Shown piece by piece: positions 1 through 64,000 of a DNA stretch of 64,000 nucleotides; positions within the stretch are counted from its first letter, which is position 1, and each line of letters opens with the position of its first letter. The notes under the pieces were generated by a model. That model saw only the letters and a list, made by a program, of their open reading frames with translations. It searched no databases and had not been told where the DNA came from. The DNA comes from Candidatus Shapirobacteria bacterium (GTDB taxonomy: Bacteria; Patescibacteriota; Microgenomatia; UBA12405), in NCBI GenBank assembly GCA_041658955.1, contig JBAZZE010000003.1, positions 3,842-67,841 of the forward strand. The letters are read 5' to 3'. Both the position numbers and the translations under genes were made by a program.

Positions 1-1863
1 AGCGATTGGACTGGGAGAATAGTTGTAGAGGTTTTTGACGTCGGTGGCGGATAGGCCACGGTTATAAACACGAACTTCATCCAAACTTCCGCCAAAATAG
101 TAACTTTGGCCAGGGTACATGGTACCTAAATTTAGTGAAGTCCCAGCACCGCCAGTGCGTTCGGTTCCGTAGCATTGACTCATCTCCTGACTTATTCCAT
201 TGATGTAGATTTTACTTTTACCAGTGTAGAGTCCGTTGTACATAACCAGAGTGACATGAACCCATTTGTTGGCTAATCCGGTGGGGTTAATACCGTAAGC
301 ATCGCTGGCACCGGTGTTGAAACCCATACAAGTAGAAATGGGAAACCAAAGTTCATAATAATTACTACTCCCACCGCGAAGGTTGACGGGAATCTTGCCC
401 ACAGTACCGTTCCAATACATCCAAAAACTAACGGTATTGTAACCACCGACGGTGGTGGTGATATTTGGTAAGGTGACACCGATGTAATCATTGGTGTTGT
501 CAAAGCTAGCTCCGATGCCAAACTTACCATTACTCCAAGTAGGAGAAGAGTCGCCGTTGCCTAAAGTAGCAGTACGGTTGTTACCAGAACTGTCGGCAAG
601 TGATGAACCAACTCCTTCGTCGAATTTGTAGTAGGCGATGAGTCCATCAGAAATTCCCTTAGTACTATTACTACCGAAATTTACACCAGAATCTGAAGAT
701 GATTGGCCGGAAATACCAGTGGTGTAATCTTGCTTAATTTGATTAGCAGTACGGGCATATGAGAACACTTTTGTCTCATCAATTTTGGCGTCAGTATTCC
801 AGCCATACATGGTTCCAAAAATTAAGGAACTGCTATTGTTGACACTCCCGGTCACAGAAGAGATGTCGTATTCATTACTTTGTTTGACACCGTTGACATA
901 AAATTTGACTCGATTGTTGGTTTTATCAAAAACCACAGATAACATAGCCCATTTGTTTTTTAGATCGGTGGGTTTGTAACCATTATCAAATGTTATTGAG
1001 GCATTGGTAACTAAATTAGTACCATCGCTATAACAAATGTTGATACCGTTGGCATTGTATCCATGACCAATATCCCATCCTGGGTGACCGGCTGAGTAAC
1101 AAGTGCCAGATTTGTAAGCCATGAACCAAGTCTTAGGATAAGTGAAGTCGCGATAGTTGCCCCACATCTGGACCGTAAAATTGCCGGTATCAAAGTCCAA
1201 TAGGCTATTATCATAGACTGTAACATTGGGGATAGAGGTACCTGGCATACTGACGCATTTTCCAGAGAGACAGTCACTATCTGAAGTCCAAGTGGTATTG
1301 GATGATAAGTAGCCGATTAAACTACGGTCACTACCGGAGTTGTTGATACTAGTACCGACACCTTCATCAAATTTGTACCAAAGAACAGGACCGCCACCAA
1401 TTTCCTCGGTGACGGGGGAACCAATCGAATAACTTGAGGCTACATTGCTAAAGTCGCTGTTACTAAATTCGTTGTCCGCTGAGGAGTTACCATAGTAAGC
1501 ATAGATGGTTTGGGCGCCAGCAGGGAAAGAATCAAAATTGATATGAAATGATACATTGGTTGTGCCTGTGCCTGAGACTATGTAGTAGTCGAGAAGTTGA
1601 CCGGACGCAGTGGTAAAACGAAAGTCGCCATTGTCCGGTTGAGATTTGGCGGTAGTGCCGATGTTGATGGAGGTGCTAATGTAGACGTTGGTCTCATCAA
1701 CTGAGTGGGTGGAGATATTTATCTGTTGACGATACATCCAGGCGTCATTGAACCACTCTGCAAGAATGGTAGTTGGTTTTTGTTGAATTCGAAGGAGAGC
1801 GACAATGCCGATGAGAAGAATAACGACGATAGTAAAGAGTGTTTTGTAAGAGAGGCGGGTCAC
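1..1863 (-). CDS. Giant LamG-repeat surface protein, paralog 1 (C-terminal part runs off window; GTG start inferred at 1863)
   Basis: Reverse-strand translation of 1-120 gives ...GGSLDEVRVYNRGLSATDVKNLYNYSPSPIA, the LamG-type terminal motif shared with the two downstream paralogs. Region 1380-1863 is ~85% nt-identical to 5880-6370. Translation from GTG at 1861-1863 gives VTRLSYKTLFTIVVILLIGIVALLRIQQKPTT, matching the MEKFSYKTLFTIVVILLIGIV N-termini of the paralogs. The frame is consistent at both ends; the ORF is not in the track because it runs off the window and lacks ATG. Confidence 0.55.
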   Translation of the reverse strand, partial: MTRLSYKTLFTIVVILLIGIVALLRIQQKPTTILAEWFNDAWMYRQQINISTHSVDETNVYISTSINIGTTAKSQPDNGDFRFTTASGQLLDYYIVSGTGTTNVSFHINFDSFPAGAQTIYAYYGNSSADNEFSNSDFSNVASSYSIGSPVTEEIGGGPVLWYKFDEGVGTSINNSGSDRSLIGYLSSNTTWTSDSDCLSGKCVSMPGTSIPNVTVYDNSLLDFDTGNFTVQMWGNYRDFTYPKTWFMAYKSGTCYSAGHPGWDIGHGYNANGINICYSDGTNLVTNASITFDNGYKPTDLKNKWAMLSVVFDKTNNRVKFYVNGVKQSNEYDISSVTGSVNNSSSLIFGTMYGWNTDAKIDETKVFSYARTANQIKQDYTTGISGQSSSDSGVNFGSNSTKGISDGLIAYYKFDEGVGSSLADSSGNNRTATLGNGDSSPTWSNGKFGIGASFDNTNDYIGVTLPNITTTVGGYNTVSFWMYWNGTVGKIPVNLRGGSSNYYELWFPISTCMGFNTGASDAYGINPTGLANKWVHVTLVMYNGLYTGKSKIYINGISQEMSQCYGTERTGGAGTSLNLGTMYPGQSYYFGGSLDEVRVYNRGLSATDVKNLYNYSPSPIA

Positions 1864-1882
1864 TAGGATAATCTTACCAATT

Positions 1883-4800
1883 TTACCTAAAATTTACTCC
1901 ACTACCGTTGTAGACAGATTTTATTTGAGTTTCAGTTAGAGCGTAGTTGTAGACGCGAACATCATCGACTTGACCGTCAAGATAGCGGGGTGAGGCATTG
2001 TCTACCCGACCAATATAGAAATTGGCGTTATCAGTGTCGACTACTGAAACGATAGAAGAGGTTTGTTCGGTATTGAGTACTCCATTTTTGTAAAGTCGAA
2101 TATAGCTACCACCTTTGAAGACACCGCAGTAATGATCCCATTGGCCAGTAGTTACTAGACCAGTACTCCCTTCAACACGACCACTAGCGTCTGCTCCGGG
2201 GTCGACTGCGAAACTAACAGTATCACTACGCCCACTAAGGGCGGCACTATCATCGACCCAAAGAAGCCAACCGCCAAGGCTACCAAGATAGCGAGAGACG
2301 ATAGCACCATCGGTAGTAACTGAGGATGGGCGATATTTTAACCAGCTACAGACAGAGGCTTCAGTGGCTCCTTCGATGGTGGGAACTGTCATGCCAATGT
2401 TTATAGAGTCATCGGAGCCATCCAGACTGATAGAGGAATTCATCTTACCACTGGCACCATTGGTCCACGCCGCTGAAGTGCCAACAGAACAAGTGCCAGG
2501 AGTGGTTTGAGATCCTGAAGCACCAACGGTAAGAGTACCGTGATTGGCCAGACCACTCCAGTCAGCGATCTGGGTGCCCTGACATTCGTCCATTTTCCAC
2601 CAACCAGTTGGACCACCATGGTTGTAGTCGTAAGCTATTTGGGCTGGGGTACGGGCATAGTCATAGATTCGAACTTCATCAATAGCACCATTAAAATCAT
2701 CAACTAAGTAGCTGTTTCTGGCATTACCAATAGAGATGTCGTCGTTGTTGGCTATTGAACCAGTGGTTATATCATTACCGGTATTAACTAAAACTCCATC
2801 GACATAGAGATAAGCCTTGTCAGCAGAAAAATCTCTAACCCCGACGAGGTGATGCCACTGACCATTGTTTAATGGGGTTGGTCCGGTAACGTCAAAACCG
2901 GTAACACCATCTCTTAAAGTTATACCAGGTGTCCGTGTAGTCGCAGATAGGTAAAGTCTAAAAGGTGATGCACCACTATTTGTTCCATGTTTGGCCAACA
3001 AACTGTCAGTACTAGCACTAGTATCAGTAGTCTTGAACCAAGTTTCGACTGTATATGAGTTATTATTTCCAATGTCGGTAGTAGTTGTAGTTTCAGCAAA
3101 TCTGATGACACCGTCATTATTGTTAAAGTTAATACCAGAACCAAATTTTCCGAGAATCCAGGTATTAGTTCCTGTCCAGGTTGTACTATCGTTGTTATTG
3201 CCACTAGTATCTTTAGCGCTGGTACCAGCCTTTTCATCCAATTTCCAATTGGCTACTGGTGGACTACAGGGTGATGTGTCACCGGGGACACAGTAATCTA
3301 GACTAGTAGTGGTGGCACCGATAGTTTGATTTGATGAGCCAAAGGTGAAAGAGGAGTTTTGATTGAGGTCTGTTTTGATCTCGTCTTGACTTAGTTGATA
3401 GTTAAATAATTTGAAATCGTCAATCACACCTGAAAAATAGTTGGTGCTATTTTTACCAATGTTGATGGCACTACCAGTCACAGTGGTGCCGATACTGACA
3501 ACTACATGCTGCCAGGTATTATCGGTTAAAGTGCTGGTACTAATACCGTTTATGCTAATAGTGGGCGAGGTAAAACCAGAAGCAAAAAGAGTGTTCCCAG
3601 TGGCGCCAATAGCTACAGTCGGACTAAGGGAAAAGAAGTGGTTGTTGGTTATTCCACTGGGTTTTATCCAAAAGGATACGGACTGAATATTATTTACGGT
3701 GGTACCAACACTAAGATAATCGTTGGCAGAAAAACTGAGTCCTTTATTGTTTTTTCCATCGACCCACGAAGGGGATGAATTACCAGTGGCCAAAGTCCCG
3801 TTTACAGTGCCACCTATACCCCAATTACTGGTGGTTGAGCCGTTACTTTCATCAAACTTGTAATAGATAGCCGGTTTACCGTTGCGTGGTGAGGTATTGG
3901 AATCACCCTGCATGTCTTGAAGAACTTGTTCTTGGGTGCGGGCGTAATTGTAAAGTTTGACATCGTCGATTTTGCCGTCAAAGTCAAAGGAGGCACTGTT
4001 GTTGACGGTGCCAATATAAGTACTGTCAGGTGATGAGATACCAACGGAATAATATGCCGAAATATCTTGTGACTCAATTAGCTTTCCGTCCTGATAAATT
4101 TTGGCTGTACCATTTCGCGAAGCGATAGAACAAATGTAATACCAGTTACCAACTGTTAGGGGGTTGCTTTGAATTTTAACTGTGGTTGCTCCAAGATCCA
4201 ACATAAATTCCATCTGACTCAAGGCATCCCATCGGAGTTCGTAGCCTAAATTTGGAGAGGTATTGTCACGGTGTTCAAAAGCACCGGCAAACTCTGGACC
4301 GGTGGTTTCTGGGTTTAGCCATAGACAGACGGAAAAATCGTTTTTAACCATATCGTGCTCATCACTATCAGGAATGTTGACCCATTGATTACTGCTACTT
4401 TCAAAATCGAGGGCAGATCCAACCTTGCCAGTTATCCAAGTTGGTGAACCGTTAAAAGAAGAGCTGTTGTGACTTTTACCACTACTATCATAGGCGGTGG
4501 TTCCACTTTTTTCATCAAACTTCCAATAGCCAACTGGACCTGGAGCGTAGTTATAGAGATTTTTGACATCAGTAGAGGAAAGCGCGCGGTTATAGAGTTT
4601 GACCTCATCAATAGTTCCTTTGAAGTAATGTCCGGGGTCGGTGGCGTGATGGGTACCAATTCCCCAAGTGCTTGCCTCAGCAGTCCAGTTGCCAGTAGTA
4701 ACATTGCAAGTATTACTTAAAACACCATTAATATAGACTTTTTGAGTTTTGCCATCGGTTGTTCCAATGAGGTGATACCAGGTGTTGGCGGCAAGAGAAG

Positions 4801-6394
4801 TGCTGTAGGAGGTACTACAAACACTGCCTCCGGCAGACCTGAAAAAAGCGACAACTGTACCAGCATCGTTTTGGATATCGAATCCTTCTTCTTGATAATT
4901 TCTCATTATAATCGAGTACCACTCAGTACTTACTGCAGGAATCGAGGACATATTTATCCAAGCAGATATTGTTCCCTTATCTGCTCCTAGTGGAATTACT
5001 TGACCAGTAATGTAGTCGTTTCCACCGAAACTAGTTCCTATACCGAATTTTCCGCCTATCCAAGATGGGGCGGAGGTTCCACTACCAAAGGTTAGTGTCC
5101 GTGAATTCCCAGAACTATCTGCACTTGTTGAACCGACACCTTCTTCAAACTTCCAATAGCCAACTAGTCCATCAGATAAGCCTTTGGCACTATTACCACC
5201 AATATTGACTGAAGAGTTTGCTGAGGATTGGCCGGTATTAGAAGAGGTGAAGTCTTGTCTTATTTGAGTAACTGATCTGGCGTAGGAATATAGCTTTATT
5301 TCATCAATAATAGCGACAATGAAATCTTGGCTATCGGATTCAGAGCCAACCCTAAGACTTTGAGTGTTGACACCAATATCGTTGATATTTCCTAACGTCC
5401 CAGTTTGGGAAGCATTTGATTTGGCACCGTTAATATAAATATCAGTGTTGGAAGTGGAGTTATTGTCAAAAATAATTACGAAGTGTGTCCAAGTATTTGC
5501 GGTGATGGCTGATGTTTTTGTAAGTTGAAATTGATCGGTACCATCAGAAAAATAAACATCCAGTGTTCCGGTGGATGCTAGTCTAATATCGTAACCACTA
5601 GTGCCGGCAGTGGTGGAAGTTTTTTTGGCTAGAATAGTACCGGTGCTTGTCAGGGGACTCCTAATCCAGAGAGAAATAGTGAAGTTGGTGCCATCGGAAA
5701 ATTCTTGAATAGAGTTGTCGCCTAAATTTATATTGTCGTTACCATCAAAAGATAAACAATTACCAGAAATACATTGATCAGAAGTTAGCCAACTGGGTGA
5801 GGAGTTGCCTGTATTTAAGGATCCATTATTGTTTCCAGTTGAAGAATCAAAGGCAGTAGTGCCAGTACCCTCATCAAACTTATACCAAGCCACCGGACCA
5901 CCACCAATTTCTTCAGTAACAGGGGAGCCAATAGAATAACTTGAAGCAACTGTAGAAAAGTCACTATTACTAAATCCGTTGTCGGCAGAGGGGTTACCAT
6001 AGTAAGCATAGACAGTCTGGGCACCAGCGGGGAAACTATCAAAATTGATATGGAATGATATATTGGTTGTGCCTGCACCGGAGACTATGTAGTAGTCGAG
6101 CAGTTGGCCAGAGGAGGTAGTAAAACGAAAGTCGCCGTTGTCAGACTGAGACTTAGCTGTGGTACCGATATTGACTGAAGTACTAATGTAAACATTGGTC
6201 TCACCAACAGAATGTGTAGAAATATTTATAGCTTGACGATACATCCAGGCGTCATTGAACCATTCAGCTAAAACAGAGGTTGGTTTTTGTTGAATTCTTA
6301 TCAGGGCGACAATGCCAATCAGAAGAATAACAACAATAGTGATTAAAGTTTTGTAAGAAAATTTTTCCACTTTATCTAAAGGTTGCTGAACCAT
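1883..6394 (-). CDS. Giant LamG-repeat (Laminin_G_3/concanavalin-like) surface protein, paralog 2; N-terminal TM anchor
   Basis: 1503-aa ORF. It contains about 6-7 repeats of the W[YW]KFDE...D.SG..N.G.L...P.W..G..G.AL.F.G..D.V...(D[DE]V[KR][IL]YN[RY]AL...[EQ][IV]) LamG pattern. It has an N-terminal hydrophobic helix. An alternative GTG start at 6370 would give MEKFSYKTLITIVV, identical in style to paralog 3, and would sit 1 nt after the upstream stop. Confidence 0.7.
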   Translation of the reverse strand: MVQQPLDKVEKFSYKTLITIVVILLIGIVALIRIQQKPTSVLAEWFNDAWMYRQAINISTHSVGETNVYISTSVNIGTTAKSQSDNGDFRFTTSSGQLLDYYIVSGAGTTNISFHINFDSFPAGAQTVYAYYGNPSADNGFSNSDFSTVASSYSIGSPVTEEIGGGPVAWYKFDEGTGTTAFDSSTGNNNGSLNTGNSSPSWLTSDQCISGNCLSFDGNDNINLGDNSIQEFSDGTNFTISLWIRSPLTSTGTILAKKTSTTAGTSGYDIRLASTGTLDVYFSDGTDQFQLTKTSAITANTWTHFVIIFDNNSTSNTDIYINGAKSNASQTGTLGNINDIGVNTQSLRVGSESDSQDFIVAIIDEIKLYSYARSVTQIRQDFTSSNTGQSSANSSVNIGGNSAKGLSDGLVGYWKFEEGVGSTSADSSGNSRTLTFGSGTSAPSWIGGKFGIGTSFGGNDYITGQVIPLGADKGTISAWINMSSIPAVSTEWYSIIMRNYQEEGFDIQNDAGTVVAFFRSAGGSVCSTSYSTSLAANTWYHLIGTTDGKTQKVYINGVLSNTCNVTTGNWTAEASTWGIGTHHATDPGHYFKGTIDEVKLYNRALSSTDVKNLYNYAPGPVGYWKFDEKSGTTAYDSSGKSHNSSSFNGSPTWITGKVGSALDFESSSNQWVNIPDSDEHDMVKNDFSVCLWLNPETTGPEFAGAFEHRDNTSPNLGYELRWDALSQMEFMLDLGATTVKIQSNPLTVGNWYYICSIASRNGTAKIYQDGKLIESQDISAYYSVGISSPDSTYIGTVNNSASFDFDGKIDDVKLYNYARTQEQVLQDMQGDSNTSPRNGKPAIYYKFDESNGSTTSNWGIGGTVNGTLATGNSSPSWVDGKNNKGLSFSANDYLSVGTTVNNIQSVSFWIKPSGITNNHFFSLSPTVAIGATGNTLFASGFTSPTISINGISTSTLTDNTWQHVVVSIGTTVTGSAINIGKNSTNYFSGVIDDFKLFNYQLSQDEIKTDLNQNSSFTFGSSNQTIGATTTSLDYCVPGDTSPCSPPVANWKLDEKAGTSAKDTSGNNNDSTTWTGTNTWILGKFGSGINFNNNDGVIRFAETTTTTDIGNNNSYTVETWFKTTDTSASTDSLLAKHGTNSGASPFRLYLSATTRTPGITLRDGVTGFDVTGPTPLNNGQWHHLVGVRDFSADKAYLYVDGVLVNTGNDITTGSIANNDDISIGNARNSYLVDDFNGAIDEVRIYDYARTPAQIAYDYNHGGPTGWWKMDECQGTQIADWSGLANHGTLTVGASGSQTTPGTCSVGTSAAWTNGASGKMNSSISLDGSDDSINIGMTVPTIEGATEASVCSWLKYRPSSVTTDGAIVSRYLGSLGGWLLWVDDSAALSGRSDTVSFAVDPGADASGRVEGSTGLVTTGQWDHYCGVFKGGSYIRLYKNGVLNTEQTSSIVSVVDTDNANFYIGRVDNASPRYLDGQVDDVRVYNYALTETQIKSVYNGSGVNFR

Positions 6395-9300
6395 TATTTA
6401 TGATGCTTTTAATTTGGGTTTCGGTAAGGAGGTAGCCGTAATAGCGGAAGTCATCAATCTTCCCAGTGGCTTCTTCTGTACCATCACCATTGGAACCAAA
6501 GGCAAGATTATTATTAGTATTGGGAACTGTAAGGTTAGCAGTGCCACCCCAGGAACCAGTTAATAACTTACCATTGTGATAGAGGCGAATGGAGGAGTCG
6601 TCGCCACTAGTGTAAGCCACTGCGTAGTGGTTCCAGGTGCCAACATTGACGACATTTTGATTACCACTATAGCAGTGGACACTGGTATTGACTACACAAA
6701 ATTCTAAGGAACCATCGGAATAAATTTGAGTATACCAACCGTTACCACCGATATTTTTACCAGCATAAGTGTCGTAGGTGCCGGCACCGGGAAGACTGGT
6801 TGGATTAAACCAGTAAGCAATAGAAAAACTGTCGCTTGAACCGATATCGAGTGAGCCTTTGGATTCAGATTCGGTTACGGCAGCTAGGTCATCGTTGCCG
6901 TCAAAATTAAGAGAACCATTGATTTTGCCACTAGCACCGTTGGTCCAAGCAGCTGCAGTTCCACTGTTACAAGTACCAAGAGAAGTTTGAGTACCGGCAG
7001 CACCGATGGAAATGACTCCGGTATAACCTGTGCCCATAGAGTTGTGAATTATGGATCCTTGGCATTCGTCAAACTTGTACCAGACTAGTGGACCGCCTTG
7101 ATTGTAGTCAAGGCCAACTTGGGCAGGAGTACGGACATAATTGTAAATCCGGAGATCGTCAATATCGCCTTTCCAAGGATAGGTGACTCCGGTAGTATGA
7201 GCACCAATAGTGGCTCGAGTCGAGCTGAGGGCACCGGTATAGGCACCGAGGGCGGTATCAGTATCGGTGAGGAGGCCGTTACAATAATGAACCACCTTGC
7301 CGGCGGTTTGATCCCAAGACATAGCTATAAAAATATAACCAGTATCAGTCAGAGCGCAATCAAGACTGGTTTCGTTAGTGGCAGCGGCAGTATAGAGAGT
7401 ATTTAAACTTCCGTCAGAGGCTTTACGAATGGTGATCATATTATTTACATCGGCCCCGATGGTAAGAACTTGATGTTGAACTCCATCTCCCCAGACACCG
7501 TCGCCAACCCTAAACCAGGCAGTGACAGTACCTTGGTTGCCACTAAAAAGGCTAGCAAGATTGGCTGAATAGATATTTATATAATCGTTTGAGCCATCAA
7601 AATTTAGGGCCGAACCGTTTTTACCGGGAACCCAATCGTCACTGGTCATGCTTCCATTGGCAACACCGTTATTACCATTTCCAGAAGTGTCGGGGAGAGT
7701 AGAGGGAGTCCCAACATTGGTATCAAAATTCCATTCACCGATGGGAGCATTACAAAGAGCAGTATCGCCGGGAATACAGTATTTTAGACTGGTGGTAGTA
7801 GCACCAATGGTTTGAACAGTTTGGCCTGATTGAATGACTGAATTGCGATTATAGAGTTGTTTGATTTCATCAGAATTTAGGGCGTAATTGTAGACATTAA
7901 CTTCATCAATTTTTCCGATTGTATAGTTGCCACCAGCGGGCTGAGTACCAATACGAAGATTTTTGGCGTTAGCAGTCATCGTGGTATGGGTGGCTATTGT
8001 ATTAGTACGGTCAACGCCATCAACATAGACTCGGCAGGATGTTCCGGTTTTGGCGGCTACGAGGTGATGCCAAGTACTATCGGCAAGTACATATCCAGTG
8101 GCTGTATAGGTGTCATTAAAACCAGTAGTATTTGCAGTACGACAATAAACTTCGCCAGCATTTCCAATTAGAAGGGCATAACCACCATCACTACTAGCGT
8201 CAGTTTTGGAAATAATATATTCATTGGTACCGCCACTACGAGAGACCCAAGCACTTAGGGTAAAGTCATCGGTAAAATCGAGATAATTATTGTCCGATAT
8301 TTGGACATAATCACCACCATCAAAAGAGAGAGCTTGGTCGGAGCGACCGACAGTCCAGGCTGGGGAGGCGGTGCCAGCGCCGAAAGTACCAGTAAAATTA
8401 TTTCCAGATGAATCGTTGGCTAGAGTGCCGGAATTTTCTTCAAACTTGAGATTGATTATGGGGGTTAATGGTTTGCCATTACCCATGTCTTCCCTGATTT
8501 GGGATTTAGTACGGACATAATTATAAATTTTGACATCATCTAACTGAGCATTGACTGTATTTACAGCAGCTCGTGATCCGATACGTAAGTTTTGACCACT
8601 GCTGGTGATAATAACCATACCAGTAGCACCAGTATCAAGGTGACCGTTGACATACAGACTGGCAGCTCCATCACTGGTAATAGTGGCGCTAAGAAAAGAC
8701 CAAGTGTCGAGGCTAAGAGTATTGGGTGAAGTAAGCTGAAGATAGGTTGAGCCATTGCCGATGCGAAGGCGAGGCGTGCGACTGCTTTGCCAACCTAGTG
8801 AATAACCAGCGTTGTTGTTAGTCCGGTCAATGACATAGACATCTCCTGGTGGGGTATCAAGAGGTCTAACCCAAGCAGAAAGGGTTACATTGCCGGTTAA
8901 GTTGAAATCAGTACTAGTCGACTCCAAATAATCATTGGAGCCATCGAAAGTTCCACCTTTACCGATTTTTCCAACTGAGCCGCCAGTGGGACCGGTACTG
9001 GCAGGACAGGAGCGGAGGTGGTGATCATATCCAGAACTGTCCATCGCGGTATTGGTGGAACAATTATTATTCCAGGAAGCTTCTTCCATTTTCCAATGAC
9101 CGATAGGGCCAGGGGCATAGTTATAAAGAATTTGCATTTCTGAGGGTGATAGGGATCGATTATATAACCTAATATCATCGAGTAATCCCGAGAATTCACT
9201 ACCACTATTACCTCGTCTGCCGATTAGTAGAGAGGTTGTAAGAGCCGTGGGGGCTTGAGTAACATTTGAGTTAAAGTAGCCAGTTTTTACTCCATTAACA

Positions 9301-11627
9301 TAAAAAGTGGCTTTGTTTGTGGCTGAGTTATCAAAAACTACTGCAACGTGATACCAAGTATTGGCAAAGACACTGTTACTTGAAGAACAAACAGAGGCGG
9401 CTTGATTATTTGTTTCGTAACATACTCGACCACCGGCTTGAAGGTAAAAATTGTAAGCGTTGGTTGTGTCACCTGAACCATCTTTGCTTATGATATATTC
9501 CTCACCTGCAGATAGATCATTACTATTGACCCAGGCACTGATAGTGAAATTTGTAGTTACATCAAGGCTATTTGAGTCTACAGCAGTAGCGTAATCCGTT
9601 GTCCCATTGAGTGAAAGTCCAACTCCAAATTTGGAAAGAGTTGACCATTCTGGAGCAGATGAACCGGCGGCAAAGGTAACTGTGTTGGTACCACCCGATG
9701 AGTCGATGACGGTTGTCCCGGTATTTTCATCCATTTTCCACCAACCAACGAGACCATTGGAAAGGGTGTCATTGAGGTCACGACCGACTTTGACACCACT
9801 ATCGGCGTTATAACTGTTTTTTATTTGGGAGTCTGTTCGAGCATAATCGTAAAGTTTAACCTCGTCAATAACTCCCTTAAATGCGGCAGTATTTCCGTCT
9901 GAACCTATTTGGAGATCTGAATTACTAGCGTATAAAGTATCACCACCTGTAGGTAAATTTGAACCACCTGTTAGATTTGAACCATTGACATAAATCTTAA
10001 GACTGGCCCCGTTCCTAACACCAACAACGTGATACCAGGTGTTTTTGGCCATAGTAAAAGTTGTGGGTCGAGTGAAAGCGTTGTAACCGGACCCTGAAGC
10101 GTTCACCCAGGCAAATGTAAACCTATTTTCGCTGGAGGTATAATCAGCTTGGAGTTCATACGATTCCCAAGGACTACCACCGTGTTTTTTCATAATAATA
10201 ACTTCGCGGCCACCGGGGACTTCAGACGGCAAAGCGTGAAGATAGACCCAAGCCTCGACTGACATGTTGGCCGAGGGCCGGAGAATACTATTGTCACCAG
10301 ATTTAGTAAAACGATTTCCAAGACCATCAAATTGAAGAGCATTGTCATATTTCCCTATAGTCCAAGATGGCAAGGTGGTGGAAGTACCGCCGGTTTCAAT
10401 AACGCCATCAAATCGATTAGGGCTAGAGTCATAGGCAGAAGTACCAATATTTTCATTGAATTTCCAATAAGCGACTGGCTCAGTATTATTGTTTTCAGTG
10501 GGTATAGTGGCACTAAAAAATGTAGATGGTGAATTTTGGTTGTTGTGTTCGGTACTGACCCAAGTGGTTGACCGGACGGATTTTGAAACACGAACTTCAT
10601 CGATAAGACCATTGGCGTCTGTTGGCCAAGAAGTAGTGCCACCAAGCATAAAACTGGCTGACGATGAACCGGGATCGACGGTTCGACTAACTTCGGTGCC
10701 ACCAACTGCACCATTGATATACATATAGTCAGTGTCAGATGTAGAGTTGTGAACACCGGTGATGTTGTACCAGGTTCCAGTAGTGACAGAGCCAGCACCA
10801 CCGAAGGTGCCGTATTCACTACCGTTAATATAGCTGATGCCCATACTGGTAGTGTTGTCATAAAAATACCAACCGGTACCATTTTCTTTACCTAACCAAT
10901 CATGCCAGCCTAAGGAGGTAGCTTTGACCCAAAAACTGGCACTAAGATCAGTAACGGTTTGACCGTTTTTGCTGGGAAAGTTGCTACTTAAATTAGTATC
11001 AGTGCGAAAAAGATCTCCTGCTTGAGTAAAACTGGCAGCTGTACCAATTTTACCGGTAGCATTGCTCACTGTTCCGGAAATTGCCAAATGGTTGTTATTG
11101 CTAGTGGAATCATAGCGGGTAGTGCCAACCTCATTTAGATGCCAAACACCAACATAATTGCTGTCCCAAACATTATTTTTACCGAATTCGAAAGCAGCGT
11201 CATAGTCAGTGGCACCGGAATTTCCATAATAAATATAAATAGAGGTGTCGACGGTCGAGGAGAGGGTCCCAGAGTATTTGAAATATAATTCACCAGCATC
11301 AGTGGCAGAATCATAATAAACTACTTCACGAGGTAGCTCGGTAGTGCCATCACTTTTAGTGACTCGAATATCACGAGCATCAGTTTGATTGACATGGGCA
11401 TGAAAATCTGCCGGAAGACTGGCGAGACTTACTAGGATAGGAAAATCAGTTTGGTCGGCAGAAACCTTGGTGTGGTCTATGGTTAGCATTAACCGATTGG
11501 TCCAACCAGTGTGATACCAAGCGGCTTCAACTGTGGTTGGTTTAGTTTGGATGCGAATTAAAACGACAATTCCAATCAGCAAAATTACGACAATGGTAAA
11601 CAGGGTTTTATACGAGAACTTTTCCAC
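6372..11627 (-). CDS. Giant LamG-repeat surface protein, paralog 3 (GTG start); N-terminal TM anchor
   Basis: 1751-aa ORF starting at GTG (plus-strand CAC at 11625-11627). N-terminus MEKFSYKTLFTIVVILLIGIVVLIRIQTKPTT. Repeated WKFNE/WWKMDE/HWKMEE ... DEV[KR][LV]YNYA[RL]T...I LamG-like units. The C-terminal ...LTETQIKSIINNGSATFR is shared with paralog 2. Confidence 0.7.
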   Translation of the reverse strand: MEKFSYKTLFTIVVILLIGIVVLIRIQTKPTTVEAAWYHTGWTNRLMLTIDHTKVSADQTDFPILVSLASLPADFHAHVNQTDARDIRVTKSDGTTELPREVVYYDSATDAGELYFKYSGTLSSTVDTSIYIYYGNSGATDYDAAFEFGKNNVWDSNYVGVWHLNEVGTTRYDSTSNNNHLAISGTVSNATGKIGTAASFTQAGDLFRTDTNLSSNFPSKNGQTVTDLSASFWVKATSLGWHDWLGKENGTGWYFYDNTTSMGISYINGSEYGTFGGAGSVTTGTWYNITGVHNSTSDTDYMYINGAVGGTEVSRTVDPGSSSASFMLGGTTSWPTDANGLIDEVRVSKSVRSTTWVSTEHNNQNSPSTFFSATIPTENNNTEPVAYWKFNENIGTSAYDSSPNRFDGVIETGGTSTTLPSWTIGKYDNALQFDGLGNRFTKSGDNSILRPSANMSVEAWVYLHALPSEVPGGREVIIMKKHGGSPWESYELQADYTSSENRFTFAWVNASGSGYNAFTRPTTFTMAKNTWYHVVGVRNGASLKIYVNGSNLTGGSNLPTGGDTLYASNSDLQIGSDGNTAAFKGVIDEVKLYDYARTDSQIKNSYNADSGVKVGRDLNDTLSNGLVGWWKMDENTGTTVIDSSGGTNTVTFAAGSSAPEWSTLSKFGVGLSLNGTTDYATAVDSNSLDVTTNFTISAWVNSNDLSAGEEYIISKDGSGDTTNAYNFYLQAGGRVCYETNNQAASVCSSSNSVFANTWYHVAVVFDNSATNKATFYVNGVKTGYFNSNVTQAPTALTTSLLIGRRGNSGSEFSGLLDDIRLYNRSLSPSEMQILYNYAPGPIGHWKMEEASWNNNCSTNTAMDSSGYDHHLRSCPASTGPTGGSVGKIGKGGTFDGSNDYLESTSTDFNLTGNVTLSAWVRPLDTPPGDVYVIDRTNNNAGYSLGWQSSRTPRLRIGNGSTYLQLTSPNTLSLDTWSFLSATITSDGAASLYVNGHLDTGATGMVIITSSGQNLRIGSRAAVNTVNAQLDDVKIYNYVRTKSQIREDMGNGKPLTPIINLKFEENSGTLANDSSGNNFTGTFGAGTASPAWTVGRSDQALSFDGGDYVQISDNNYLDFTDDFTLSAWVSRSGGTNEYIISKTDASSDGGYALLIGNAGEVYCRTANTTGFNDTYTATGYVLADSTWHHLVAAKTGTSCRVYVDGVDRTNTIATHTTMTANAKNLRIGTQPAGGNYTIGKIDEVNVYNYALNSDEIKQLYNRNSVIQSGQTVQTIGATTTSLKYCIPGDTALCNAPIGEWNFDTNVGTPSTLPDTSGNGNNGVANGSMTSDDWVPGKNGSALNFDGSNDYINIYSANLASLFSGNQGTVTAWFRVGDGVWGDGVQHQVLTIGADVNNMITIRKASDGSLNTLYTAAATNETSLDCALTDTGYIFIAMSWDQTAGKVVHYCNGLLTDTDTALGAYTGALSSTRATIGAHTTGVTYPWKGDIDDLRIYNYVRTPAQVGLDYNQGGPLVWYKFDECQGSIIHNSMGTGYTGVISIGAAGTQTSLGTCNSGTAAAWTNGASGKINGSLNFDGNDDLAAVTESESKGSLDIGSSDSFSIAYWFNPTSLPGAGTYDTYAGKNIGGNGWYTQIYSDGSLEFCVVNTSVHCYSGNQNVVNVGTWNHYAVAYTSGDDSSIRLYHNGKLLTGSWGGTANLTVPNTNNNLAFGSNGDGTEEATGKIDDFRYYGYLLTETQIKSIINNGSATFR

Positions 11628-11640
11628 AACTAATTATAGT

Positions 11641-12048
11641 CTAGTAGAACACCACTTTGACGGTTTGGGGAAGGTTTTGTTGGTTGTTACTGGCAGTGAT
11701 AGTTGCTTTTAGGGCAGTGTTAGAAGACAGGTCAAAAACTGCTTTACCTGTATCATCAGTGGTAGTTTGAACTGAGGTAATAGAAACTTTAGGGGAGGAA
11801 GTAAGGCTAACTGTTTGGTTGGGGACACCTAGACCTCGACCATCAAGTAAAAAAACGGTAACCCGAATTTGTTCTTTACCATCAGCTTTGGCTTGGAGAG
11901 GAGAAGAAAAAAGATAGGAATTACCATATGCAACTGAGCTACTACTGCCAGCAGCCCGACCCAAGAAAATAGTGGTACGAAAAACAAGAGCAAGTGAAGC
12001 TAGGAGAGTGAGAAGTAAAAAAATAATAATGACAATCGGTCGGCGCAT
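11641..12048 (-). CDS. Small secreted/anchored Ig-like hypothetical protein
   Basis: 135-aa ORF with N-terminal signal/TM (MRRPIVIIIFLLLTLLASLALVF). The remainder is Ser/Thr-rich and beta-strand-like. It sits 13 nt upstream of the LamG paralog 3 start. Confidence 0.4.
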   Translation of the reverse strand: MRRPIVIIIFLLLTLLASLALVFRTTIFLGRAAGSSSSVAYGNSYLFSSPLQAKADGKEQIRVTVFLLDGRGLGVPNQTVSLTSSPKVSITSVQTTTDDTGKAVFDLSSNTALKATITASNNQQNLPQTVKVVFY

Positions 12049-12051
12049 ATA

Positions 12052-12870
12052 TTAGAGTATAGGGTATCTGGTAAGTGGATAGTAAAAAACCGCCGGTAAA
12101 TATCGAGGTTGAGCGGTAGGGTGAAGGTAAAGATAAAGAAGATAAGCAAAAAGTAAAACTGTGCTAAGAAATAAAGGAACAATAATTAAGATGTTAAATT
12201 GTTGAGGTAGGCTATAGGTAATGGTATTGGATTTGGGACTAGCTAGAGTAGCAAAATCAACGGTACTAAAAAGTCGATAATCACTACTGAGTGAGGTAGG
12301 AATATTAAGATTATAGTTACCGTTAATATCGGTTTTGGTAGAAAATACCGGTAATCCAAAAGCTTGGGCTGGAACTGGAAGAATAGGAGCCTTGGCGTTG
12401 GTTTGGTAGAGGAAGACATTGATAGTTGAAAAAGGAATGCTTTGTCCTGAGGCGGCAGTAGTACTGTTGGCTTTTATGGTTTCCGAATCGATAGTGATAG
12501 TGGGAGGGAGAATAATTGGTCCAATATTGGTGAGATAGTTGGTATCAGGTGGGGGTGGAACACAGACTGGGTTGGTGTGGCGGAGGTCATCATCGACTGC
12601 TAAGAGGCATAATTCTCCCGGATTTCTAGGAATAATGATGCGATCGAACTCGAAGTAGCCATTTTCCTTGGCATAAGTAACATCATAGACTTTGGAACTA
12701 CTCAATTCGACTCGAGCTAGGGGAGAGGTAAAGCCATAAATGGCAACTCGACTTTCTTCAATTGAACCAGAAACGGTGACTCCCTTTTGAGCTGAAGAAG
12801 CGGCAACACTTAGATGTGGGGAAAAGGTACCAACAATTAAAGTGAAGGCTGCAAAAAAATATTTAAGCAT
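12052..12870 (-). CDS. Surface protein with CnaB/carboxypeptidase-regulatory-like beta-sandwich motifs and C-terminal TM anchor
   Basis: 272 aa. Signal peptide (MLKYFFAAFTLIVGTFSPHLSVAASS). Motifs GYFEFDRI and TDINGNYNLNIP are typical of CnaB/CarboxypepD_reg folds. C-terminal hydrophobic segment LIIVPLFLSTVLLFAYLLYLYL. Confidence 0.4.
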   Translation of the reverse strand: MLKYFFAAFTLIVGTFSPHLSVAASSAQKGVTVSGSIEESRVAIYGFTSPLARVELSSSKVYDVTYAKENGYFEFDRIIIPRNPGELCLLAVDDDLRHTNPVCVPPPPDTNYLTNIGPIILPPTITIDSETIKANSTTAASGQSIPFSTINVFLYQTNAKAPILPVPAQAFGLPVFSTKTDINGNYNLNIPTSLSSDYRLFSTVDFATLASPKSNTITYSLPQQFNILIIVPLFLSTVLLFAYLLYLYLHPTAQPRYLPAVFYYPLTRYPIL

Positions 12871-12888
12871 TAATTAATTGTACACAGA

Positions 12889-13869
12889 TTAGCGATCTTT
12901 GTACTTTTTCTTCAAGGCTTCTAGCTCTTTCTCTAGTTCTTCGACTTGACCATCATCTTCATGTTTTGGTGCGGGCTGTTGACGTCTAACTAGGGTGTAG
13001 ATGACATAAGCAAGAATGAGAGCGGTGATGACTAGAGCAATTAGTCTCCATGGTATTACCCAGAAGAATAGAGTAGCAGAGATAGCTTGACCGGTAGTGC
13101 CATAACCAGCATTGAGAGTGGCAGTGTAACGTCCAAACAGCCATTTACGATTGAGAGTGTTTTCAAATCCACGAGCGGTGTTGGGGAAAATATTGGTAAG
13201 GTTAAGGGGGAGATCGGCAGTCTTACCACCGAGCCAGTTTTTGATAGCGATGCTTCCGGCGGGGGTGACATGAATATCGGAAAGATTAGCAACAATAGTT
13301 TTAAAATTAATTGGTCCAAATTCGGAAAAGCCTGGTGCAGAAAATTCAGTGACACGAGCGTCTTCTTTAATATCACCTGGTACAGTGATGTAGATCAAAG
13401 TACCGACATTAGTTTCGATAAAAGAACCGGTTTCAGTAAGTACGGATTCGTTTTTGGGACTGTGGAGAATCATAGAATAATGTCCACCGGAAAGTGCATC
13501 GTCAGGAGCAATTATGGTCATCATGATGGATCTGGTTTCACCGGGTTTTAGGCGAAAACTAGTGGGTGAGAGATGGATCCAGGAAGAAGCAGCCCAACGA
13601 TTACTGCTTTCGTCAAGATTTTCAAGTTGGAGTGGAGTACCTTCACTATCAGTAACGATAAAGTCTTTGCTGGTAGTGGTGATAACTCTTTCAGTCTTGG
13701 ATTCGTTACGGATTTTTAGTTCTTTAGTGACGGTTTCGCCGGGTTTGAGGGTAACTTCGAGTCGGGGAGGAATAGCACTAAGACCAGTAGCTGATTGAGC
13801 CTGAACATTAGTAGTGGTAAGTAATGAACTTCCGAAAAGAATTAGTAGGGGGAGGATTATTTTTTTCAT
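12889..13869 (-). CDS. DUF916/DUF3324-like (WxL-interacting-type) cell-surface protein with C-terminal TM anchor and charged tail
   Basis: 326 aa. Signal peptide. N-terminal segment LSAIPPRLEVTLKPGETVTKELKIRNESKTERVI, then WIHLSPTSFRLKPGETRSIMMTIIAPDDALSGGHYSMI; this resembles the DUF916/DUF3324 pattern of Firmicute Csc loci. C-terminal TM (WRLIALVITALILAYVIYTLV) followed by KHEDDGQVEELEKELEALKKKYKDR. The call is pattern-level only. Confidence 0.4.
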   Translation of the reverse strand: MKKIILPLLILFGSSLLTTTNVQAQSATGLSAIPPRLEVTLKPGETVTKELKIRNESKTERVITTTSKDFIVTDSEGTPLQLENLDESSNRWAASSWIHLSPTSFRLKPGETRSIMMTIIAPDDALSGGHYSMILHSPKNESVLTETGSFIETNVGTLIYITVPGDIKEDARVTEFSAPGFSEFGPINFKTIVANLSDIHVTPAGSIAIKNWLGGKTADLPLNLTNIFPNTARGFENTLNRKWLFGRYTATLNAGYGTTGQAISATLFFWVIPWRLIALVITALILAYVIYTLVRRQQPAPKHEDDGQVEELEKELEALKKKYKDR

Positions 13870-13870
13870 T

Positions 13871-15355
13871 TTAGAAGGTGGCAGTCGCTGTATAAACTAA
13901 TTTACTTTCATAATTACCAGCTCCTTGGGTGGTTGAAGCGGTAGCTCGGTAACAAACATAGGCTCGTTCAGTAGCAGAAGGAGTGGTGACATTTTTCATA
14001 ATTTCTTTAGCATTAGCAGTACCGTTTCCAAATGGTCGATAACCAGATTGATAGTTGAAGATGGTTGTACCAACATTTATGTTGTGCATGGTGTAACCCC
14101 AACCGGAAGCGGTATAGGTACTCCATAGAGCAGGAGTGGTAGTGGTACAACCGGCACCATTACAATCGGTATCAGGAAGGGTGTCTCCATCGGCAATATT
14201 TTGCATGGGACCATCTTCATAGACAGTGACCACATAACCATTATTAGCATTGGTGACACAAGAAAGTCGTTGGGCCAGATCGTTGGGTCCGGCTAGGACA
14301 AGAGAACCATAGGCCACGGCGGTAGCGGTAGTATTACCGGCATTTGTACCGAAGGCTGAAAGTCCACAGGGGGTAGCACCGACACCGACTCCGGTGGCAT
14401 CGATGATAAAGGTAAGAGTTGGGTCAATAGTAGCAGTCACCCGAACTGACTCGACAACTGCGATTTTACCTTGGGCAGTATCAGCGTCGATTACCAATGA
14501 ACCACTATCTAGGTGTCTGACATAGAAAGTGTAGACATCAGCATTTCCTTCAAAAGCGACCGTGTGGTTGGGAGAAGGATTGATAAGCTGGCTACCGGTG
14601 GCTAGGTCAGCTCCAATGGCCATAGAATAGCCAACACCGACTTGGTTGGTACCACCAACTCCGAGGTAACAAGAGATAATGTGATAAGAACTACCATTAA
14701 CAACTGTGGTTGTGCCAACACTATAAGCAGTGGTAACCCCAATTCCCCAGTTGGGACAGGTAACGTCAGTGACTTTTAGCCTTGTGCCCAGACCATTGGC
14801 GGTTGAAGATGGAGTAGTAGCACCAAGATCAAAACCATTTTGATCGGGAATACCATCGTTGTAAAGTTCACCAGTAGAGCTGGTAGCTTTGAGTAAGAAT
14901 TGCCAAAAACCGCCAGCAGCGTTTGATTGGGGAGTAAGACTAATAGTGTGAATAGCGGAACGAGTAGCAATAATGGCAGCGTTGATGAAAGCATTGCTTT
15001 GACCAATAGCGGTGTTTAACTCGATAGTTTGAGTATTACCAATGTCTTGAACGACATATTTAGTGAGAGGTCCGCTGATACCAACTCCAACTCCAGTGGT
15101 ACCAATGGCAATAGTATCGCCGACAAAAAGGTTGTTGGTAGTATTGCTAGGTAGTCCAGTGCTACCAACTTTAATGATGGAATCTCCAGTAGTAATAGGA
15201 GCGCTAATTCGGCCAAAATAAGATAGCTGAGAATTACTTAAAGTATCCTTGACAGAAGATGGTGGAAGAGAGCGGACTTTTTGTGGTTTAAAAATAGCAA
15301 ATGTACCAAAAGCTACCAACAAAATGGGTACTAAAATAACTAGTCGTCGTTTCAT
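13871..15355 (-). CDS. Secreted Thr/Gly-rich surface protein with WxL-like C-terminal motif
   Basis: 494 aa with an N-terminal signal/TM and Thr/Gly-rich beta-strand-like sequence. The C-terminus YRPF..(TVP)..STTQGAGNYESKLVYTATATF is homologous to the C-terminus of the 20477..21211 protein (YRPF...STTQAAGSYQSAIIFTAVPNY). This resembles the Y...L.W.L...P WxL motif with W replaced by F/Y. The stop is 1 nt from the start of the DUF916-like gene. Confidence 0.4.
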   Translation of the reverse strand: MKRRLVILVPILLVAFGTFAIFKPQKVRSLPPSSVKDTLSNSQLSYFGRISAPITTGDSIIKVGSTGLPSNTTNNLFVGDTIAIGTTGVGVGISGPLTKYVVQDIGNTQTIELNTAIGQSNAFINAAIIATRSAIHTISLTPQSNAAGGFWQFLLKATSSTGELYNDGIPDQNGFDLGATTPSSTANGLGTRLKVTDVTCPNWGIGVTTAYSVGTTTVVNGSSYHIISCYLGVGGTNQVGVGYSMAIGADLATGSQLINPSPNHTVAFEGNADVYTFYVRHLDSGSLVIDADTAQGKIAVVESVRVTATIDPTLTFIIDATGVGVGATPCGLSAFGTNAGNTTATAVAYGSLVLAGPNDLAQRLSCVTNANNGYVVTVYEDGPMQNIADGDTLPDTDCNGAGCTTTTPALWSTYTASGWGYTMHNINVGTTIFNYQSGYRPFGNGTANAKEIMKNVTTPSATERAYVCYRATASTTQGAGNYESKLVYTATATF

Positions 15356-15697
15356 TAATTATTGAACAAAATTTGCCTAATAATTAAAGATATGTCCTAT
15401 TTAGACTTGTGTCAATGGGTGGGTAGTCTTTATATAGTGAACTTTCCCACCCATTTTGTAAGTAATATAGTAGTAGTTAAGACAATTATTAGTTTTTTCG
15501 AAGCTATTTTATCTTTTCTCGATGTAAATCGAGAATAAAATCAAAATTGGTACAGTTTTTTTATTAAGAAAAATATGCTTTCGGTCCGGTGGACACTGGA
15601 CTTCATCAGCCCCGATAAACGGGATAGCATGACCACCTCCAGGGGATTCTCAAAAATCGAGAATTTACCCTAGGGGTGGAGAGCGTGTAGAGGAGGA

Positions 15698-16165
15698 TTA
15701 ATTGCCGGGGAGATAGTAGTAGAGATCGTCAACGATTTTGTCGAATTCGACATCTATTTCCATCGTGGACTGATCACTGTCGTAGTACTTCGGGTCGTAA
15801 TGCTCGACATCAACATCAGCAAGGATGTGCCATTCATTGTTGTCGCATACGTAACCGAGAGTAAACGAGTACCACCAGTCTTCCTGTTCCCAGTAGATGT
15901 CCCGGGAAGTGCTGTGGGCCAACTGTCCTTGTTCTTCCAGAGGAGTAACGAAGGTGCTGTAGGCATAAGTGTCCGCCGTCTTGGTTTCGAAGATGACGAA
16001 CAAATGATGCCCCAGCCAGTTGATGCCAAAAGCAGCGGCAAAAACGGCGGCAACCAGAATTACCTGGCGCAGAGACAAGCGGATCTCGGACAATTTCTTG
16101 GACATGGGGGGTCTCCTTATTGATGGTTGTATCTGAAAACTCGTGAGAGCTTTTACAGATTTCAA
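15698..16165 (-). CDS. Hypothetical membrane protein (likely start at internal Met, 16105)
   Basis: ORF in a visibly more GC-rich segment. Internal MSKKLSEIRLSLRQVILVAAVFAAAFGINWLGHHLF has a TM helix. The rest is a Trp/Tyr-rich acidic domain with no recognisable family. Confidence 0.35.
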   Translation of the reverse strand: MKSVKALTSFQIQPSIRRPPMSKKLSEIRLSLRQVILVAAVFAAAFGINWLGHHLFVIFETKTADTYAYSTFVTPLEEQGQLAHSTSRDIYWEQEDWWYSFTLGYVCDNNEWHILADVDVEHYDPKYYDSDQSTMEIDVEFDKIVDDLYYYLPGN

Positions 16166-16220
16166 CCATCAATATTTACACGCTAATTTTTAAAGAACTG
16201 ACGGATGGTTTATCGCAATG

Positions 16221-16244
16221 ATAAAAATCCGCCTTACAAAAGGC
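16221..16244 (-). terminator. Putative intrinsic terminator downstream of 16355..17356
   Basis: Minus-strand GCCTTttgtAAGGC followed by GGATTTTTAT. The adjacent perfect 16-nt palindrome CCCGAAAGCTTTCGGG (16254..16269) and the long imperfect inverted repeat CCGAACCCCTCC...GGAGGAGTTCGG (16288..16345) were also seen. Confidence 0.4.
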
Positions 16245-16354
16245 AGTTTTAACCCCGAAAGCTTTCGGGACTAAAAAACCTTTCCGAACCCCTCCCAAAC
16301 AAAACAAACAAATACATGTTTGCCGTGTTTGAGGAGGAGTTCGGTGAATAGGTT

Positions 16355-17356
16355 TTAGGAGTTGACTTCGGATACGGGCGCGGGAGAGATTGGTTGATCG
16401 ACAGGCTCAATCATCGTGGGACGAGTGAAGTTGCCGGGGATGAGGACAAAGCGCTGCAGGTTGATAGTCCCTGAAGCATAGGTGGTCTTGATAATGATTT
16501 CAGTATCCAGAGGAAGGTTGATTCCGGTGAATTCAGAAATATCATAGTCAGGATCAGCCCATTGAAACTCCCAGATCATTTGGTTTTGATCATCAAGATC
16601 AAAAATGCCATGAGTGGAAGTGCTTGGTCCAATATAACCCAAACCAGCCCAGCCAGTACCTTGATTGGTGCCGCGGATTTGAAAATCAATGATGCTCATA
16701 TCAGAATGACTGAGCTTTTTGCCAGTAAAAATCTCGACAGTAAAGCCGGATTCGTACCAGTTTTTGACTTGGTCAGTGGGATATTCAAACGAATAAACAC
16801 CAATGGAGGTGAGTTCTTCGTCGGAAGCCCAGCTTACTTCGCCATCAACTTTATGACAAAAACCACTGACTTCCAAATCGGGACGACTATCATCGCGCGC
16901 AGCCAAGTGACCATACTTGTTGAATACCCATACAGTGAGAGCTGATTGGGGAATGTCATCAAGTGTGGCATTGGCATTGACGGTGGTAATCGGATTGCCC
17001 CAGCGGTCATTGAGTGAGTCAACATCAATCCAGTTGATTGAGCTTTTATCGCCGAAAACGAACAGTTCCCAAACTTCGTGAATGTTTCCATTCTCGTAAG
17101 ATGAGGGGTGGCTGCTGTCTGCAGGGATTTGGGCTATCTCAACTTTGGCGTAGGCGAGGTCGCAGCCGCGGATTGATTGCCAATCATCAACAACAGGAGT
17201 GGGTATGCTGGTCGGTTCGACAGTGATGGGGGCAGGGGTGGCGGTTGGGTGGTAGGTGTTTTGGGCACCGGAGTAAAAGCCACTCAAGCCAACACTGGTC
17301 ATCAGTGCCAGAGCGATCAGGGTCATCAGAAGGCGACGAGCAAAATTTTGGGACAT
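16355..17356 (-). CDS. Secreted hypothetical protein (signal peptide)
   Basis: 333 aa with signal peptide (RRLLMTLIALALMTSVGLSGF) and a Pro/Thr linker. No recognised domain. Followed on the minus strand by a hairpin plus U-run (16221..16244). Confidence 0.45.
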   Translation of the reverse strand: MSQNFARRLLMTLIALALMTSVGLSGFYSGAQNTYHPTATPAPITVEPTSIPTPVVDDWQSIRGCDLAYAKVEIAQIPADSSHPSSYENGNIHEVWELFVFGDKSSINWIDVDSLNDRWGNPITTVNANATLDDIPQSALTVWVFNKYGHLAARDDSRPDLEVSGFCHKVDGEVSWASDEELTSIGVYSFEYPTDQVKNWYESGFTVEIFTGKKLSHSDMSIIDFQIRGTNQGTGWAGLGYIGPSTSTHGIFDLDDQNQMIWEFQWADPDYDISEFTGINLPLDTEIIIKTTYASGTINLQRFVLIPGNFTRPTMIEPVDQPISPAPVSEVNS

Positions 17357-17644
17357 GTTATCCTCCTCAGGATAGGGTTGGGGGTTGTGACAGTAAACCT
17401 AGCGGTTTGCTGGATTCAACCTCCAACCTTTTGTCTTTTCCTAAAACCTATTTGTTAATGTGCTCCTTCGACTCTTAGTTAGTCGCTCAGGATCTTCGAC
17501 CTAATTGAATGAGTAGCAAACGCAATGTTCGTATCTTCCAATTAAGTTAAGGTTATTATCTTATAATAGAGAGTTATATTCAGGACTTTTGAGAGACAAA
17601 AAACGGACAAAAGGGAGACATTTAGGTTTGTGTTATAGTGAGGT

Positions 17645-18583
17645 ATGGAGTTGCGAAAACAACAAGCTTATATCCAACTAAAAAAAGAATTAGACGAATG
17701 CCGGGGATTGGGAACTAATTTGTTGATAATTACCTTACCAGGTACTGGTATGGGGAGAATGATAAAAGAATATGGAGTTGATGTAGGTGAAAGTAAAGCA
17801 GTAGTGATAACCGATGAGACTTCCGAATTGGGATCCTATAACCTGATAAATTTTGATTGGGCTGATACAAATACACTTAACAAGGTCGAAAAAATTTTCA
17901 AAAAGGCCAAAACTGATCAGAAAATTGCAATCACTATAAATTATCCAACCTTGTTAAACGATGATAATTTACTAAAATCGTTCTTTATAAACCATACTTA
18001 TAGAAAATACTATTTTGGTTTAAGAAGCGAGGAAGATAGCAGTCGTTTGTGTCGAGAAATAAATAGTGAACTATCTAAAGAGGAAATATCCAATATCTAT
18101 AATCTTTCTGGTGGTTTGGCCCAGCTAATAAAATACCTAGTGGTAAATGGAACTGAAAAAAAAGATGGCGCCGAAATAATATTGGCTCCGGTGGTAAGGG
18201 CAGTGGTGGGTGTATCAGAAGAAGTTTTACAAAAATTGGGGATTTGGAATAAGGAGGGGTGGAGGGGTGAACTATTAAAGGCTTACAACAAAACAGTTAA
18301 AGGTATTGATATTCAAATTAATTTTGATTTGAGCTTTGAAGAGGATGGAAAATTGAATAAGCAGAAATTAACAAAATCAGAAAAACAATTATTGGAAAAA
18401 TTCATGGTAAATAATGGAAAGTTGACCAAAGAAGAAGTATCGGATATTAAGTGGGGAGAAGGAAAATATGATGAATTTTCTGATCAAGCCATAAATAAGC
18501 AATTGAGAAGGTTGTCGGAAAAACTGTCAATTTATACAATCCAAACAATTCCAAAAGTAGGATTTATTATTAAGAAAAAATGA
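17645..18583 (+). CDS. Transcriptional regulator with C-terminal OmpR/PhoB-type winged-helix DNA-binding domain and non-receiver N-terminal domain
   Basis: The C-terminus LTKSEKQLLEKFMVNNGKLTKEEVSDIKWGEGKYDEFSDQAINKQLRRLSEKL fits the Trans_reg_C pattern (LT..E..LL......G...s.eel...vWg.......r.vdvhI..LR.Kl). The N-terminal ~230 aa has no receiver-domain Asp pocket and contains a degenerate P-loop-like ITLPGTGMGRM. The stop overlaps the next gene start (ATGA). Confidence 0.5.
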   Translation: MELRKQQAYIQLKKELDECRGLGTNLLIITLPGTGMGRMIKEYGVDVGESKAVVITDETSELGSYNLINFDWADTNTLNKVEKIFKKAKTDQKIAITINYPTLLNDDNLLKSFFINHTYRKYYFGLRSEEDSSRLCREINSELSKEEISNIYNLSGGLAQLIKYLVVNGTEKKDGAEIILAPVVRAVVGVSEEVLQKLGIWNKEGWRGELLKAYNKTVKGIDIQINFDLSFEEDGKLNKQKLTKSEKQLLEKFMVNNGKLTKEEVSDIKWGEGKYDEFSDQAINKQLRRLSEKLSIYTIQTIPKVGFIIKKK

Positions 18584-19641
18584 GCGAAGTTCAGTACACA
18601 GAAAAAGGAATGCCGTTTTTAGTACCAGAAGTTAAACTGGAAGTGGGTGAGGCCTATTTTGTGGCAGTGGAAGGGATTGATGGTTATGAACCAAATTTTT
18701 GTATATTAGGACATCGTGATAAAGATGGTAGTCCGGTGTTTTTACCTTGTTTTGAGAAGGTGGTGGATGAGAATGGAAATCCAAATGAGCTGGCTCAATC
18801 AATGGGGATAAAAAGTTTTTCGGGAAAATGGTCGTTGCCAGAAGAATTGCGCTGGGAGATTTTTTCATCATTAGATGTGGTGCCACCGGTATTGGCGGTC
18901 GATAGAGTAATGAACGATCGGGGGTCTGATGATATTGGAAAATACCCACAATCTTTTGACAGAATGCCGACGCAAATGGTTGGGGTGGTAGCACCACCAC
19001 AAACCGGTAAGACAACAATTTTAACTTCAATGGCGATGGCCAGTGCGGGGGAAAGGCAAAAAGAAAGTAGTGTGAGGTTGGTGGATATGGATGATTTTTC
19101 ACCAGAGTCATTGACGGCTACAGTGGATTGGTTAATGGAACAAGGCTATGACAAGGGGACCAATTTAATAGAACTTCACGATGCGATTTTAGCGAGATTT
19201 ACTGAGTTACAAAAAACAGGAGCACCAAGACAAGTGAATCAAGAGAGAACATTAAAAAGTAGATTGAAATCGTTGAGGGAAAGGTATAGAAGTGAAGAAA
19301 TGACTCACTTAGAAAGAGATGGTGAATTACATAAGATGAGCTGGTTAGTAGATTTGCCGGGAACAAAAAGAGCTAGTGATCGACCAGCTGACGCATTTGA
19401 CTGGTTGAGATTAGCGATGCCATGTGTGGAAGTTTTTAAAGCAGGAGAAAATCTAAATACTTGGGAGCTACTGCTTAATTTTGCTTATATAAATAAACAA
19501 ATTGATCCAATAATGAGGGACTTTGAATATATGATTGCGGACATGGAAGTGTCTTTAGTAGGAATGACTAGAGCAGAGTTGGATCAGTTGGTTATGGGAA
19601 AAATGATAACCACTGAGCGAAAATTAGTTGACGCGGAATAA
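18580..19641 (+). CDS. P-loop NTPase of unknown family (Walker A and B present)
   Basis: Walker A VVAPPQTGKTTILTS (GxxxxGKT) and Walker B-like VRLVDMDDFS, with an N-terminal ~140-aa domain of unknown type. It is translationally coupled to the upstream regulator by a 4-nt overlap. Confidence 0.5.
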   Translation: MSEVQYTEKGMPFLVPEVKLEVGEAYFVAVEGIDGYEPNFCILGHRDKDGSPVFLPCFEKVVDENGNPNELAQSMGIKSFSGKWSLPEELRWEIFSSLDVVPPVLAVDRVMNDRGSDDIGKYPQSFDRMPTQMVGVVAPPQTGKTTILTSMAMASAGERQKESSVRLVDMDDFSPESLTATVDWLMEQGYDKGTNLIELHDAILARFTELQKTGAPRQVNQERTLKSRLKSLRERYRSEEMTHLERDGELHKMSWLVDLPGTKRASDRPADAFDWLRLAMPCVEVFKAGENLNTWELLLNFAYINKQIDPIMRDFEYMIADMEVSLVGMTRAELDQLVMGKMITTERKLVDAE

Positions 19642-19643
19642 GT

Positions 19644-20474
19644 CTACTTTTGGGTTTTTCGGATCAATGAGTAGATAAAACTACCGACAAAAATTCCAAA
19701 AATTATTAGGGAAAAAGGGAGGACATAAAAGTCGGCTGACTGATTGTTGATAGTGACGGTATAAACCCCAGGCCAAAATGGAGGATGGAGAACACAAGGA
19801 ACTGGATCGTTGTTGGAAAGACAAGCAATAGATCTATCTGAATGGGCCAGGACATTGTGAGGAAATAGTTCGGTTTCGGTGACAACTTGTCCACGGTGGG
19901 TGACAGTAATTTTACCGGTAGTTTTGGCAAAATAATCTGATTCATTACTGATAATTCCGTTAATGCTAACTCGGGGAAAGAAAATATCGGTGAAACGAGG
20001 TGTCAATTTGATACTAGTTGTTTTCAGGGTTGAGGGGGGATTTTCAGTATTAGAGGTGGAGATGAGCAAATGGGAGCCAAGACGACCGGTAGCTTGACCA
20101 CCAGTACTATCAGAATTAAGTTGACCACCCAAATCTTGATTGATAAAAAAAGTGAAATAATTATCACCTTGGGGAGTGGCGGAAGTTGATTTTATTTTAA
20201 GAACTAATTGGCGATTTTCAGAGGGGCGAAGGACAAATGATTGGTTAAGACGAAGATCAGAATTGGCCAGTGAAAATTCAAAATCAGGGGAAGTGGGGAC
20301 ACCCTCGTAACTGACGGCACCATCGGTACCTCGGGGTTGCCAGGGTAGAACTGAAGCAGAGACAACTAAAGGAGAACTACTATTGTTGATGACATTGTAG
20401 GCTTGAGTCAGAGTAATTCCAGGACGAGCGATTAGTTCGACTTGGGCTGGTTTGAGGGTGGTGTTGAATGGCAT
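19644..20474 (-). CDS. DUF916-like surface anchor protein paralog (C-terminal TM); no N-terminal signal peptide in ORF
   Basis: 276 aa. N-terminal TTLKPAQVELIARPGITLTQAYNVINNSSSPLVV resembles the LEVTLKPGETVTKELKIRNES segment of the 12889..13869 protein. C-terminal TM FYVLPFSLIIFGIFVGSFIYSLI + RKTQK. It starts 2 nt after the WxL-like gene stop. Confidence 0.4.
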   Translation of the reverse strand: MPFNTTLKPAQVELIARPGITLTQAYNVINNSSSPLVVSASVLPWQPRGTDGAVSYEGVPTSPDFEFSLANSDLRLNQSFVLRPSENRQLVLKIKSTSATPQGDNYFTFFINQDLGGQLNSDSTGGQATGRLGSHLLISTSNTENPPSTLKTTSIKLTPRFTDIFFPRVSINGIISNESDYFAKTTGKITVTHRGQVVTETELFPHNVLAHSDRSIACLSNNDPVPCVLHPPFWPGVYTVTINNQSADFYVLPFSLIIFGIFVGSFIYSLIRKTQK

Positions 20475-20476
20475 AT

Positions 20477-21211
20477 TTAGTAATTGGGTACAGCAGTAAA
20501 AATGATAGCGGATTGATAACTACCGGCAGCTTGAGTGGTGGAAATATTGGTTTTGTACGAAACCCGGGCGGAATGATTTTGAACAGGGACTGTTTCAGAC
20601 ATGGCCACTTTTCCGGTGGATGAGAAAGGTCGGTAAGCAGTAGAGCTACCAAAATAACCACTGGTACCAATATTGGTGGCAACTCCACTAGTATTAATAC
20701 CAATGACGTTATATCCAAAACCGTAAATTGACGCAGAAGTCCAAGTCTTGGCAGAGGTGGCAGTACAGTTTCCCAAGTCGCACCTAGTGTCAGGAATAGT
20801 GGTGCCAGAAGTTAGGGCAAGGGGGTGATTGTATTGGGTAAGGATTTGGTAGCCGTGACCAGAAGGTGTAGAGATGGTAATGATATTGGTAGCGGTAGAA
20901 GCGACGCCAGCAGTGAGAGTGCCTAGATTTATATCAAGGTTATCGATAACAAATGATAATTGATTAAAGGTTTCGTAAATATATTGAAAACCTGATTTGA
21001 CCTTATAACCGGCACTTTGGTAGGGTCCGGGAGCGTTTTGACCGACAGTGTCAGTCAATGAATAATTGGTTGAAACTTTTTTACCGGAGGTGATATTAAA
21101 ATTGCCCCAATCGATGATGTAGGAGGCAGAAGTAAAGTGCTGAGCTAGAGCTTTGGGGGAGACCAAAAACAAATAAACGATAACTAGAATGAGAAAACTA
21201 ATTTTCTTCAT
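20477..21211 (-). CDS. Secreted WxL-like surface protein paralog
   Basis: 244 aa. Signal peptide MKKISFLILVIVYLFLVSPKALA. Gly/Thr-rich beta-like body. C-terminus ...YRPFSSTGKVAMSETVPVQNHSARVSYKTNISTTQAAGSYQSAIIFTAVPNY is homologous to the 13871..15355 C-terminus. Confidence 0.45.
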   Translation of the reverse strand: MKKISFLILVIVYLFLVSPKALAQHFTSASYIIDWGNFNITSGKKVSTNYSLTDTVGQNAPGPYQSAGYKVKSGFQYIYETFNQLSFVIDNLDINLGTLTAGVASTATNIITISTPSGHGYQILTQYNHPLALTSGTTIPDTRCDLGNCTATSAKTWTSASIYGFGYNVIGINTSGVATNIGTSGYFGSSTAYRPFSSTGKVAMSETVPVQNHSARVSYKTNISTTQAAGSYQSAIIFTAVPNY

Positions 21212-21854
21212 CTTCGGAACTAATTTCGGTAGTTAATTTCTGGGACGAGTTGAGAAGAGAGTGAGCGCTATCTTTGATTTTTTTAATTTGAGTTTTTTGG
21301 GTATAGGTTAGGGGTGAACTTTGAAGCTGGGAAGCAAGGTCAATTATAGTAGTAATACCAGTTTTGAATTTTAGATTAATCCAGAGCAGGAAGTCGGTTT
21401 CATCACGGGCAATAGTATTTATAGACTTGGTAGCAGAGGCGGATTCCCGACTGACCAACCAAACTAGGGGAGTAATAAAAAGGAGAGAAGTGAGGGAAAG
21501 TAGAGAAGAAGGATTACTCAAGGTTTGACCAAGGAGTAGGACTAGGACTAATGAAAAAAGAAGCGAAAAAATAGGGGAAATAGTGAAGGAAGCTGAAAAA
21601 AGTAAAAAATAGATTAAAAAGTAAAATGGTGAGGTAAGCCCACCGGTAGTAAAGACAATAAGAGAAGCAACCAGAGAAATTAGAGGGACAGTAGAAAGAT
21701 TAAGGCGGTTAAATAGGATAAAAAGTATGACTGATAAGGCTATTAATTGGGGTGCGTAATGAGATAAGGAAGTTAGAGAAATAACAAAGGCAACTACCGG
21801 AGAGAGAAAGAGGAGAAATAAGGTAGGATTTCTTTGCATATACCAGTTTAGCAT
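21198..21854 (-). CDS. Polytopic membrane protein (5-6 TM) of unknown function, first gene of WxL-like trio
   Basis: 218 aa with multiple hydrophobic helices and a C-terminal soluble, acidic tail. It overlaps the downstream WxL-like gene by 14 nt. Confidence 0.45.
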   Translation of the reverse strand: MLNWYMQRNPTLFLLFLSPVVAFVISLTSLSHYAPQLIALSVILFILFNRLNLSTVPLISLVASLIVFTTGGLTSPFYFLIYFLLFSASFTISPIFSLLFSLVLVLLLGQTLSNPSSLLSLTSLLFITPLVWLVSRESASATKSINTIARDETDFLLWINLKFKTGITTIIDLASQLQSSPLTYTQKTQIKKIKDSAHSLLNSSQKLTTEISSEDEEN

Positions 21855-21873
21855 TTTAGAGTATATTGGTAAT

Positions 21874-22518
21874 GTGTACGAAAACTCACAAAAGTTTGGA
21901 GTTATGGACGGAATGTTGGCAGTTGGTTTGGCGTTGATTACAGTTGGTGTAGGACTGGGAATTAAGTCAAAAGTTGATAAAACTAAGGTGGAATTAATTA
22001 AGGGTAAAGAGGCAGAAACTGTTACACAAGGTTATAATAAAGTAACCTTTGATATATCAGGTGAGGTGCTAAAACCAGGGGTTTATCGGTTAAGTGGAGA
22101 TTCTAGGATTAGCGATGCGATGGTGGTTGCGGGAGGATTGTCAGCAAATGCGGATAGAGATTGGGTGGAGAAAAATATCAATCGAGCCAAAAGAATAAAT
22201 GATGGGGAGAAAATTTATATTCCTAAAAAATCTGCAAACTTTGATCTTCAAACTTCAAACCAAATATCAAACAACAAAACAAAAGAAATTATTAAAACAG
22301 AACAGGTATTGGGAAGCATGAGCGGTGGGGTGATAAATATAAATATTGCAGGTGTCGAGGAACTTGATAAATTAGAAGGAGTAGGGCCGTCAATCGCTGC
22401 TAAAATAATTGAATATCGCGTAAAAAATGGGGGTTTTCGAAATATTAATGAATTGAAATTAGTTTCAGGAATTGGGGATAAAATGTTCGAAAAATTTAAA
22501 GATAAAGTGGGAATATGA
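21874..22518 (+). CDS. comEA: Competence protein ComEA (TM + SLBB + helix-hairpin-helix DNA-binding)
   Basis: N-terminal TM. SLBB-like VTFDISGEVLKPGVYRLSGDSRISDAMVVAGGL...GEKIYIP. C-terminal HhH pair INIAGVEELDKLEGVGPSIAAKIIEYRVKNGGFRNINELKLVSGIGDKMFEKF. Confidence 0.8.
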   Translation: MYENSQKFGVMDGMLAVGLALITVGVGLGIKSKVDKTKVELIKGKEAETVTQGYNKVTFDISGEVLKPGVYRLSGDSRISDAMVVAGGLSANADRDWVEKNINRAKRINDGEKIYIPKKSANFDLQTSNQISNNKTKEIIKTEQVLGSMSGGVININIAGVEELDKLEGVGPSIAAKIIEYRVKNGGFRNINELKLVSGIGDKMFEKFKDKVGI

Positions 22519-23510
22519 AATGGAGGCGAGTGGTTTTCGTAATGTTTTTTACTTGGTTTTTGATATTTGGCAGTAAATCAAAAATGTTGGGGGTAATAAA
22601 TGATTGCCTTCCATATAAAGAAGCGGGACTATTATCTGGAATAATCTTGGGAGATAAGACAGATTTTCCAAAAGATTTTGAAACTCAATTAATTAATAGC
22701 GGACTAATTCATCTAGTGGTGGTGTCGGGTAGTAATGTGATGTTGTTGATAGGAGGTGTGATAGAGAATTTGGCGTCATGGGTGGGGCGGAAGTGGGCCA
22801 TAATTTTTGGATTGGTGTTGGGGTGGAAGTATGCAATAATGGTCGGTTGGGAGGTGCCGATAGTGCGGGCGACGTTACTGCTGTCGATCATGTATTTTGC
22901 GCAACTTGTGGGGAGAAAATATAATTTGGTTAGGGGACTTCTGCTGTCAGTTTTAATAATGATAGTTGGTGAACCAAGGGTAATAGCCAGTGTCAGTTTT
23001 TGGCTATCGATAATGGCGTTTTTGGGAGTAATTACTGCCAAAAAATTTATGCTAACAAATCCAATTATTTTTCCGGTGGCGAGGTCTGCTTTGGTGACTT
23101 GTGCCAGAGGTGGATTTCGCTTCACTTTAGATAAAGTTATTAGAGAAATTCTTCAATCATTTAGGGAAACTGTTTGGATAATGATTTGGATTACACCGAT
23201 CTTAGCGCAAATATTTGGAAAAATAAGCTTAATATCGCCACTAACCAATGTCTTGGTTTTGGGATTGGTAGGGGTAGTGAGCGTGGTGGGAGCGATGGGG
23301 ATTATATTGGGGATGTGGTGGTTAACTTTGGGAAAAATGGTATTGTGGCTAACAATTCCGACTTTAAGTTATTTACGAAAGGTGGCAGAGTGGGGTGGGG
23401 GAAGTAGTGGATTAGAGATTGAATTTAATTGGTGGATTTTAGCGGGATATTATTTGATTTTAGGTTATTGGTTAATTAAAAAAAAGAAACATAATATCGA
23501 TTTCTTGTAA
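22515..23510 (+). CDS. comEC: ComEC/Rec2 competence (DNA channel) domain - N-terminal half of a split ComEC
   Basis: Signature GLIHLVVVSGSNVMLL (compare GLSHLLAISGLHV of the ComEC Competence domain). Multiple TM helices. A 4-nt overlap with comEA. The ORF ends immediately before intergenic repeat elements. Confidence 0.7.
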   Translation: MKWRRVVFVMFFTWFLIFGSKSKMLGVINDCLPYKEAGLLSGIILGDKTDFPKDFETQLINSGLIHLVVVSGSNVMLLIGGVIENLASWVGRKWAIIFGLVLGWKYAIMVGWEVPIVRATLLLSIMYFAQLVGRKYNLVRGLLLSVLIMIVGEPRVIASVSFWLSIMAFLGVITAKKFMLTNPIIFPVARSALVTCARGGFRFTLDKVIREILQSFRETVWIMIWITPILAQIFGKISLISPLTNVLVLGLVGVVSVVGAMGIILGMWWLTLGKMVLWLTIPTLSYLRKVAEWGGGSSGLEIEFNWWILAGYYLILGYWLIKKKKHNIDFL

Positions 23511-23580
23511 CCATTTTTTATTGTCGAGAATGAATGTGCGACGCACGTTCAAACAGACAATAAAAAAGATTACTGCGAAC
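23502..23580. repeat. REP-like hairpin element, copy A
   Basis: TTCTTGTAACCATTTTTTATTGTCGAGAATGAATGTGCGACGCACGTTCAAACAGACAATAAAAAAGATTACTGCGAAC. Nested inverted repeats TTATTGTC/GACAATAA, TGAA/TTCA and GTGCG/CGCAC. Both ends are A/T runs. Confidence 0.7.
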
Positions 23581-23603
23581 TCGCTATTTGTAACAAATAT
23601 TTT

Positions 23604-23786
23604 CAAACTCAAACACATTTCCTCCGTGGACCGATAATCGGGCTAGCAAGGTTAACTGAAACCACCACATCATTTTTAAGTCGAACCGATAGTCTGCCGA
23701 CTTGAATGATCCCATGCGCACGTCCGGCAGCTATCTGCATTCTCGTCGGCTACCAACCGAAAACAAGCCGACTGCGAAAACTTCTT
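23604..23786 (+). ncRNA. Conserved structured intergenic element B, copy 1 (candidate ncRNA or cis-regulatory RNA)
   Basis: Shares two blocks with 47205..47336: AAACTCAAA(C/G)ACATTTCCTCCGTGGACCGATAATCGG, and CATCTGCATTCTC-[hairpin]-TGCGAAAAC(T/C)TC. The hairpin is GTCGGCT...AGCCGAC here and GAAGACC...GGTCTTC in copy 2, which are compensatory substitutions. Confidence 0.45.
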
Positions 23787-23820
23787 TTAAAAACGATATG
23801 GTGTTTTCAAATAAATACAA

Positions 23821-24606
23821 ATGAAATATAAGTGGTGGCTGATAACTAGCTTAGTAGTTTTATTGTTAATGGTGTGGCAATTCAACCGTGATACTGGGGT
23901 GAAGGTGGTGTTTTGTGATGTAGGACAAGGCGATGGGGCGTTGATAATAAGCGGTAGTTTTCAGATGTTGATTGATGTTGGTGGTGGTAATCAGAAAATG
24001 CTCCAGTGTTTATCGAGGCACTTGCCGTTTTGGGATAAAACTATAGAAACAGTGGTAATTAGCCACTGGGATGCGGATCATAGTGGCGGACTACCAGGTA
24101 TTTATCGTTATTATAAGATTGAAAAACTATATAGTAATCAACTGTCGTCGGGGGACGGTGAACAAAAATTTTACCCAACTAAAGTATCAGAAAATGATGT
24201 CATTAGATTTGATGGGATAGATTTTGAAATACTTAATAAAGTAGTTGAAGGTGGCGACCCAAATGAAAATTCACTAATCGGAGTACTTAGTTATAAGGAT
24301 AAAAAAATATTAATGATGGGAGACGCTACTAGCGAAGCTGAACAAAGATTGGTGTGGCAAGGAATCCTTCGACAAGCTCAGGATGGAAAAGGAATAGATA
24401 TTTTAAAAATAAGTCATCACGGATCGGATAGGGCGACTTCGCCAGAATTACTTGATGAGGTCAACCCAGAAATGGCGATAATTTCAGTGGGTAAAGATAA
24501 TAAATTTGGTCACCCAGCAAAAACGGTAATAAAAAGACTGGAAGAGAGGGGTATAAAAATCAATAGAACCGATAATATGGGAGATGTAACGGTTACATAT
24601 GAATGA
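23821..24606 (+). CDS. ComEC C-terminal metallo-beta-lactamase-fold domain encoded as separate ORF
   Basis: N-terminal TM. Motifs VVFCDVGQGDGALII, ISHWDADHSGG (HxHxDH-type), LMMGDATSEAEQ, ISHHGSDRATS and NKFGHPAKTVIKRL, typical of the ComEC Lactamase_B domain. Confidence 0.65.
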   Translation: MKYKWWLITSLVVLLLMVWQFNRDTGVKVVFCDVGQGDGALIISGSFQMLIDVGGGNQKMLQCLSRHLPFWDKTIETVVISHWDADHSGGLPGIYRYYKIEKLYSNQLSSGDGEQKFYPTKVSENDVIRFDGIDFEILNKVVEGGDPNENSLIGVLSYKDKKILMMGDATSEAEQRLVWQGILRQAQDGKGIDILKISHHGSDRATSPELLDEVNPEMAIISVGKDNKFGHPAKTVIKRLEERGIKINRTDNMGDVTVTYE

Positions 24607-24674
24607 AATTGGTTGTATATATAGAGAAAAAAGTGTAAATTTAATATAGAAAAGTTGTAATTAATAAATCAAAA

Positions 24675-27600
24675 GTGCTGCTTCTTAAAAGACCAGTTTT
24701 AATGGGGGTTGTATTAGGGGTCTTTTTAGGGAGCCTTGTAGGTTGGGGGTGGTGGAGAGTATCGACTAAGGTTGAAGCAACAGATCGGACAATCACCAGT
24801 CGAGCTGATTTTGATCAAGGTTTGTTTGATAATACTGAAAGTAAAAGTAAGGAAGGAGAACTGAGACTAAAAGCCGGTGGTACTTGGGGAGCAAGGGTAT
24901 GGCAGATGCCAAAGGTAGGGATGACCAACCAAACAGGAATTGTCTCCGATGGAACCCACTTGTATATGTTGGCTGGTCAGGATAGGTATTTTGCTAAATA
25001 CATTCCAAATGAAGATCGATGGCAACAATTGGCCAATGCGCCACATGCTGCCTCGGTGGGGACTGATTTGGTGGTTGAGGGTGATTATATTTATGCAATT
25101 TTTGGGTCTTACACTAAGAACTTCAGTCGATACACGATCTCGACTGATACTTGGGTGAATATGGATGATGCCCCAGATTTGCTATACGATGGAGCTAGTT
25201 TGGGAACGGATGGAACCTATATTTATCTACTACGAGGGTCGTATACATCAGATTATTGGCGGTATAATCCATCAAATAATACATGGCTTAGTCTAGCGGC
25301 TCCACCAGCGACGATTGGAAGGGGGGCTAGCCTTTCATATAAGAATGGTTATTTTTATACGCCTAGAGGTGATTCAAACTTATTTTACAAATATGAAGTT
25401 GCCACAAATTTGTGGACTACTTTGCCAAATATACCGGCACCAAGTATCTCATATGCAGCTCACAACTCGGATATATTTGGAAATGCTTTGTATTACAACT
25501 TGGACTATGGGACGACAGCTTTTTACAAATTTGATTTGGGAACTACGTCTTGGTCAACACTACCGGGCTTGCCATGGCCATCTTATTACGTGGGTTTGGT
25601 GGGGGTGGGTGACACGGCTACTGGTCATGTATATGTTTTTCGAGGAAATGGTTCAGTCGATTTTTGGAAATATAATCCACGGACAAATAGTTTTGAGGGT
25701 TCGGTGGACACACCGAATGCTCCTAGTACAGGAGCAGACTTGCTTTATGATGGAAATTATCTGTATTTAAACCGAGGGGCAAATTCGACGAATATGTATC
25801 GGTACCAAATTGGAGGAACCTGGAAAACAATGGCAGATGCGCCGGCTGCTATGGGTGATGACACTAAAGGAATACAGGCTGGAGGATCGTTTTATTATAT
25901 TCGAGGGTCGGGGACGACTGCATTTTTTAAATTTGATCCGGCGATTGGGGCTAACGGGACTTGGACATCGATGTTGGGTACACCGGCCACAGCCAACTAC
26001 GGGGCGTCAGTAGTTTATCCAGGTAGTGGTAATTATATGTACGCAACCAGAGGTGCTTTGACACGAACTTTTTGGAGATACACAATTGGGGCAGGGGAAA
26101 CGTGGAGTGACGCGGCGGCGGCTGACTTACCAGATAATGCTGAAGCTGGGTATGGAGCTAGACTGGCGAGTGATGGAACAGATATCTATTACATGCCAGG
26201 AAGTGGAATGAGCAAACTTTATAAATACACTATCGGAACAACAACTTGGTCAGAAATTTCTGACATTCCCTTTTCGCCTTACTATGGGTCAGATATAAGC
26301 TACTATAACGGCAAATTGTACTTTTTGGCGGGTTACTATAAACCAGACTTTTGGGAATATACCATCGCCACCTCATCATGGAGAAGATTGGCGCCAACTC
26401 AAGATTATGGAGCCACAGAGATTGGTCCTTGGGCTGGTGCATCAATTGAATCATTGGGTAATGGTACTTTTTATGTAATTTTAGGAAATGGGGTGACAAG
26501 ACTTTTGACCTATACCGTAGATGCAAACAATTACCCAGTAAGTGGTGGGTGGACTAGTAAAGCCTTAGATTTATCATATGTAGCTTCGTGGAGTGGTCTG
26601 TCAATACAATCTTCACTGCCAGGAGACTCGTCAATTAGCTGGACAAGTCGAAGTAGTAGCGATCAAATAACTTGGAGTGACTGGATTGCTGGAGTGGGGA
26701 GTAGCATTGGGAGTCCGGTGGGAAGGTATCTTCAAGTTGGAGTAACCTTGGTATCGACGAGTGATCGGACAAATACGCCAAAGTTACTAGATATTCAAGT
26801 AAGTTATATTGGTGATACTGGAGTACCGACTAATCCATCAACGGTGGTGGGGGTGTCACAACAAGTATCGGGAGTGGGTCTGACATCGGCAGAAAGTTAT
26901 GGTTACCAAGCACCATATTTTAGTTGGAGCGGTGCGACTGACACTCAGACTTCAATTGCCGGATACTATGTTTATTTTGGAACTGGATCAAGTGCTTCAC
27001 CGGTGACCGAGGGAAATTATCAAACTGCGAGCAACTATCTAGTGACTACACCAATGGATCAGACGACTTACTATTTGAGATTGGTGACAGTTGATTCTGC
27101 TGGTAATAATTCAGCGGCAACTACAGCTTTTGTTTACACCTACAATGGAATTGCACCACCGATTACGATAACAAAGACAACTACAGCAGACTTTGGAGTG
27201 GGAACTACCAGCGCCGTGGATGTAAGTGGTGACAAGATAAAACTACAAGGTAAAGCAGGTTTTTGGGAGCAAGAGAGAATAAGCAGCCTGCCTGCAGGGA
27301 TATATTTAGGTGGTGACATGGCTTACAAAAGTAGCACTAATAAAATCTATTTATTTAGAGGCTACAATTCGAATACTTTTTATATTTATGACTTGACTAC
27401 CAATACAGTATCGGTGGGTCCGACAGCGCCAGGGGCAGTGTATTATGGTGGAGGTATGGTGGAAGGACCGGGTAATTACTTATATGCTATGAAAGGCTTA
27501 GTAACCAATTCTTTCTGGAGATTTGATGTGGGGACAACTACCTGGTCAGATGTAGCAGCGGCTGATTTACCACAGACTATATCGTATGGAGGATCGCTGG

Positions 27601-30600
27601 AATATGATGGCAGCCGATTTATTTATGCCACGCGAGGGTCGGGTGATGATGCCTTAATGAGATATGACACAATTGGTGACATCTGGGAAATGATGGCCAA
27701 TGCTGATTTTAATGCTCCAATAAATCAACCCAATAACACCATAAACGATGGTTCAGATATGGCTTATGATGGAAACGATACGTTGTATGTAATGCAGGGT
27801 GGTGGAAGAGATGGTTTTGCTGGATATAGTATTTCCACCAATACCTGGTTAACTCTTACTGATTTACCGATGTTTTCCGGGGCAGGTTCACAAATTGAAT
27901 ATGATAGTACTACCAATGCTATTTATTATGTTGCTGGTAGTGGTCGAAATTTTGTCTACAAATACGACATTGCGTCTCAATTGTGGAGTGATCTAGCAGA
28001 GACTCCAATGGCTGTAGGTGGAGGAGCTTCACTTAAAAAAATTGGAGGAAACTTATATTTGACAGTAGGTAACGGTTCGTTAGCGGTTTATAAGTACAAC
28101 ATCAATAAAAATATGTGGCTAATTCCGACCGTTGGTTTATTCGGTGGCTGGTTTAGAGGTAGTGATAGTCGCACTTTTGGATATGGGGCGGACATTGTAA
28201 AAGGGGATGGAAATAATATGTATTTAGTTAGAGGAAACTTTGACAATCTATTTGTCCGTTACAATTCAGTGACAGGAGTAGCGACTAGAATGGCCGATGT
28301 TCCTGCAGGCATGACTTCAGGTACGAAATTGGTTTATGATAGTGTTCATAACCGGATTTATGCAACCGTGGGGTCATATTATCGAAAGTTTTTTGTCTAT
28401 GATGTGGCCAGTGATACTTGGTCGGAAGAAGTAAATGATCCGCCGCCACTTGATAGTGCTGAGGGAAGTTCGATGGTGTTCAATGCTACAGATAGATATA
28501 TTTATTGGCTTCGAGGTGCTGGAACCCAGAGTTTCTATCGGTTCAACACTGAAGGCGTGGGGACTAGTAAATGGAGCATTTTGCCAAATACGGGATTGTC
28601 GATGAGCTATGGAGCTGATATGGTTTTGAAAAATGATTATATTTATACATTACGCGGTTCAAACACCACTGGATTTTTGAGATACGGTCCGTTGTCGGTA
28701 GGGGCGACTTGGTCAAATACGGCAGTGGCTGATTTACCAACCGGAGCCAATATATATAATGATGGATTCTTAGTTGATCTGGGTGGCGACTACTTAATGG
28801 CTTGTCGAGGTGGTAATCAAAACACCTGTTACCGTTACTCAATTACTGGAGATAGCTGGTCAGTAGTGACTAGCGCCACATCGCCATATATTTACACTGG
28901 AGGAGCAGGGGCAGTTAACTCGAGTGGCGAAAAAATGTTGGTGATAGCTGGAAATGGACAATTAAATACTATGTCTAATGGGTTGTATAGCTATGTAATT
29001 GAAAGTGAAAATTCGTCTTATGAAGAAAGTGGTGAATATATATCACCAGTCCATGACTTAACAGCAGTTTACAAATTTGCAAACTTAAGCATAGATGTTA
29101 CTTTGCCTGATAATACAGGACTTTCTGTATATACAAAATCATCGGCAGATAACTCGACTTGGGGAGACTGGACGGTAGCTTCTGAACAAAAAATTGTGGG
29201 TACCAATAGGAGTTTTAAGATAAACTCAACAACAGCGAGGTATTTACAGATTAAGTTGGCAATGACTTCGAGTGATGGAGTTAGGTCGGGAACAATAAAT
29301 AGCTACACAGTAAATTATTATCAAGATACAACAGAGCCAACAAACCCGACACTATTATCTGGGTATACCAATAGTGGGATGGGGACAACTTTAGTAAGTG
29401 GTGTCTGGAATAATTCGACTGCGCCATATTTCGGATGGAGTGGGGCGAGCGATGGAGCAAATGGTTCGGGGGTAGAGGGATATTATGTTTATTTTGGAAC
29501 CGGAGAAACGGCAAACCCGGTAACTTTAGGGACTTACACCACAGGAACATCTTTTATAGGAACAACCATGGTTTCAGGAGAAACTTATTATTTCAGACTT
29601 AAAACAAAAGATAGTGCTGATAATGTCAGCACGGATGTAGGAACAACTTTGGTTTATAAACTTGATAACACCGCCCCAGAAAACCCGACGGCTGTTTTGG
29701 CTAATCCACCAGGGTATACGACAATCGATAACTTTACTTTCACATGGGGAGCGGGCACAGATAGCTCTTCAGGGATTGCGGCATATTGTTATAAAACCGG
29801 TGCTAGTAGTGGTCCTCTAGCGACAGAACAATGCATTACTGATGTAGGAGTAACTGGGATAACTGGGATCACCAAATATCAAACTGATGAAAATATTTTT
29901 TACTTAAGAGTTAAAGATACGGCTGGCAACTTCGCCAGTAGTTCATTGACAGCAATTTATAAGTTTTCAGGAACTGCTCCAAGCCGACCAATGAACTTAA
30001 GAATGACTTACCCGGATGTGGGGACTAGCAACACGGTTAATGATTTTGCTTTTGCTTGGGATCAACCAGAAAGTTTCTTGGGAGCGGCTGCCAACCTAGT
30101 TTATAAATACTCAATAAACGAAGAACCAACGCCAAGTAATGTGAGTACAGTGGGGACGAATGTCCGATACTTAAGTCGAAGCCAATATGCCTCGCGTAGC
30201 GGAGTAAATACTATTTATGTGGTGGTATCAGACGAAGCTGGAAATATGGCAGTCACCGATGGAAAGTACACCAACTATGCCAGTTTGGATTTTGAAGCAT
30301 CAACTTCAGCTCCAGGAATTGGTAGAAACTTAGATATCTCTGATGTGTCAATTAAAGAAACTAGTAGTTGGAGATTAGCATTGACTTGGGATGCGCCTGA
30401 GGCATCTGGATCAGGTATCGCTAATTACCGGGTATACAGAAGCACTACTGCTGGAGCCTCTTGTACTTCAAGTATGGACAATTTTGGTGGAACAAACGGC
30501 TTTATATCGACAACGACTACCACATCGTATATTGACACAGAACTATTGCAGTCAAAATATTATTATTGTGTCAAAGCTTGTAATTCAACAGACCAGTGTG

Positions 30601-31880
30601 GGGCGCCAAGCTCAACTGTAGCCTTGCTACCAGATGGTAAGTGGCGAGTACCACCAACATTAACTGCAGAACCGGCGGCAAGTGTAAAAACAAAGACGGC
30701 GACAATTACCTGGTCGACAAATCGTAAGGGTAATTCATTTGTAAAGTATGGTAAAAGTGCTGGAGATTATGGTGAAGAAGTTGGATCATCAGATCTTTTG
30801 AGTGCCCATGAAATTGCTCTTACTGGCTTGGACCCGGGAACTACTTATTATTACAAAGCGACATGGACAGATGAGGATGGAAATACTGGCGAATCAACGG
30901 AGTATAGTTTTAAAACTAACCCGGCACCAATTGTGTCAACCGTTAAGATTGTTGACGTTGGATTGTATTCTGTTTATGTAAAATTTGGATTGAACCATGC
31001 ATCAAAAGCAACTATTCAATACGGTAAAACTACAGCGTATGGTTCGGTGGCTGAGTTAACCACATCAACTGCAGAATCGACTTATTCTGAAAAACTAGAT
31101 AGTTTGGAAGAGGGTACAAAATATCACTTAAAAATCGTGGCAGAGGATGAAGAGGGTAACAAATTTACATCGGATGATTATGAATTTGCGACTCTGCCAA
31201 TGCCTAAGATTGAGGGAGTAAAAATCCAGCAAGTAAAAGGAATGGCGAGTGCCACGATTATGGCGTCCTGGAAAACAAATACTGGAGTATCGTCGATTGT
31301 GAGTTATTACCCAGAGGGGAGACCAGAAATGACCAGAGATCAGGTTACTTTGACGCTAGGGTTGAATCACCAGATGCTAATTAAGGACCTGTTGGATGCG
31401 ACTGATTATGTAATATTGGTACGAGGTAAAGATCAAGTTGGAAATGAAGCTAAAATGAGTACCAACAAATTTAAAACTTCAACTGATCTTCGACCACCCT
31501 TAATTACTGATATGCGGGTAGAAGGGGCAGTGAGTGGAGTTGGTGAAGCGACCAAAGCCCAGATAATTGTTTATTGGAATACTGATGAGCCATCGACTGG
31601 CCAAGTTGAGTTTGGTGAAGGAACTGGTTCTGATTATCCCAATAGAACTCAAGAAGATGGAAACTTCACCCTGAATCACGTAGTAACTATTACTGACTTG
31701 AAACCTTCTCAGGTATATCATTTAAGAATAGTATCTAAAGACAGAATTGGTAACCAAGTGGAGTCATTTGATAATGTGACGGTAACACCAAAGGCAACCA
31801 AATCAGCACTCGACCTGGTGGTTAACAGTTTGTCTAAGAGTTTCGGATTCTTTGGAAGTTTAGGAAAAATAGCCCAATGA
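24675..31880 (+). CDS. Giant (2401 aa) membrane-anchored surface protein: about 40 Kelch-like beta-propeller repeats followed by FN3-like domains
   Basis: N-terminal TM. Long array of ~48-aa repeats of the form Y.Y...G.....F..Y.......W..L...P (e.g. IYLLRGSYTSDYWRYNPSNNTWLSLAAPPA). At least four C-terminal FN3/PAP-N-like units (ATITWSTNRKGNSFVKYGKSAGDYGEE...TGLDPGTTYYYKA). The stop overlaps the ABC ATPase start (ATGA). Confidence 0.7.
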   Translation: MLLLKRPVLMGVVLGVFLGSLVGWGWWRVSTKVEATDRTITSRADFDQGLFDNTESKSKEGELRLKAGGTWGARVWQMPKVGMTNQTGIVSDGTHLYMLAGQDRYFAKYIPNEDRWQQLANAPHAASVGTDLVVEGDYIYAIFGSYTKNFSRYTISTDTWVNMDDAPDLLYDGASLGTDGTYIYLLRGSYTSDYWRYNPSNNTWLSLAAPPATIGRGASLSYKNGYFYTPRGDSNLFYKYEVATNLWTTLPNIPAPSISYAAHNSDIFGNALYYNLDYGTTAFYKFDLGTTSWSTLPGLPWPSYYVGLVGVGDTATGHVYVFRGNGSVDFWKYNPRTNSFEGSVDTPNAPSTGADLLYDGNYLYLNRGANSTNMYRYQIGGTWKTMADAPAAMGDDTKGIQAGGSFYYIRGSGTTAFFKFDPAIGANGTWTSMLGTPATANYGASVVYPGSGNYMYATRGALTRTFWRYTIGAGETWSDAAAADLPDNAEAGYGARLASDGTDIYYMPGSGMSKLYKYTIGTTTWSEISDIPFSPYYGSDISYYNGKLYFLAGYYKPDFWEYTIATSSWRRLAPTQDYGATEIGPWAGASIESLGNGTFYVILGNGVTRLLTYTVDANNYPVSGGWTSKALDLSYVASWSGLSIQSSLPGDSSISWTSRSSSDQITWSDWIAGVGSSIGSPVGRYLQVGVTLVSTSDRTNTPKLLDIQVSYIGDTGVPTNPSTVVGVSQQVSGVGLTSAESYGYQAPYFSWSGATDTQTSIAGYYVYFGTGSSASPVTEGNYQTASNYLVTTPMDQTTYYLRLVTVDSAGNNSAATTAFVYTYNGIAPPITITKTTTADFGVGTTSAVDVSGDKIKLQGKAGFWEQERISSLPAGIYLGGDMAYKSSTNKIYLFRGYNSNTFYIYDLTTNTVSVGPTAPGAVYYGGGMVEGPGNYLYAMKGLVTNSFWRFDVGTTTWSDVAAADLPQTISYGGSLEYDGSRFIYATRGSGDDALMRYDTIGDIWEMMANADFNAPINQPNNTINDGSDMAYDGNDTLYVMQGGGRDGFAGYSISTNTWLTLTDLPMFSGAGSQIEYDSTTNAIYYVAGSGRNFVYKYDIASQLWSDLAETPMAVGGGASLKKIGGNLYLTVGNGSLAVYKYNINKNMWLIPTVGLFGGWFRGSDSRTFGYGADIVKGDGNNMYLVRGNFDNLFVRYNSVTGVATRMADVPAGMTSGTKLVYDSVHNRIYATVGSYYRKFFVYDVASDTWSEEVNDPPPLDSAEGSSMVFNATDRYIYWLRGAGTQSFYRFNTEGVGTSKWSILPNTGLSMSYGADMVLKNDYIYTLRGSNTTGFLRYGPLSVGATWSNTAVADLPTGANIYNDGFLVDLGGDYLMACRGGNQNTCYRYSITGDSWSVVTSATSPYIYTGGAGAVNSSGEKMLVIAGNGQLNTMSNGLYSYVIESENSSYEESGEYISPVHDLTAVYKFANLSIDVTLPDNTGLSVYTKSSADNSTWGDWTVASEQKIVGTNRSFKINSTTARYLQIKLAMTSSDGVRSGTINSYTVNYYQDTTEPTNPTLLSGYTNSGMGTTLVSGVWNNSTAPYFGWSGASDGANGSGVEGYYVYFGTGETANPVTLGTYTTGTSFIGTTMVSGETYYFRLKTKDSADNVSTDVGTTLVYKLDNTAPENPTAVLANPPGYTTIDNFTFTWGAGTDSSSGIAAYCYKTGASSGPLATEQCITDVGVTGITGITKYQTDENIFYLRVKDTAGNFASSSLTAIYKFSGTAPSRPMNLRMTYPDVGTSNTVNDFAFAWDQPESFLGAAANLVYKYSINEEPTPSNVSTVGTNVRYLSRSQYASRSGVNTIYVVVSDEAGNMAVTDGKYTNYASLDFEASTSAPGIGRNLDISDVSIKETSSWRLALTWDAPEASGSGIANYRVYRSTTAGASCTSSMDNFGGTNGFISTTTTTSYIDTELLQSKYYYCVKACNSTDQCGAPSSTVALLPDGKWRVPPTLTAEPAASVKTKTATITWSTNRKGNSFVKYGKSAGDYGEEVGSSDLLSAHEIALTGLDPGTTYYYKATWTDEDGNTGESTEYSFKTNPAPIVSTVKIVDVGLYSVYVKFGLNHASKATIQYGKTTAYGSVAELTTSTAESTYSEKLDSLEEGTKYHLKIVAEDEEGNKFTSDDYEFATLPMPKIEGVKIQQVKGMASATIMASWKTNTGVSSIVSYYPEGRPEMTRDQVTLTLGLNHQMLIKDLLDATDYVILVRGKDQVGNEAKMSTNKFKTSTDLRPPLITDMRVEGAVSGVGEATKAQIIVYWNTDEPSTGQVEFGEGTGSDYPNRTQEDGNFTLNHVVTITDLKPSQVYHLRIVSKDRIGNQVESFDNVTVTPKATKSALDLVVNSLSKSFGFFGSLGKIAQ

Positions 31881-32719
31881 CGACAATAGCAAAACAAACT
31901 AGTAATAAAGGAAAGGATGTTTTTGAAAATCTAGTAGTGGCCCAAGGAATTCGGAAAAGTTTTGATGTGGGTAATCAAGTGGTGGAAGTGCTCAAGGGGA
32001 TAGATTTAAAAATAAACAAAGGTGATTTTGCGATTATTTTTGGACCATCGGGTTGTGGAAAGTCGACCTTATTGCACACACTACTTGGTTTGGAAAAACC
32101 TTCTGAAGGTAAGGTAATCATGGAAGGTAAAGATTATTATGGAATGGGTGATGATGAGATTGTGACTTTCCGAAAAAATAACATTGGGATAGTTTTTCAG
32201 CAGCCGATCTGGATTAAGTCGCTGAATGTAATGGAGAATGTCTGTGTGCCAAATAGGCTGCGAGGGTTAACTCAGGAGGAAGCTGAGGAAAAAGCGATGA
32301 TCTCACTTCGTAAAGTAAAGCTTGAAGGTTGGCATGAATATCATCCAAATTCTTTATCTTCGGGACAACAACAGAGGGTTAGTTTGGCACGGGCACTGAC
32401 TATCGATCCACTGATACTGGTAGCCGATGAGCCGACGGGAAACTTAGACACAGTTTCGGGAGACGAGCTGATGGAACTGCTACGGGCTTTGAATCAGGAT
32501 GAGGGAAGAACGGTAGTAATGGTAACTCACGACTTGGAGTATTTGCGCTATGCCACAAAACTTTTCCATATTATTGATGGACTGCTGGTTGAGGAAATAG
32601 ATGAAAAAGGAGCGAAGAAATTGGCTGGGAGTCTGCGGAATAAAAAGGGTAAGCGAGGCGAGGAAACGGTGAGGAACAGTGATTATTTAAAAACCAGTGG
32701 TAAAAAATATGTCAGTTAA
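31877..32719 (+). CDS. ABC transporter ATP-binding protein (MacB/LolD/FtsE-like)
   Basis: Walker A GPSGCGKST. Signature LSSGQQQRVSLARAL. Walker B LVADEPTGNLD. H-loop VMVTHD. Confidence 0.85.
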   Translation: MTTIAKQTSNKGKDVFENLVVAQGIRKSFDVGNQVVEVLKGIDLKINKGDFAIIFGPSGCGKSTLLHTLLGLEKPSEGKVIMEGKDYYGMGDDEIVTFRKNNIGIVFQQPIWIKSLNVMENVCVPNRLRGLTQEEAEEKAMISLRKVKLEGWHEYHPNSLSSGQQQRVSLARALTIDPLILVADEPTGNLDTVSGDELMELLRALNQDEGRTVVMVTHDLEYLRYATKLFHIIDGLLVEEIDEKGAKKLAGSLRNKKGKRGEETVRNSDYLKTSGKKYVS

Positions 32720-34796
32720 TATAGCGCTAATTACCAATAATATTCGTAGTATACCTAAAGCGGCTAAAGGTCTCTTGGCAACTATCTGGTCTAATGTAAT
32801 TTTTATTTTACTACTGTTCTTATATTTATTGAAAAAACTTTGTGACAAATTTGGAAAGATTCTGGGATTGAAGCAAATGTCTAATTTGAGTAGTTATATA
32901 ATGAGACGAATTGATCGGAGCGGTGGTGGTCAGGTGTCGAGATTATATATGGTGGAACTTGCCCTGAAGAATTTGAGAGCTAAAAAGGTCAGGGCGATGG
33001 TGACAATCGGAGGAGTAGCGGTAGGGGTAGGAGCAATCGTGTTTTTAGTATCTCTTGGATATGGACTAGAGCGGATGGTTATTTCAAAAGTAGCCCGGCT
33101 TGACGAACTGAAAATGTTAGATGTGGGTTTGGGTGAGGTCTCTAGTTTGAAAATGAATGACGAATTTGTAAAAAAAATTAGTGAAATTGGTGATGTGGAC
33201 GAAGTGATTCCGGTGGTAGGAATGGTGTCAAAAGTCAGGTTCAAAAACTCAGTGTCAGATATTATGGCATTTGGGGTGGACCAGAGATACATTAAAGCAG
33301 TTGGTGTAAAAATGTTAACTGGTGCTGAATTTAAAGATAAAGATATGGGCTACAAATTCGGTGAAGGAACAGTAGCGGGAGTAAGCCAGGAGATAATTAA
33401 AGCTAACGTTGGGGATAGGGTTGATAAAGGGATTTATAGACTCAACACCGTGGGAGGCGAAAAGTTAAGTGTTTATGAAAAATGTGATAGTTCCAGTGAA
33501 AATTTGGGTTATATGATGAGAGTTGAGGGTGGGGTGGTAGGAGAAAAAATTTGGGGTGAATCTTATCACTTGGGTGGAGATAGTAATACCTATGTAGAAG
33601 ATGAGGTAACTGGAAAGGAATTATCACCTTGGGTTCGTCTAAAAACTTCTCTATGGCAAGTGGATGACAGTGGGATTGCTATCCCAATTTTGGATGATAG
33701 TGGTTCCCAAAAATGGGTTATTGGTTGTGTTCGGGATAAAGGATTGAAAAAAGAGAGTGGAGAAGAGCTAGGTAGTTTTAAATCTTTAAATGAATATCTG
33801 ATGGGAGTCGGTGGTGGTTCAGTATTGGGAGAATCAACCAGTTCAGCAACACCGTCGGCATTAATCGCTTCAACCGCGTCTGAATCAGCAATCGCCAAGC
33901 TGTTTGATGTAGTGGTGGCCACTGACTCAGCTGGAGTAGAGTGGGTGGAATTAAAAAAGACTGGGGATAGTGCCAAGCCAAAAGAAGATTTGGCATATAA
34001 CGACTTGCCGTCGGGTGAAGCGTATGTCAGTTCGGGGTTGGTAAAAATGTTTGGGATGGATAAACAATCGATTTTGGGACAAAAATTTGGGGTGTCATAC
34101 ATCATTCCTGATGGACTAATCCCAGGATCTAGTGGGCGAACCCAATCACAAGAGACAGATTACACGGTTAAAGCGGTAGTTGATGATGACACGTCAAACT
34201 ATTATTATTTCCAGATTGGAGATGCCAAGAAGTTGGGGGTAAAAAATTATTCCCAAGTAAAGGTGTTAACTAAAGACCAAGGAAAGGTACTGGGGGTTCG
34301 GAAAACTATCGAAAGTAGTGGGTTTAGAACTATGAGTACATTGGATACGGTGGCTCAAATTGAGAATTTATTTGCAACACTACGACTTTTATTAGGATTT
34401 TTGGGAACTATCGCTCTAGCAGTGGCTTCGTTGGGAATGTTTAACACCATGACAGTGTCGTTATTGGAACGGACTAGAGAAGTAGGGGTAATGAAAGCAA
34501 TGGGAATGCAGATTGCTGAAGTAAGAGAACTTTTCTTGGCGGAATCGATGATCATGGGAGTAGGTGGAGGGGTGATGGGAATATTGCTAGGCTATTTAGG
34601 TGGTCGAATATTATCATTAATACTTAGTTCGGTATCGATGTTTAAGGGGCAGGGAGTAATTGATATTAGCTATATACCCTGGTTTTTTGTAACCTTTATT
34701 TTGACGATTAGCTTTGTAGTAGGAATAATCACCGGTTGGTATCCTTCAAAGAGAGCGACCAAGATTTCAGCCTTAAATGCGCTAAGGTACGAGTAA
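32697..34796 (+). CDS. ABC transporter permease, FtsX/MacB family with large extracytoplasmic domain (true start probably 32877-32950)
   Basis: N-terminal LALKNLRAKKVRAMVTIGGVAVGVGAIVFLVSLGY is a typical MacB start. C-terminal FtsX domain LLLGFLGTIALAVASLGMFNTMTVSLLERTREVGVMKAMGM... Confidence 0.75.
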   Translation: MVKNMSVNIALITNNIRSIPKAAKGLLATIWSNVIFILLLFLYLLKKLCDKFGKILGLKQMSNLSSYIMRRIDRSGGGQVSRLYMVELALKNLRAKKVRAMVTIGGVAVGVGAIVFLVSLGYGLERMVISKVARLDELKMLDVGLGEVSSLKMNDEFVKKISEIGDVDEVIPVVGMVSKVRFKNSVSDIMAFGVDQRYIKAVGVKMLTGAEFKDKDMGYKFGEGTVAGVSQEIIKANVGDRVDKGIYRLNTVGGEKLSVYEKCDSSSENLGYMMRVEGGVVGEKIWGESYHLGGDSNTYVEDEVTGKELSPWVRLKTSLWQVDDSGIAIPILDDSGSQKWVIGCVRDKGLKKESGEELGSFKSLNEYLMGVGGGSVLGESTSSATPSALIASTASESAIAKLFDVVVATDSAGVEWVELKKTGDSAKPKEDLAYNDLPSGEAYVSSGLVKMFGMDKQSILGQKFGVSYIIPDGLIPGSSGRTQSQETDYTVKAVVDDDTSNYYYFQIGDAKKLGVKNYSQVKVLTKDQGKVLGVRKTIESSGFRTMSTLDTVAQIENLFATLRLLLGFLGTIALAVASLGMFNTMTVSLLERTREVGVMKAMGMQIAEVRELFLAESMIMGVGGGVMGILLGYLGGRILSLILSSVSMFKGQGVIDISYIPWFFVTFILTISFVVGIITGWYPSKRATKISALNALRYE

Positions 34797-34809
34797 GTTA
34801 TAATATGGT

Positions 34810-35040
34810 ATGTTCTTCGATGAGGTTAGGGCAACCCAGTTTAGATTGGAGGCATACTTTAAGGGTGAATTAGTAGCATTGAGAGTACGGGGGAGTAGTG
34901 GATGGAAAAGTGTACCCTTAGAAAGACCGGTGTCTGATCAGGAAATGGTGTGGAAACAAGCGAGTTTACCAGAACCAAGAAAAGCTACAGCAAAACCCAG
35001 ACCCGAGCCGGAATATGTAGATTTTAAGGACGCGCCCTAA
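34810..35040 (+). CDS. Small hypothetical protein (doubtful)
   Basis: 76-aa ORF directly after the permease. No motif recognised. It is convergent with the downstream gene. Confidence 0.2.
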   Translation: MFFDEVRATQFRLEAYFKGELVALRVRGSSGWKSVPLERPVSDQEMVWKQASLPEPRKATAKPRPEPEYVDFKDAP

Positions 35041-35042
35041 GA

Positions 35043-36014
35043 TTATTTTACAGAGTTGTAGATTTGGCGGGATATATCGCTGATAGTCTTGGTTAGTACA
35101 TTGAAATTGTTACCTCGGGTCATGATACAGACTAAGTATGGTTTTGCGGGAAGATAAACTATGCCACAATCATGAAGTTGCTTAACACCAGTTTCATTGT
35201 AACTACGTTCGCCATATTTGTGAGCAATACTGACTGATGGATCAACACCAGCAGCGAGAGCGTCTTTATATTGACTTTGACTAAGAATATTGAGGGCTAT
35301 TTCAGAATACTTGGGATTAAGATATGAAGCATTGTAGAGAATCCGGAAAAATGATGCATATGATTTGACGGAAAGAATATCACCGTTGGGGTTGGTAAAT
35401 CCAAGACTGATGTCGACCCCTAGGTCAGCGAAGACTTTGACCAAAAATTGGTTATCAATATTGGCAAGTAACAAATCGTAAGCCTGGTTATCAGATTGAA
35501 CTATTAAATTGTTAATCATCTGACTAACAGTATATTTTTGATTTGGGACCATTGTAGTTTTTGGAGCGATATTTTGGGCATATTCTGATGCTGAAGGTGT
35601 AGCAATAAGTTCTTTTTCGAGAATTGAAGGGTCAGTTTCAGCCATTTTAAAATAGGCGATCATTAGGGGAACTTTTATCAAACTTGCTGGGGAAAAAAGC
35701 TCATTTTGGTTGATACCAAACCAAGGTCCATTGTTCATATCCCGGTAATAGACAGAGACGTGAGAAAGTTCTTTGGATTTTACTTTTTGATCGATATATT
35801 GGTTAAGTTTGTTGCGGAGCTGATCAAGGTTGGTATCAGTACTAACAGCATCGGTATCACATTCGAGTAAAGGGTTGATATATTTGTAACCAGCTGGGAG
35901 TCGGGATTCGGTGAATAGATTTAATTTATTAGGTGTTTTGGAGATTGATGCAGATAGAAAACCGGCAACGTAAATGACAATTCCTAAAAATAAGAATAAG
36001 GCCACTTTCTTCAT
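35043..36014 (-). CDS. Class A beta-lactamase-like serine hydrolase (secreted/anchored)
   Basis: Signal/TM. SxxK at FSPASLIKV. SDN at VQSDNQAYDLL. K[TS]G-like HKYGE region. Overall length is ~300 aa as in Beta-lactamase2. Confidence 0.55.
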   Translation of the reverse strand: MKKVALFLFLGIVIYVAGFLSASISKTPNKLNLFTESRLPAGYKYINPLLECDTDAVSTDTNLDQLRNKLNQYIDQKVKSKELSHVSVYYRDMNNGPWFGINQNELFSPASLIKVPLMIAYFKMAETDPSILEKELIATPSASEYAQNIAPKTTMVPNQKYTVSQMINNLIVQSDNQAYDLLLANIDNQFLVKVFADLGVDISLGFTNPNGDILSVKSYASFFRILYNASYLNPKYSEIALNILSQSQYKDALAAGVDPSVSIAHKYGERSYNETGVKQLHDCGIVYLPAKPYLVCIMTRGNNFNVLTKTISDISRQIYNSVK

Positions 36015-36053
36015 TATGCCTGTAAGTATAAACGATTGTGATAGAATAGGGAA

Positions 36054-36089
36054 ATGAAAATGTTATCTGTTTCCCTACTTCTTAGCTAA
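36054..36089 (+). CDS. Candidate Leu-rich leader peptide MKMLSVSLLLS (attenuator ORF upstream of leuS)
   Basis: ATG AAA ATG TTA TCT GTT TCC CTA CTT CTT AGC TAA. Four of eleven codons are Leu, with three consecutive Leu codons before the stop. AGGGA lies 3 nt upstream of the ATG. It is followed immediately by alternative GGGGG/CCCCC and GCCCCC/GGGGC+U7 hairpins. Confidence 0.4.
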   Translation: MKMLSVSLLLS

Positions 36090-36096
36090 TTTTTTT

Positions 36097-36135
36097 GGGG
36101 GAACTGTAATGGCCCCCATGAGGGGCTTTTTTTAT
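36097..36135 (+). promoter_or_regulatory. Antiterminator/terminator pair of the leuS leader (intrinsic terminator GCCCCCatgaGGGGC + TTTTTTT)
   Basis: Sequence: TTTTTTTGGGGGaactgtaatgGCCCCCatgaGGGGCTTTTTTT. GGGGG (36097-36101) can pair with CCCCC (36112-36116) as an antiterminator. The competing hairpin GCCCCC(36111-36116)/GGGGC(36121-36125) is followed by U7, which is the terminator. Confidence 0.5.
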
Positions 36136-36377
36136 ATATATGAGCATTCAAAAACTAGTTGAACTTAGATGTGAGAATTGTGGTGGGGTGGGGATTGCTG
36201 AAGCTGGTCAGATAGGGGCATTGCGGACTAGAGTAGCTGGAAGCCACTTGGGTCATCGATTGAGTGAAGTACCTTATGTAGCAGCGACTGATGATGCTCA
36301 ACTAGCAGCGACAACTATTGTCAGCCGTCGATCTGGTATATTTGTTTATAGTTCTAGTAATCCAAGTTAAATTGACT

Positions 36378-38822
36378 ATGGAAGAAATCAAAAAGTTTAA
36401 AACTATTGAAGATAAGTGGATAAAATGGTGGGAAGATCACAAAGATCTGTATCGGGCTGTCGATGATTCGTCAAAAGAAAAAAAATACGTCTTGGTAGAG
36501 TTTCCTTACCCAAGTGGTTCAGGACTACATGTGGGGCATGCTTTTTCCTTTACGGGAGGGGATGTCCAGGCTCGGTTTAAACGAATGCAAGGCTATAATG
36601 TTCTGTTTCCCATGGGATGGGATGCTTTTGGGTTACCAACTGAAAATTACGCGATTAAGATGAAGAGGAAGCCACAAGAGGTAACCAAAGAGAATACAGA
36701 TGTATTCAAGAGCCAGATGAAGCAATTGGCTTTTTCATTTGATTGGAGTCGAGAAGTAAACACAACTGATCCGACTTATTACAAATGGACTCAGTGGATA
36801 TTTGTTCAACTATTTAAGAAAAATCTTGCCTACAAACAGGAAATGCCAATAAACTGGTGTCCGTCATGTAAGATAGGCCTGGCTAACGAAGAAGTATTGA
36901 ATGGGAAATGTGAGCGCTGTGGTACCGAAGTGAGCCGGAGAAATATATCACAGTGGGTGGTTAAGATTACTGATTATGCCGATAGGTTGGCAATGGGCTT
37001 AAAAGACACTAATTTTATTGATAAGGTTAAAACAGCTCAGGTTAACTGGATTGGGAAAAGCGAAGGAGCCAAGATAAGGTTCGCAGTAAAGGACAGAAAG
37101 GAGACTTTGGAAGTGTTTACGACTCGACCGGACACGCTTTATGGAGCGACTTTTATGGTAATAAGTCCAGAACATAAGCTGGCTGTTGATCTAGCTGAAT
37201 CTAACAAAGATATCAAAGACTATCTAAATGAAACCAGAAAAAAGAGTGACATGGAGAGAACTGATCTTAATAAGGATAAAACAGGCGTATTTTCTGGTCT
37301 TTATGCGATTAATCCGGTGAATGATAAGGCAATACCGATTTGGATATCTGACTTTGTATTAGCTAGTTATGGAACAGGAGCGATTATGTCAGTGCCAGCT
37401 CATGATGAGCGTGATAATGCTTTTGCTAAGAAATTTGGCTTGGAAATTATACAAGTGATCAAACCCAATGAAGTATCAGAAGCAGATAAGCCAGAGACTG
37501 ATTGCTATGTTGGTCCTGGAACAATGATAAATTCAGGTGACTTGGATGGGATGGAGTGGTCGGAGGCAAAAGCAAAGATGATTGAAAGGTTGAAAAAGAT
37601 AGGTATTGGAGAAGCATCAAATAGTTATCATTTGAGGGACTGGATATTTAGCCGGCAACACTACTGGGGTGAGCCTATTCCGATGGTTGATTGCCCTAAG
37701 TGTGGTTGGGTGCCAGAAAAAGAGGAAAACTTACCAATCGTACTACCAGAGGTAGAAGCTTATGAACCGACGGATGATGGGTTGAGTCCACTATCTAGAA
37801 TCGAAAGTTTTGTGAATTGTAAGTGTCCTGAGTGTGGTGGAGATGCTAAAAGAGAAACGGATACCATGCCAAACTGGGCTGGATCAGATTGGTACTTTAT
37901 GAGATATATGGATCCAGATAATGCTACTAAATTGGTAGACTTTGATCTATTAAAAAAGTGGGGTCCAGTCGATATTTACATCGGTGGAGATGAACATAAC
38001 ACGCTTCATTTGCTATATTCACGATTTATTTATCAGTTTTTGTACGACTTAGGAATATTCCCTAAAGAGTTGCCAGAGCCATACTACAGAAGAGTATCTC
38101 ACGGAGTTATTTTGGGACCTGACAATCAGAGAATGAGTAAATCGAAAGGGAACGTGATTGTGCCAGAAACGGTGGCTGATATGTATGGTGTAGATGTGGT
38201 TCGAATGTATCTAATGTTCATGGGACCGTTTGAGGGGACGATGGCTTGGAACGAAAAGACACTGATGGGAGTCAAGAGGTTTTTAGATAGGTTTGAAAAG
38301 TACGTTATTAAGCAGAGCCAGAGTAATTCTGATAGCAGTAGTGTTGTTAAAGTGATAATAAATAAGTTAGTTGATGGAGTAACTAAGGACTTGGAGAACT
38401 TTGGTTACAATACAGCCATAGCGAAGTGTATGGGGGCTTTGAACGAATTAGAGAAGTCGGAATCAATTTCTGCTGATGATTTATCCAAGTTAGTTAGAGT
38501 AGTGGCTCCACTGGCACCTTATATGGCCGAGGAACTATGGTCCAACATAAATAGAGATACTGGAGAGTATAGCTCAGTTCATGCATCGAGCTGGCCAGTC
38601 GTAGAAGAGCAATACTTAGTAAGCGATGAGGTCACTGTGGTAGTGGCTATCAATGGCAAATTAAGAGATCAACTGGTAGTTGATAGAGAAAAGGCTAATG
38701 ATGAAAAAGCGATGTTGGAGCTAGCAAGGGGATCAGAGAAAATCAAAGCATGGCTTGTAGGCAAACAAATAGTTAAGGAGATCTTTGTACCAGGCCGAAT
38801 GGTGAACATTGTTGTTGCTTAG
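36378..38822 (+). CDS. leuS: Leucyl-tRNA synthetase
   Basis: HIGH motif (GLHVGHAF). KMSKS (RMSKSKGN). CP1 editing and Zn-binding CxxC motifs. The start was chosen at MEEIKKFKTIEDKW (the track ORF starts 60 nt earlier in the leader). Confidence 0.9.
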   Translation: MEEIKKFKTIEDKWIKWWEDHKDLYRAVDDSSKEKKYVLVEFPYPSGSGLHVGHAFSFTGGDVQARFKRMQGYNVLFPMGWDAFGLPTENYAIKMKRKPQEVTKENTDVFKSQMKQLAFSFDWSREVNTTDPTYYKWTQWIFVQLFKKNLAYKQEMPINWCPSCKIGLANEEVLNGKCERCGTEVSRRNISQWVVKITDYADRLAMGLKDTNFIDKVKTAQVNWIGKSEGAKIRFAVKDRKETLEVFTTRPDTLYGATFMVISPEHKLAVDLAESNKDIKDYLNETRKKSDMERTDLNKDKTGVFSGLYAINPVNDKAIPIWISDFVLASYGTGAIMSVPAHDERDNAFAKKFGLEIIQVIKPNEVSEADKPETDCYVGPGTMINSGDLDGMEWSEAKAKMIERLKKIGIGEASNSYHLRDWIFSRQHYWGEPIPMVDCPKCGWVPEKEENLPIVLPEVEAYEPTDDGLSPLSRIESFVNCKCPECGGDAKRETDTMPNWAGSDWYFMRYMDPDNATKLVDFDLLKKWGPVDIYIGGDEHNTLHLLYSRFIYQFLYDLGIFPKELPEPYYRRVSHGVILGPDNQRMSKSKGNVIVPETVADMYGVDVVRMYLMFMGPFEGTMAWNEKTLMGVKRFLDRFEKYVIKQSQSNSDSSSVVKVIINKLVDGVTKDLENFGYNTAIAKCMGALNELEKSESISADDLSKLVRVVAPLAPYMAEELWSNINRDTGEYSSVHASSWPVVEEQYLVSDEVTVVVAINGKLRDQLVVDREKANDEKAMLELARGSEKIKAWLVGKQIVKEIFVPGRMVNIVVA

Positions 38823-39584
38823 ATCACTAGGCATAGTCTGTCATAACTTAGAAGCTGTCATAACGTGAATTTAGCAATCTACGCTTTTTTCTGCTACGAC
38901 TTTAAAAGTAGCAAATAAATGGAAACTTCCAAGTATCAATTGATGTAAGACAAAAGCGTTGTAAAGTATTTTAGGGTGAATGGCTTACAAGCTAAACAAT
39001 GAGTAAGAGATGATGATGGTTTAGCTTCAGATGGTAAATGGAATATTTAGATATAGTCGATATGGAGAGGTGGCTGCGGACAAAAAACTCAAGCAAAAAT
39101 GGTTAGCGTGTAAACAGTTTTACCAAAAAACTACTTACTTGAGGAGAATAATGTACCTAAATTCGGAGATTGTGATGGAGATAAGATTTATTAGATATAT
39201 TTAAGCAAGTTTAATATTTTGACTAAATGCGGTGATAATATGAAAGGAAATTTTGATAATAATCAAAAAAATATCTGCGGTTATATTCGGAGAAGTAGCG
39301 GAGAAAGAAGTTGTGTAAAGCTAAAAAGTGCGGAATATGAGAGTGAAAAATTTAAAAAACTATTATTTTTATTTAAAATCGACTAATGATCGTTGTTTCA
39401 TGAAATGAAGGAATATATTTCAAAAATTTAGATCCTAAAGTTTTTTTGTTAAAAAGTTTTTTATAAAAATGAAAATTCTGATGTTAAACTTTTTTTGGGG
39501 GATGATGATATTCCGATTGATAAAATCATCACGTTGCGAAGCTCTAGTGCGATTAGTGCGAAAATAACGTTTTATTTTATACTT

Positions 39585-39656
39585 GTATCCCCAGGCAGAA
39601 TCGAACTGCCATTTAAGGTTTAGGAAACCTCCGTTCTATCCATTGAACTATAGGGA
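39585..39656 (-). tRNA. tRNA-Arg (anticodon CCT)
   Basis: The reverse complement folds as a cloverleaf. Acceptor GTCCCTA/TGGGGAT. D-arm GTTC-AATGGATA-GAAC. Anticodon stem GAGGT/ACCTT with loop TTCCTAA (anticodon CCT). T-arm GGCAG-TTCGATT-CTGCC. Discriminator A. No encoded CCA. Confidence 0.8.
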
Positions 39657-39694
39657 CAGGCAAACTCAACCATATGAAAATATGGTGGAATTTG

Positions 39695-39768
39695 TCGGGG
39701 ATACTGGATTCGAACCAGCAACCTCACGATCCCGAACCGTGCGCGCTAGCCAATTGCGCCAATCCCCG
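39695..39768 (-). tRNA. tRNA-Pro (anticodon CGG)
   Basis: Reverse complement. Acceptor CGGGGAT/ATCCCCG. D-arm GCGC-AATTGGCTA-GCGC. Anticodon stem CACGG/TCGTG with loop TTCGGGA (anticodon CGG, G37). T-arm GCTGG-TTCGAAT-CCAGT. Discriminator A. Confidence 0.8.
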
Positions 39769-40188
39769 TTTTTTGACAAGCTCAAGTTTTGGGCCTATCT
39801 ATTAGAGAATAAGGTAGTCCATATTCTCTTGTTTCATATTATACCGTGGTGGGAGTTTTTTAGGTCCGTTTATTGTTACAGGATAGAATGATAATGTTCT
39901 ATTTATATATATAAAGTTTATATTTGATGGTTATGTATATACAAACATAAGAATTGTGTGTTGGTTATTTAGCAAAAAACTATACTGAGTGCTAAGTCTT
40001 TTTTTGTTAATAATACTTGGTGAGATGAGCAAATATGTGTATATATATAAACTATAGTATTGAAGACCATTGAACCTTTGAGTTTGCTAGGCACGAAATG
40101 GTTTTTCTATATTAGGGGACTAAGTTTGTTCTTTTGCCGTACAATTGCTGTACTTGACTAAATAAAAAAAAGTATCTAGACTGATGTT

Positions 40189-40605
40189 ATGAATGACACA
40201 GCAAGAAATACCCGTACTCTGATCGTCAGTTTTGTTTTTGCAATTATGGCTTTGATTCCTCTTCGTTTTGTAGAAGTTGGACAAATGATTCAAGACCAAC
40301 CCATGGTTTTAGGAGAGCAAGTCCAAAATTCTCCTGAAGTTGTTTTACCAGAAAGTGGTGTTAGCGAAGAAGCGGTTTTAGAGGCTCCTTATAATGAAAT
40401 AGAATATGGTCAACAAAGTCAGCCGGCTGAGGAAGTTCTAGGAGAAGAGACCCAAGTAAGCGAAAGTGAATGCATTCCTGCAGACGAAGCTAGATCGGTT
40501 TTAGCTGAATATGAGACAAAGTTAAGTGAAGGTGGCTCGAATGGTGAAGAAACTGATCAAATGGTCAGTGAGATGATCAGCATCGAATCGATGATGTGTA
40601 AATAA
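40189..40605 (+). CDS. Small membrane-anchored acidic hypothetical protein
   Basis: 138 aa. N-terminal TM (LIVSFVFAIMALIPL). Glu/Gln-rich tail. Confidence 0.35.
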   Translation: MNDTARNTRTLIVSFVFAIMALIPLRFVEVGQMIQDQPMVLGEQVQNSPEVVLPESGVSEEAVLEAPYNEIEYGQQSQPAEEVLGEETQVSESECIPADEARSVLAEYETKLSEGGSNGEETDQMVSEMISIESMMCK

Positions 40606-40935
40606 CTATTTTATCCTTTCAATTAGCATGACAGCATCTGTTTTGGCCCTTCTTTTGTCTTCGAACAGGATTCTTCCGATATCGACACGATACACAAGGC
40701 AGGTAACTTGATGCTTTCTTTCCATATACCGGACTAGTCCGGTGGCTTCACCTCTGCTTTTGACAACACCGATACCACCCCAGCCACTCCACGGGCCTTT
40801 GCCTTCGACTATTTGTTCAGGTGGTAAACGAACCCAAGTGTTCTCTTCGTATTCAAGAATGTTTGGATTCTGGCGCAGTCCCAGGGATTTTAAATCTGAA
40901 GTGACTACTTTGAAGAATTCCTTTTGGGCCATCAA
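40606..40935 (-). CDS. Hypothetical protein
   Basis: 109-aa ORF with a 4-nt overlap with the upstream PEGA gene. No recognisable motif. Confidence 0.3.
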   Translation of the reverse strand: MMAQKEFFKVVTSDLKSLGLRQNPNILEYEENTWVRLPPEQIVEGKGPWSGWGGIGVVKSRGEATGLVRYMERKHQVTCLVYRVDIGRILFEDKRRAKTDAVMLIERIK

Positions 40936-42155
40936 CGAATTGTGACGGCGTAAAGATTTTCAGTTGATCCAGTGAATGGGGCGGTCAGAGTGATAATCTT
41001 GTTGCCATCAAACCAAGGTAGGGTTACTTCAGGTCGGAAGTTGCCAGCGTAGATGGTTACTTGGTTGGTAGCGTCATAATCAGCTGCCTTAAGCTCTTGA
41101 TTAGTTAGATAAACAACATTACTAGAAGAAGGCAGCCAATAGGGATTCTGAACCTCAGTAGGCGAACCTAGACGGTAATTTGTGTCTTCTTTTAGGTCAT
41201 AAATATAATAATCACCGATGGCTAGACTGCGAGTTTGAGTTTGAGTACTTTGAGCTGGAGGAGCGGTGGCTAGTATTTGAGGTATGGTGGCAGACTGGGT
41301 GGCTTGATAGAGGACCTTGTCTTCAAGAGTAGTAAAAGCAATCTTTTGTCCGGAGACCGTGGAGATAAAAGGCTTAAGTTCTTCAGGTAGACGATCAAGT
41401 TTACTGAGAATTATTTCTTTATCCTGGGTGGCCCATGTTTGGCGGATAAGTGGTAAACGAGGGGTGACATCAACTAAAGTTTTGGAATCAATAGTAGTGG
41501 CTAAGTTAAGTAAATATTTGACACCACTTTTAAAAGTAGCAATAACTTCCATAGAATTGGGAGAAAACTCATATGAAGCTTTGGACCAATCAACAGAAAG
41601 TGTGTTGGTGGCGATTTGGCGGGGGGTGTTCTTGGTTAGATAAAGTGGATTGGCACTTAACTCAATTAGATATAGTCCATTGTTGGCGGTAGCTGAGGAA
41701 GAAGCAACAGCATAAATGACCCGACTTTTATCAGGACTAACTTCAGGGTTGATGACTCCAGTGTGAGTAATTGGTTTGAGGTCAGGAGTTGAGCGGAAAA
41801 GTTGGGAATCGGTTTGATAGACAATTTCTGCCTTAATCTTGATGGTTTTTTGCCAATTAAAGTAACCATCTTTAATGATTTTTACGACATAATCACCAGG
41901 AGTTAGGTTTATAGTATCGTCAGTAGCTGTAATTAGAGAATTGTTGATATAGACGCTAGCACCTTTGGGACGGGAGGTGGCGGAGAGTAATCCGGTGGGG
42001 TTGAGGGTTAAACCACCAGGTTGAAGTGAAGGTCGGTAGCCACGGGCGAGGAGAGTCACTCCCCAGGTACTTAATACCACAAAGAAGAATACAGATAAGA
42101 CGATACTTAGGCTTTTCTTCTCGCTTTGGGACAGCATGATAGTATTATAAACCAA
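40932..42155 (-). CDS. PEGA-domain membrane-anchored protein with beta-propeller-like C-terminal region
   Basis: N-terminal TM. PEGA-like GASVYINNSLITATDDTINLTPGDYVVKIIKDGYFNWQKTIKIKAEIV. Divergent from mreB. Confidence 0.5.
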   Translation of the reverse strand: MVYNTIMLSQSEKKSLSIVLSVFFFVVLSTWGVTLLARGYRPSLQPGGLTLNPTGLLSATSRPKGASVYINNSLITATDDTINLTPGDYVVKIIKDGYFNWQKTIKIKAEIVYQTDSQLFRSTPDLKPITHTGVINPEVSPDKSRVIYAVASSSATANNGLYLIELSANPLYLTKNTPRQIATNTLSVDWSKASYEFSPNSMEVIATFKSGVKYLLNLATTIDSKTLVDVTPRLPLIRQTWATQDKEIILSKLDRLPEELKPFISTVSGQKIAFTTLEDKVLYQATQSATIPQILATAPPAQSTQTQTRSLAIGDYYIYDLKEDTNYRLGSPTEVQNPYWLPSSSNVVYLTNQELKAADYDATNQVTIYAGNFRPEVTLPWFDGNKIITLTAPFTGSTENLYAVTIR

Positions 42156-42230
42156 GAATAGGGATTATAGAGGAGGTGGGTAGGGTTTTGGCTGTACGAG
42201 TCTGTTAACAAATATTGGTAGAATGTAGTA

Positions 42231-43232
42231 ATGAAACTGTTTAAGAAATTAGGAATTGATTTGGGCACGGCTAATTCGGTGGTCTGGGAAGAAGGGGTGG
42301 GAGTGGTTTTGAATGAACCAACCGTGGTGGCAGTAGGAGTTGATGATCGAAAAATTCTGGCGGTTGGAGCTGAAGCTAAGAAAATGTTGGGGAAAACACC
42401 GGAATATATTGAAGTTATCCGACCAATGGAAGATGGAGTAATTGCTGACTATGAAGTAACTGAAGCAATGATGAGGTATTTTTTGAAGCAAGTAATGGGT
42501 CGGGGATGGATCATGGGTCCAGAGGTAATGGTTTGTGTCCCGGCAGGAGTAACTCAAGTCGAACAAAGAGCAGTCATGGACGCAACTATTTCAGCTGGAG
42601 CAAGAAAAGCCTATCTTATCGATGAACCATTGGCTGCGGCGATTGGGGCCAAGATTCCGGTATCGGAACCTTATGGCAATATGATTGTGGATATTGGTGG
42701 TGGTGCGGCGGAAGCGGCTGTAATTGCCTTGGGTGGAGTGGTAACTCACAAGACAGTTCGGGTAGGTGGAGCAAAAATTGATGGAGTTATCGCCGAATTT
42801 TTGAGAAGAAAGCATAATTTGATAGTTGGAGAGCAAACATCAGAGACTATAAAGATAAAAATCGGAAGTGCGATTAAGTTAAAGCGGCCTGAGACGATGG
42901 AGGTCAGTGGCCGGGATTCGGTGTCGGGACTACCACGGATGGTAGTTATTGACTCCGATCAAATTCATGAGGCGATATCGCCAATGCTTAGTAGCATCAT
43001 CATGGTGATCCGAGACACTTTGGAAATTACGCCACCAGAGTTGGTGGCCGATATCGCTGACCGGGGGATAGTGCTTTCCGGAGGTACATCACTTCTACGA
43101 AACTTTAATGTCTTAGTGACTCGAGAAATTGGGGTGTCAGCACACGTCGCTCCGGAACCGCAATTTTGTGTAATTAAAGGAACTGGGATTGCCCTGGAAA
43201 ATCTAGACGTTTACTGGCGGGCGATACGTTGA
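42231..43232 (+). CDS. mreB: Rod shape-determining protein MreB (actin-like ATPase)
   Basis: N-terminus LGIDLGTANSVVW. Phosphate-2 region VMVCVPAGVTQVEQRAVMDA. Adenosine region DIGGGAAEAAV. C-terminal VLSGGTSLLRNF. Confidence 0.9.
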   Translation: MKLFKKLGIDLGTANSVVWEEGVGVVLNEPTVVAVGVDDRKILAVGAEAKKMLGKTPEYIEVIRPMEDGVIADYEVTEAMMRYFLKQVMGRGWIMGPEVMVCVPAGVTQVEQRAVMDATISAGARKAYLIDEPLAAAIGAKIPVSEPYGNMIVDIGGGAAEAAVIALGGVVTHKTVRVGGAKIDGVIAEFLRRKHNLIVGEQTSETIKIKIGSAIKLKRPETMEVSGRDSVSGLPRMVVIDSDQIHEAISPMLSSIIMVIRDTLEITPPELVADIADRGIVLSGGTSLLRNFNVLVTREIGVSAHVAPEPQFCVIKGTGIALENLDVYWRAIR

Positions 43233-43626
43233 TCTAGTAGGATAATAAGTCTTGTAATAGTTTTTATTTCAAATAATTTAGTTATCAGTTTTTTAGCTTT
43301 TATATCATTATAACTGCAGTTTTGTTTTTTGATTAATAAATCGACTAACTCTTAATCTTTACCCTAGATTATGGATTATTTTGTGAGTAAATGTTTTATT
43401 CATAATGACTATATTTAGCCTAAGGTTAATAACAGAATTATTGGCTTATAGAAAATTGGGTAAACTGAGGTGATATAGTTAACAAGCTATGCTTGTAGTA
43501 TATTGATTATATAGGGTAAGGTGATAGCAAGTGATATAGTTTTTTGACAAGAAAAGTCGAGAAAAAAAAGAAGAGGAGTGTTAAAATGAAATTAGATAAT
43601 GTTTGATATAGTTCATAAACAAAAAA

Positions 43627-44475
43627 ATGGCGATGAAGCGTAAAAAAATGGATAGATCTACATACAAAAGTGGCCTATCTAATTGGGATATCTTTGGTAC
43701 TCCGATGTTTGGCAGAGATAGGTTTGCTCTGCTAAAACTAGTGGGTAGTCTACCGGAGAATGCTCAGGCATGGATTGCGACGGTAAATCCAGAATTTGTG
43801 ATGAAAGCCCAAGAGGATATGGATTTTATGAGAATACTCCAAAATAGGACGACTTACAATGTGGCTGATGGGGTGGGATTGTTGTGGGCAAAAGAGGTTT
43901 TGAAGGTAAAAAGTAGTCAAGTTTTAACCAGAATTGGGAAGAGATTAGTTAAGGGTTTTCTGGTTGGAATGGAAGTGATTGGGGGGAGAAAAATGGATGG
44001 ACTTATCTCGGGTGCTGACCTAATTGATAGTCTATGTAAGGAAGCGGCAGAGAATAATAAGTCAGTATTTTTCTTAGGTGGTTGGGGGGACCGGGGAGCT
44101 AGAAGTGCAGCATTGTTTAAAAAGAAATATCCCACGCTAAAAGTGTCTGGTAGTTATGCTGGTAATCGAGTGGGTGAGGATGAAAAGACCTTGAAGGTGC
44201 TATCTGAATACAAAATTGACTATTTATTCGTGGCTTATGCCATGAAGACACAAGAAGAATGGATTAATCGCAACTTGGACAAGCTTAAAATAAGATTGGT
44301 AATGGGGGTGGGGCGAAGTTTTGACTATTATTCAGGAGATTTGCGCCGAGCACCCACATGGGTACGTAAAATGGGTTTTGAATGGCTATATTCTCTTATT
44401 ATGGAACCTAAAAGGTGGAAGCGACAATTGGCTTTGCCGAGGTTTATTGGTAAGGTTTTGGTGTCTGATAGGTAG
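43627..44475 (+). CDS. WecB/TagA/CpsF-family glycosyltransferase (N-acetylmannosaminyltransferase-like)
   Basis: Motifs ATVNPEFVMKA, DGVGLLWA, FFLGG, and GVGRSFDYYSGDLRRAPTWVRKMGFEWLYSLIMEPKRW, which is the characteristic C-terminal signature of the family. Confidence 0.75.
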   Translation: MAMKRKKMDRSTYKSGLSNWDIFGTPMFGRDRFALLKLVGSLPENAQAWIATVNPEFVMKAQEDMDFMRILQNRTTYNVADGVGLLWAKEVLKVKSSQVLTRIGKRLVKGFLVGMEVIGGRKMDGLISGADLIDSLCKEAAENNKSVFFLGGWGDRGARSAALFKKKYPTLKVSGSYAGNRVGEDEKTLKVLSEYKIDYLFVAYAMKTQEEWINRNLDKLKIRLVMGVGRSFDYYSGDLRRAPTWVRKMGFEWLYSLIMEPKRWKRQLALPRFIGKVLVSDR

Positions 44476-44493
44476 GGGTGGTAATATGAGTGT

Positions 44494-45003
44494 ATGAGTC
44501 AAGATGTAAAAGATCCTATTCAATATGTTGAGTCAGGTTCTCTGACTCCGGATAAATATTTGACACCAAGGGCGACTGAGGTAATGGTAAGACTGCCAGG
44601 TGAAAAAATAACATCTGAACTATTTCCCCAATTATTGGCAGAACTTGATGGATTTAAGGATGATCAAGAAATGATTAGGAATGCGTGTGGGCATGCTGAA
44701 CACTTTTTTGCACCAGACGTTGACTTTGGTAACACCACTTGTGAGTCGGTGAGCTATGATCCAGGAGGTTTAATTGGATTAAAATTTGACAATCCTCGAT
44801 TGCAGGCAATAGTGATCCAACCGGATGATGATGGAGATGGAAAGTGCCGTCTTCAAGTTGTAGCCGATGGTATGAGGCATGAATATAAGATGCAAGGTGG
44901 GACCTTGGTGAGTGGGTTTAATGAGAAAATTGCCGAAGAATCCAGAACTTATCAAATGTTGGCGCACTTAGGTGTCGATGTGGCCAAGATGAATGATAAA
45001 TAA
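44494..45003 (+). CDS. Hypothetical protein
   Basis: 169-aa ORF in an operon-like position between the glycosyltransferase and the J-domain gene. No motif recognised. Confidence 0.35.
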
Positions 45004-45005
45004 CA

Positions 45006-46097
45006 ATGACGTACAAGGACTATTATGAGATTTTAGGTGTTGGTAGAAAAGCATCGGATGATGATATTAAGGCTGCATATAGAAAATTAGTCAAAATAAC
45101 ACATACTGATATTTACCCTGAAAAAGAAGAGGAATTTAAAGAACTCAATGAAGCATATGGGGTATTGAGTGATGTTGATAAACGAGCAAGATACGATCGA
45201 TTTGGAAAAGAAGGCTTGAAGCAGGGTTTTGTACCTCCGGCTGATGGTTTTGGTGATTTTTGGAGTGAGTTTGGGGTTGGTGGTGGTATGTTTGGCGATA
45301 TTTTGCGGAGTATGTTTAGCGGTGATAAGGCTGAGCAAGCAAGAGCTAGACAGAGGGCAGAAGAAATGTTGAAGGATTTACAGGCTCAACAGGAGCGGAC
45401 AAGAACCGAGGGTGCGACTCGAACTACGGTAAATCGTCCATCAAATGACCATCCAAAATCAACAAGGTCAGCTCAACCAAATATAAAATTTGGGTTAGGA
45501 GACATTAAAATTCCTGAAGAAGAGTTTAGTCTTATGGCTGGACTAACTAAGATCGAAGGTATGAGAGGGCCGGTAACCTTAGAACATGATGAATATCGAA
45601 TTTTGAAGGACAAGATGGGCAATACTCGGGTTGAGGTAAAGATGTCTCGGTTTATAAAAGATGGTAGAACTGAAGTTCGGGTGGGTAAACCAGGTACCTT
45701 TGAGACTTTTAATAAAACACGGAAAGATTGGGTTGATGCTAGTTGGATAGATCAGGGAAATGTGATGGGAGCCGATATGCCCAAAAATTATCGAAGTTTA
45801 ATTGGATTAGTTAATCAAGTGGCTTTAACAATTTCCCATCAGGATGAACTGACCGATGTAACGATAACTAGCTTAAACATTGCTGCCCGGGTGAGTTTCC
45901 CGGATGATCGGAAGAGAGAGGTGGAGGGTGATCGTCTTCGCCAGGAATTGGTGATTGAATCGGGAAAATGGTTGTTTACTGGGGTTGATGATGAAGTTAA
46001 GCCGAAAAATATGCCAGTAGAGGGTGGTATGGCTTCCAAGCCTAAGTCGGCACCAATAAATCTAAATGAAGGTTTGAAGATGCGTAGGAAAACTTAG
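45006..46097 (+). CDS. J-domain protein with degenerate HPD motif (HTD), non-DnaJ C-terminal region
   Basis: N-terminal [63 protein letters not shown] is a J-domain with HPD replaced by HTD. There is no CxxCxGxG zinc finger. Confidence 0.6.
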
Positions 46098-47155
46098 TTG
46101 AACTTACCAAGAAATTTTATTTCTGGGATGAGTTCAAAGCCAAACTTTTCACGGACCATATCTTGAACATATTTGACTAAATTGTAGAAATCAGCCGCTG
46201 TGGCAGTACCGGTGTTGATAAAAAAGTTGCTATGTTCGTTAGAAATCTTGGCACCGCCGATACTAAAACCTTTTAAAGACAGTTCATGGTCGATAATCCA
46301 ACCGGTGGATTTTTGTTCACCCCAGATTTTTTGACAAATTTCCAGGGAAGGATTGGCAAAAGCACTACCGGGGGAAGCCATAGATTGAACTTTGGATTTT
46401 TGAGCGATCCAGGCCTTATAGACTTCCATGGCTTTATTGGTGTCGCCTCGGAAGAGCTTAAGGGTGACGGAAAGAACGATAAGATGGGGATTTTTTTGGA
46501 ACATACTGGTTTCGTATTTCCAGTTGAGCTTATCTTTTTTTAATAGTTCGGTTTTTCCGGTTTTAAGGTTAAATACCTTGATAGTGTCGGTGTAATCGGA
46601 AAAATGGTAGCTACCACCATGAATATTTTGATAGACAGCACCACCCACTGTACCGGGAATATAACCAAACCATTGAAGTCCGGTAAGACCGGCAGAAATG
46701 AGTTGGGTAATGGCAAATGGCAGGGGGGTGCCGGCTTGAATAGTAACTTCTTGGTAGGGTAGGTGAGACTCATCATAATCAAGACGGGTAAAGTCCAAAT
46801 ATTTTTGAGGTTCGTTTTCATTTCTTTGGGCATAAGTGACCTTGAAGTTTGAATCTGGTTCGTGAATCCGAGGGTGAATGTCGATTTTATTGGCTTTGTT
46901 GACAATGGTTAATCCGGGAAGGCCGGCGTCAGAGATGACGACATTGGAACCAGAACCCAGGATGGTGAAGGGTAATTCGGGGTGATTATGGAGAAATTTG
47001 AGAAGATCGAAGAGTTCACTTTGTTTGGTGGCGATGGCGAAAAGTTCAGCATTACCACCGAGATGAAGGGTGTTGTAGTTAGACAAAGAATGATTTTCAG
47101 CGACGAACATGCCAGTGTGGACTTGTTGGAGTTCTTCAAATAGGGGGTGAGACAT
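46094..47155 (-). CDS. murB: UDP-N-acetylenolpyruvoylglucosamine reductase
   Basis: FAD-binding N-terminus [11 protein letters not shown]...[21 protein letters not shown]-terminal [19 protein letters not shown]...GSAFANP, typical of MurB. Confidence 0.85.
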
Positions 47156-47204
47156 AGCTTTATTATACTAAATTAAATCTAGACGATTCTTATTTTTGTG
47201 TTGC

Positions 47205-47336
47205 TTCAAACTCAAAGACATTTCCTCCGTGGACCGATAATCGGCTATCCTCCTTAATCCCAAGCGCGTGTACCGCCGTCATCTGCATTCTCGAAGACCT
47301 CCATACAAAAGAAACAGGTCTTCTGCGAAACCTCCA
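47205..47336 (+). ncRNA. Conserved structured intergenic element B, copy 2
   Basis: See copy 1. This copy lacks the ~80-nt insert present in copy 1. It contains the palindrome CCGATAATCGG. Confidence 0.45.
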
Positions 47337-47775
47337 CTTTGGAAACGTCTTTGAGTTTTATTTGATCAAAATTAACTTTTAATGAATTTTAATAAACACC
47401 TTAAATTACGATATTAATATATATTAAATCTTGGAGTAAAATAATATAGGTAAAGATGTGGATAGGTGTGGATAAGTATATACAGCCTGTAATATTAATA
47501 GGATAATGTTCGATAGCGAAGGGGAGGAACTGTTTCGTCAGTTGGGGGTATATAGTGTGGAGTTTCAGGACAGTTTATTTTGCAGCGATTACATTCACTT
47601 CGAGTGACGATGACAGCGTCTTCGAATTCGGTGAGGTGATGAATCTTAAGTAAATCTCGTTCAATTTTAGCGCTAGAGCAGAAGACTATTTGTTCAGATA
47701 TAATTTTGACCCTTGTCAGAATATCAAAACGGGAAATTCATGCAACTGGCAAAAATTCTAGAAAACTTGTAACCG

Positions 47776-47846
47776 TTTTTCTCACTCGAAGTCAAGTGTG
47801 CGACGCACGTTGAACCTCGCTCGAAAAAAGTTACTGCGTTTTCTTT
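47776..47846. repeat. REP-like element, divergent/partial copy B'
   Basis: CTCACTCGAAGTCAAGTGTGCGACGCACGTTGAACCTCGCTCGAAAAAAGTTACTGCG keeps the inner TCAA-GTGCGACGCAC-TTGA core and the AAAAAAG(A)TTAC tail. The outer arm is degenerate. Confidence 0.5.
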
Positions 47847-47900
47847 TAGAATTTTTGACAAATTTCAGCTTCAATCCTATCTACTTGATAAAATAGTTAA

Positions 47901-48743
47901 ATGAAACGGGGGATAAGACTGGCAATTATTTTAGGTCTACTAGTGGGAATGGTAATTGTATTGGTAGCTTGGAGAATAAATGCCGATCCTAAGGTGGCAC
48001 CGATTGTCCGAGTTATCGAGCCAACTCCGACAGTAGTGGTAGAAAAACCGCTGAAATTTGTGGTGATGTCGGATATTCATATGAACTGGACTGATTGGCG
48101 GAAGTTTTTGGCCAAAGTGAAACCAAGTGGTCAGATGGTGTTGGTGACTGGAGATATGACATCGCTTGGGAAGAAAAATGAATTACTGGCAGCCAAAAAA
48201 GTATTAGATGAGTCGGGAGTGAAATATGCGGTCATTCCGGGAAACCATGACATGTGGGAATCAGATCGGATTAAGACTAGCCTTTTTAACGAAGTCTTTG
48301 GAAAGGAATACCGAAGTGTTCGGCTTGAAGGTAGAAAATTTATCATGATTAATAATGGTCGAGCGACAGGATTAGGAACAGTTCAACGGGCATGGTTAGA
48401 GAATGAAGTAAAAGAATGTACGGTAGTAAAGTGTATTGCTCTGATGCATATGCCCTTAAATCATGGAATATCAGCCCATATCATGGGAGAGAAAAACAAA
48501 AAAGTAACTGAGGAGGTAGGGGAATTAATGAAACTTTTGAAAGCGAATAATGTAATGGACATTATAGCTGGACATCTGCATTATTCCGGGTCATATGAAT
48601 TGGATGGTCTACGAACTTATCTTTCTGGTGCAGTGACTCGGGAGCGCAACACTCAAACTCCACGGTACACCCAATACACAATGACTGGCGATCAACTTCA
48701 GGGATTGGTGGTAGTTGGAGAAGAAAATGAAATAGGTGATTAG
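47901..48743 (+). CDS. Calcineurin-like metallophosphoesterase (membrane-anchored)
   Basis: N-terminal TM. Motifs VVMSDIHMN, VLVTGDMTSLG, VIPGNHDMWE and IAGHLHYSG are the MPE signature. Confidence 0.7.
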   Translation: MKRGIRLAIILGLLVGMVIVLVAWRINADPKVAPIVRVIEPTPTVVVEKPLKFVVMSDIHMNWTDWRKFLAKVKPSGQMVLVTGDMTSLGKKNELLAAKKVLDESGVKYAVIPGNHDMWESDRIKTSLFNEVFGKEYRSVRLEGRKFIMINNGRATGLGTVQRAWLENEVKECTVVKCIALMHMPLNHGISAHIMGEKNKKVTEEVGELMKLLKANNVMDIIAGHLHYSGSYELDGLRTYLSGAVTRERNTQTPRYTQYTMTGDQLQGLVVVGEENEIGD

Positions 48744-48766
48744 TTTCTTTGTAGTTATAATTAGTC

Positions 48767-49240
48767 ATGATATTGGGTATTGATCCAGGGTTAGAAAACA
48801 CCGGTTGGGGAATTATAGAGGAGAATAAAAATGGTGGATATAAGTTGGTTGACTGTGGGGTAATAGTGACAAGTAATAAAAAAAGTTATCCGGAAAGACT
48901 CAAAGAAATCTACGACAGTCTTTTGGAAATAGTAAAGAAAAATAAAATAACCGAGATGGCGATGGAGAGTTTGTTTTTTGCCAAAAATAGTTCGTCGGCG
49001 ATCAGGGTGGCGGAAGCCATTGGGGTGATAAAACTTTGTGGAATAAATAACGGACTAGACCTGGTGGAATACACCCCATTACAAGTAAAAATGGCGTTGG
49101 TGGGATTTGGAAGGGCTGAAAAAGAACAAGTGGAAATTATGGTGCGGACTGAGCTATCCCTAGAAGAGGAGATTAGCCCTTCGCATGCGGCAGATGCGGT
49201 GGCAGTAGCCCTGACACAAGCGTTTACAATGAAAGTATAG
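48767..49240 (+). CDS. ruvC: Holliday junction resolvase RuvC
   Basis: MILGIDPGLENTGWGII (catalytic Asp). ...AMESLFFAKN (Glu). C-terminal HAADAVAVAL. Confidence 0.85.
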   Translation: MILGIDPGLENTGWGIIEENKNGGYKLVDCGVIVTSNKKSYPERLKEIYDSLLEIVKKNKITEMAMESLFFAKNSSSAIRVAEAIGVIKLCGINNGLDLVEYTPLQVKMALVGFGRAEKEQVEIMVRTELSLEEEISPSHAADAVAVALTQAFTMKV

Positions 49241-49317
49241 TGTAATTTATATTACATTATTTCTAAACAAACTCTCATATTATTTTAAGTTGAAGTAAAA
49301 GCTACTTAATACTTGAA

Positions 49318-49397
49318 TTCTCGTAACCATTTTTTATTGCCGAGAATCAATCTGGTTGTCCAGGTTGAAACAGTCAATAAAAAAGATTACTTCGAAT
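49318..49397. repeat. REP-like hairpin element, copy C (between ruvC and ruvA)
   Basis: TTCTCGTAACCATTTTTTATTGCCGAGAATCAATCTGGTTGTCCAGGTTGAAACAGTCAATAAAAAAGATTACTTCGAA. The architecture is the same as copy A, with the inner palindrome replaced by CTGG/CCAG. Confidence 0.7.
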
Positions 49398-49503
49398 TCA
49401 GTATTAATCCACCAAACGAATTAACTAACTGTTAAACAGTTCTTTCAAAATAAGATATATGTTTCGTCTTTCCTTCGGGGGTGGGTAAATGTTATGATGA
49501 GCT

Positions 49504-50067
49504 ATGATCAGTAGCCTCCGAGGCAAGGTGAGTCGAATTAGTCAAAATCAGGTAGAGATTGATGTGGGTGGAGTAGGATATTCAGTCTTCATGGGAAGAC
49601 ATAATTTTATTGAAGACCAAGAAGTAAAAGTGTTTACTTTTATGGCAGTTTCAGAAAATGATATGAGTCTTTATGGATTCGAGAAGTTCGAAGATCTTGA
49701 TCTTTTTAAAATGATGATTACTGTATCTGGAGTTGGTCCAAAGTCAGCGGCTCATATTTTGGCGAGCACGACTGGAACCGAGATAGTTAAAGCAATCGGG
49801 GATGCTGATGTTGAATTTTTCAAAAAACTAAAAGGGATTGGTTTAAAAACGGCTCAAAGAATTATCGTTGATCTTAAATCAAAAATTGGGGGGTTGGGAG
49901 TACTTGATTTGAAAGATAGTTTGCCACTGTTGGAAGATGATGTAGTGCTGAGCTTACAACAGCTTGGGTTTGAAAAGAAAGAAATTGAAAAAGTAGTCAA
50001 GAGAATTCCGGCGGAGTTAGAAGAGTTGGAAGAGAGGATTAGTTGGTGCTTAACAAATATCAAATAA
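49504..50067 (+). CDS. ruvA: Holliday junction DNA helicase RuvA
   Basis: MISSLRGKV...[11 protein letters not shown]-fold. HhH motifs [16 protein letters not shown] and [15 protein letters not shown]-terminal domain III. Confidence 0.85.
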
Positions 50068-51026
50068 TGACTGACAAAAACCTGGATCCAAAACTAAAGC
50101 CGGAAGATAAAGAAATTGAACTATCGATTCGACCAAAGGGACTTTCAGAATTTATTGGTCAACAAAAATTAAAAGATCAGCTCGACATATTTATTCGGGC
50201 GGCCAAGTCACGAGGGGAACCTCTTGACCATATTTTGTTTTACGGACCTCCGGGTCTTGGTAAGACTACTCTGGCCATGCTTTTATCAGGGGAGATGGGA
50301 TCGAATATTAAAATTACTTCTGGTCCAGCATTGACGAGAGCGGGTGACCTAGCATCCATTCTGACAAGCCTTAAGAAAGGCGATTTTTTATTCATCGATG
50401 AAATTCATCGACTCAACAAAATTGTTGAGGAGACGCTTTATAGTGCGATGGAAGACTATGCTCTCGATATTGTCTTGGGTAAAGGTCCATCGGCAAGGTC
50501 GGTTCGATTGAAATTACAAAAATTTACAATTGTCGGAGCGACGACTCGGATAGGTCTGATTAGTAGTCCAATGAGAGACCGGTTTGGAATGGTTCAGCAA
50601 ATTGATTTTTATGAAGAACAAAATTTAAAAGATATTGTGGAGCGGACAGCCAAAGTACTGGGTGTAGAAATCGAAACCCTGGCTGCCCGAGAAATTGCCA
50701 AGAGGTCGAGAGGTACTCCGAGAATTGCTAATCGACTTTTAAAGAGAGTTAGGGATTATGCTCAAGTGGCAGGTGATGGAAAAATAAATTGGAAAGAATC
50801 AAAGGAAGCACTTCTAAAATTGGGGGTAGATGAGTTAGGTTTATCTGATGCAGATAGGAGGTATTTGGATGTGGTCAAAAACCAGTATGGTGGAGGACCG
50901 GTGGGGGTGGAAAATATTGCGGCGGCATTGACTGAAGATGTAGAAACCATTACCGATGTCTATGAACCGTTTTTGATGAAGAAGGGGTTGGTGAAGAGAA
51001 CTCCTCGAGGAAGGGTGACGAGTTAA
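50043..51026 (+). CDS. ruvB: Holliday junction DNA helicase RuvB
   Basis: AAA+ Walker [12 protein letters not shown]. Walker [11 protein letters not shown]. Sensor/arginine finger and winged-helix C-terminus. A 25-nt overlap with ruvA. Confidence 0.9.
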
Positions 51027-51045
51027 CTTATTACAATAAAACCTA

Positions 51046-51127
51046 TCAAGTTCTCGTAACCATTTTTTATTGCCAAGAATCAAGTGTGCGACGCACGTTG
51101 AAACAGGCAAAAAAAAAGATTACTTCG
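51046..51127. repeat. REP-like hairpin element, copy D (after ruvB)
   Basis: TTCTCGTAACCATTTTTTATTGCCAAGAATCAAGTGTGCGACGCACGTTGAAACAGGCAATAAAAAAAAGATTACTTCGAA. Arms TTATTGCC/GGCAATAA, TCAA/TTGA and GTGCG/CGCAC. Confidence 0.7.
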
Positions 51128-51202
51128 AACTTGAAGCTTTATATAAATTGCGAAAACTACCCTCCGGAAATGTATTTGACATTGAATTTGTTATTTTCGG
51201 AA

Positions 51203-51823
51203 CTATAGTGACGGTGTTTTAATTAGTTCCATTTGGTTGAAGTCTGCAATCGGAACGACAGTGGTTTTGTCGGGAATTATGTGAACATCTTTGTTGACCC
51301 AAAGGAATACACCATTAAAATTGAAAGGTTCGGTGTAGTCATGGCCTACAAAAGCGAATAGAGTTGTTTCTTCGTCCGGTGCAAAACACCTGAACGAATC
51401 GTTGACTCCAACCGCCCGACCATGGTCAGCTAGGACTACGTTACTATTTGGTGCTGATGTACCAATGGGGTAGTCTACTTCATGAGTTTTGGCAAATGCC
51501 GAGGTGTGAATTTCGGGGCCATCTCCGATCGTATAGCTAAAGATAGTGGCAACACCTCTGCCTGTATCTACATGACTTATTGTTCCAGCACCAAACTCTT
51601 TTTCACCAATCACTTTCTGCAATCGAGTAATATCGAATTGATGTTTTTCTAACCAATGATCACCGGGCCAACCGCTATAAGTAGGTTCTTTACTAACTCC
51701 AAGTCGACGCTTGATACCTTCTACTGAAAACGCTTTTGGAACTGGTTTTACAGTTACTTTATCGAATGATGCCATGATTGGATTATACCGCAGTGTTTCT
51801 ATGGAACAAAAAAAGTCGAACAT
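51203..51823 (-). CDS. Hypothetical protein (beta-rich, possibly cupin-like); probable start at MASFDK
   Basis: 206-aa ORF with no confident motif. It sits between REP-like copy D and the excisionase-like gene. Confidence 0.3.
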   Translation of the reverse strand: MFDFFCSIETLRYNPIMASFDKVTVKPVPKAFSVEGIKRRLGVSKEPTYSGWPGDHWLEKHQFDITRLQKVIGEKEFGAGTISHVDTGRGVATIFSYTIGDGPEIHTSAFAKTHEVDYPIGTSAPNSNVVLADHGRAVGVNDSFRCFAPDEETTLFAFVGHDYTEPFNFNGVFLWVNKDVHIIPDKTTVVPIADFNQMELIKTPSL

Positions 51824-51873
51824 AGCAATACAAGTTTGTAATAAGGTATAGTTTGATAGAGCAATAAAACAGA

Positions 51874-53181
51874 TTATCTACGGGTGATGAGAGTGTTACC
51901 AAGGACTTCGGCGGTGTTACCACTGCTGATTAATAACAAAGAAATATTCAAATGAGGGATAACTAGTTTGCCTCCACGAGAATAAGTGTGACAAACCATC
52001 TTAAGAGGTATGTTTGCTGGAAGAGTGGCGACTGGCCTATCTTCGTTGGTGGAGCGGAGCTGGTCGGTTAACAACTTGTGTAGAACAGCTATTTTAGGGT
52101 TGGCACTAGGGTCAGATTTACTCAACCTGACTTTAGTCTGTTCGTATTTGTTTTTTAATTTAATCAATTTAGCGGTAGCTTCATCATCTAGACCACCTTT
52201 TTCCAGCCAAGAGTTTACTTGCATGAGAGTCGGCTTAAATACTTGAGCCCGGTTGAAGAGTTCTAAGGCTATTTCCTGGGAGATCCCTAATTCTCTTAAT
52301 TGAGAGACCGCTAAGGCAATAATTTGAGGGTGAGCTGATTCACGGGAACACCAAAGTTGTTGATGGCTTTGAAGCAGTATCTGATAACCCTGATTCAGGG
52401 TGCCAACTAGTTGATAACCAATTTCCAAGTAATCATTAAGACGGGTACTATTGGCGATACTAATAGAGACGCCAACTCCATAAGGGTTGTTTGGTTCATG
52501 CACTGAAGAGACATCAATCTTTCCAACTGACTTAATATTCTCGGAAATTTGGGCTGAGATAGGTTCAAAAAGATCGGCAAATAATAGACTAACTGGGGAA
52601 TAGAATTTTAGAATTTGGGCAGGGGATGGTTCAACCCGATCGTTTGATGAGGGGACCGGGGGATAGGCAATGTGAAGATGGTTAAAAGGATCGGATGGAG
52701 GACCGGCACTTTGACCTAATTGATTATCTTTTGGGGTGTAGCCAAATAGTTGGAAAATAACTGGGTGAATTTTAGTGTTGTTGTAAAGGTGCCAATAAAC
52801 AGCACTAACACCTGATGCCAGTGAACGGACAGTTTTTTTATTTAGACCTTTTGGGGTAATTTCTGCAGTTAGATTTTGACTCCAGACATTGTAATGGGCG
52901 GGAGTGTCTCCACGGTGAACGAAATCTAATTCATGATCGGCACTAACTACTCGACCATTAGTATGTGGTGAGTAAACTGGACAGACAATGATACTTTCAT
53001 CGTTTGGATTGAGAGCGTGGACATTTTCTTGTTGTAGTCCGGTCCAAAAAGCATGTCTACCTTCAGCTGTATCCATGTTATTAACAAGATCTTTTCTCTG
53101 ACCTTGAGGTGGTACAACAATTTGGCTGAGAATTATTTTGTCTGGTAAATGACTGATGGCTTCGGAAACTGTTTTTACCAT
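51874..53181 (-). CDS. Hypothetical protein, 435 aa
   Basis: Long ORF with no signal peptide. It contains NHLHIAY (an incomplete HIT/GalT-like His motif). Not assignable to a family. Confidence 0.35.
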   Translation of the reverse strand: MVKTVSEAISHLPDKIILSQIVVPPQGQRKDLVNNMDTAEGRHAFWTGLQQENVHALNPNDESIIVCPVYSPHTNGRVVSADHELDFVHRGDTPAHYNVWSQNLTAEITPKGLNKKTVRSLASGVSAVYWHLYNNTKIHPVIFQLFGYTPKDNQLGQSAGPPSDPFNHLHIAYPPVPSSNDRVEPSPAQILKFYSPVSLLFADLFEPISAQISENIKSVGKIDVSSVHEPNNPYGVGVSISIANSTRLNDYLEIGYQLVGTLNQGYQILLQSHQQLWCSRESAHPQIIALAVSQLRELGISQEIALELFNRAQVFKPTLMQVNSWLEKGGLDDEATAKLIKLKNKYEQTKVRLSKSDPSANPKIAVLHKLLTDQLRSTNEDRPVATLPANIPLKMVCHTYSRGGKLVIPHLNISLLLISSGNTAEVLGNTLITRR

Positions 53182-53293
53182 AAGTAGGGGTATTATACTG
53201 TAGAACCAAAAAAGGAGCCAGCGATTAGACTGACCCCTTAGAAGGTAAGGTTAGAATTGCCAGAGCCAACTTGCGTTGGCCAAGGCAATAAAT

Positions 53294-53551
53294 TTATTCC
53301 GTTTGAATCCCCAACAGCCAGAGTACGGCTTCTTTGCGGTAACGGCGATCACCGCGGGCGTTGATGCGGATGGCGGGCAATTTGCCACGCTTACCCCAAC
53401 GCTTGATGGTCAACTTTGATACACGGAGTAGGTCGGCAACTTCAGCGACGGTTAGAAGGTCGGGGAGGTTATCGATACTAACTCCATTAATTTTTTTTGG
53501 AGCAGGATTTTGTTTCACAAGTTTGTCTTGTGATGGGGTTTGATCTTCCAT
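53294..53551 (-). CDS. Excisionase/AlpA-family helix-turn-helix DNA-binding protein
   Basis: LTVAEVADLLRVSKLTIKRWGKRGKLPAIRINARGDRRYRKEAVLWL fits the HTH_17/Xis pattern (LT..E.A..L.VS..TI.R....G.lPa.ri.....rfr..dv..wl). Confidence 0.55.
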   Translation of the reverse strand: MEDQTPSQDKLVKQNPAPKKINGVSIDNLPDLLTVAEVADLLRVSKLTIKRWGKRGKLPAIRINARGDRRYRKEAVLWLLGIQTE

Positions 53552-53726
53552 TGGGTGGCTCCTCTTGTATCAATGTAATGGTTAACTGTATTCATTAAAA
53601 CATATTGCATACTAGTAGGTCAATAATGAAAAAAATAAATTTGGGGATTATTTTATTAATGAATGGTAAATGGGGGTAAAAGGAAATTTTTTCCAAACAG
53701 AAGGAGGCTTAGTGTAGAATTATTTT

Positions 53727-54722
53727 ATGAGTGAATACAAAATAGCTTTCTTCGGTGTCAAAAGTTGGGAAAGAAAAATTATTGAAGAACAGATAATAAA
53801 TCTAGATGCGACTGGGGTGGGAATTTTTGCGGATGAACTACATGAGAATATTGAGATGGCTAAGAAGTATGACATTGTCTCAGTGTTTGTCTATTCAAAA
53901 CTAACAAAAGAAGTATTGGATAAACTACCCAACTTGAAAATGATTGCAACCCGATCGACAGGGGTCGATCACATTGACTGTAGTGAATGTGATAAAAGAA
54001 AAATTGTGGTGAAGAATGTACCGACTTATGGATCAAATACCGTCGCTGAATACACTATCGCTTTACTGTTAGCGGTTGCCAAAAGAATTGTGCCAGCTCA
54101 TCAGTCAGTGGAAGATGCTGAGTTTAGTCCTGAAGGCCTGACCGGGCTTGATGTCTTTGGTAAGACTTTGGGGGTAATTGGAGCGGGTCGGATTGGTCAA
54201 AATGTGATTAAGATCGCCAGAGGTTTGGGGATGAAAATTATTGCAGTGGAACGGACTCGGGATGAGAAGTTGGCCAAGAAACTGCATTTTAAATATGTGA
54301 CCTTAGAAGAATGTTTGGCGCAATCAGATTTTCTAACTCTACACGTACCAGCGATTCCTGAGACAAGGCATATGATTAACCTGAAGAACATTAAGTTGAT
54401 GAAAAAGGGTTCGGTGTTGATCAACACCTCTCGAGGTAAAGTAGTGAAGACTGAAGCGATTGTGTGGGCCTTGGCTAACAAGATTCTGTGGGGAGCCGGT
54501 CTTGATGTGACCGAGGATGAAGACTTGCTGGAAAGTGTAGCGATGGTGTCGAGCACTAAACCAACCAAAGATGATTTACAGGAAGTTTTGACTTTCCATT
54601 TATTACGCGATCGGGATGATGTGGTGTTTACTCCTCATAATGCTTTCAATACTCAAGAGGCGATTGGGCGAATTGTGGCGACGACAGTGGAAAACATTAG
54701 GGCTTTTGCTAAAGGTGAATAA
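53727..54722 (+). CDS. D-isomer-specific 2-hydroxyacid dehydrogenase (D-lactate dehydrogenase-like)
   Basis: NAD-binding LGVIGAGRIGQNV. Catalytic region LHVP...NTSRG...D. C-terminal FTPHNAF. Confidence 0.8.
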   Translation: MSEYKIAFFGVKSWERKIIEEQIINLDATGVGIFADELHENIEMAKKYDIVSVFVYSKLTKEVLDKLPNLKMIATRSTGVDHIDCSECDKRKIVVKNVPTYGSNTVAEYTIALLLAVAKRIVPAHQSVEDAEFSPEGLTGLDVFGKTLGVIGAGRIGQNVIKIARGLGMKIIAVERTRDEKLAKKLHFKYVTLEECLAQSDFLTLHVPAIPETRHMINLKNIKLMKKGSVLINTSRGKVVKTEAIVWALANKILWGAGLDVTEDEDLLESVAMVSSTKPTKDDLQEVLTFHLLRDRDDVVFTPHNAFNTQEAIGRIVATTVENIRAFAKGE

Positions 54723-54743
54723 ATTTGTATAATGTAGGAACCT

Positions 54744-55832
54744 ATGAAGTTTGTAATCATGGCCGGTGGTACCGGCAGCAAGCTCTGGCCAATTAGCCGA
54801 GCCAAAGACCCCAAGCAGTTTATAAAAATAGTAGGAGAAAAAACACTCTTCCAACTGACAGTAGAATCGCTTCTAAAGCGATACACTGTCCAAGATATTT
54901 TTGTATCGACGACCGAAGATTTGGTTCATTTTGTCGAAGATCAAACACCAAACATTCCCAAAGAAAATTATATTATCGAGCCGATGGCGAGAGATACTGG
55001 TCCGGCGTCGTGTTTTGCGATGGCAAAAGTGGCGGCTAAGTATCCCGATGAGGTGGTTTATTTTTATGTCCAGGCAGTGTGTACCCGAGAACCAGCTGAG
55101 AAATTTTTGGACATGATTGAGGAAATGGAGAAGTTGGTAAACAAAGAAGGAAAGTTAGTTACTGGCACAATTTTGCCAAAATACATTGAGACAGGAAGTG
55201 ATTTGATGAAGTTGGGTGATAAACAAGAATTGGGCAAGGGAATGAATGCTTATCAAATAAAAGAATTCATAAATGTAGTTAAGGAACGGATGACCATGGA
55301 GCAAGTGGGGGAGATTGCCAGAAATAATACGGTAGGAACTCATACTAATCATTTGACTTGGAAGCCAAAATTATTTTTTGAGGCAGTAAAAAAATATCGA
55401 CCAGATTGGTTGGCGGTAGTTGAGGAGCTCAAGGCGGTTTTTGGAAAAGAAAATGAAAAAGAATTGGTGGCAGAAATTTATGCTAAGTTTGAAAAAGGTC
55501 GAGTTGAACTGATGACAACAGAATTAATTAAAGATGGGTTAATGATGGCAGTCGAATTGCCTTTTGATTGGGCGCATATCACCACTTGGGATGATGTTTA
55601 TCGCTACCGACGAAGTCGGGGATTGCCAGAGATTGAGGGTAAGGTAATGGAACTAGAGAGTAATGAAAACTTGGTGTTATCAAACGGTAAAAAATTAATA
55701 GTGTTGGCCGGTATGAATGAAATGGTGGTGGTGGAAACAGATGATGCCATCTATATATCACCACGATCAAAATCAAATAAGGTCAAAGATGTGACCGACA
55801 AGTTGGCAGAGACAAATCCGGAACTACTCTAA
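54744..55832 (+). CDS. Sugar-phosphate nucleotidyltransferase (mannose-1-phosphate guanylyltransferase-like)
   Basis: N-terminal MAGGTGSKLWPISRAKDPKQF, the GMP-family signature. Confidence 0.7.
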   Translation: MKFVIMAGGTGSKLWPISRAKDPKQFIKIVGEKTLFQLTVESLLKRYTVQDIFVSTTEDLVHFVEDQTPNIPKENYIIEPMARDTGPASCFAMAKVAAKYPDEVVYFYVQAVCTREPAEKFLDMIEEMEKLVNKEGKLVTGTILPKYIETGSDLMKLGDKQELGKGMNAYQIKEFINVVKERMTMEQVGEIARNNTVGTHTNHLTWKPKLFFEAVKKYRPDWLAVVEELKAVFGKENEKELVAEIYAKFEKGRVELMTTELIKDGLMMAVELPFDWAHITTWDDVYRYRRSRGLPEIEGKVMELESNENLVLSNGKKLIVLAGMNEMVVVETDDAIYISPRSKSNKVKDVTDKLAETNPELL

Positions 55833-56138
55833 CTATCTTGAGGGACTAAAATCGACATCAAGAACTGGGTCACCGGCACGATTTTTGAAGGTAAGAGAGA
55901 TTTTTTCATCAACATGAAGTGAGTGGCCACCAAAGTCACAAACCAATTTTCCATCAGCATCAAAGACTTGGACATCGGCTGGGATATTTATGAGAGAGGC
56001 TCGGCCAGTATCAGAGAGCTTAAAACCGGTGAGTGAGGCGTCTTGCCCTGGTTCATTCAGCTGGGGGAGCAGTCCATTTCGGACAGTCCCTAATGTGGTT
56101 GCTTGTTCGCCGCTACGTAGAGATAATGTTGATGCCAT
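55833..56138 (-). CDS. Hypothetical small protein (doubtful)
   Basis: 101-aa ORF antisense to no other gene. No motif recognised. Confidence 0.2.
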   Translation of the reverse strand: MASTLSLRSGEQATTLGTVRNGLLPQLNEPGQDASLTGFKLSDTGRASLINIPADVQVFDADGKLVCDFGGHSLHVDEKISLTFKNRAGDPVLDVDFSPSR

Positions 56139-56299
56139 GGGATATTATAACATATTTATATCCTATAGTAAAATTTAGGTAGGAAATTGTGGCTAGTCTA
56201 GCTTCAGGGAAAAGTTTATAGGGGCGGGAACAAAGTTATTATAAACATAAAAAATAAGAAATCCATTGATTTGGTTTTACTTCTGCCTAGAATGGGAGG

Positions 56300-57886
56300 A
56301 TGAAGTATATTTTTGTAGTTGGTGGAGTAGTTTCAGGTTTGGGAAAAGGAATCGTGGCATCTTCCATAGGAATGCTATTAAAGTCATGTGGCTACAAAGT
56401 GAACATGATTAAAATAGACCCATATTTGAACGTCGATGCTGGAACGATGCGACCTCAGGAGCATGGAGAAACTTTTGTAACTGATGATGGTGGAGAAATT
56501 GATCAAGATCTGGGAAACTATGAACGGTTTTTGAACCAAAGTTTTTCTAAAGACAATAATATTACTTCTGGGAAAATCTATAAAACCATTATTGATAATG
56601 AACGGGCGTTTAAGTATGAGGGAAGAGATGTGGAGATGATCCCTGATGTCCCCAACGAAGTTAAAAGGCGATTTTATGAATTGGAAAAGGGTTATGATTT
56701 TGTGGTGGTGGAAGTCGGCGGGAGTACTGGAGATATTGAAAATCTGCCTTTTTTGTACGCAGCGAGAGAAGTTGGTCGAGAGCGAAAGGCGATGTATGTG
56801 ATGGTGTCGTATGTGCCGTTTTTGAAAAATATTGGAGAACTAAAAACTAAACCAACTCAGCAAGCAATATCTGAACTGCGGTCGACAGGAATTACTCCGG
56901 ATATTTTGATTACTAGAAGTGAAATTGGATTGGATGCTCCGAGAAGAGAGACCTTGGCACGAAGATGTTTTCTGGAAGATGACGCTATTTTTGATGATGC
57001 GGATTGTGACTCAATTTATAGAGTACCAATGGTTCTGGAAAAACAGGGAATCCTTAAAAAGATTTTTAAAGTATTTAAGATTAGAGGTAAAAGTGCTGAG
57101 CTAAAAGAATGGAAAAAAATATTGAAGAAAAAAACCAAGACGGTCAAGATTGCTCTAGTAGGAAAATATGTCAATCACGGTGGAGGAAAACACGCTGATG
57201 TTTATGTGTCGGTGATGGAAGCCTTAAAACACGGAGCCATAGCGAATGGGGTTGATCTACAAGTCGATTCGATAGATGCGAATGACCTTGATGTAAAAGA
57301 ACTGAAAAAATATAAAGGGATTGTGGTGCCTCAAGGATGGGGAAGTCGGGGAGCGGAGGGGATTATTCGAGCGGTCACAGTAGCCAGAGAAAATAAAATA
57401 CCTTACTTGGGGTTATGTTATGGAATGCAGATGGCGGTGATTGAATTTTCTCGAAATGTATTGGGTCTAAAAGATGCCAACTCTGAGGAAGTAGATAGTA
57501 AGACCAAAAATCCGGTAGTACATGTAATGCCGGATCAGAAAAAATATTTGGAAGCGCATCAGTACGGAGGCACCATTCGACTTGGGAGTTGGAAATGTAA
57601 ATTAGTAGAAGGGACAAAACTTCAAAAAATCTATGGTGTGGGTGAAGTTGGGGAACGACACCGACATCGCTATGAGGTAAATAATGACTATCGGGAGAAG
57701 TTAGAAAAAGCGGGGATGAAGATTAGTGGAACGAGTCCAGATGGTCACTTGGTAGAAGCAATAGAATTACTCAATCATCCATTTTTCGTGGCAACGCAGT
57801 TTCATCCGGAATATAAGTCCCGACCGCTGGATCCACATCCAATCTTTGCGGAGTTTGTAAAACAAGTAAAAGCTAGAAGAGGGTGA
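56300..57886 (+). CDS. pyrG: CTP synthase
   Basis: N-terminus MKYIFVVGGVVSGLGKGI. Synthetase domain. C-terminal GATase with GLCYGMQ (Cys nucleophile) and the HRHRYE..N motif. Confidence 0.9.
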   Translation: MKYIFVVGGVVSGLGKGIVASSIGMLLKSCGYKVNMIKIDPYLNVDAGTMRPQEHGETFVTDDGGEIDQDLGNYERFLNQSFSKDNNITSGKIYKTIIDNERAFKYEGRDVEMIPDVPNEVKRRFYELEKGYDFVVVEVGGSTGDIENLPFLYAAREVGRERKAMYVMVSYVPFLKNIGELKTKPTQQAISELRSTGITPDILITRSEIGLDAPRRETLARRCFLEDDAIFDDADCDSIYRVPMVLEKQGILKKIFKVFKIRGKSAELKEWKKILKKKTKTVKIALVGKYVNHGGGKHADVYVSVMEALKHGAIANGVDLQVDSIDANDLDVKELKKYKGIVVPQGWGSRGAEGIIRAVTVARENKIPYLGLCYGMQMAVIEFSRNVLGLKDANSEEVDSKTKNPVVHVMPDQKKYLEAHQYGGTIRLGSWKCKLVEGTKLQKIYGVGEVGERHRHRYEVNNDYREKLEKAGMKISGTSPDGHLVEAIELLNHPFFVATQFHPEYKSRPLDPHPIFAEFVKQVKARRG

Positions 57887-57894
57887 TGCAATTC

Positions 57895-58782
57895 TTAGCT
57901 GCTAAGGTAATCTAATTTGGAGAAATCTTTATAAAGTGACTTAAATTTAGGATCTTTATCGTGTATGTTGGTTATTACTAGATAACGTGACCAACTCATT
58001 GGCAAATCTTCTTTGAAAACAACATAAGCAGAAATATGTAGAATTATTGCTATTATTTTATTATTTTTAACTTTTTCCCAAAGATTTTTGTTTGAGTCTA
58101 CAAATTTTCTAAGTTCATCTGATAAAAATTCATTTACAGTGTTTTCATTTGGTGTTTTTATATTTTTCGAACCATTTGTAAATGCTCTCGTAATTGAAAT
58201 AGCGATGATACCTCGCGATTTTTTGTGAATATAAAGCGTTTTAACTAACTGATTTTTAGCATCATTAATAGCGCGATCCAATCCATTGTTTGAAAATATT
58301 CTTTTACACTCTATGCAGTAGGATTTTCCGTTGGCTTGCACGACTATATCTGGATTGGGGTCATAAAGTTTGCAGTAAAAACCTCGACTTTCCATGTCTG
58401 CGAGTAGGCTTAGTTCAAATAAAGCGTTTCTTGGTTGATTATTTTTATTATTTTCTTCAGTTGGAAGTAGTGGACCTGATAATAATATTTCAAACTTACT
58501 TTTCAAAATTCTACCGTCTTGTCTATTGGGGTTAATATTTTTCAGAATATTGTCCAATTCCATAATTTCGTTAAGTGAGTAGTAAACTTCATTCTTTTCG
58601 CTGTTTTCCAATAAGTATCGTTTTTTTAACTCGGGACTATTCGCTAGTTTGATCAGATTTTCAAGGTGTCCATACGCAAGGTGAACTCTATCAGCTCGGT
58701 TAATTTGAATGCCGAGCTGTAATAAAAGTTTGTCAAGTATATCTCGTCCGACTAATAGTTCTTCGTAACTTTTTATTATCAT
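57895..58782 (-). CDS. AT-rich hypothetical protein with PD-(D/E)xK nuclease-like signature
   Basis: 295-aa ORF in a markedly AT-rich segment. YDPNPDIVVQANGKSYCIECKRI gives D...(E-C-K), i.e. a PD-x(n)-(D/E)xK arrangement. Convergent with pyrG (8-nt gap). Confidence 0.4.
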   Translation of the reverse strand: MIIKSYEELLVGRDILDKLLLQLGIQINRADRVHLAYGHLENLIKLANSPELKKRYLLENSEKNEVYYSLNEIMELDNILKNINPNRQDGRILKSKFEILLSGPLLPTEENNKNNQPRNALFELSLLADMESRGFYCKLYDPNPDIVVQANGKSYCIECKRIFSNNGLDRAINDAKNQLVKTLYIHKKSRGIIAISITRAFTNGSKNIKTPNENTVNEFLSDELRKFVDSNKNLWEKVKNNKIIAIILHISAYVVFKEDLPMSWSRYLVITNIHDKDPKFKSLYKDFSKLDYLSS

Positions 58783-58802
58783 AAAAATAGTGAATTATAC
58801 AA

Positions 58803-58830
58803 AAATCCCCCGCCGGAGCGGGGGATTGAA
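58803..58830 (-). terminator. Intrinsic terminator after rplL
   Basis: Minus strand: TCCCCCGCtccgGCGGGGGA followed by TTTTTGT, about 20 nt after the rplL stop. Confidence 0.6.
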
Positions 58831-58849
58831 GTTTTAAGATTAGATAATC

Positions 58850-59233
58850 TTATTTGAGTTCGACAGTTGCGCCTGCAGCTTCGAGTTTAGTCTTAGCATC
58901 AGCAGCAGCGTCTTTCTTCATGGTACCCATGTCTGCGGGAGCAGCATCGACCATGTCTTTAGCTTCTTTGAGTCCGAGTTCTGGTTTGAATTCGCGGACT
59001 ACTTTGATAACAGCGATTTTGTTAGTACCAGCATTGGTGATAACAACATCGAATTCGGTCTTCTCTTCAGCAGCAGGAGCGGCTGCACCAGCAGCGGCAC
59101 CAGCAGCAGGAGCTGCGGCCATAGCGACGGCTTTAACGTCGAATTTTTCTTCTAAAGCTTTGACCAGTTCGGATAATTCCATTACTGAAAGTTCAGCAAT
59201 TTGGTCGAGAATTTTGGTTAATTTTGCGTCCAT
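58850..59233 (-). CDS. rplL: 50S ribosomal protein L7/L12
   Basis: N-terminal dimerisation domain. Ala-rich hinge [21 protein letters not shown]-terminal domain with [11 protein letters not shown]...[13 protein letters not shown]. Confidence 0.9.
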
Positions 59234-59263
59234 TTTTTTTATTAATTAATAAATGATTAATAA

Positions 59264-59779
59264 CTATTTTTTATCAGCTATAGCCTTGAGGGTCATAACT
59301 AATTGAGTTTGGTTGTAGCGCATAGCATAGACCATTCTCTCGAGAGGATTTCGAAGTCCACCAACGAGCTGAGCTAGTAAAGTGGATTTTGAAGGAAGGG
59401 AGATGAACTTTTTAAGATCATCGACAGAAAGAAGTTTGCCTTGGTAGATACCATATTTGAAGAAAGTTTTTTCAGAACTCTTGTTGACAGCATCAATCTC
59501 TTTTAGGGGAGCGATCTCATCATCATTGCTATAGGCAATAGCGGTTGGTCCGACTAATTCTTCAGGAAGGGCAATACCCATTTTAAGAAGAGCACGGAAA
59601 ATAAGGGAGTTTTTGGTGACTTCGAGGGCTCCACCATTCTCACGGACCTTGTCGCGAAGAGCGACGACACCGGCAGCGTTTAAACCTTGGTATTGGACGA
59701 GAGCGGCTGATTTGGCGCTATTAAGCTTAACGACGACTTCGTCGACCTTGGCGATTTTGTTGGTTTTGGCTTTTGACAT
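59264..59779 (-). CDS. rplJ: 50S ribosomal protein L10
   Basis: MSKAKTNKIAKVDEVVVKLNSAKSAALVQYQGLNAAGVVALRDKVRENGGALEVTKNSL is the typical L10 N-terminal domain. Immediately upstream of rplL. Confidence 0.85.
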   Translation of the reverse strand: MSKAKTNKIAKVDEVVVKLNSAKSAALVQYQGLNAAGVVALRDKVRENGGALEVTKNSLIFRALLKMGIALPEELVGPTAIAYSNDDEIAPLKEIDAVNKSSEKTFFKYGIYQGKLLSVDDLKKFISLPSKSTLLAQLVGGLRNPLERMVYAMRYNQTQLVMTLKAIADKK

Positions 59780-59789
59780 ATTTTGAATA

Positions 59790-59825
59790 AAAAAAAGCTC
59801 ACCGATGAGGTGAGGCTAGATAAAA
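59790..59825 (-). promoter_or_regulatory. Hairpin + U-run immediately upstream of rplJ start (candidate L10 leader attenuator)
   Basis: Minus strand: CCTCACCtcatcGGTGAGC followed by TTTTTTTT, then ATTCAAAATATG (rplJ start). The position matches a leader attenuator better than the end of the upstream gene. Confidence 0.35.
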
Positions 59826-59935
59826 GTATCTAAATTTGGCCTCGGCGGGAATTACTATTCAGATAGACTGAACAAACCTGCTGTCTTCGGTAGAACAAGG
59901 GATATTGTAACAGAAAAAAAACAAAAGAATAGGGG

Positions 59936-60229
59936 TTACTGACTTTTTGGGCGTGATATGTCGGCTAACTCACTAGCCAACTCGTCAAATGAGATTGATC
60001 TTCTTTTGACTACACTACCGGCTACCCGTCCGCCATCAGCAGTAAATAATGCTCCAACTCCGGTACTTTCGTCGATTAGTGTGTACGAGCCGTTTTCATG
60101 AGTGAGTCTAGAGACAATTCCAGCAACTTGGCCGTCGACCATAGTTACTTGATAATCTAATTTTCCGGTGTCATAAGGACCGTTGTTAACATTACCGCCG
60201 GGTAGAATTAAGACGTTTTTTCCTGCCAT
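59936..60229 (-). CDS. Hypothetical small protein upstream of rplJ
   Basis: 97-aa Gly/Val-rich ORF. It is neither rplK nor rplA. Confidence 0.3.
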   Translation of the reverse strand: MAGKNVLILPGGNVNNGPYDTGKLDYQVTMVDGQVAGIVSRLTHENGSYTLIDESTGVGALFTADGGRVAGSVVKRRSISFDELASELADISRPKSQ

Positions 60230-60399
60230 GGGGTATTATAATTCTAAGAGTGGTTTAAGTCAAGTTATCTCAATAGTTAGGTATATTTTATATATTAGTA
60301 AGAAGATCGTTTGGCTAATTCTAAACGTAAACTGGCGATTCTGAATGAGTTGTAGTGATTTCTAAATAAGTGATTGGGTATTAGGTAGTAAAATAAGGA

Positions 60400-61425
60400 G
60401 TGAGTAAATGGGTAGCTTTGATACTAATAATAATTGGGCTGTTGGTGGGTGGGTACTTTTTCTATAATAGCCGGACAAAAATAATTGATCCAAAAGGAAT
60501 TGGCGGTGTTAGTCAAAATCTTTTTTTAGAAAAATATGACTTTGATAGCCTCCGAAAACGGGTTCCAGTAGCCTCAGAAATTCAGATACTAGGTCCGATA
60601 AAAGAAATAGAAGACCGGCGAGCAAATCTAGATATCAAAGAAAAATATACCTTTACTACCCGAGAGATTAGCTTTGAAAGTGAGGGAAAGAAAATATCAG
60701 GGATGATCAACTATATGCCAGAGCGGAGTAGCTTGAGTCCAGTGATAATAATGGTACGAGGGTACGCTGAAAAGATAGGATATTATCCTGGTTCGGGTAG
60801 CTGGCGGATGGCCGATGAGCTAGCCAAACAGGGTTATGTGACCATTAGCTTGGATTTTTTGGGTTATGCCAATAGTGAGGGTGAATCAACAGATATGTTG
60901 GAAGCTAGATTTCATAAAGTAGTTGAGGTACTGGATCTACTAGAGTCGGTTAAGAGAATTCCTTGGGTTGATAAAAACCGAATTGGATTTTGGGCGCATA
61001 GTAATGGTGGTCAAATTGTGATGTCAGTATTGGAAGTGACTGGGGAGAGGTACCCCACAGTCATGTGGGCGCCAATGACCCAGTCGTTTCCCGATAGTGT
61101 TCTGTCAACCATTGATGAGGGAAGTCCAGTAAAGGATGCAATTGATGAGTTTCAAAAACATTATGATGCACGGAGATACGCATTTGATAGTTATTACCAA
61201 TGGATAAATTCCCCGGTAATTATAATGCAGGGAACTAAGGATGAATGGGTGGAGGTTAGCTGGCAAGAGGGGGTGGTGAATAAACTTAAAAACCTTGGAA
61301 AAGAAGCGGAATTAGTGATCTACCCTGGGGCCGATCATAACCTCAAAAACACAGCCGAAAAAGCTTGGGAAAGTGCCGTTGGAAAAAGTATCGACTTTTA
61401 TGCGGAAAATATGAAAAACAGGTGA
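60400..61425 (+). CDS. Alpha/beta-hydrolase (dienelactone hydrolase/S9 peptidase-like), membrane-anchored
   Basis: N-terminal TM. Nucleophile elbow GFWAHSNGGQIV (GxSxG). Downstream acid and His residues (...GADHNL). Confidence 0.6.
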   Translation: MSKWVALILIIIGLLVGGYFFYNSRTKIIDPKGIGGVSQNLFLEKYDFDSLRKRVPVASEIQILGPIKEIEDRRANLDIKEKYTFTTREISFESEGKKISGMINYMPERSSLSPVIIMVRGYAEKIGYYPGSGSWRMADELAKQGYVTISLDFLGYANSEGESTDMLEARFHKVVEVLDLLESVKRIPWVDKNRIGFWAHSNGGQIVMSVLEVTGERYPTVMWAPMTQSFPDSVLSTIDEGSPVKDAIDEFQKHYDARRYAFDSYYQWINSPVIIMQGTKDEWVEVSWQEGVVNKLKNLGKEAELVIYPGADHNLKNTAEKAWESAVGKSIDFYAENMKNR

Positions 61426-61454
61426 TATAATTACGGGTTATTTTCGAAGTAACC

Positions 61455-62264
61455 ATGACAAATTTAAAGTTATTAGTAATCGGTCATTTGGCGCGGGATG
61501 TGGTCAAGACAAAAACGGGGACGGGTGAGTTTTGGGGAGGAGCTGGATATCACGTGGCAATGGCTGCAGCAATGTTTTTACCGGCGGGAGAGGTTGTTTT
61601 AAAAAGTAGCGCCGGAAAAGATTTTAATAAAAAAATACTGATTGAAAAAGGAATAAATTCTAACTATTTGAAAATTAATGAAAGTGAAAATTGTGATAAG
61701 CATTTTTTAGATGAGTCGACTGAAAAGCGAGAATATTTTTCAGAAGGGATATTGAGTGAAGAAATTGATCTAATGGATTTGGAACCAATTATTGAAGAAA
61801 TCGGATGGATTCATTTGGCGTCTTCACCACCAAAACAACAACTAAAGTGGTTGTCTCAAATAAAGAGTTTCGGAAGAGGGGATATTTTAATTTCAGCAGA
61901 TACTTTTGATACTTTTGCTGCGGAAACTCCAGATAAGGTCCATCAAGTTTTTGAACAATGTACTTTGGGTTTTCTGAACCAAGGGGAGTGGTCAAATTTA
62001 AATGCTCAGGACATGAAGATGAAGTTAATTCGTAAGTTGGGTGAAATGGGCGCTGAGATTTTTGAAAATGGTGAAAAAATCCTAGGCGTAGAGTGTGAAA
62101 GAGAGGTGAAAGTAGCTGATACTACCGGGGCAGGAGAAGTGGTGGCGGGGGTTTATTTGGCTAAGAAAATATTGGGTGTACCAGACGACGAAGCTTTGCG
62201 TGAAGCAATAAAAATGGCGACAAAATCAGTTGAGAATTTTGGGACAGATCATTTGAGAACTTAG
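61455..62264 (+). CDS. PfkB-family carbohydrate/nucleoside kinase
   Basis: N-terminal VIGHLARDVV. C-terminal anion-hole motif DTTGAGEVVAG (DTxGAGD). Confidence 0.6.
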   Translation: MTNLKLLVIGHLARDVVKTKTGTGEFWGGAGYHVAMAAAMFLPAGEVVLKSSAGKDFNKKILIEKGINSNYLKINESENCDKHFLDESTEKREYFSEGILSEEIDLMDLEPIIEEIGWIHLASSPPKQQLKWLSQIKSFGRGDILISADTFDTFAAETPDKVHQVFEQCTLGFLNQGEWSNLNAQDMKMKLIRKLGEMGAEIFENGEKILGVECEREVKVADTTGAGEVVAGVYLAKKILGVPDDEALREAIKMATKSVENFGTDHLRT

Positions 62265-63235
62265 TGATCGGCTTCGACTATCTGTTTATAGTAGACACAA
62301 ACTGGGACGTAGCGATTGTTAGCGGGGAAGACTAATCCAGTTTGGACAGCAGGACAGGAAAGGTGTTGGTATTTTTTAGCATACGCTCGAGCATTGGTCA
62401 TGTCAGTATCAACTCGGTCCTCATAGACCCGACCGAGGGATAGTTCTTTTGATTTAGTGGTAAAACAACAACCATAGAAATAACCATCTGGATATAATTC
62501 GACTTTAACAGGATCGGCAATAAAACATTTGTAATCGTAGTTCTTTTTAATTTCTTCAAATTCTTTTTTGGTGACAAAAAGCAGGGGATAACGAAGCCCC
62601 ATATTTTTGGTTTTAGAATTGGCTGTAATAATTTTCTTGGCGTCAATCCATTGTTTTGGATTAATGAGAAAATCCTGATTGAAATTGGCAGTACCGGTAT
62701 TATTGATGAAATTAAAGCTCATTCGCTTGACCCCAAGATCATCAAGAAGCTTAATGGCGGCAGCAATTTCGGTGATATTGTATTTATGGACGGTGTAAAC
62801 CACTTCAACTCGAAATCCAGATGGGACACAGTATTTGATACTTTTAATGACCTGATCGTAAACACCCTTACCGCGAAGATCGTCGTTAGTTTTGGCTGTA
62901 GCTCCATCAAGACTGAAGGTGACTTTATCGACCAACTTGGGGTCAAACTTGGTGAAGATGTGGCTGTTGGTACCATTGGTACTAACTCCGACAGTATAAC
63001 CAAGTGATTTAGCTTCTCTTATAGTAGGTAAAAAGTAAGGGGATAGGCAAGACTCACCACCGGTAACTTCGACATGGCGGAAGTCTTTGTCGATAAAATG
63101 AGCTAAAGCAGTTTTAATCTGCTTCCAATTTAGAAACTCATCATTTTGAGGTGAACCTTCGATAAAGCAATGCTTACAACGAAGATTACACTTGTTGGTG
63201 AGATAAATGGCAATTCTTTTTGCGTCAATTTGCAC
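62261..63235 (-). CDS. Radical SAM protein with C-terminal Cys-rich auxiliary region
   Basis: CxxxCxxC at NKCNLRCKHCF. GGE motif VEVTGGESCL. Additional C-terminal cysteines (GCCF, SCP, PVCV) suggest an auxiliary-cluster domain. Confidence 0.65.
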   Translation of the reverse strand: MQIDAKRIAIYLTNKCNLRCKHCFIEGSPQNDEFLNWKQIKTALAHFIDKDFRHVEVTGGESCLSPYFLPTIREAKSLGYTVGVSTNGTNSHIFTKFDPKLVDKVTFSLDGATAKTNDDLRGKGVYDQVIKSIKYCVPSGFRVEVVYTVHKYNITEIAAAIKLLDDLGVKRMSFNFINNTGTANFNQDFLINPKQWIDAKKIITANSKTKNMGLRYPLLFVTKKEFEEIKKNYDYKCFIADPVKVELYPDGYFYGCCFTTKSKELSLGRVYEDRVDTDMTNARAYAKKYQHLSCPAVQTGLVFPANNRYVPVCVYYKQIVEADH

Positions 63236-63264
63236 GAGTTAAATTCAATGGTATAATTGGGGTT

Positions 63265-63837
63265 ATGAAGATATATTTTACCGCATCTCTGCGTGGAAAG
63301 AAAGAGTTTGGGAAAAATTACATTTCAATTGTGAATAGTCTTACCAAACAAGGGAATAAAGTCTTTTCAGATCATATTATTAAGTTCGAACCGGAAAGTT
63401 TGGGAGTGCAAAGTAAAGAAGAAGCCAAAAAAAATTACGACCGAATTTTATCCTCGATTAAAAAATCTGATGTATTTGTGGCTGAAGTTTCAACTCAAAG
63501 TTTATCGGTAGGTCACGAGGTAACTGAAGCTATGGCTCTCAACAAACCCATGATTATTCTCTACTCTGGTGATAATCGACCAGGGCTTCTGTTTGGATCG
63601 GTTTACGATAAGATGCAAATCATTCAATACACAGTTGATAGCAAACTAGATGAAGTACTTTCTAAGGCTGTTGATGATGCTATGAGACATGCTGATGTCC
63701 GTTTCAACTTTTTTGTGAGTCCTAAGATTTTGGCATACCTTGACTGGGTAGCTCAAAAAAGAATGATTCCCCGCTCAGTATATTTACGAAATCTCATTGA
63801 AAAAGAAATGAGAAAAAATAAGGAATTTAACGGATAG
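63265..63837 (+). CDS. Nucleoside 2-deoxyribosyltransferase-like domain protein with RHH-like C-terminal tail
   Basis: The start was chosen at MKIYFTASLRG. SDVFVAEVSTQSLSVGHEVTEAMALNKPMIILY matches the Nuc_deoxyrib_tr pattern (DvvvA.l......G...E.G.A.a.gKPvi). The C-terminal SPKILAYLDWVAQKRMIPRSVYLRNLIEKEM looks ribbon-helix-helix-like. Confidence 0.4.
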   Translation: MKIYFTASLRGKKEFGKNYISIVNSLTKQGNKVFSDHIIKFEPESLGVQSKEEAKKNYDRILSSIKKSDVFVAEVSTQSLSVGHEVTEAMALNKPMIILYSGDNRPGLLFGSVYDKMQIIQYTVDSKLDEVLSKAVDDAMRHADVRFNFFVSPKILAYLDWVAQKRMIPRSVYLRNLIEKEMRKNKEFNG

Positions 63838-63839
63838 TA

Positions 63840-64000
63840 ATGGAGATTGTCTTTGACTTTGATGGAACTATTGCCGATACCTTTGATGCTGCTGTAAAAA
63901 TTCTCAACCGACTAGCGCCGGAGTATGGCTATGAGCCAGTTACTGAAGAAATGCAAAAAGAATTCAAGCGGTTAGGTACCAAAAAAGCCATGAAAGCATT
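63840..64000 (+). CDS. HAD-superfamily hydrolase (N-terminal fragment, continues beyond window)
   Basis: Motif I VFDFDGTIADT (DxDGT). Confidence 0.6.
   Translation, partial: MEIVFDFDGTIADTFDAAVKILNRLAPEYGYEPVTEEMQKEFKRLGTKKAMKA

Follow-up and report, generated by a model that had tools for sequence, protein, structure and literature searches.

A giant Kelch/FN3 protein encoded with a MacB/FtsX-fold ABC pair: a candidate surface module of Patescibacteria

Described ABC systems related to the locus

LolCDE and HrtBA, transporters of the MacB fold, pull hydrophobic moieties (lipoprotein acyl chains and haem) out of the outer leaflet. LapA-type RTX adhesins present a pairing of a surface protein with an ABC system: a giant repeat adhesin with a C-terminal signal is encoded beside, and depends on, its own ABC system, and in diderms this substrate, which lacks a Sec signal, crosses through a HlyB-type exporter, a membrane-fusion protein, and TolC. 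Three reports (PMC7668044, PMC6355983, PMC10694151) describe the ectodomain of FtsEX as binding helical partners (EnvC, PcsB, RipC) and as acting by mechanotransmission. The function of YtrF is unsettled; roles in antibiotic stress, in competence, and in setting the thickness of the wall have been suggested (PMC8060467, PMC12772383).

Here, we describe three adjacent genes, within a window of 64,000 nt, that encode a giant protein, an ABC ATPase, and a permease of this fold; no publication describing such a trio was found in the literature searched. The host is an uncultured, ultrasmall Candidatus Shapirobacteria (Microgenomates, CPR).

Layout of the locus

24675..31880, forward strand: giant head-and-stalk protein, 2401 aa, GTG start (NCBI start M10 at 24702)
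31877..32719, forward strand: ABC ATPase of the LolD/MacB/FtsE type, 280 aa, ATG start, with a K/R-rich C-terminal extension
32697..34796, forward strand: MacB/FtsX-fold (type VII ABC) permease, 699 aa, GTG start, alternative ATG at 32709

The ATG of the ATPase overlaps the TGA of the giant as ATGA, and the ATPase and permease genes overlap by 23 nt (11 nt if counted from the ATG of the JGI gene call); no convincing terminator lies inside the trio, which has the form of an operon. Pfam assigns Kelch_1, Kelch_2, Kelch_3, Kelch_4, Kelch_6, fn3, and Pur_ac_phosph_N to the giant, ABC_tran to the ATPase, and MacB_PCD plus FtsX to the permease. A first-pass annotation of this DNA had named the three ORFs, the way they overlap, and the domain families present (Kelch, fn3, MacB_PCD, and FtsX among them), and all of this is confirmed by the ORF coordinates, the sequence, and Pfam. 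The same annotation remarked on the lack of a membrane-fusion protein, and indeed no membrane-fusion or HlyD-type gene occurs among the 20 neighboring ORFs scanned in the window; neither these ORFs nor the gene tables of seven related loci contain any HlyD/MFP or OEP family.

The giant protein

24675..24779, forward strand: predicted Sec signal peptide, aa 1-35, with an n-region (K5 R6), an h-region, and V33-E-A35 followed by T36
24933..26534, forward strand: Kelch module 1, aa 87-620, 12 blades in two six-bladed propellers (self-HMM, AF2, Foldseek)
26586..27149, forward strand: beta-sandwich and first FN3-like domain at the end of module 1, aa 638-825 (AF2, FN3 self-HMM)
27309..29024, forward strand: Kelch module 2, a duplicate of module 1, aa 879-1450, 11 detected blades and 1 inferred (self-HMM)
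29625..31784, forward strand: FN3 stalk, about 7 FN3/PAP-N-type domains, aa 1651-2370 (Pfam fn3, Pur_ac_phosph_N; self-HMM)
31785..31877, forward strand: C-terminal tail TPKATKSALDLVVNSLSKSFGFFGSLGKIAQ, aa 2371-2401, an amphipathic helix and candidate docking or extraction handle

The giant matches P0121, an "FN3 domain-containing protein" of Ca. Shapirobacteria, at 100%. Its 120 collinear orthologues are 2152-2623 aa long, with a median of 2384 aa, and show 46-78% identity. Its N-terminus had been taken for a transmembrane anchor, a reading that does not hold: the K/R n-region, hydrophobic core, and V33-x-A35 follow the pattern of a Sec signal peptide. In an alignment of 40 orthologues, the hydrophobic core varies and a small-x-Ala after it is conserved; A35 is conserved at 90% or more across 45 orthologues, and the h-region has a muH of 0.02 and an <H> of 0.77. 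By this pattern, the Sec signal peptide is predicted to be of the cleavable kind. Reading of the sequence found no Cys at the N-terminus, i.e., no lipobox, and Pfam and NCBIfam detected no other wall- or membrane-anchoring domain in the giant.

A self-trained HMM places 12 Kelch blades at aa 87-620 and 11 at aa 879-1399, and a 24th probably lies at about aa 1405-1450; the two modules share 31-32% identity over ~800 aa, and Pfam matches reach 6.7e-22 for Kelch_6 and 1.7e-12 for Kelch_1. The AF2 model of aa 31-845 (pLDDT 88.9) contains 12 four-stranded blades, followed by strands at model positions 608-697 and 718-792 that correspond to the beta-sandwich and first FN3-like region, the FN3 self-HMM matching at aa 708-818. 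Foldseek relates the module 1 model to tandem double propellers (LRP6 E1E2, BT4663, GH74) and to the SAKe6/NS1-BP Kelch domains (TM 0.79), with an rmsd of 2.5-3.0 Å and a TM of 0.79 for the six-bladed Kelch domains 8pju and 5yy8. With four-stranded blades, the Kelch consensus, and six-bladed closure, the repeats are Kelch-type beta-propellers and do not model as an unrelated fold. The first-pass annotation was right that Kelch blades are present but put them at about 40, where the self-HMM counts about 24 in two duplicated modules; its 5 to 7 propellers give way to four six-bladed ones, as judged from the blade HMM together with AF2 and Foldseek.

The stalk belongs, by sequence, to the fn3 and Pur_ac_phosph_N families above their gathering scores (44.6 bits against a cut-off of 25 and 46.9 against 30, respectively). 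The self-HMM counts about nine FN3-like domains in the whole giant, consistent with the earlier figure of at least four.

The handle on the giant is likely its C-terminus, which the first-pass annotation overlooked. The motif ITPKaTxxALnLVIxNLxxxFGFL is conserved in the giants of all loci examined, whatever the head type, and a strict regular expression for the tail is matched by 66 of the 149 top matches examined. The stalk-plus-tail block forms the extreme C-terminus of proteins in hundreds of 50%-identity clusters, and the last four FN3 domains plus the tail are matched by 1652 such clusters at E ≤ 1e-30. The tail is amphipathic and not TM-like (muH 0.37-0.45, <H> 0.2-0.37, <KD> 0.4-0.8). 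Searched against NCBIfam, the final 50 and 117 aa of the giant match no sorting-signal model, and the sole match is to an FN3-like stretch at E 0.001. Given this result and the amphipathic character of the tail, we rejected the known C-terminal sorting signals (LPXTG/sortase, PEP-CTERM, GlyGly-CTERM, MYXO-CTERM, T9SS CTD, and T1SS), the last also because the neighboring ABC system has the MacB fold and is not a T1SS exporter.

The ATPase and the permease

33093..34337, forward strand: permease extracytoplasmic domain, aa 133-547, ~415 aa, between TM1 and TM2 (AF2)
33360..34022, forward strand: lineage-specific ectodomain insert, aa 222-442, comprising a beta-rich domain (aa 229-352) and a further segment (aa 373-428)

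The ATPase matches ABC_tran at 1e-30, and its best NCBIfam models are LolD (194 bits), MacB (178), and FtsE (178), all below their equivalog cut-offs. The Walker A, signature, Walker B-Glu, and H-loop motifs are intact in the sequence (GPSGCGKST, LSSGQQQR, LILVADEPT, and VTHD), which identifies the protein, on sequence grounds, as a cognate nucleotide-binding subunit of the LolD/FtsE/MacB type with intact catalytic motifs.

In the permease, Pfam places MacB_PCD at aa 101-242 and FtsX at aa 568-691. The AF2 model (pLDDT 77) has a TM1 helix at 97-132, the ectodomain at 133-547, and three C-terminal TM helices, beginning with TM2 at 548-601; four TM helices and, between the first two, a large extracytoplasmic domain with a Porter/Sabre-type core are the architecture of type VII (MacB/FtsX-fold) permeases, to which the model assigns this protein. 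Foldseek matches include Spr0694-5 and, at a probability of 1.0, MacB, LolC/E, YtrF, and HrtB, with MacB (5gko) on top and LolCDE at E 1e-16 to 1e-13; by sequence, the closest solved structure is YtrF (E 7e-31 over TM2-4; PDB 9o9x). The ectodomain had been singled out as unusually large, and so it is, at roughly twice the MacB periplasmic core (~200 aa; the MacB_PCD profile has 207 positions), although modeling sets it at ~415 aa and not the ~500 first estimated. Within its insert, pLDDT is 80-90 for aa 232-352; for aa 373-428 it falls below 50, even though this segment contains near-invariant residues (VLGE..., LF..VV.TD..G.EWVELK). A profile search with the insert returned no sequence relative in the PDB.

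Comparison with described systems

(i) FtsEX (partners EnvC, PcsB, CwlO, and RipC) is likewise a MacB-fold ABC complex with no transported substrate and, in monoderms, no membrane-fusion protein; through its ectodomain it engages a helical stretch of a protein outside the cell and passes ATP-driven movement on to it, as we propose for the trio. Unlike the FtsEX partners, the giant is not a peptidoglycan hydrolase or activator (Pfam and NCBIfam detect no hydrolase domain), its candidate handle is a C-terminal helix of ~20 aa rather than an N-terminal coiled coil, and the ectodomain it would meet has ~415 aa against ~100 aa. Identity with FtsEX is rejected on these features and on scores (FtsX, 23-32 bits versus 225-255; FtsE, 178 versus 265).

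(ii) LolCDE has the same permease fold, its LolD is the best NCBIfam match of the ATPase, and its logic, by which a Sec-exported protein has its handle drawn out of the outer leaflet of the membrane, could apply here. The giant, however, has neither a lipobox nor a Cys; a C-terminal peptide helix would serve as the handle; one permease gene (a homodimer) stands in place of a LolC/LolE pair; and there is no LolA-type acceptor. The lack of a lipobox and the scores (lolCE, 61 bits versus 362; LolD, 194 versus 308) exclude LolCDE proper.

(iii) MacAB-TolC shares the MacB_PCD plus FtsX architecture with four TM helices. In the trio, the nucleotide-binding domain is a separate polypeptide, the host is a monoderm, and the ectodomain is doubled by the lineage-specific insert; with neither a MacA/HlyD-type adaptor nor an outer-membrane duct in the ORFs and related loci scanned, this identity is rejected.

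(iv) YtrEF of Bacillus subtilis is also a monoderm MacB-type pair without an adaptor, but YtrF, at 436 aa, lacks the insert, and no giant partner gene has been reported for it.

(v) LapA-type adhesins resemble the trio in concept, that of a giant adhesin with its own ABC system and a C-terminal signal, and differ from it in that the N-terminus of our giant is of the Sec type and its partner has the MacB fold.

Conservation and variation across the CPR

The CPR/Patescibacteria constitute a large share of bacterial diversity and are thought to live attached to other cells. The permease is present in at least 581 species-level genomes. The first-pass annotation expected the three genes to stay together in relatives, and this is the case in 63 of the 67 genome loci with enough upstream DNA to test: these keep the order giant-ATPase-permease in unrelated genomic contexts, and the remaining four are rearranged Microgenomates loci. 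The order recurs in seven metagenome loci whose flanking genes differ (ComEC/LeuRS, ribosomal L10/L12, rhodanese/prepilin peptidase, and HEPN).

Heads are exchanged among these giants, which range from 970 to 2914 aa and bear Kelch, DUF2341, LamG_3, BclA_C-like, or FGE-sulfatase-like domains or FN3 domains only; some head variants have an N-terminal segment resembling an uncleaved anchor. Every variant keeps the ~750-aa FN3 stalk and the tail motif, and in each locus with enough upstream DNA the stalk lies directly upstream of the ATPase at 38-82% identity, regardless of head. Genomes with two giants have two complete trios, and since stalk identity is lower between paralogues (62%) than between orthologues (72%), the paired trios are older than the species split.

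Parcubacteria/Uhrbacteria giants carry a variant tail ending in FGW. In two loci (L091 and L094), the genes after an FGW-tail giant encode an ABC ATPase and a MacB/FtsX permease of 404 aa that lacks the ectodomain insert; in L092, an ABC ATPase comes after the giant and the contig then stops; and the Parcubacteria giant of L093 has no adjacent ABC genes. The swappable head with an invariant stalk and tail, the co-duplicated trios, and this Parcubacteria linkage support the earlier suggestion of a dedicated system as opposed to a generic exporter. The trio is a concrete, widely conserved candidate for surface machinery, with a constant base and interchangeable heads, in both Microgenomates and Parcubacteria.

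Possible functions of the trio

Gene context and knowledge of the family suggest surface assembly or extraction by mechanotransmission. The reading we prefer, albeit tentatively and with confidence a little short of even, is that the trio is a dedicated Patescibacteria surface module in which the tail and stalk of the giant are held by a type VII ABC mechanotransmitter as a membrane base. The giant would be exported by Sec, its signal peptide then being cleaved, and would display a ligand-binding, perhaps adhesive, head (here, four Kelch propellers) on its stalk of about seven FN3 domains. The tail helix and membrane-proximal FN3 domains would be captured by the enlarged ectodomain and the outer-leaflet cavity of the dimeric permease, and the permease-ATPase complex would therefore be the membrane base of the fiber. 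ATP binding and hydrolysis in the cytoplasm would be passed on mechanically, without any substrate crossing the membrane; the tail would thereby be loaded or held, and the fiber perhaps moved. In favor of this reading are the tight operon, the kept gene order, the exchange of heads on a constant stalk and tail, the paired trios, the Parcubacteria linkage, the amphipathic tail, the lack of another anchoring domain in Pfam or NCBIfam, and the MacB fold of the permease with an ATPase of intact motifs. Such coupling of tail and permease, if true, would give type VII ABC mechanotransmitters a new class of partner and would define a new signal for C-terminal anchoring or sorting (TPK-helix-FGF/W), and the tail motif plus ABC pair would become a genomic marker for host-contact proteins of uncultured CPR. 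Because the tail is common to Microgenomates and Parcubacteria and the insert is not, the insert cannot be a universal tail receptor; moreover, some heads come with an uncleaved-anchor-like N-terminus, so anchoring may not need the ABC complex. Against the membrane-base reading also stand the L093 giant with no ABC genes beside it, the four rearranged Microgenomates loci, and the fact that a passive anchor gives no reason for ATP. One form of the idea, which we consider unlikely, is an undescribed Patescibacteria-wide organelle with the C-terminal helix of the fiber plugged into its own ATP-coupled MacB-fold motor; hydrolysis would load, tension, retract, or release the fiber during host-cell attachment, a new use of mechanotransmission if true.

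A reason for ATP use is supplied if the complex instead works as a LolCDE-like extractor, which strikes us as somewhat unlikely: a tail helix left stuck in the outer leaflet once Sec has exported the giant would enter the MacB-type lateral cavity and be expelled by ATP, releasing the giant to the wall/S-layer zone or the medium, so that the two would relate as substrate and enzyme and not as a stable complex. The Foldseek grouping of the permease with MacB-fold transporters such as LolCDE and HrtBA is consistent with extraction, as is the FGF/FGW aromatic cluster that ends the amphipathic tail and is typical of interfacial segments. The tail also occurs in Parcubacteria systems whose permease ectodomain is the core only, making recognition by the common TM/Porter-Sabre core plausible. 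However, each giant has a trio of its own and the genes are translationally coupled, as would suit partners in fixed stoichiometry better than a catalytic extractor of many substrates; an FN3 stalk at the C-terminus and a variable head at the far end give the geometry of a cell-anchored fiber; and a released giant would have no retention domain recognizable by Pfam or NCBIfam.

Conservation of an operon speaks for shared function and not for contact, and the ABC system might, without touching the giant itself, handle some small molecule or one linked to lipid (for instance, a peptide, a glycan, or a lipid carrier) needed for modifying, attaching, or protecting the giant. Genes for a WecG/TagA-type glycosyltransferase and MurB lie downstream of the trio in the window, in a block syntenic in close relatives, as such an indirect link might predict; but this synteny is gone in distant relatives while the trio stays, and the invariant tail and stalk and the co-duplicated trios with different heads would be left unexplained, which makes the link improbable. 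That the pair is a chance neighbor of the giant, either a generic antimicrobial-peptide or drug efflux pump, as the source (JGI) annotation "ABC-type antimicrobial peptide transport system permease" would have it, or the FtsEX of the cell, to which weak FtsE and FtsX model matches point, is very improbable. The permease scores far below NCBIfam cut-offs (FtsX, 23-32 bits versus 225-255; LolCE, 61 versus 362; MacB, 78 versus 966), its ectodomain is four times the size of that of FtsX, and it stays next to the giant in 63 of 67 loci, a linkage that spans two CPR superphyla.

Layout and family membership of the trio

The gene for the giant head-and-stalk protein is followed on the same strand by an ABC ATPase gene and a gene for a permease of the MacB/FtsX fold. 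By ORF reading, the features are as follows:

24675-34796, + strand: block of the three genes, opening with the giant ORF (2401 aa; GTG start at 24675)
31877, same strand: ATG start of the ATPase ORF (280 aa)
32697, same strand: GTG start of the permease ORF (699 aa; an in-frame ATG at 32709 is the JGI gene-call start)

These are the three overlapping ORFs reported in the first-pass annotation: the stop codon of the giant and the start codon of the ATPase share the sequence ATGA, and the ATPase and permease ORFs overlap by 11 to 23 nt. A consensus scan returned no convincing terminator within the block, in which promoter-like and terminator-like matches are at chance level. The domains then expected are recovered by Pfam, with Kelch_6 (6.7e-22), Kelch_1, fn3, and Pur_ac_phosph_N in the giant, ABC_tran (1e-30) in the second ORF, and MacB_PCD plus FtsX in the third. 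The top-ranking NCBIfam models are LolD, MacB, and FtsE for the ATPase and MacB, ADOP, LolCE, and, weakly, FtsX for the permease; because these scores all lie far under the curated cut-offs, we place the pair in the MacB superfamily but outside all of its named systems. The trio would work like FtsEX with its partner or like LolCDE but belongs to neither, nor does it belong to MacAB-TolC, as none of the 20 neighboring ORFs scanned encodes a membrane-fusion protein (an absence already remarked on in the first reading). It is a genuine type VII ABC system whose presumed partner is of a new class. In the literature searched on Patescibacteria surface proteins, we found neither the trio nor its tail motif, only general comments on large surface proteins that contain FN3 domains.

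Architecture of the giant protein

When a blade HMM is trained on the giant's own sequence, it recognizes 12 blades in aa 87-620 and 11 more in aa 879-1399. The two halves of the protein align with each other at 31 to 32% identity across ~800 aa, on which basis a twelfth blade of the second set would lie at ~aa 1405-1450; this alignment also points to the internal duplication of an ~810-aa supermodule. The AlphaFold2 model of aa 31-845, built with 45 orthologues (pLDDT 88.9, pTM 0.79), is all-beta: 12 four-strand groups come first, then a beta-sandwich and a domain resembling FN3. Foldseek matches this model to tandem double propellers (LRP6 E1E2, BT4663, GH74, and Gemin5) and to single six-bladed Kelch domains (8pju and 5yy8; TM 0.79, rmsd 2.5 to 3.0 Å). 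Together, the blade counts, the model, and the structural matches give four six-bladed Kelch propellers, in place of the five to seven estimated earlier from ~40 blades. There are ~9 FN3-like domains: each of the two double propellers is followed by one, and the other seven form a C-terminal array.

The N terminus, first described as a transmembrane segment, reads instead as a predicted cleavable Sec signal peptide, and the anchor was dropped on motif conservation only: K5 and R6 precede a hydrophobic core and V33-E-A35, of which A35 is conserved in ≥90% of orthologues. Among forty orthologues, the hydrophobic cores differ, while the small-x-Ala motif is the same and stands directly before the conserved mature start T-x-T-S-R-x-D-F. 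No other wall or membrane anchor in the giant is recognizable with Pfam or NCBIfam.

The protein ends in a 31-residue amphipathic helix, TPKATKSALDLVVNSLSKSFGFFGSLGKIAQ (muH 0.37 to 0.45, mean hydrophobicity 0.2 to 0.37). Unlike the signal-peptide core and the first permease TM helix (muH 0.02 to 0.05, mean hydrophobicity 0.77), this tail is therefore no TM anchor, and it matches no NCBIfam sorting-signal model. Its consensus, ITPK[AS]T..AL[ND]LV[IV].NL...FGFL, stops 3 to 10 residues short of the stop codon in all head types.

Conservation of the trio in Microgenomates

The giant is 100% identical to a protein in NCBI that comes from a Candidatus Shapirobacteria MAG. The homologues carry the names Shapiro-, Woese-, Roizman-, Levy-, Collier-, Beckwith-, and Daviesbacteria, Pacebacteria, and WWE3, all of which belong to the CPR branch Microgenomates. 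The 120 best orthologues are collinear over their full length at 46 to 78% identity (median length 2384 aa, range 2152 to 2623), and an alignment of 41 sequences is almost without indels; in this they differ from fast-evolving repeat adhesins. When one genome was scanned for each GTDB species, at least 581 genomes proved to contain a relative of the permease. Gene order was counted at the best 80 loci, 67 of which have at least 3.2 kb upstream: at 63 of these 67, a stalk ORF (a giant-type ORF carrying the FN3 stalk, whatever its head), the ATPase, and the permease follow in this order on one strand (median giant-ATPase gap, 30 nt), and the remaining four have a stalk ORF in an altered arrangement. 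The order persists despite flanks as different as ribosomal L10/L12 (Pacebacteria), rhodanese plus prepilin peptidase (locus L009), and HEPN/MerR (locus L010), which bears out in relatives the linkage that the first-pass annotation proposed.

Kelch modules occur in only about half of the stalk ORFs. The others (970 to 2914 aa) bear DUF2341, LamG_3, BclA_C-like, or FGE-sulfatase-like heads or consist of FN3 only, and the C-terminal stalk of ~750 aa is present in all head variants at 38 to 82% identity, as is the tail. An exhaustive search that used the final four FN3 domains together with the tail as query matches, at E ≤ 1e-30, 1652 clusters (50% identity); in most single-stretch top matches, the alignment reaches the final residues of proteins 840 to 3300 aa long, and the strict tail regex is satisfied by 66 of the 149 top matches examined. 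Genomes with two giants (loci L079/L089 on one contig and L053/L062 in one MAG) have a separate ATPase and permease for each giant. Stalk identity is 62% between paralogues versus 72% between orthologues, and the trio paralogues thus predate the species split. The trio has no conserved fourth partner gene; ORFs of 660 to 700 aa downstream in L007 and L009 were considered and rejected, being mutually unrelated and missing from the window and other loci.

Individual loci depart from the common plan. In L006 (6811-12043), a tandem duplication yields an ATPase, a chimeric 543-aa ORF (the N-terminal part of MacB_PCD joined to a PAP-N FN3 domain), another ATPase, and the permease, and the giant gene is split into two ORFs. 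The Pacebacteria loci L007/L008 have an extra 129-aa ORF (8852-9241) between giant and ATPase, with an N-terminal hydrophobic segment, FN3-like sequence, and no Pfam match; their permease (10001-12568) measures 855 aa, with an insert that is larger still. Variants with DUF2341-type heads (L051, L055, L072, L079, and L090) share the N-terminal motif (Y)LxEPRFHFSRFQFNL directly before the hydrophobic segment, which resembles an uncleaved signal anchor more closely than it does a signal peptide.

A related module in Parcubacteria

More distant giants (2000 to 6300 aa), in clusters whose members bear the names Uhrbacteria and Parcubacteria, have the variant tail LTPxxxxS[IV][IL]Q[LI]I..F...FGW. 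Four loci show the following arrangements:

L091 and L094: giant, ABC ATPase of 483 to 496 aa, then an ordinary MacB_PCD/FtsX permease of 404 aa that lacks the insert (ATPase and permease at 9398-12089 in L091 and 17444-20170 in L094)
L092: giant, one small ORF, a 426-aa ABC ATPase (13025-14305), then the contig end
L093: giant without adjacent ABC genes

The ATPases of L091, L092, and L094 (426 to 496 aa) have a C-terminal extension of ~220 to 250 aa with no Pfam match.

Permease structure and proposed mechanism

In the AlphaFold2 model of the permease (43 homologues; pLDDT 77), an N-terminal extension containing a long hydrophobic helix precedes TM1 (aa 97-132), after which come the ectodomain (aa 133-547) and three C-terminal TM helices. 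MacB, LolC/E, Spr0694-5, YtrF, and HrtB take the top Foldseek ranks, and the closest solved protein by sequence is Bacillus subtilis YtrF (7e-31). As the first reading had it, the ectodomain is unusually large, roughly double the usual size, owing to an insert at ~aa 222-442. The first part of this insert is a confidently modeled beta-rich domain (aa 232-352); the second (aa 373-428) has a pLDDT of <50 yet contains the near-invariant residues VLGE and LF..VV.TD..G.EWVELK, a combination of conservation and low monomer confidence that would fit a segment ordering on a partner. A profile search of PDB sequences found no relatives of the insert (best E, 0.59).

The tail, stalk, and ABC pair stay constant and the head varies, as in a shared base that bears exchangeable ligand-binding tips. 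MacB-fold complexes are not known to move their substrates across the membrane; ATP-driven dimerization of the NBDs moves the ectodomain and the outer-leaflet cavity, and this movement holds and activates helical extracellular partners in FtsEX and extracts hydrophobic moieties from the outer leaflet in LolCDE and HrtBA. From this family behavior, the constant base, and the lack of another anchor in the giant, we propose a capture-and-hold model. Sec would export the giant, which would then be captured on the permease by its amphipathic tail (in Microgenomates, with membrane-proximal FN3 domains also touching the ectodomain insert), and the giant would be kept on the dimeric permease, with ATP loading or moving it.

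The presence of one trio per giant, together with translational coupling, leads us to favor, tentatively, a stoichiometric complex of the giant and the ABC pair, with the giant held on the permease. On the same grounds, a LolCDE-like extractor that releases the giant, the main competing explanation, appears rather unlikely, although it would fit the amphipathic, aromatic nature of the tail and the occurrence of the tail in Parcubacteria systems whose permeases lack the insert. The evidence from gene context that links the three genes is unusually strong and broad, and the mechanism is one that we infer; an indirect link, in which the ABC pair serves a small or lipid-linked substrate, seems quite improbable, and chance adjacency, or an ABC pair that is itself FtsEX or a drug pump, very unlikely.

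Genomic surroundings

In the window, the trio is flanked by ComEA/ComEC/MBL genes on one side and by a class-A beta-lactamase-like gene and LeuRS on the other. The surrounding features are as follows:

1-11627, - strand: three paralogous giant ORFs in tandem, featuring an N-terminal TM, DUF2341, and 5 to 7 LamG_3 domains (1751 aa, 1503 aa, and a third of at least 631 aa that runs off the window start)
11641-17356, - strand: Big_1 protein and several ORFs without a Pfam match, downstream of the tandem giants
21874-24606: ComEA, ComEC 'Competence' domain ORF, and separate metallo-beta-lactamase ORF (split ComEC), directly upstream of the giant gene
35043-36014, - strand: class-A beta-lactamase-like gene (Beta-lactamase2; 927-1868 in L003 and 675-1643 in L004)
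39585-39768, - strand: tRNA-Arg(CCT) and tRNA-Pro(CGG)
40932-44475: PEGA-domain protein, MreB, and WecG/TagA glycosyltransferase, behind the two tRNA genes

No further copy of the module was found in the window; the DUF2341/LamG giants that stand in tandem at its start were rejected as one because they are without stalk, tail, and ABC genes. The order ComEA, 'Competence', metallo-beta-lactamase is the same in L003 to L005, and the PEGA/MreB/WecG/TagA block is syntenic with L003 to L006. The Beta-lactamase2 gene adjoins the trio in close relatives, lying downstream in the window and upstream in L003 and L004. Across 1-64000, every one of the 32 consecutive 2-kb windows has a positive GC skew (0.04 to 0.38), independent of gene orientation; for a complete genome from Microgenomates, an unusual strand composition disparity is reported in the title of one paper (PMC7143001).

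Follow-up and report, generated by a model that had tools for sequence, protein, structure and literature searches.

The DNA upstream of leuS in the stretch analysed here (64 kb, hereafter the window), whose host is a Candidatus Shapirobacteria organism of the CPR/Patescibacteria, raises the question of whether a short leucine-rich reading frame and the GC hairpin behind it control transcription of the synthetase gene. Our analysis points, with high probability, to a classical transcription attenuator of the trp/leu/pheST type, ribosome-mediated and responsive to leucine, that would govern an orphan 76-aa gene together with leuS. In sequence terms the element is a four-segment attenuator with alternative 1:2, 2:3 and 3:4 pairings, and it unites a short promoter-proximal ORF, tandem Leu codons and an intrinsic terminator between the ORF and leuS with a mutually exclusive antiterminator, a suitable ribosome geometry and, in our hand registration, a 1:2 helix that overlaps the regulatory codons. 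From this architecture we infer the position of the transcription start, translation of the mini-ORF, ribosome stalling and the regulatory outcome.

Architecture of the leuS leader

The leuS gene occupies 36378-38822 of the + strand and encodes an 814-aa protein that carries the Pfam tRNA-synt_1, leucyl-tRNA synthetase editing and Anticodon_1 domains and is 100% identical to a Candidatus Shapirobacteria protein named leucine--tRNA ligase at NCBI. A partial Pfam survey of the window returned no other aminoacyl-tRNA synthetase gene. On the far side of the leader lies a beta-lactamase-family gene, assigned by Pfam (35043-36014, - strand), and because it is divergent the leader's terminator ends no upstream gene.

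All elements of the leader are on the + strand. An extended -10 promoter, TGATAGAAT (TGn + TAGAAT, 36039-36047), is followed after 6 nt by an ORF of 11 codons plus TAA at 36054-36089 (ATG AAA ATG TTA TCT GTT TCC CTA CTT CTT AGC TAA), in which the putative regulatory Leu codons CTA CTT CTT fill 36075-36083. Segment 1 (GUUUCCCUA, 36069-36077) spans codons 6-8 and was delimited from minimum-free-energy folds of all ten leaders compared below, together with pair counts. Segment 2 (UGGGGGAAC, 36096-36104), placed by constrained folds and pair counts, begins 7 nt past the stop codon and contains the G-run at 36097-36101; segment 3 (GGCCCCCA, 36111-36118), placed by duplex energies, folds and pair counts, contains CCCCC at 36113-36117. 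Segment 4, GGGGCU with its U7 tract (36127-36133), covers 36122-36133 and is backed by pair counts and by a terminator scan that returned GGCCCCC-ATGA-GGGGCT plus a T-run at 36111-36127, so that with the U7 included the predicted intrinsic terminator runs from 36111 to 36133. Under the criteria used, the + strand of the window has no other terminator-like site. As for the window's other 5' terminators, one lies in the rplJ (L10) leader and the rest stand at the ends of rplL and of a small HTH-like gene; no codon-run mini-ORF was found at any of them.

A preliminary description of this locus had already recorded the 11-codon Leu-rich mini-ORF and had placed the GGGGG run and the possible extended -10 where we find them. 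Its distance of 100-290 nt between mini-ORF and leuS becomes ~290-325 nt, because leuS begins at 36378, and three of its motifs were one base low: CCCCC moves from 36112-36116 to 36113-36117, GCCCCC from 36111-36116 to 36112-36117 and GGGGC from 36121-36125 to 36122-36126. It was silent on the leaderless start, on the helix between segments 1 and 2 and on the 76-aa gene that separates the terminator from leuS.

The mini-ORF is most likely leaderless, with its AUG at the predicted 5' end of the transcript, because the start codon stands only 6 nt past the -10 element. Across the ten leaders this spacing is 5-7 nt, and TGnTAnAAT occurs at the equivalent site in every one. Leaderless geometry is, as far as promoter-to-start distances indicate, the norm in this genome: TAnnnT ends 5-6 nt before the start codon in 18 of the 45 genes of the window and an SD-like motif is present in only 4 of the 45, while in relatives that do not carry the attenuator the leuS ATG itself sits 5-6 nt past TAAAAT. 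The leuS gene of the window has no SD. A hairpin at 36043-36082 that appeared in the first fold was set aside because its 5' arm (AGGGAAA) falls before the point at which the transcript is predicted to begin.

Between the terminator and leuS lies the orphan gene of 76 codons (36140-36370, + strand). Its counterpart in a relative (L108-L110, LeuS identity 91%) is a called gene, and the codons differ between the window and L108 at 13 synonymous and 6 non-synonymous sites. No Pfam family was found for it, tblastn and blastn searches for homologues across 80 leuS loci returned nothing significant, and in a collection of 5.8 billion proteins the product falls only into its own cluster; the gene is absent from L111 and L001. 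In the lineage of the window, read-through transcripts would meet this gene first and leuS second. The GC-richer interval 36133-36385 was also considered as a structured leader RNA and rejected, as it folds no better than shuffled sequences (z = +1.25) and the coding-type substitutions relative to L108 contradict such a role.

Ten leaders and their alternative helices

The preliminary description had proposed a check of conservation in related genomes, and this recovered a Leu mini-ORF with a terminator before leuS in nine further lineages, giving the same architecture in ten distinct lineages. The leader peptides are MKMLSVSLLLS in the window, MKMLIISLLLS in L108/109/110, MKMLTVSLLLS in L111, MKLLIVSLLLN in L001, xNIKFNSLLLM in L025, MIRKLTGLLLT in L087, xNIKFNSLLLLM in L113, MIVGRQNSLVLLA in L115, MKSMSKKALLLLC in L116 and MFTLTLLLLVA in L017. 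Nine of the leaders came from leuS-centred searches, and L087 came from a metagenome DNA pattern search independent of leuS (TTGGGGGN{8,16}GGCCCCCANGNGGGG), whose 27 matches comprised 26 GC-rich chance hits and this one true leader. The element nevertheless stands ahead of leuS in all ten cases, including L087, which was found without leuS in the query.

The leader ORFs are 11-13 codons long and share a single peptide feature, the Leu run, which reads LLL or LLLL in nine of them and LVLL in one. Among the window, L108, L111 and L001 the run differs at third codon positions only (CTA/CTC/CTT, CTT/CTC and CTT/CTA). An in-frame stop follows the run after 1-3 codons in every leader, and the stop codon invariably precedes segment 2 by 2-7 nt. 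A terminator upstream of leuS is confined to loci with the Leu mini-ORF; none was found in 21 other Shapirobacteria-like loci or in 12 Chloroflexi loci, and the element is present at only about a third of the Shapirobacteria-like leuS loci that we looked at. LeuS of L001 (P0031) is recorded with a length of 874 aa, an indication that gene callers can run over a leader of this kind.

The two exclusive helices named in the preliminary description, a GGGGG:CCCCC antiterminator and a GCCCC:GGGGC terminator with U7, are both kept in the ten leaders through compensatory changes. Segments 2, 3 and 4 covary as GGGGG/CCCCC/GGGGC, GGAGGG/CCCUCC/GGAGGG and GGGAGG/CCUCCC/GGGAGG, and the C to U changes of segment 3 in L113, L115 and L116 are mirrored in segments 2 and 4 alike. 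Cognate duplexes reach -11 to -14 kcal/mol, whereas non-cognate types mostly lie between -6 and -9 kcal/mol. In the terminator (3:4), 100% of the alignment cells are paired and both sides have changed in 4 of 6 pairs; in the antiterminator (2:3) the core pairs persist, C-G having given way to U-A at the same bases of segment 3, and energies run from -11.2 to -16.3 kcal/mol, comparable with those of the terminator; and in the 1:2 helix 84% of cells are paired, with both sides changed in 5 of 9 pairs. For each of the three helices, none of 500 shuffles matched the observed percentage paired or the covariation score, in counts taken from a segment alignment with constant linkers (A3) that was registered by hand from the individual fold of each leader and favours the structures being tested. 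A plain MAFFT alignment (A1) and its N-padded version (A2) were rejected, with the helices out of register in both.

Folding of the free leader RNA gave the 1:2 helix plus the terminator as the minimum-free-energy structure in all ten leaders. The constrained folding that the preliminary description had also proposed, performed with the established size of the ribosome footprint, agreed with the expected switch in full for one state and in part for the other: with the ribosome on the stop codon the terminator formed in 10 of 10 leaders, and with the ribosome placed on the Leu codon that opens the run the antiterminator formed in 7 of 10. In the remaining three (L108, L113 and L017) the terminator is still the thermodynamic optimum with the ribosome on the Leu codons, so the switch there has to be kinetic.

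Proposed mechanism and competing explanations

In the model that we favour, polymerase would start about 7 nt past TGATAGAAT, near 36054 by the geometry of the promoter and at or next to the mini-ORF AUG, and a ribosome would load on the leaderless AUG and trail the polymerase. When charged Leu-tRNA(Leu) is plentiful, this ribosome would reach the UAA at 36087 with its leading edge over the first Gs of segment 2, and partial masking of segment 2 would leave the CCCCC of segment 3 to pair with the GGGGC of segment 4, the U7 then causing termination near 36133. If charged tRNA(Leu) runs short, stalling of the ribosome on CUA-CUU-CUU (36075-36083) would mask segment 1 and leave segment 2 free; the free segment 2 would pair with segment 3 as the antiterminator, and the resulting read-through into the 76-aa ORF and leuS would yield more LeuRS. 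If the mini-ORF were not translated at all, segment 1 would pair with segment 2 as an anti-antiterminator and the terminator would again form.

Part of this design could also serve a switch made of RNA structure only, in which the mini-ORF is untranslated and a trans-acting factor, such as LeuRS or uncharged tRNA(Leu), sets the balance between terminator and antiterminator; E. coli thrS, whose aminoacyl-tRNA synthetase autoregulatory leader binds the enzyme itself, lends this reading a precedent. The 1:2 pairing is present in every one of the ten leaders, and any pyrimidine run of this type reads CUU/CUC in one of its three frames. Because the pyrimidine-rich stretch that holds the Leu codons is also needed for pairing with the G-rich segment 2, these codons could owe some of their conservation to structure rather than to coding. 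The constancy of the leaderless start, the Leu frame and the distance from stop codon to segment 2 in all ten leaders argues in the other direction, as does the restriction of substitutions in the Leu run to wobble positions. The leader, at ~80 nt, moreover matches neither the T-box nor any other Rfam family and retains no conserved unpaired motif for a ligand. We consider a structure-only switch improbable.

We assign the same low probability to an independent small gene, that is, an 11-aa peptide or small RNA whose terminator insulates a separate leaderless promoter of leuS. The leuS gene may indeed possess a second, unattenuated promoter: -10-like hexamers occur 5-7 nt before the leuS ATG at about 6 of the 10 loci, with GTTAAATT present in the window, L108 and L001 and standing 5 nt ahead of the ATG in the window. 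Leaderless expression is usual in this genome, and in relatives that lack the element leuS is expressed from a promoter of this kind. Most of these candidate second promoters, however, have no TGn extension, whereas the leader promoter carries one in all ten cases. The peptide is unconserved outside its Leu run, which fits a codon sensor and not a functional peptide; the antiterminator covaries with the terminator, although it would be purposeless in a plain terminator; and the element has been seen only ahead of leuS.

The least probable reading, that a short ORF and a GC hairpin came together by chance in AT-rich intergenic DNA, is effectively excluded by the comparative data, for although the single-sequence fold of 36036-36140 only modestly beats shuffles (z = -1.84, with 11 of 200 folding as well), ten lineages conserve the element and show compensatory changes in it, its terminator strictly co-occurs with the Leu mini-ORF, the + strand of the 64 kb contains just two occurrences of CCCCC, and LLL is expected in about 0.4% of runs of 10 random codons at the Leu codon frequency of the window.

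Significance and relation to known systems

A ribosome-mediated attenuator at this locus is not a new mechanism, because leader-peptide attenuation is textbook knowledge and a leaderless leuS leader with three consecutive Leu codons is documented in Streptomyces. The host is new, in that very little is known of gene regulation in the uncultured CPR/Patescibacteria, and our literature search, which covered 8 million papers, found no publication that combines Patescibacteria, leader peptides and attenuation. On balance, and by a narrow preference, we propose that this is the first described ribosome-mediated attenuator of the CPR: a leaderless leader of ~80 nt that would sense the charging of Leu-tRNA and tune LeuRS, independent of Streptomyces leuL2 and patchily gained and lost in Shapirobacteria by insertion between an ancestral leaderless promoter and the leuS start. 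CPR bacteria are expected to make no leucine themselves; if the attenuator works, a cell dependent on imported amino acids would monitor the charging of its tRNA(Leu) and adjust the synthetase. If this proposal is true, the element would imply tight transcription-translation coupling in ultra-small cells, and a functional attenuator would indirectly support both coupled transcription-translation and leaderless initiation in the CPR. Close relatives have either the ~80-nt module or leuS directly at a leaderless promoter, forming a comparative series for gain and loss; if the proposal holds, the locus would be a compact natural example of the way attenuators arise.

The leader family is missing from Rfam. 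At gathering scores the whole window yielded two tRNAs only, and a permissive scan of 35950-36450 produced sub-threshold matches to Phe_leader (19.9 bits), snoZ105 and P14 and to no leader family other than Phe_leader at E<=10. As the preliminary description had stated, there is no T-box: at its gathering score RF00230 matched neither the window nor any of 8 Shapirobacteria loci, and at E<=10 it had no match across 35950-36450, whereas Firmicutes leuS loci scored 119-148 bits in the same run. The Firmicutes T-box pursues the same goal, namely leuS read-through in the presence of uncharged tRNA(Leu), and likewise lies immediately upstream of the gene (L034, L035, L066), but it does so with an RNA of ~200 nt that senses the uncharged tRNA directly and without translation, in contrast to the ~80 nt and mini-ORF of Shapirobacteria.

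The closest mechanistic counterparts are found among leader-peptide systems. With the trp, leu, his and thr leaders of Proteobacteria the element shares the 1:2, 2:3 and 3:4 logic, regulatory codons in segment 1, a stop codon just before segment 2 and an intrinsic terminator as the default; it differs in serving a tRNA synthetase instead of a biosynthetic operon, in its ~80-nt length with G/C helices of 5-6 bp and in a mini-ORF that is probably leaderless. The preliminary description had likened it to E. coli pheM-pheST, and the likeness holds for the logic, in that both are leaders of an aminoacyl-tRNA synthetase gene or operon with codons for the cognate amino acid and a terminator/antiterminator switch. 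It does not extend to family membership: the window element scores 19.9 bits (E = 0.79) against Rfam Phe_leader (RF01859), whose gathering score is 55, and the match is mostly to the terminator. The pheM leader, moreover, encodes Phe and not Leu codons, is SD-led and is longer, and the window element is an analogue of it, not a member of the Phe_leader family. In mycobacteria, leaderless polycysteine short ORFs are reported to be amino-acid-responsive attenuators (bioRxiv 10.1101/834739; see also PMC4633059). These ORFs resemble the Shapirobacteria leader in having AUG or GUG at the 5' end, in being rich in a single amino acid and in attenuating downstream genes, and they differ in using Cys instead of Leu and in targeting genes of cysteine metabolism.

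The nearest parallel is the leuS leader of Streptomyces, leuL2, which Seliverstov et al. 2005 (PMC1262725) predicted to be a classical attenuator and which Droste et al. 2021 (PMC8079986) observed in RNA-seq of S. lividans TK24. Its peptide, MRAVRLLLSEPR (PMC8079986), has 12 aa against 11 aa here and likewise contains three consecutive Leu codons, and both leaders stand before leuS, are leaderless (most likely so in the window) and continue into a hairpin with a U-stretch that offers antiterminator and terminator alternatives. The two differ in their hosts, high-GC Actinobacteria as opposed to the low-GC CPR/Patescibacteria of an unrelated phylum, in the placement of the Leu run, which lies 4 codons before the stop in leuL2 and 1 codon before it in the window, and in the orphan 76-aa gene interposed in the window. 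The Shapirobacteria leader likely arose independently of leuL2.

Genomic setting of the leuS leader

The region 5′ of leuS very probably acts as a classical attenuator that senses Leu-tRNA, an interpretation offered in the preliminary description and supported here by conservation in ten lineages, covarying helices and ribosome-constrained folds. The Pfam-assigned leuS gene (36378-38822, + strand) encodes a protein 100% identical to an NCBI protein named leucine--tRNA ligase from Candidatus Shapirobacteria (CPR/Patescibacteria), and among species-level genomes the nearest, all Shapirobacteria MAGs, show LeuS identities of 56-75%. Its 5′ neighbour, a divergent beta-lactamase-family gene (35043-36014, - strand, Pfam), bounds a 363-nt intergenic space that holds no + strand gene in need of termination. 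The + strand of this space carries an extended -10 element, TGATAGAAT (36039-36047), the mini-ORF ATG AAA ATG TTA TCT GTT TCC CTA CTT CTT AGC TAA (MKMLSVSLLLS, 36054-36089), a first U7 (36090-36096), GGGGG (36097-36101), GGCCCCC (36111-36117, also recovered by the terminator scan), GGGGC (36122-36126) and a second U7 (36127-36133). All elements described previously are present in the sequence, but three of their coordinates were one base low, and the earlier layout, with no gene between leader and leuS, overlooked a 76-aa ORF (ORF76, 36140-36370, + strand). By the criteria of our scan, the + strand of the window has no terminator-like site other than that at 36111-36133, and its runs of G and C are strongly asymmetric (CCCCC twice vs GGGGG 63 times). 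GC skew is positive across all of 35000-37500.

ORF76, which begins MSIQKLVELRCENCGG and stops 7 nt before the leuS ATG, was found in just one lineage besides the window, the relative sharing 91% LeuS identity. Codon differences between the two copies number 13 synonymous and 6 non-synonymous; of the 22 base changes, 13 fall at third positions, and the central part is almost identical in nucleotides. It has no Pfam family, and its own cluster was the only homologue among 5.8 billion proteins; judged by its sequence, ORF76 is a real gene and an orphan. The distance from U-tract to leuS start is ~15-25 nt in six comparison loci (L001, L025, L113, L115, L116, L017) and ~85-110 nt in L111 and L087. 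In the L108-L110 lineage, LeuS (gene 3001-5691 in L108) has 896 aa vs 814 aa in the window with the same start, and therefore contains an internal insertion of ~82 aa; no more than 55% of the query falls within the best local alignment. Another conserved ORF of 76 aa (34810-35040, + strand), without a Pfam family, separates the FtsX/MacB-type permease gene from the beta-lactamase-family gene; gene calls in L108 and L111 include it. On the opposite strand 3′ of leuS lie genes for tRNA-Arg(CCT) and tRNA-Pro(CGG) (39585-39768, - strand), and opposite-strand tRNA matches likewise lie 3′ of leuS in L001 (two) and L108 (one).

Conservation of the module and predicted leaderless starts

Comparison loci came from a scan of genome contigs with LeuS, a metagenome DNA pattern scan using the G-run/C-run/G-run alone, and contigs encoding the closest LeuS homologues. 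The same module of promoter, Leu mini-ORF and terminator, whose conservation the preliminary description had proposed to check, lies immediately 5′ of leuS in ten distinct lineages. The counterparts of the window peptide are MKMLIISLLLS in L108/109/110 (LeuS identity 91%), MKMLTVSLLLS in L111 (77%), MKLLIVSLLLN in L001, xNIKFNSLLLM in L025, MIRKLTGLLLT in L087, xNIKFNSLLLLM in L113, MIVGRQNSLVLLA in L115, MKSMSKKALLLLC in L116 and MFTLTLLLLVA in L017. All ten leaders have an extended -10 (TGnTAnAAT) with ATG or GTG 5-7 nt after it, a mini-ORF of 11-13 codons with its Leu run near the C-terminus, 2-7 nt between stop codon and G-rich segment, followed by a C-rich segment, another G-rich one and a U-tract. 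Outside the Leu run the peptides show no conservation, and the Leu-run codons of the window, L108, L111 and L001 differ only synonymously, at third positions (CTA/CTC/CTT; CTT/CTC; CTT/CTA). A translation-independent RNA switch is accordingly an improbable explanation, as the fixed frame of the mini-ORF, the positions of its start and stop and these wobble-only changes all count against it.

Located from the hairpin pattern alone, L087 is a meaningful test of the module, and it has the promoter, an 11-codon ORF with CTC CTT CTT, and leuS downstream. Across all relevant loci scanned, a terminator 5′ of leuS occurs only where the Leu mini-ORF exists; none was found in 21 other Shapirobacteria-like loci, nor in the 450 nt upstream of the Chloroflexi Anaerolineae-type leuS, closest to the Shapirobacteria enzyme (12 loci).

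In the window, 36047 is the last base of the -10 and 36054 the first of the ATG, a spacing that would fit transcription beginning at the A of the start codon. TAnnnT ends 5 or 6 nt before the start in 18 of the 45 longest ORFs of the window, vs about 1.5 per other offset, and an SD-like motif precedes only 4 of the 45. First genes of this Shapirobacteria genome appear to be expressed mainly from leaderless mRNAs. The GTG starts of two leaders agree with the AUG/GUG rule for leaderless mRNAs reported in mycobacteria (PMC4633059; bioRxiv 10.1101/834739). In relatives without the module the leuS ATG itself stands 5-6 nt after TAAAAT, a pattern suggesting that the module was either gained by insertion between leuS and an ancestral leaderless promoter or lost from that position. 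A -10-like GTTAAATT is conserved 5 nt before the leuS ATG (window 36365-36377; L108 2984-3000; L001 about 2985-3000), and L111, L025, L113 and L017 have TAAAAT-like hexamers 5-7 nt ahead of leuS; most copies near leuS lack the TGn extension, and they may be a remnant or a weak second leaderless promoter 3′ of the attenuator. Such a second promoter would suit an unrelated mini-gene with an insulating terminator, leuS being driven by its own proximal promoter, a reading that we hold to be unlikely given the non-conserved peptide and the covarying antiterminator.

Alternative helices and ribosome position

Four segments are involved, namely the Leu-codon region (segment 1), the first G-run (2), the C-run (3) and the second G-run before the U-tract (4). 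Segments 2, 3 and 4 read GGGGG, CCCCC and GGGG(C/G) in window-type leaders, GGAGGG, CCCUCC and GGAGGG in L113, GGGAGG, CCUCCC and GGGAGG in L115 and L116, and GGGAGGGG, CCCCGCC and GGCGGG in L017. The three segments co-vary: where segment 3 has changed from C to U, both partners have changed to match, as predicted if it takes part in two mutually exclusive helices, the antiterminator (2:3) and the terminator (3:4). When segments were swapped, cognate 2:3 and 3:4 duplexes reached -11 to -14 kcal/mol vs mostly -6 to -9 for cross-type duplexes. The pair counts come from a segment alignment whose register was set by hand according to the fold of each individual sequence, which is a caveat. The terminator helix is 100% paired, and 4 of its 6 pairs have changed on both sides; the antiterminator keeps five core pairs with 3 double-sided changes, and the 1:2 helix is 84% paired with 5 such changes. 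For none of the three helices did any of 500 shuffles equal the percentage paired or the covariation score observed. A chance combination of these elements can be virtually dismissed.

The free-leader MFE of all ten leaders contains the 1:2 anti-antiterminator (window 36069-36077 with 36096-36104) together with the terminator, and the attenuator is therefore a complete 1:2/2:3/3:4 system. The antiterminator and terminator alternatives proposed earlier stand, but the three-segment drawing does not, since the 1:2 helix adds a fourth segment. Antiterminator and terminator are similarly stable in the window (-11.2 vs -10.7 kcal/mol) and range from -11.2 to -16.3 vs -10.7 to -15.3 kcal/mol across the ten leaders.

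The established ribosome footprint, reaching from -15 to +12 nt relative to the first base of the A site, was imposed on the folds, constrained folding having been suggested in the preliminary description. With the ribosome on the stop codon the terminator alone remains (10/10), and with the A site at the run's first Leu codon the antiterminator is optimal in 7/10. The terminator is still optimal at the Leu codon in L108, L113 and L017, where a switch would need to work kinetically, the 2:3 helix folding ahead of the synthesis of segment 4. In the window leader, a ribosome placed on the UAA (36087) has its edge at ~36099, inside the G-run, and one at the last Leu codon (36081) has its edge at ~36093, leaving the G-run free.

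Comparison with known systems

No Rfam family matched the leader at gathering scores, and a permissive scan returned only a sub-threshold Phe_leader (19.9 bits, E = 0.79; gathering score 55), based mainly on 'AAUGAAAA' and the terminator. The earlier label 'pheM-like' therefore holds for the logic shared with E. coli pheM-pheST but not for membership of the Rfam family. The reported absence of a T-box was borne out by the Rfam search of the window leader, the same kind of search scoring T-boxes directly 5′ of leuS at 119-148 bits in three Firmicutes loci (L034, L035, L066); T-boxes are also absent from the three Chloroflexi loci scanned with Rfam (L019, L020, L022). Elsewhere in the window, a second 5′ leader with a terminator is a ribosomal protein L10 leader (RF00557, 59781-59908, - strand) that falls just short of the Rfam threshold (43.8 bits, E = 3.7e-6; gathering score 44), with an intrinsic terminator (59814-59798) directly before rplJ (59779-59264, - strand).

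Our literature search found no paper joining Patescibacteria with leader peptides and attenuation; the kind of mechanism is already known from Streptomyces and pheM, and the Patescibacteria case was not found in that search. The idea of a leaderless sensor is shared with the mycobacterial polycysteine attenuators (10.1101/834739). The closest analogue is the Streptomyces leuS leader, for which a classical attenuator was predicted in 2005 (PMC1262725) and which in S. lividans is described under the name leuL2, with a leaderless peptide of 12 aa (MRAVRLLLSEPR) ahead of a hairpin and a U-stretch (PMC8079986).
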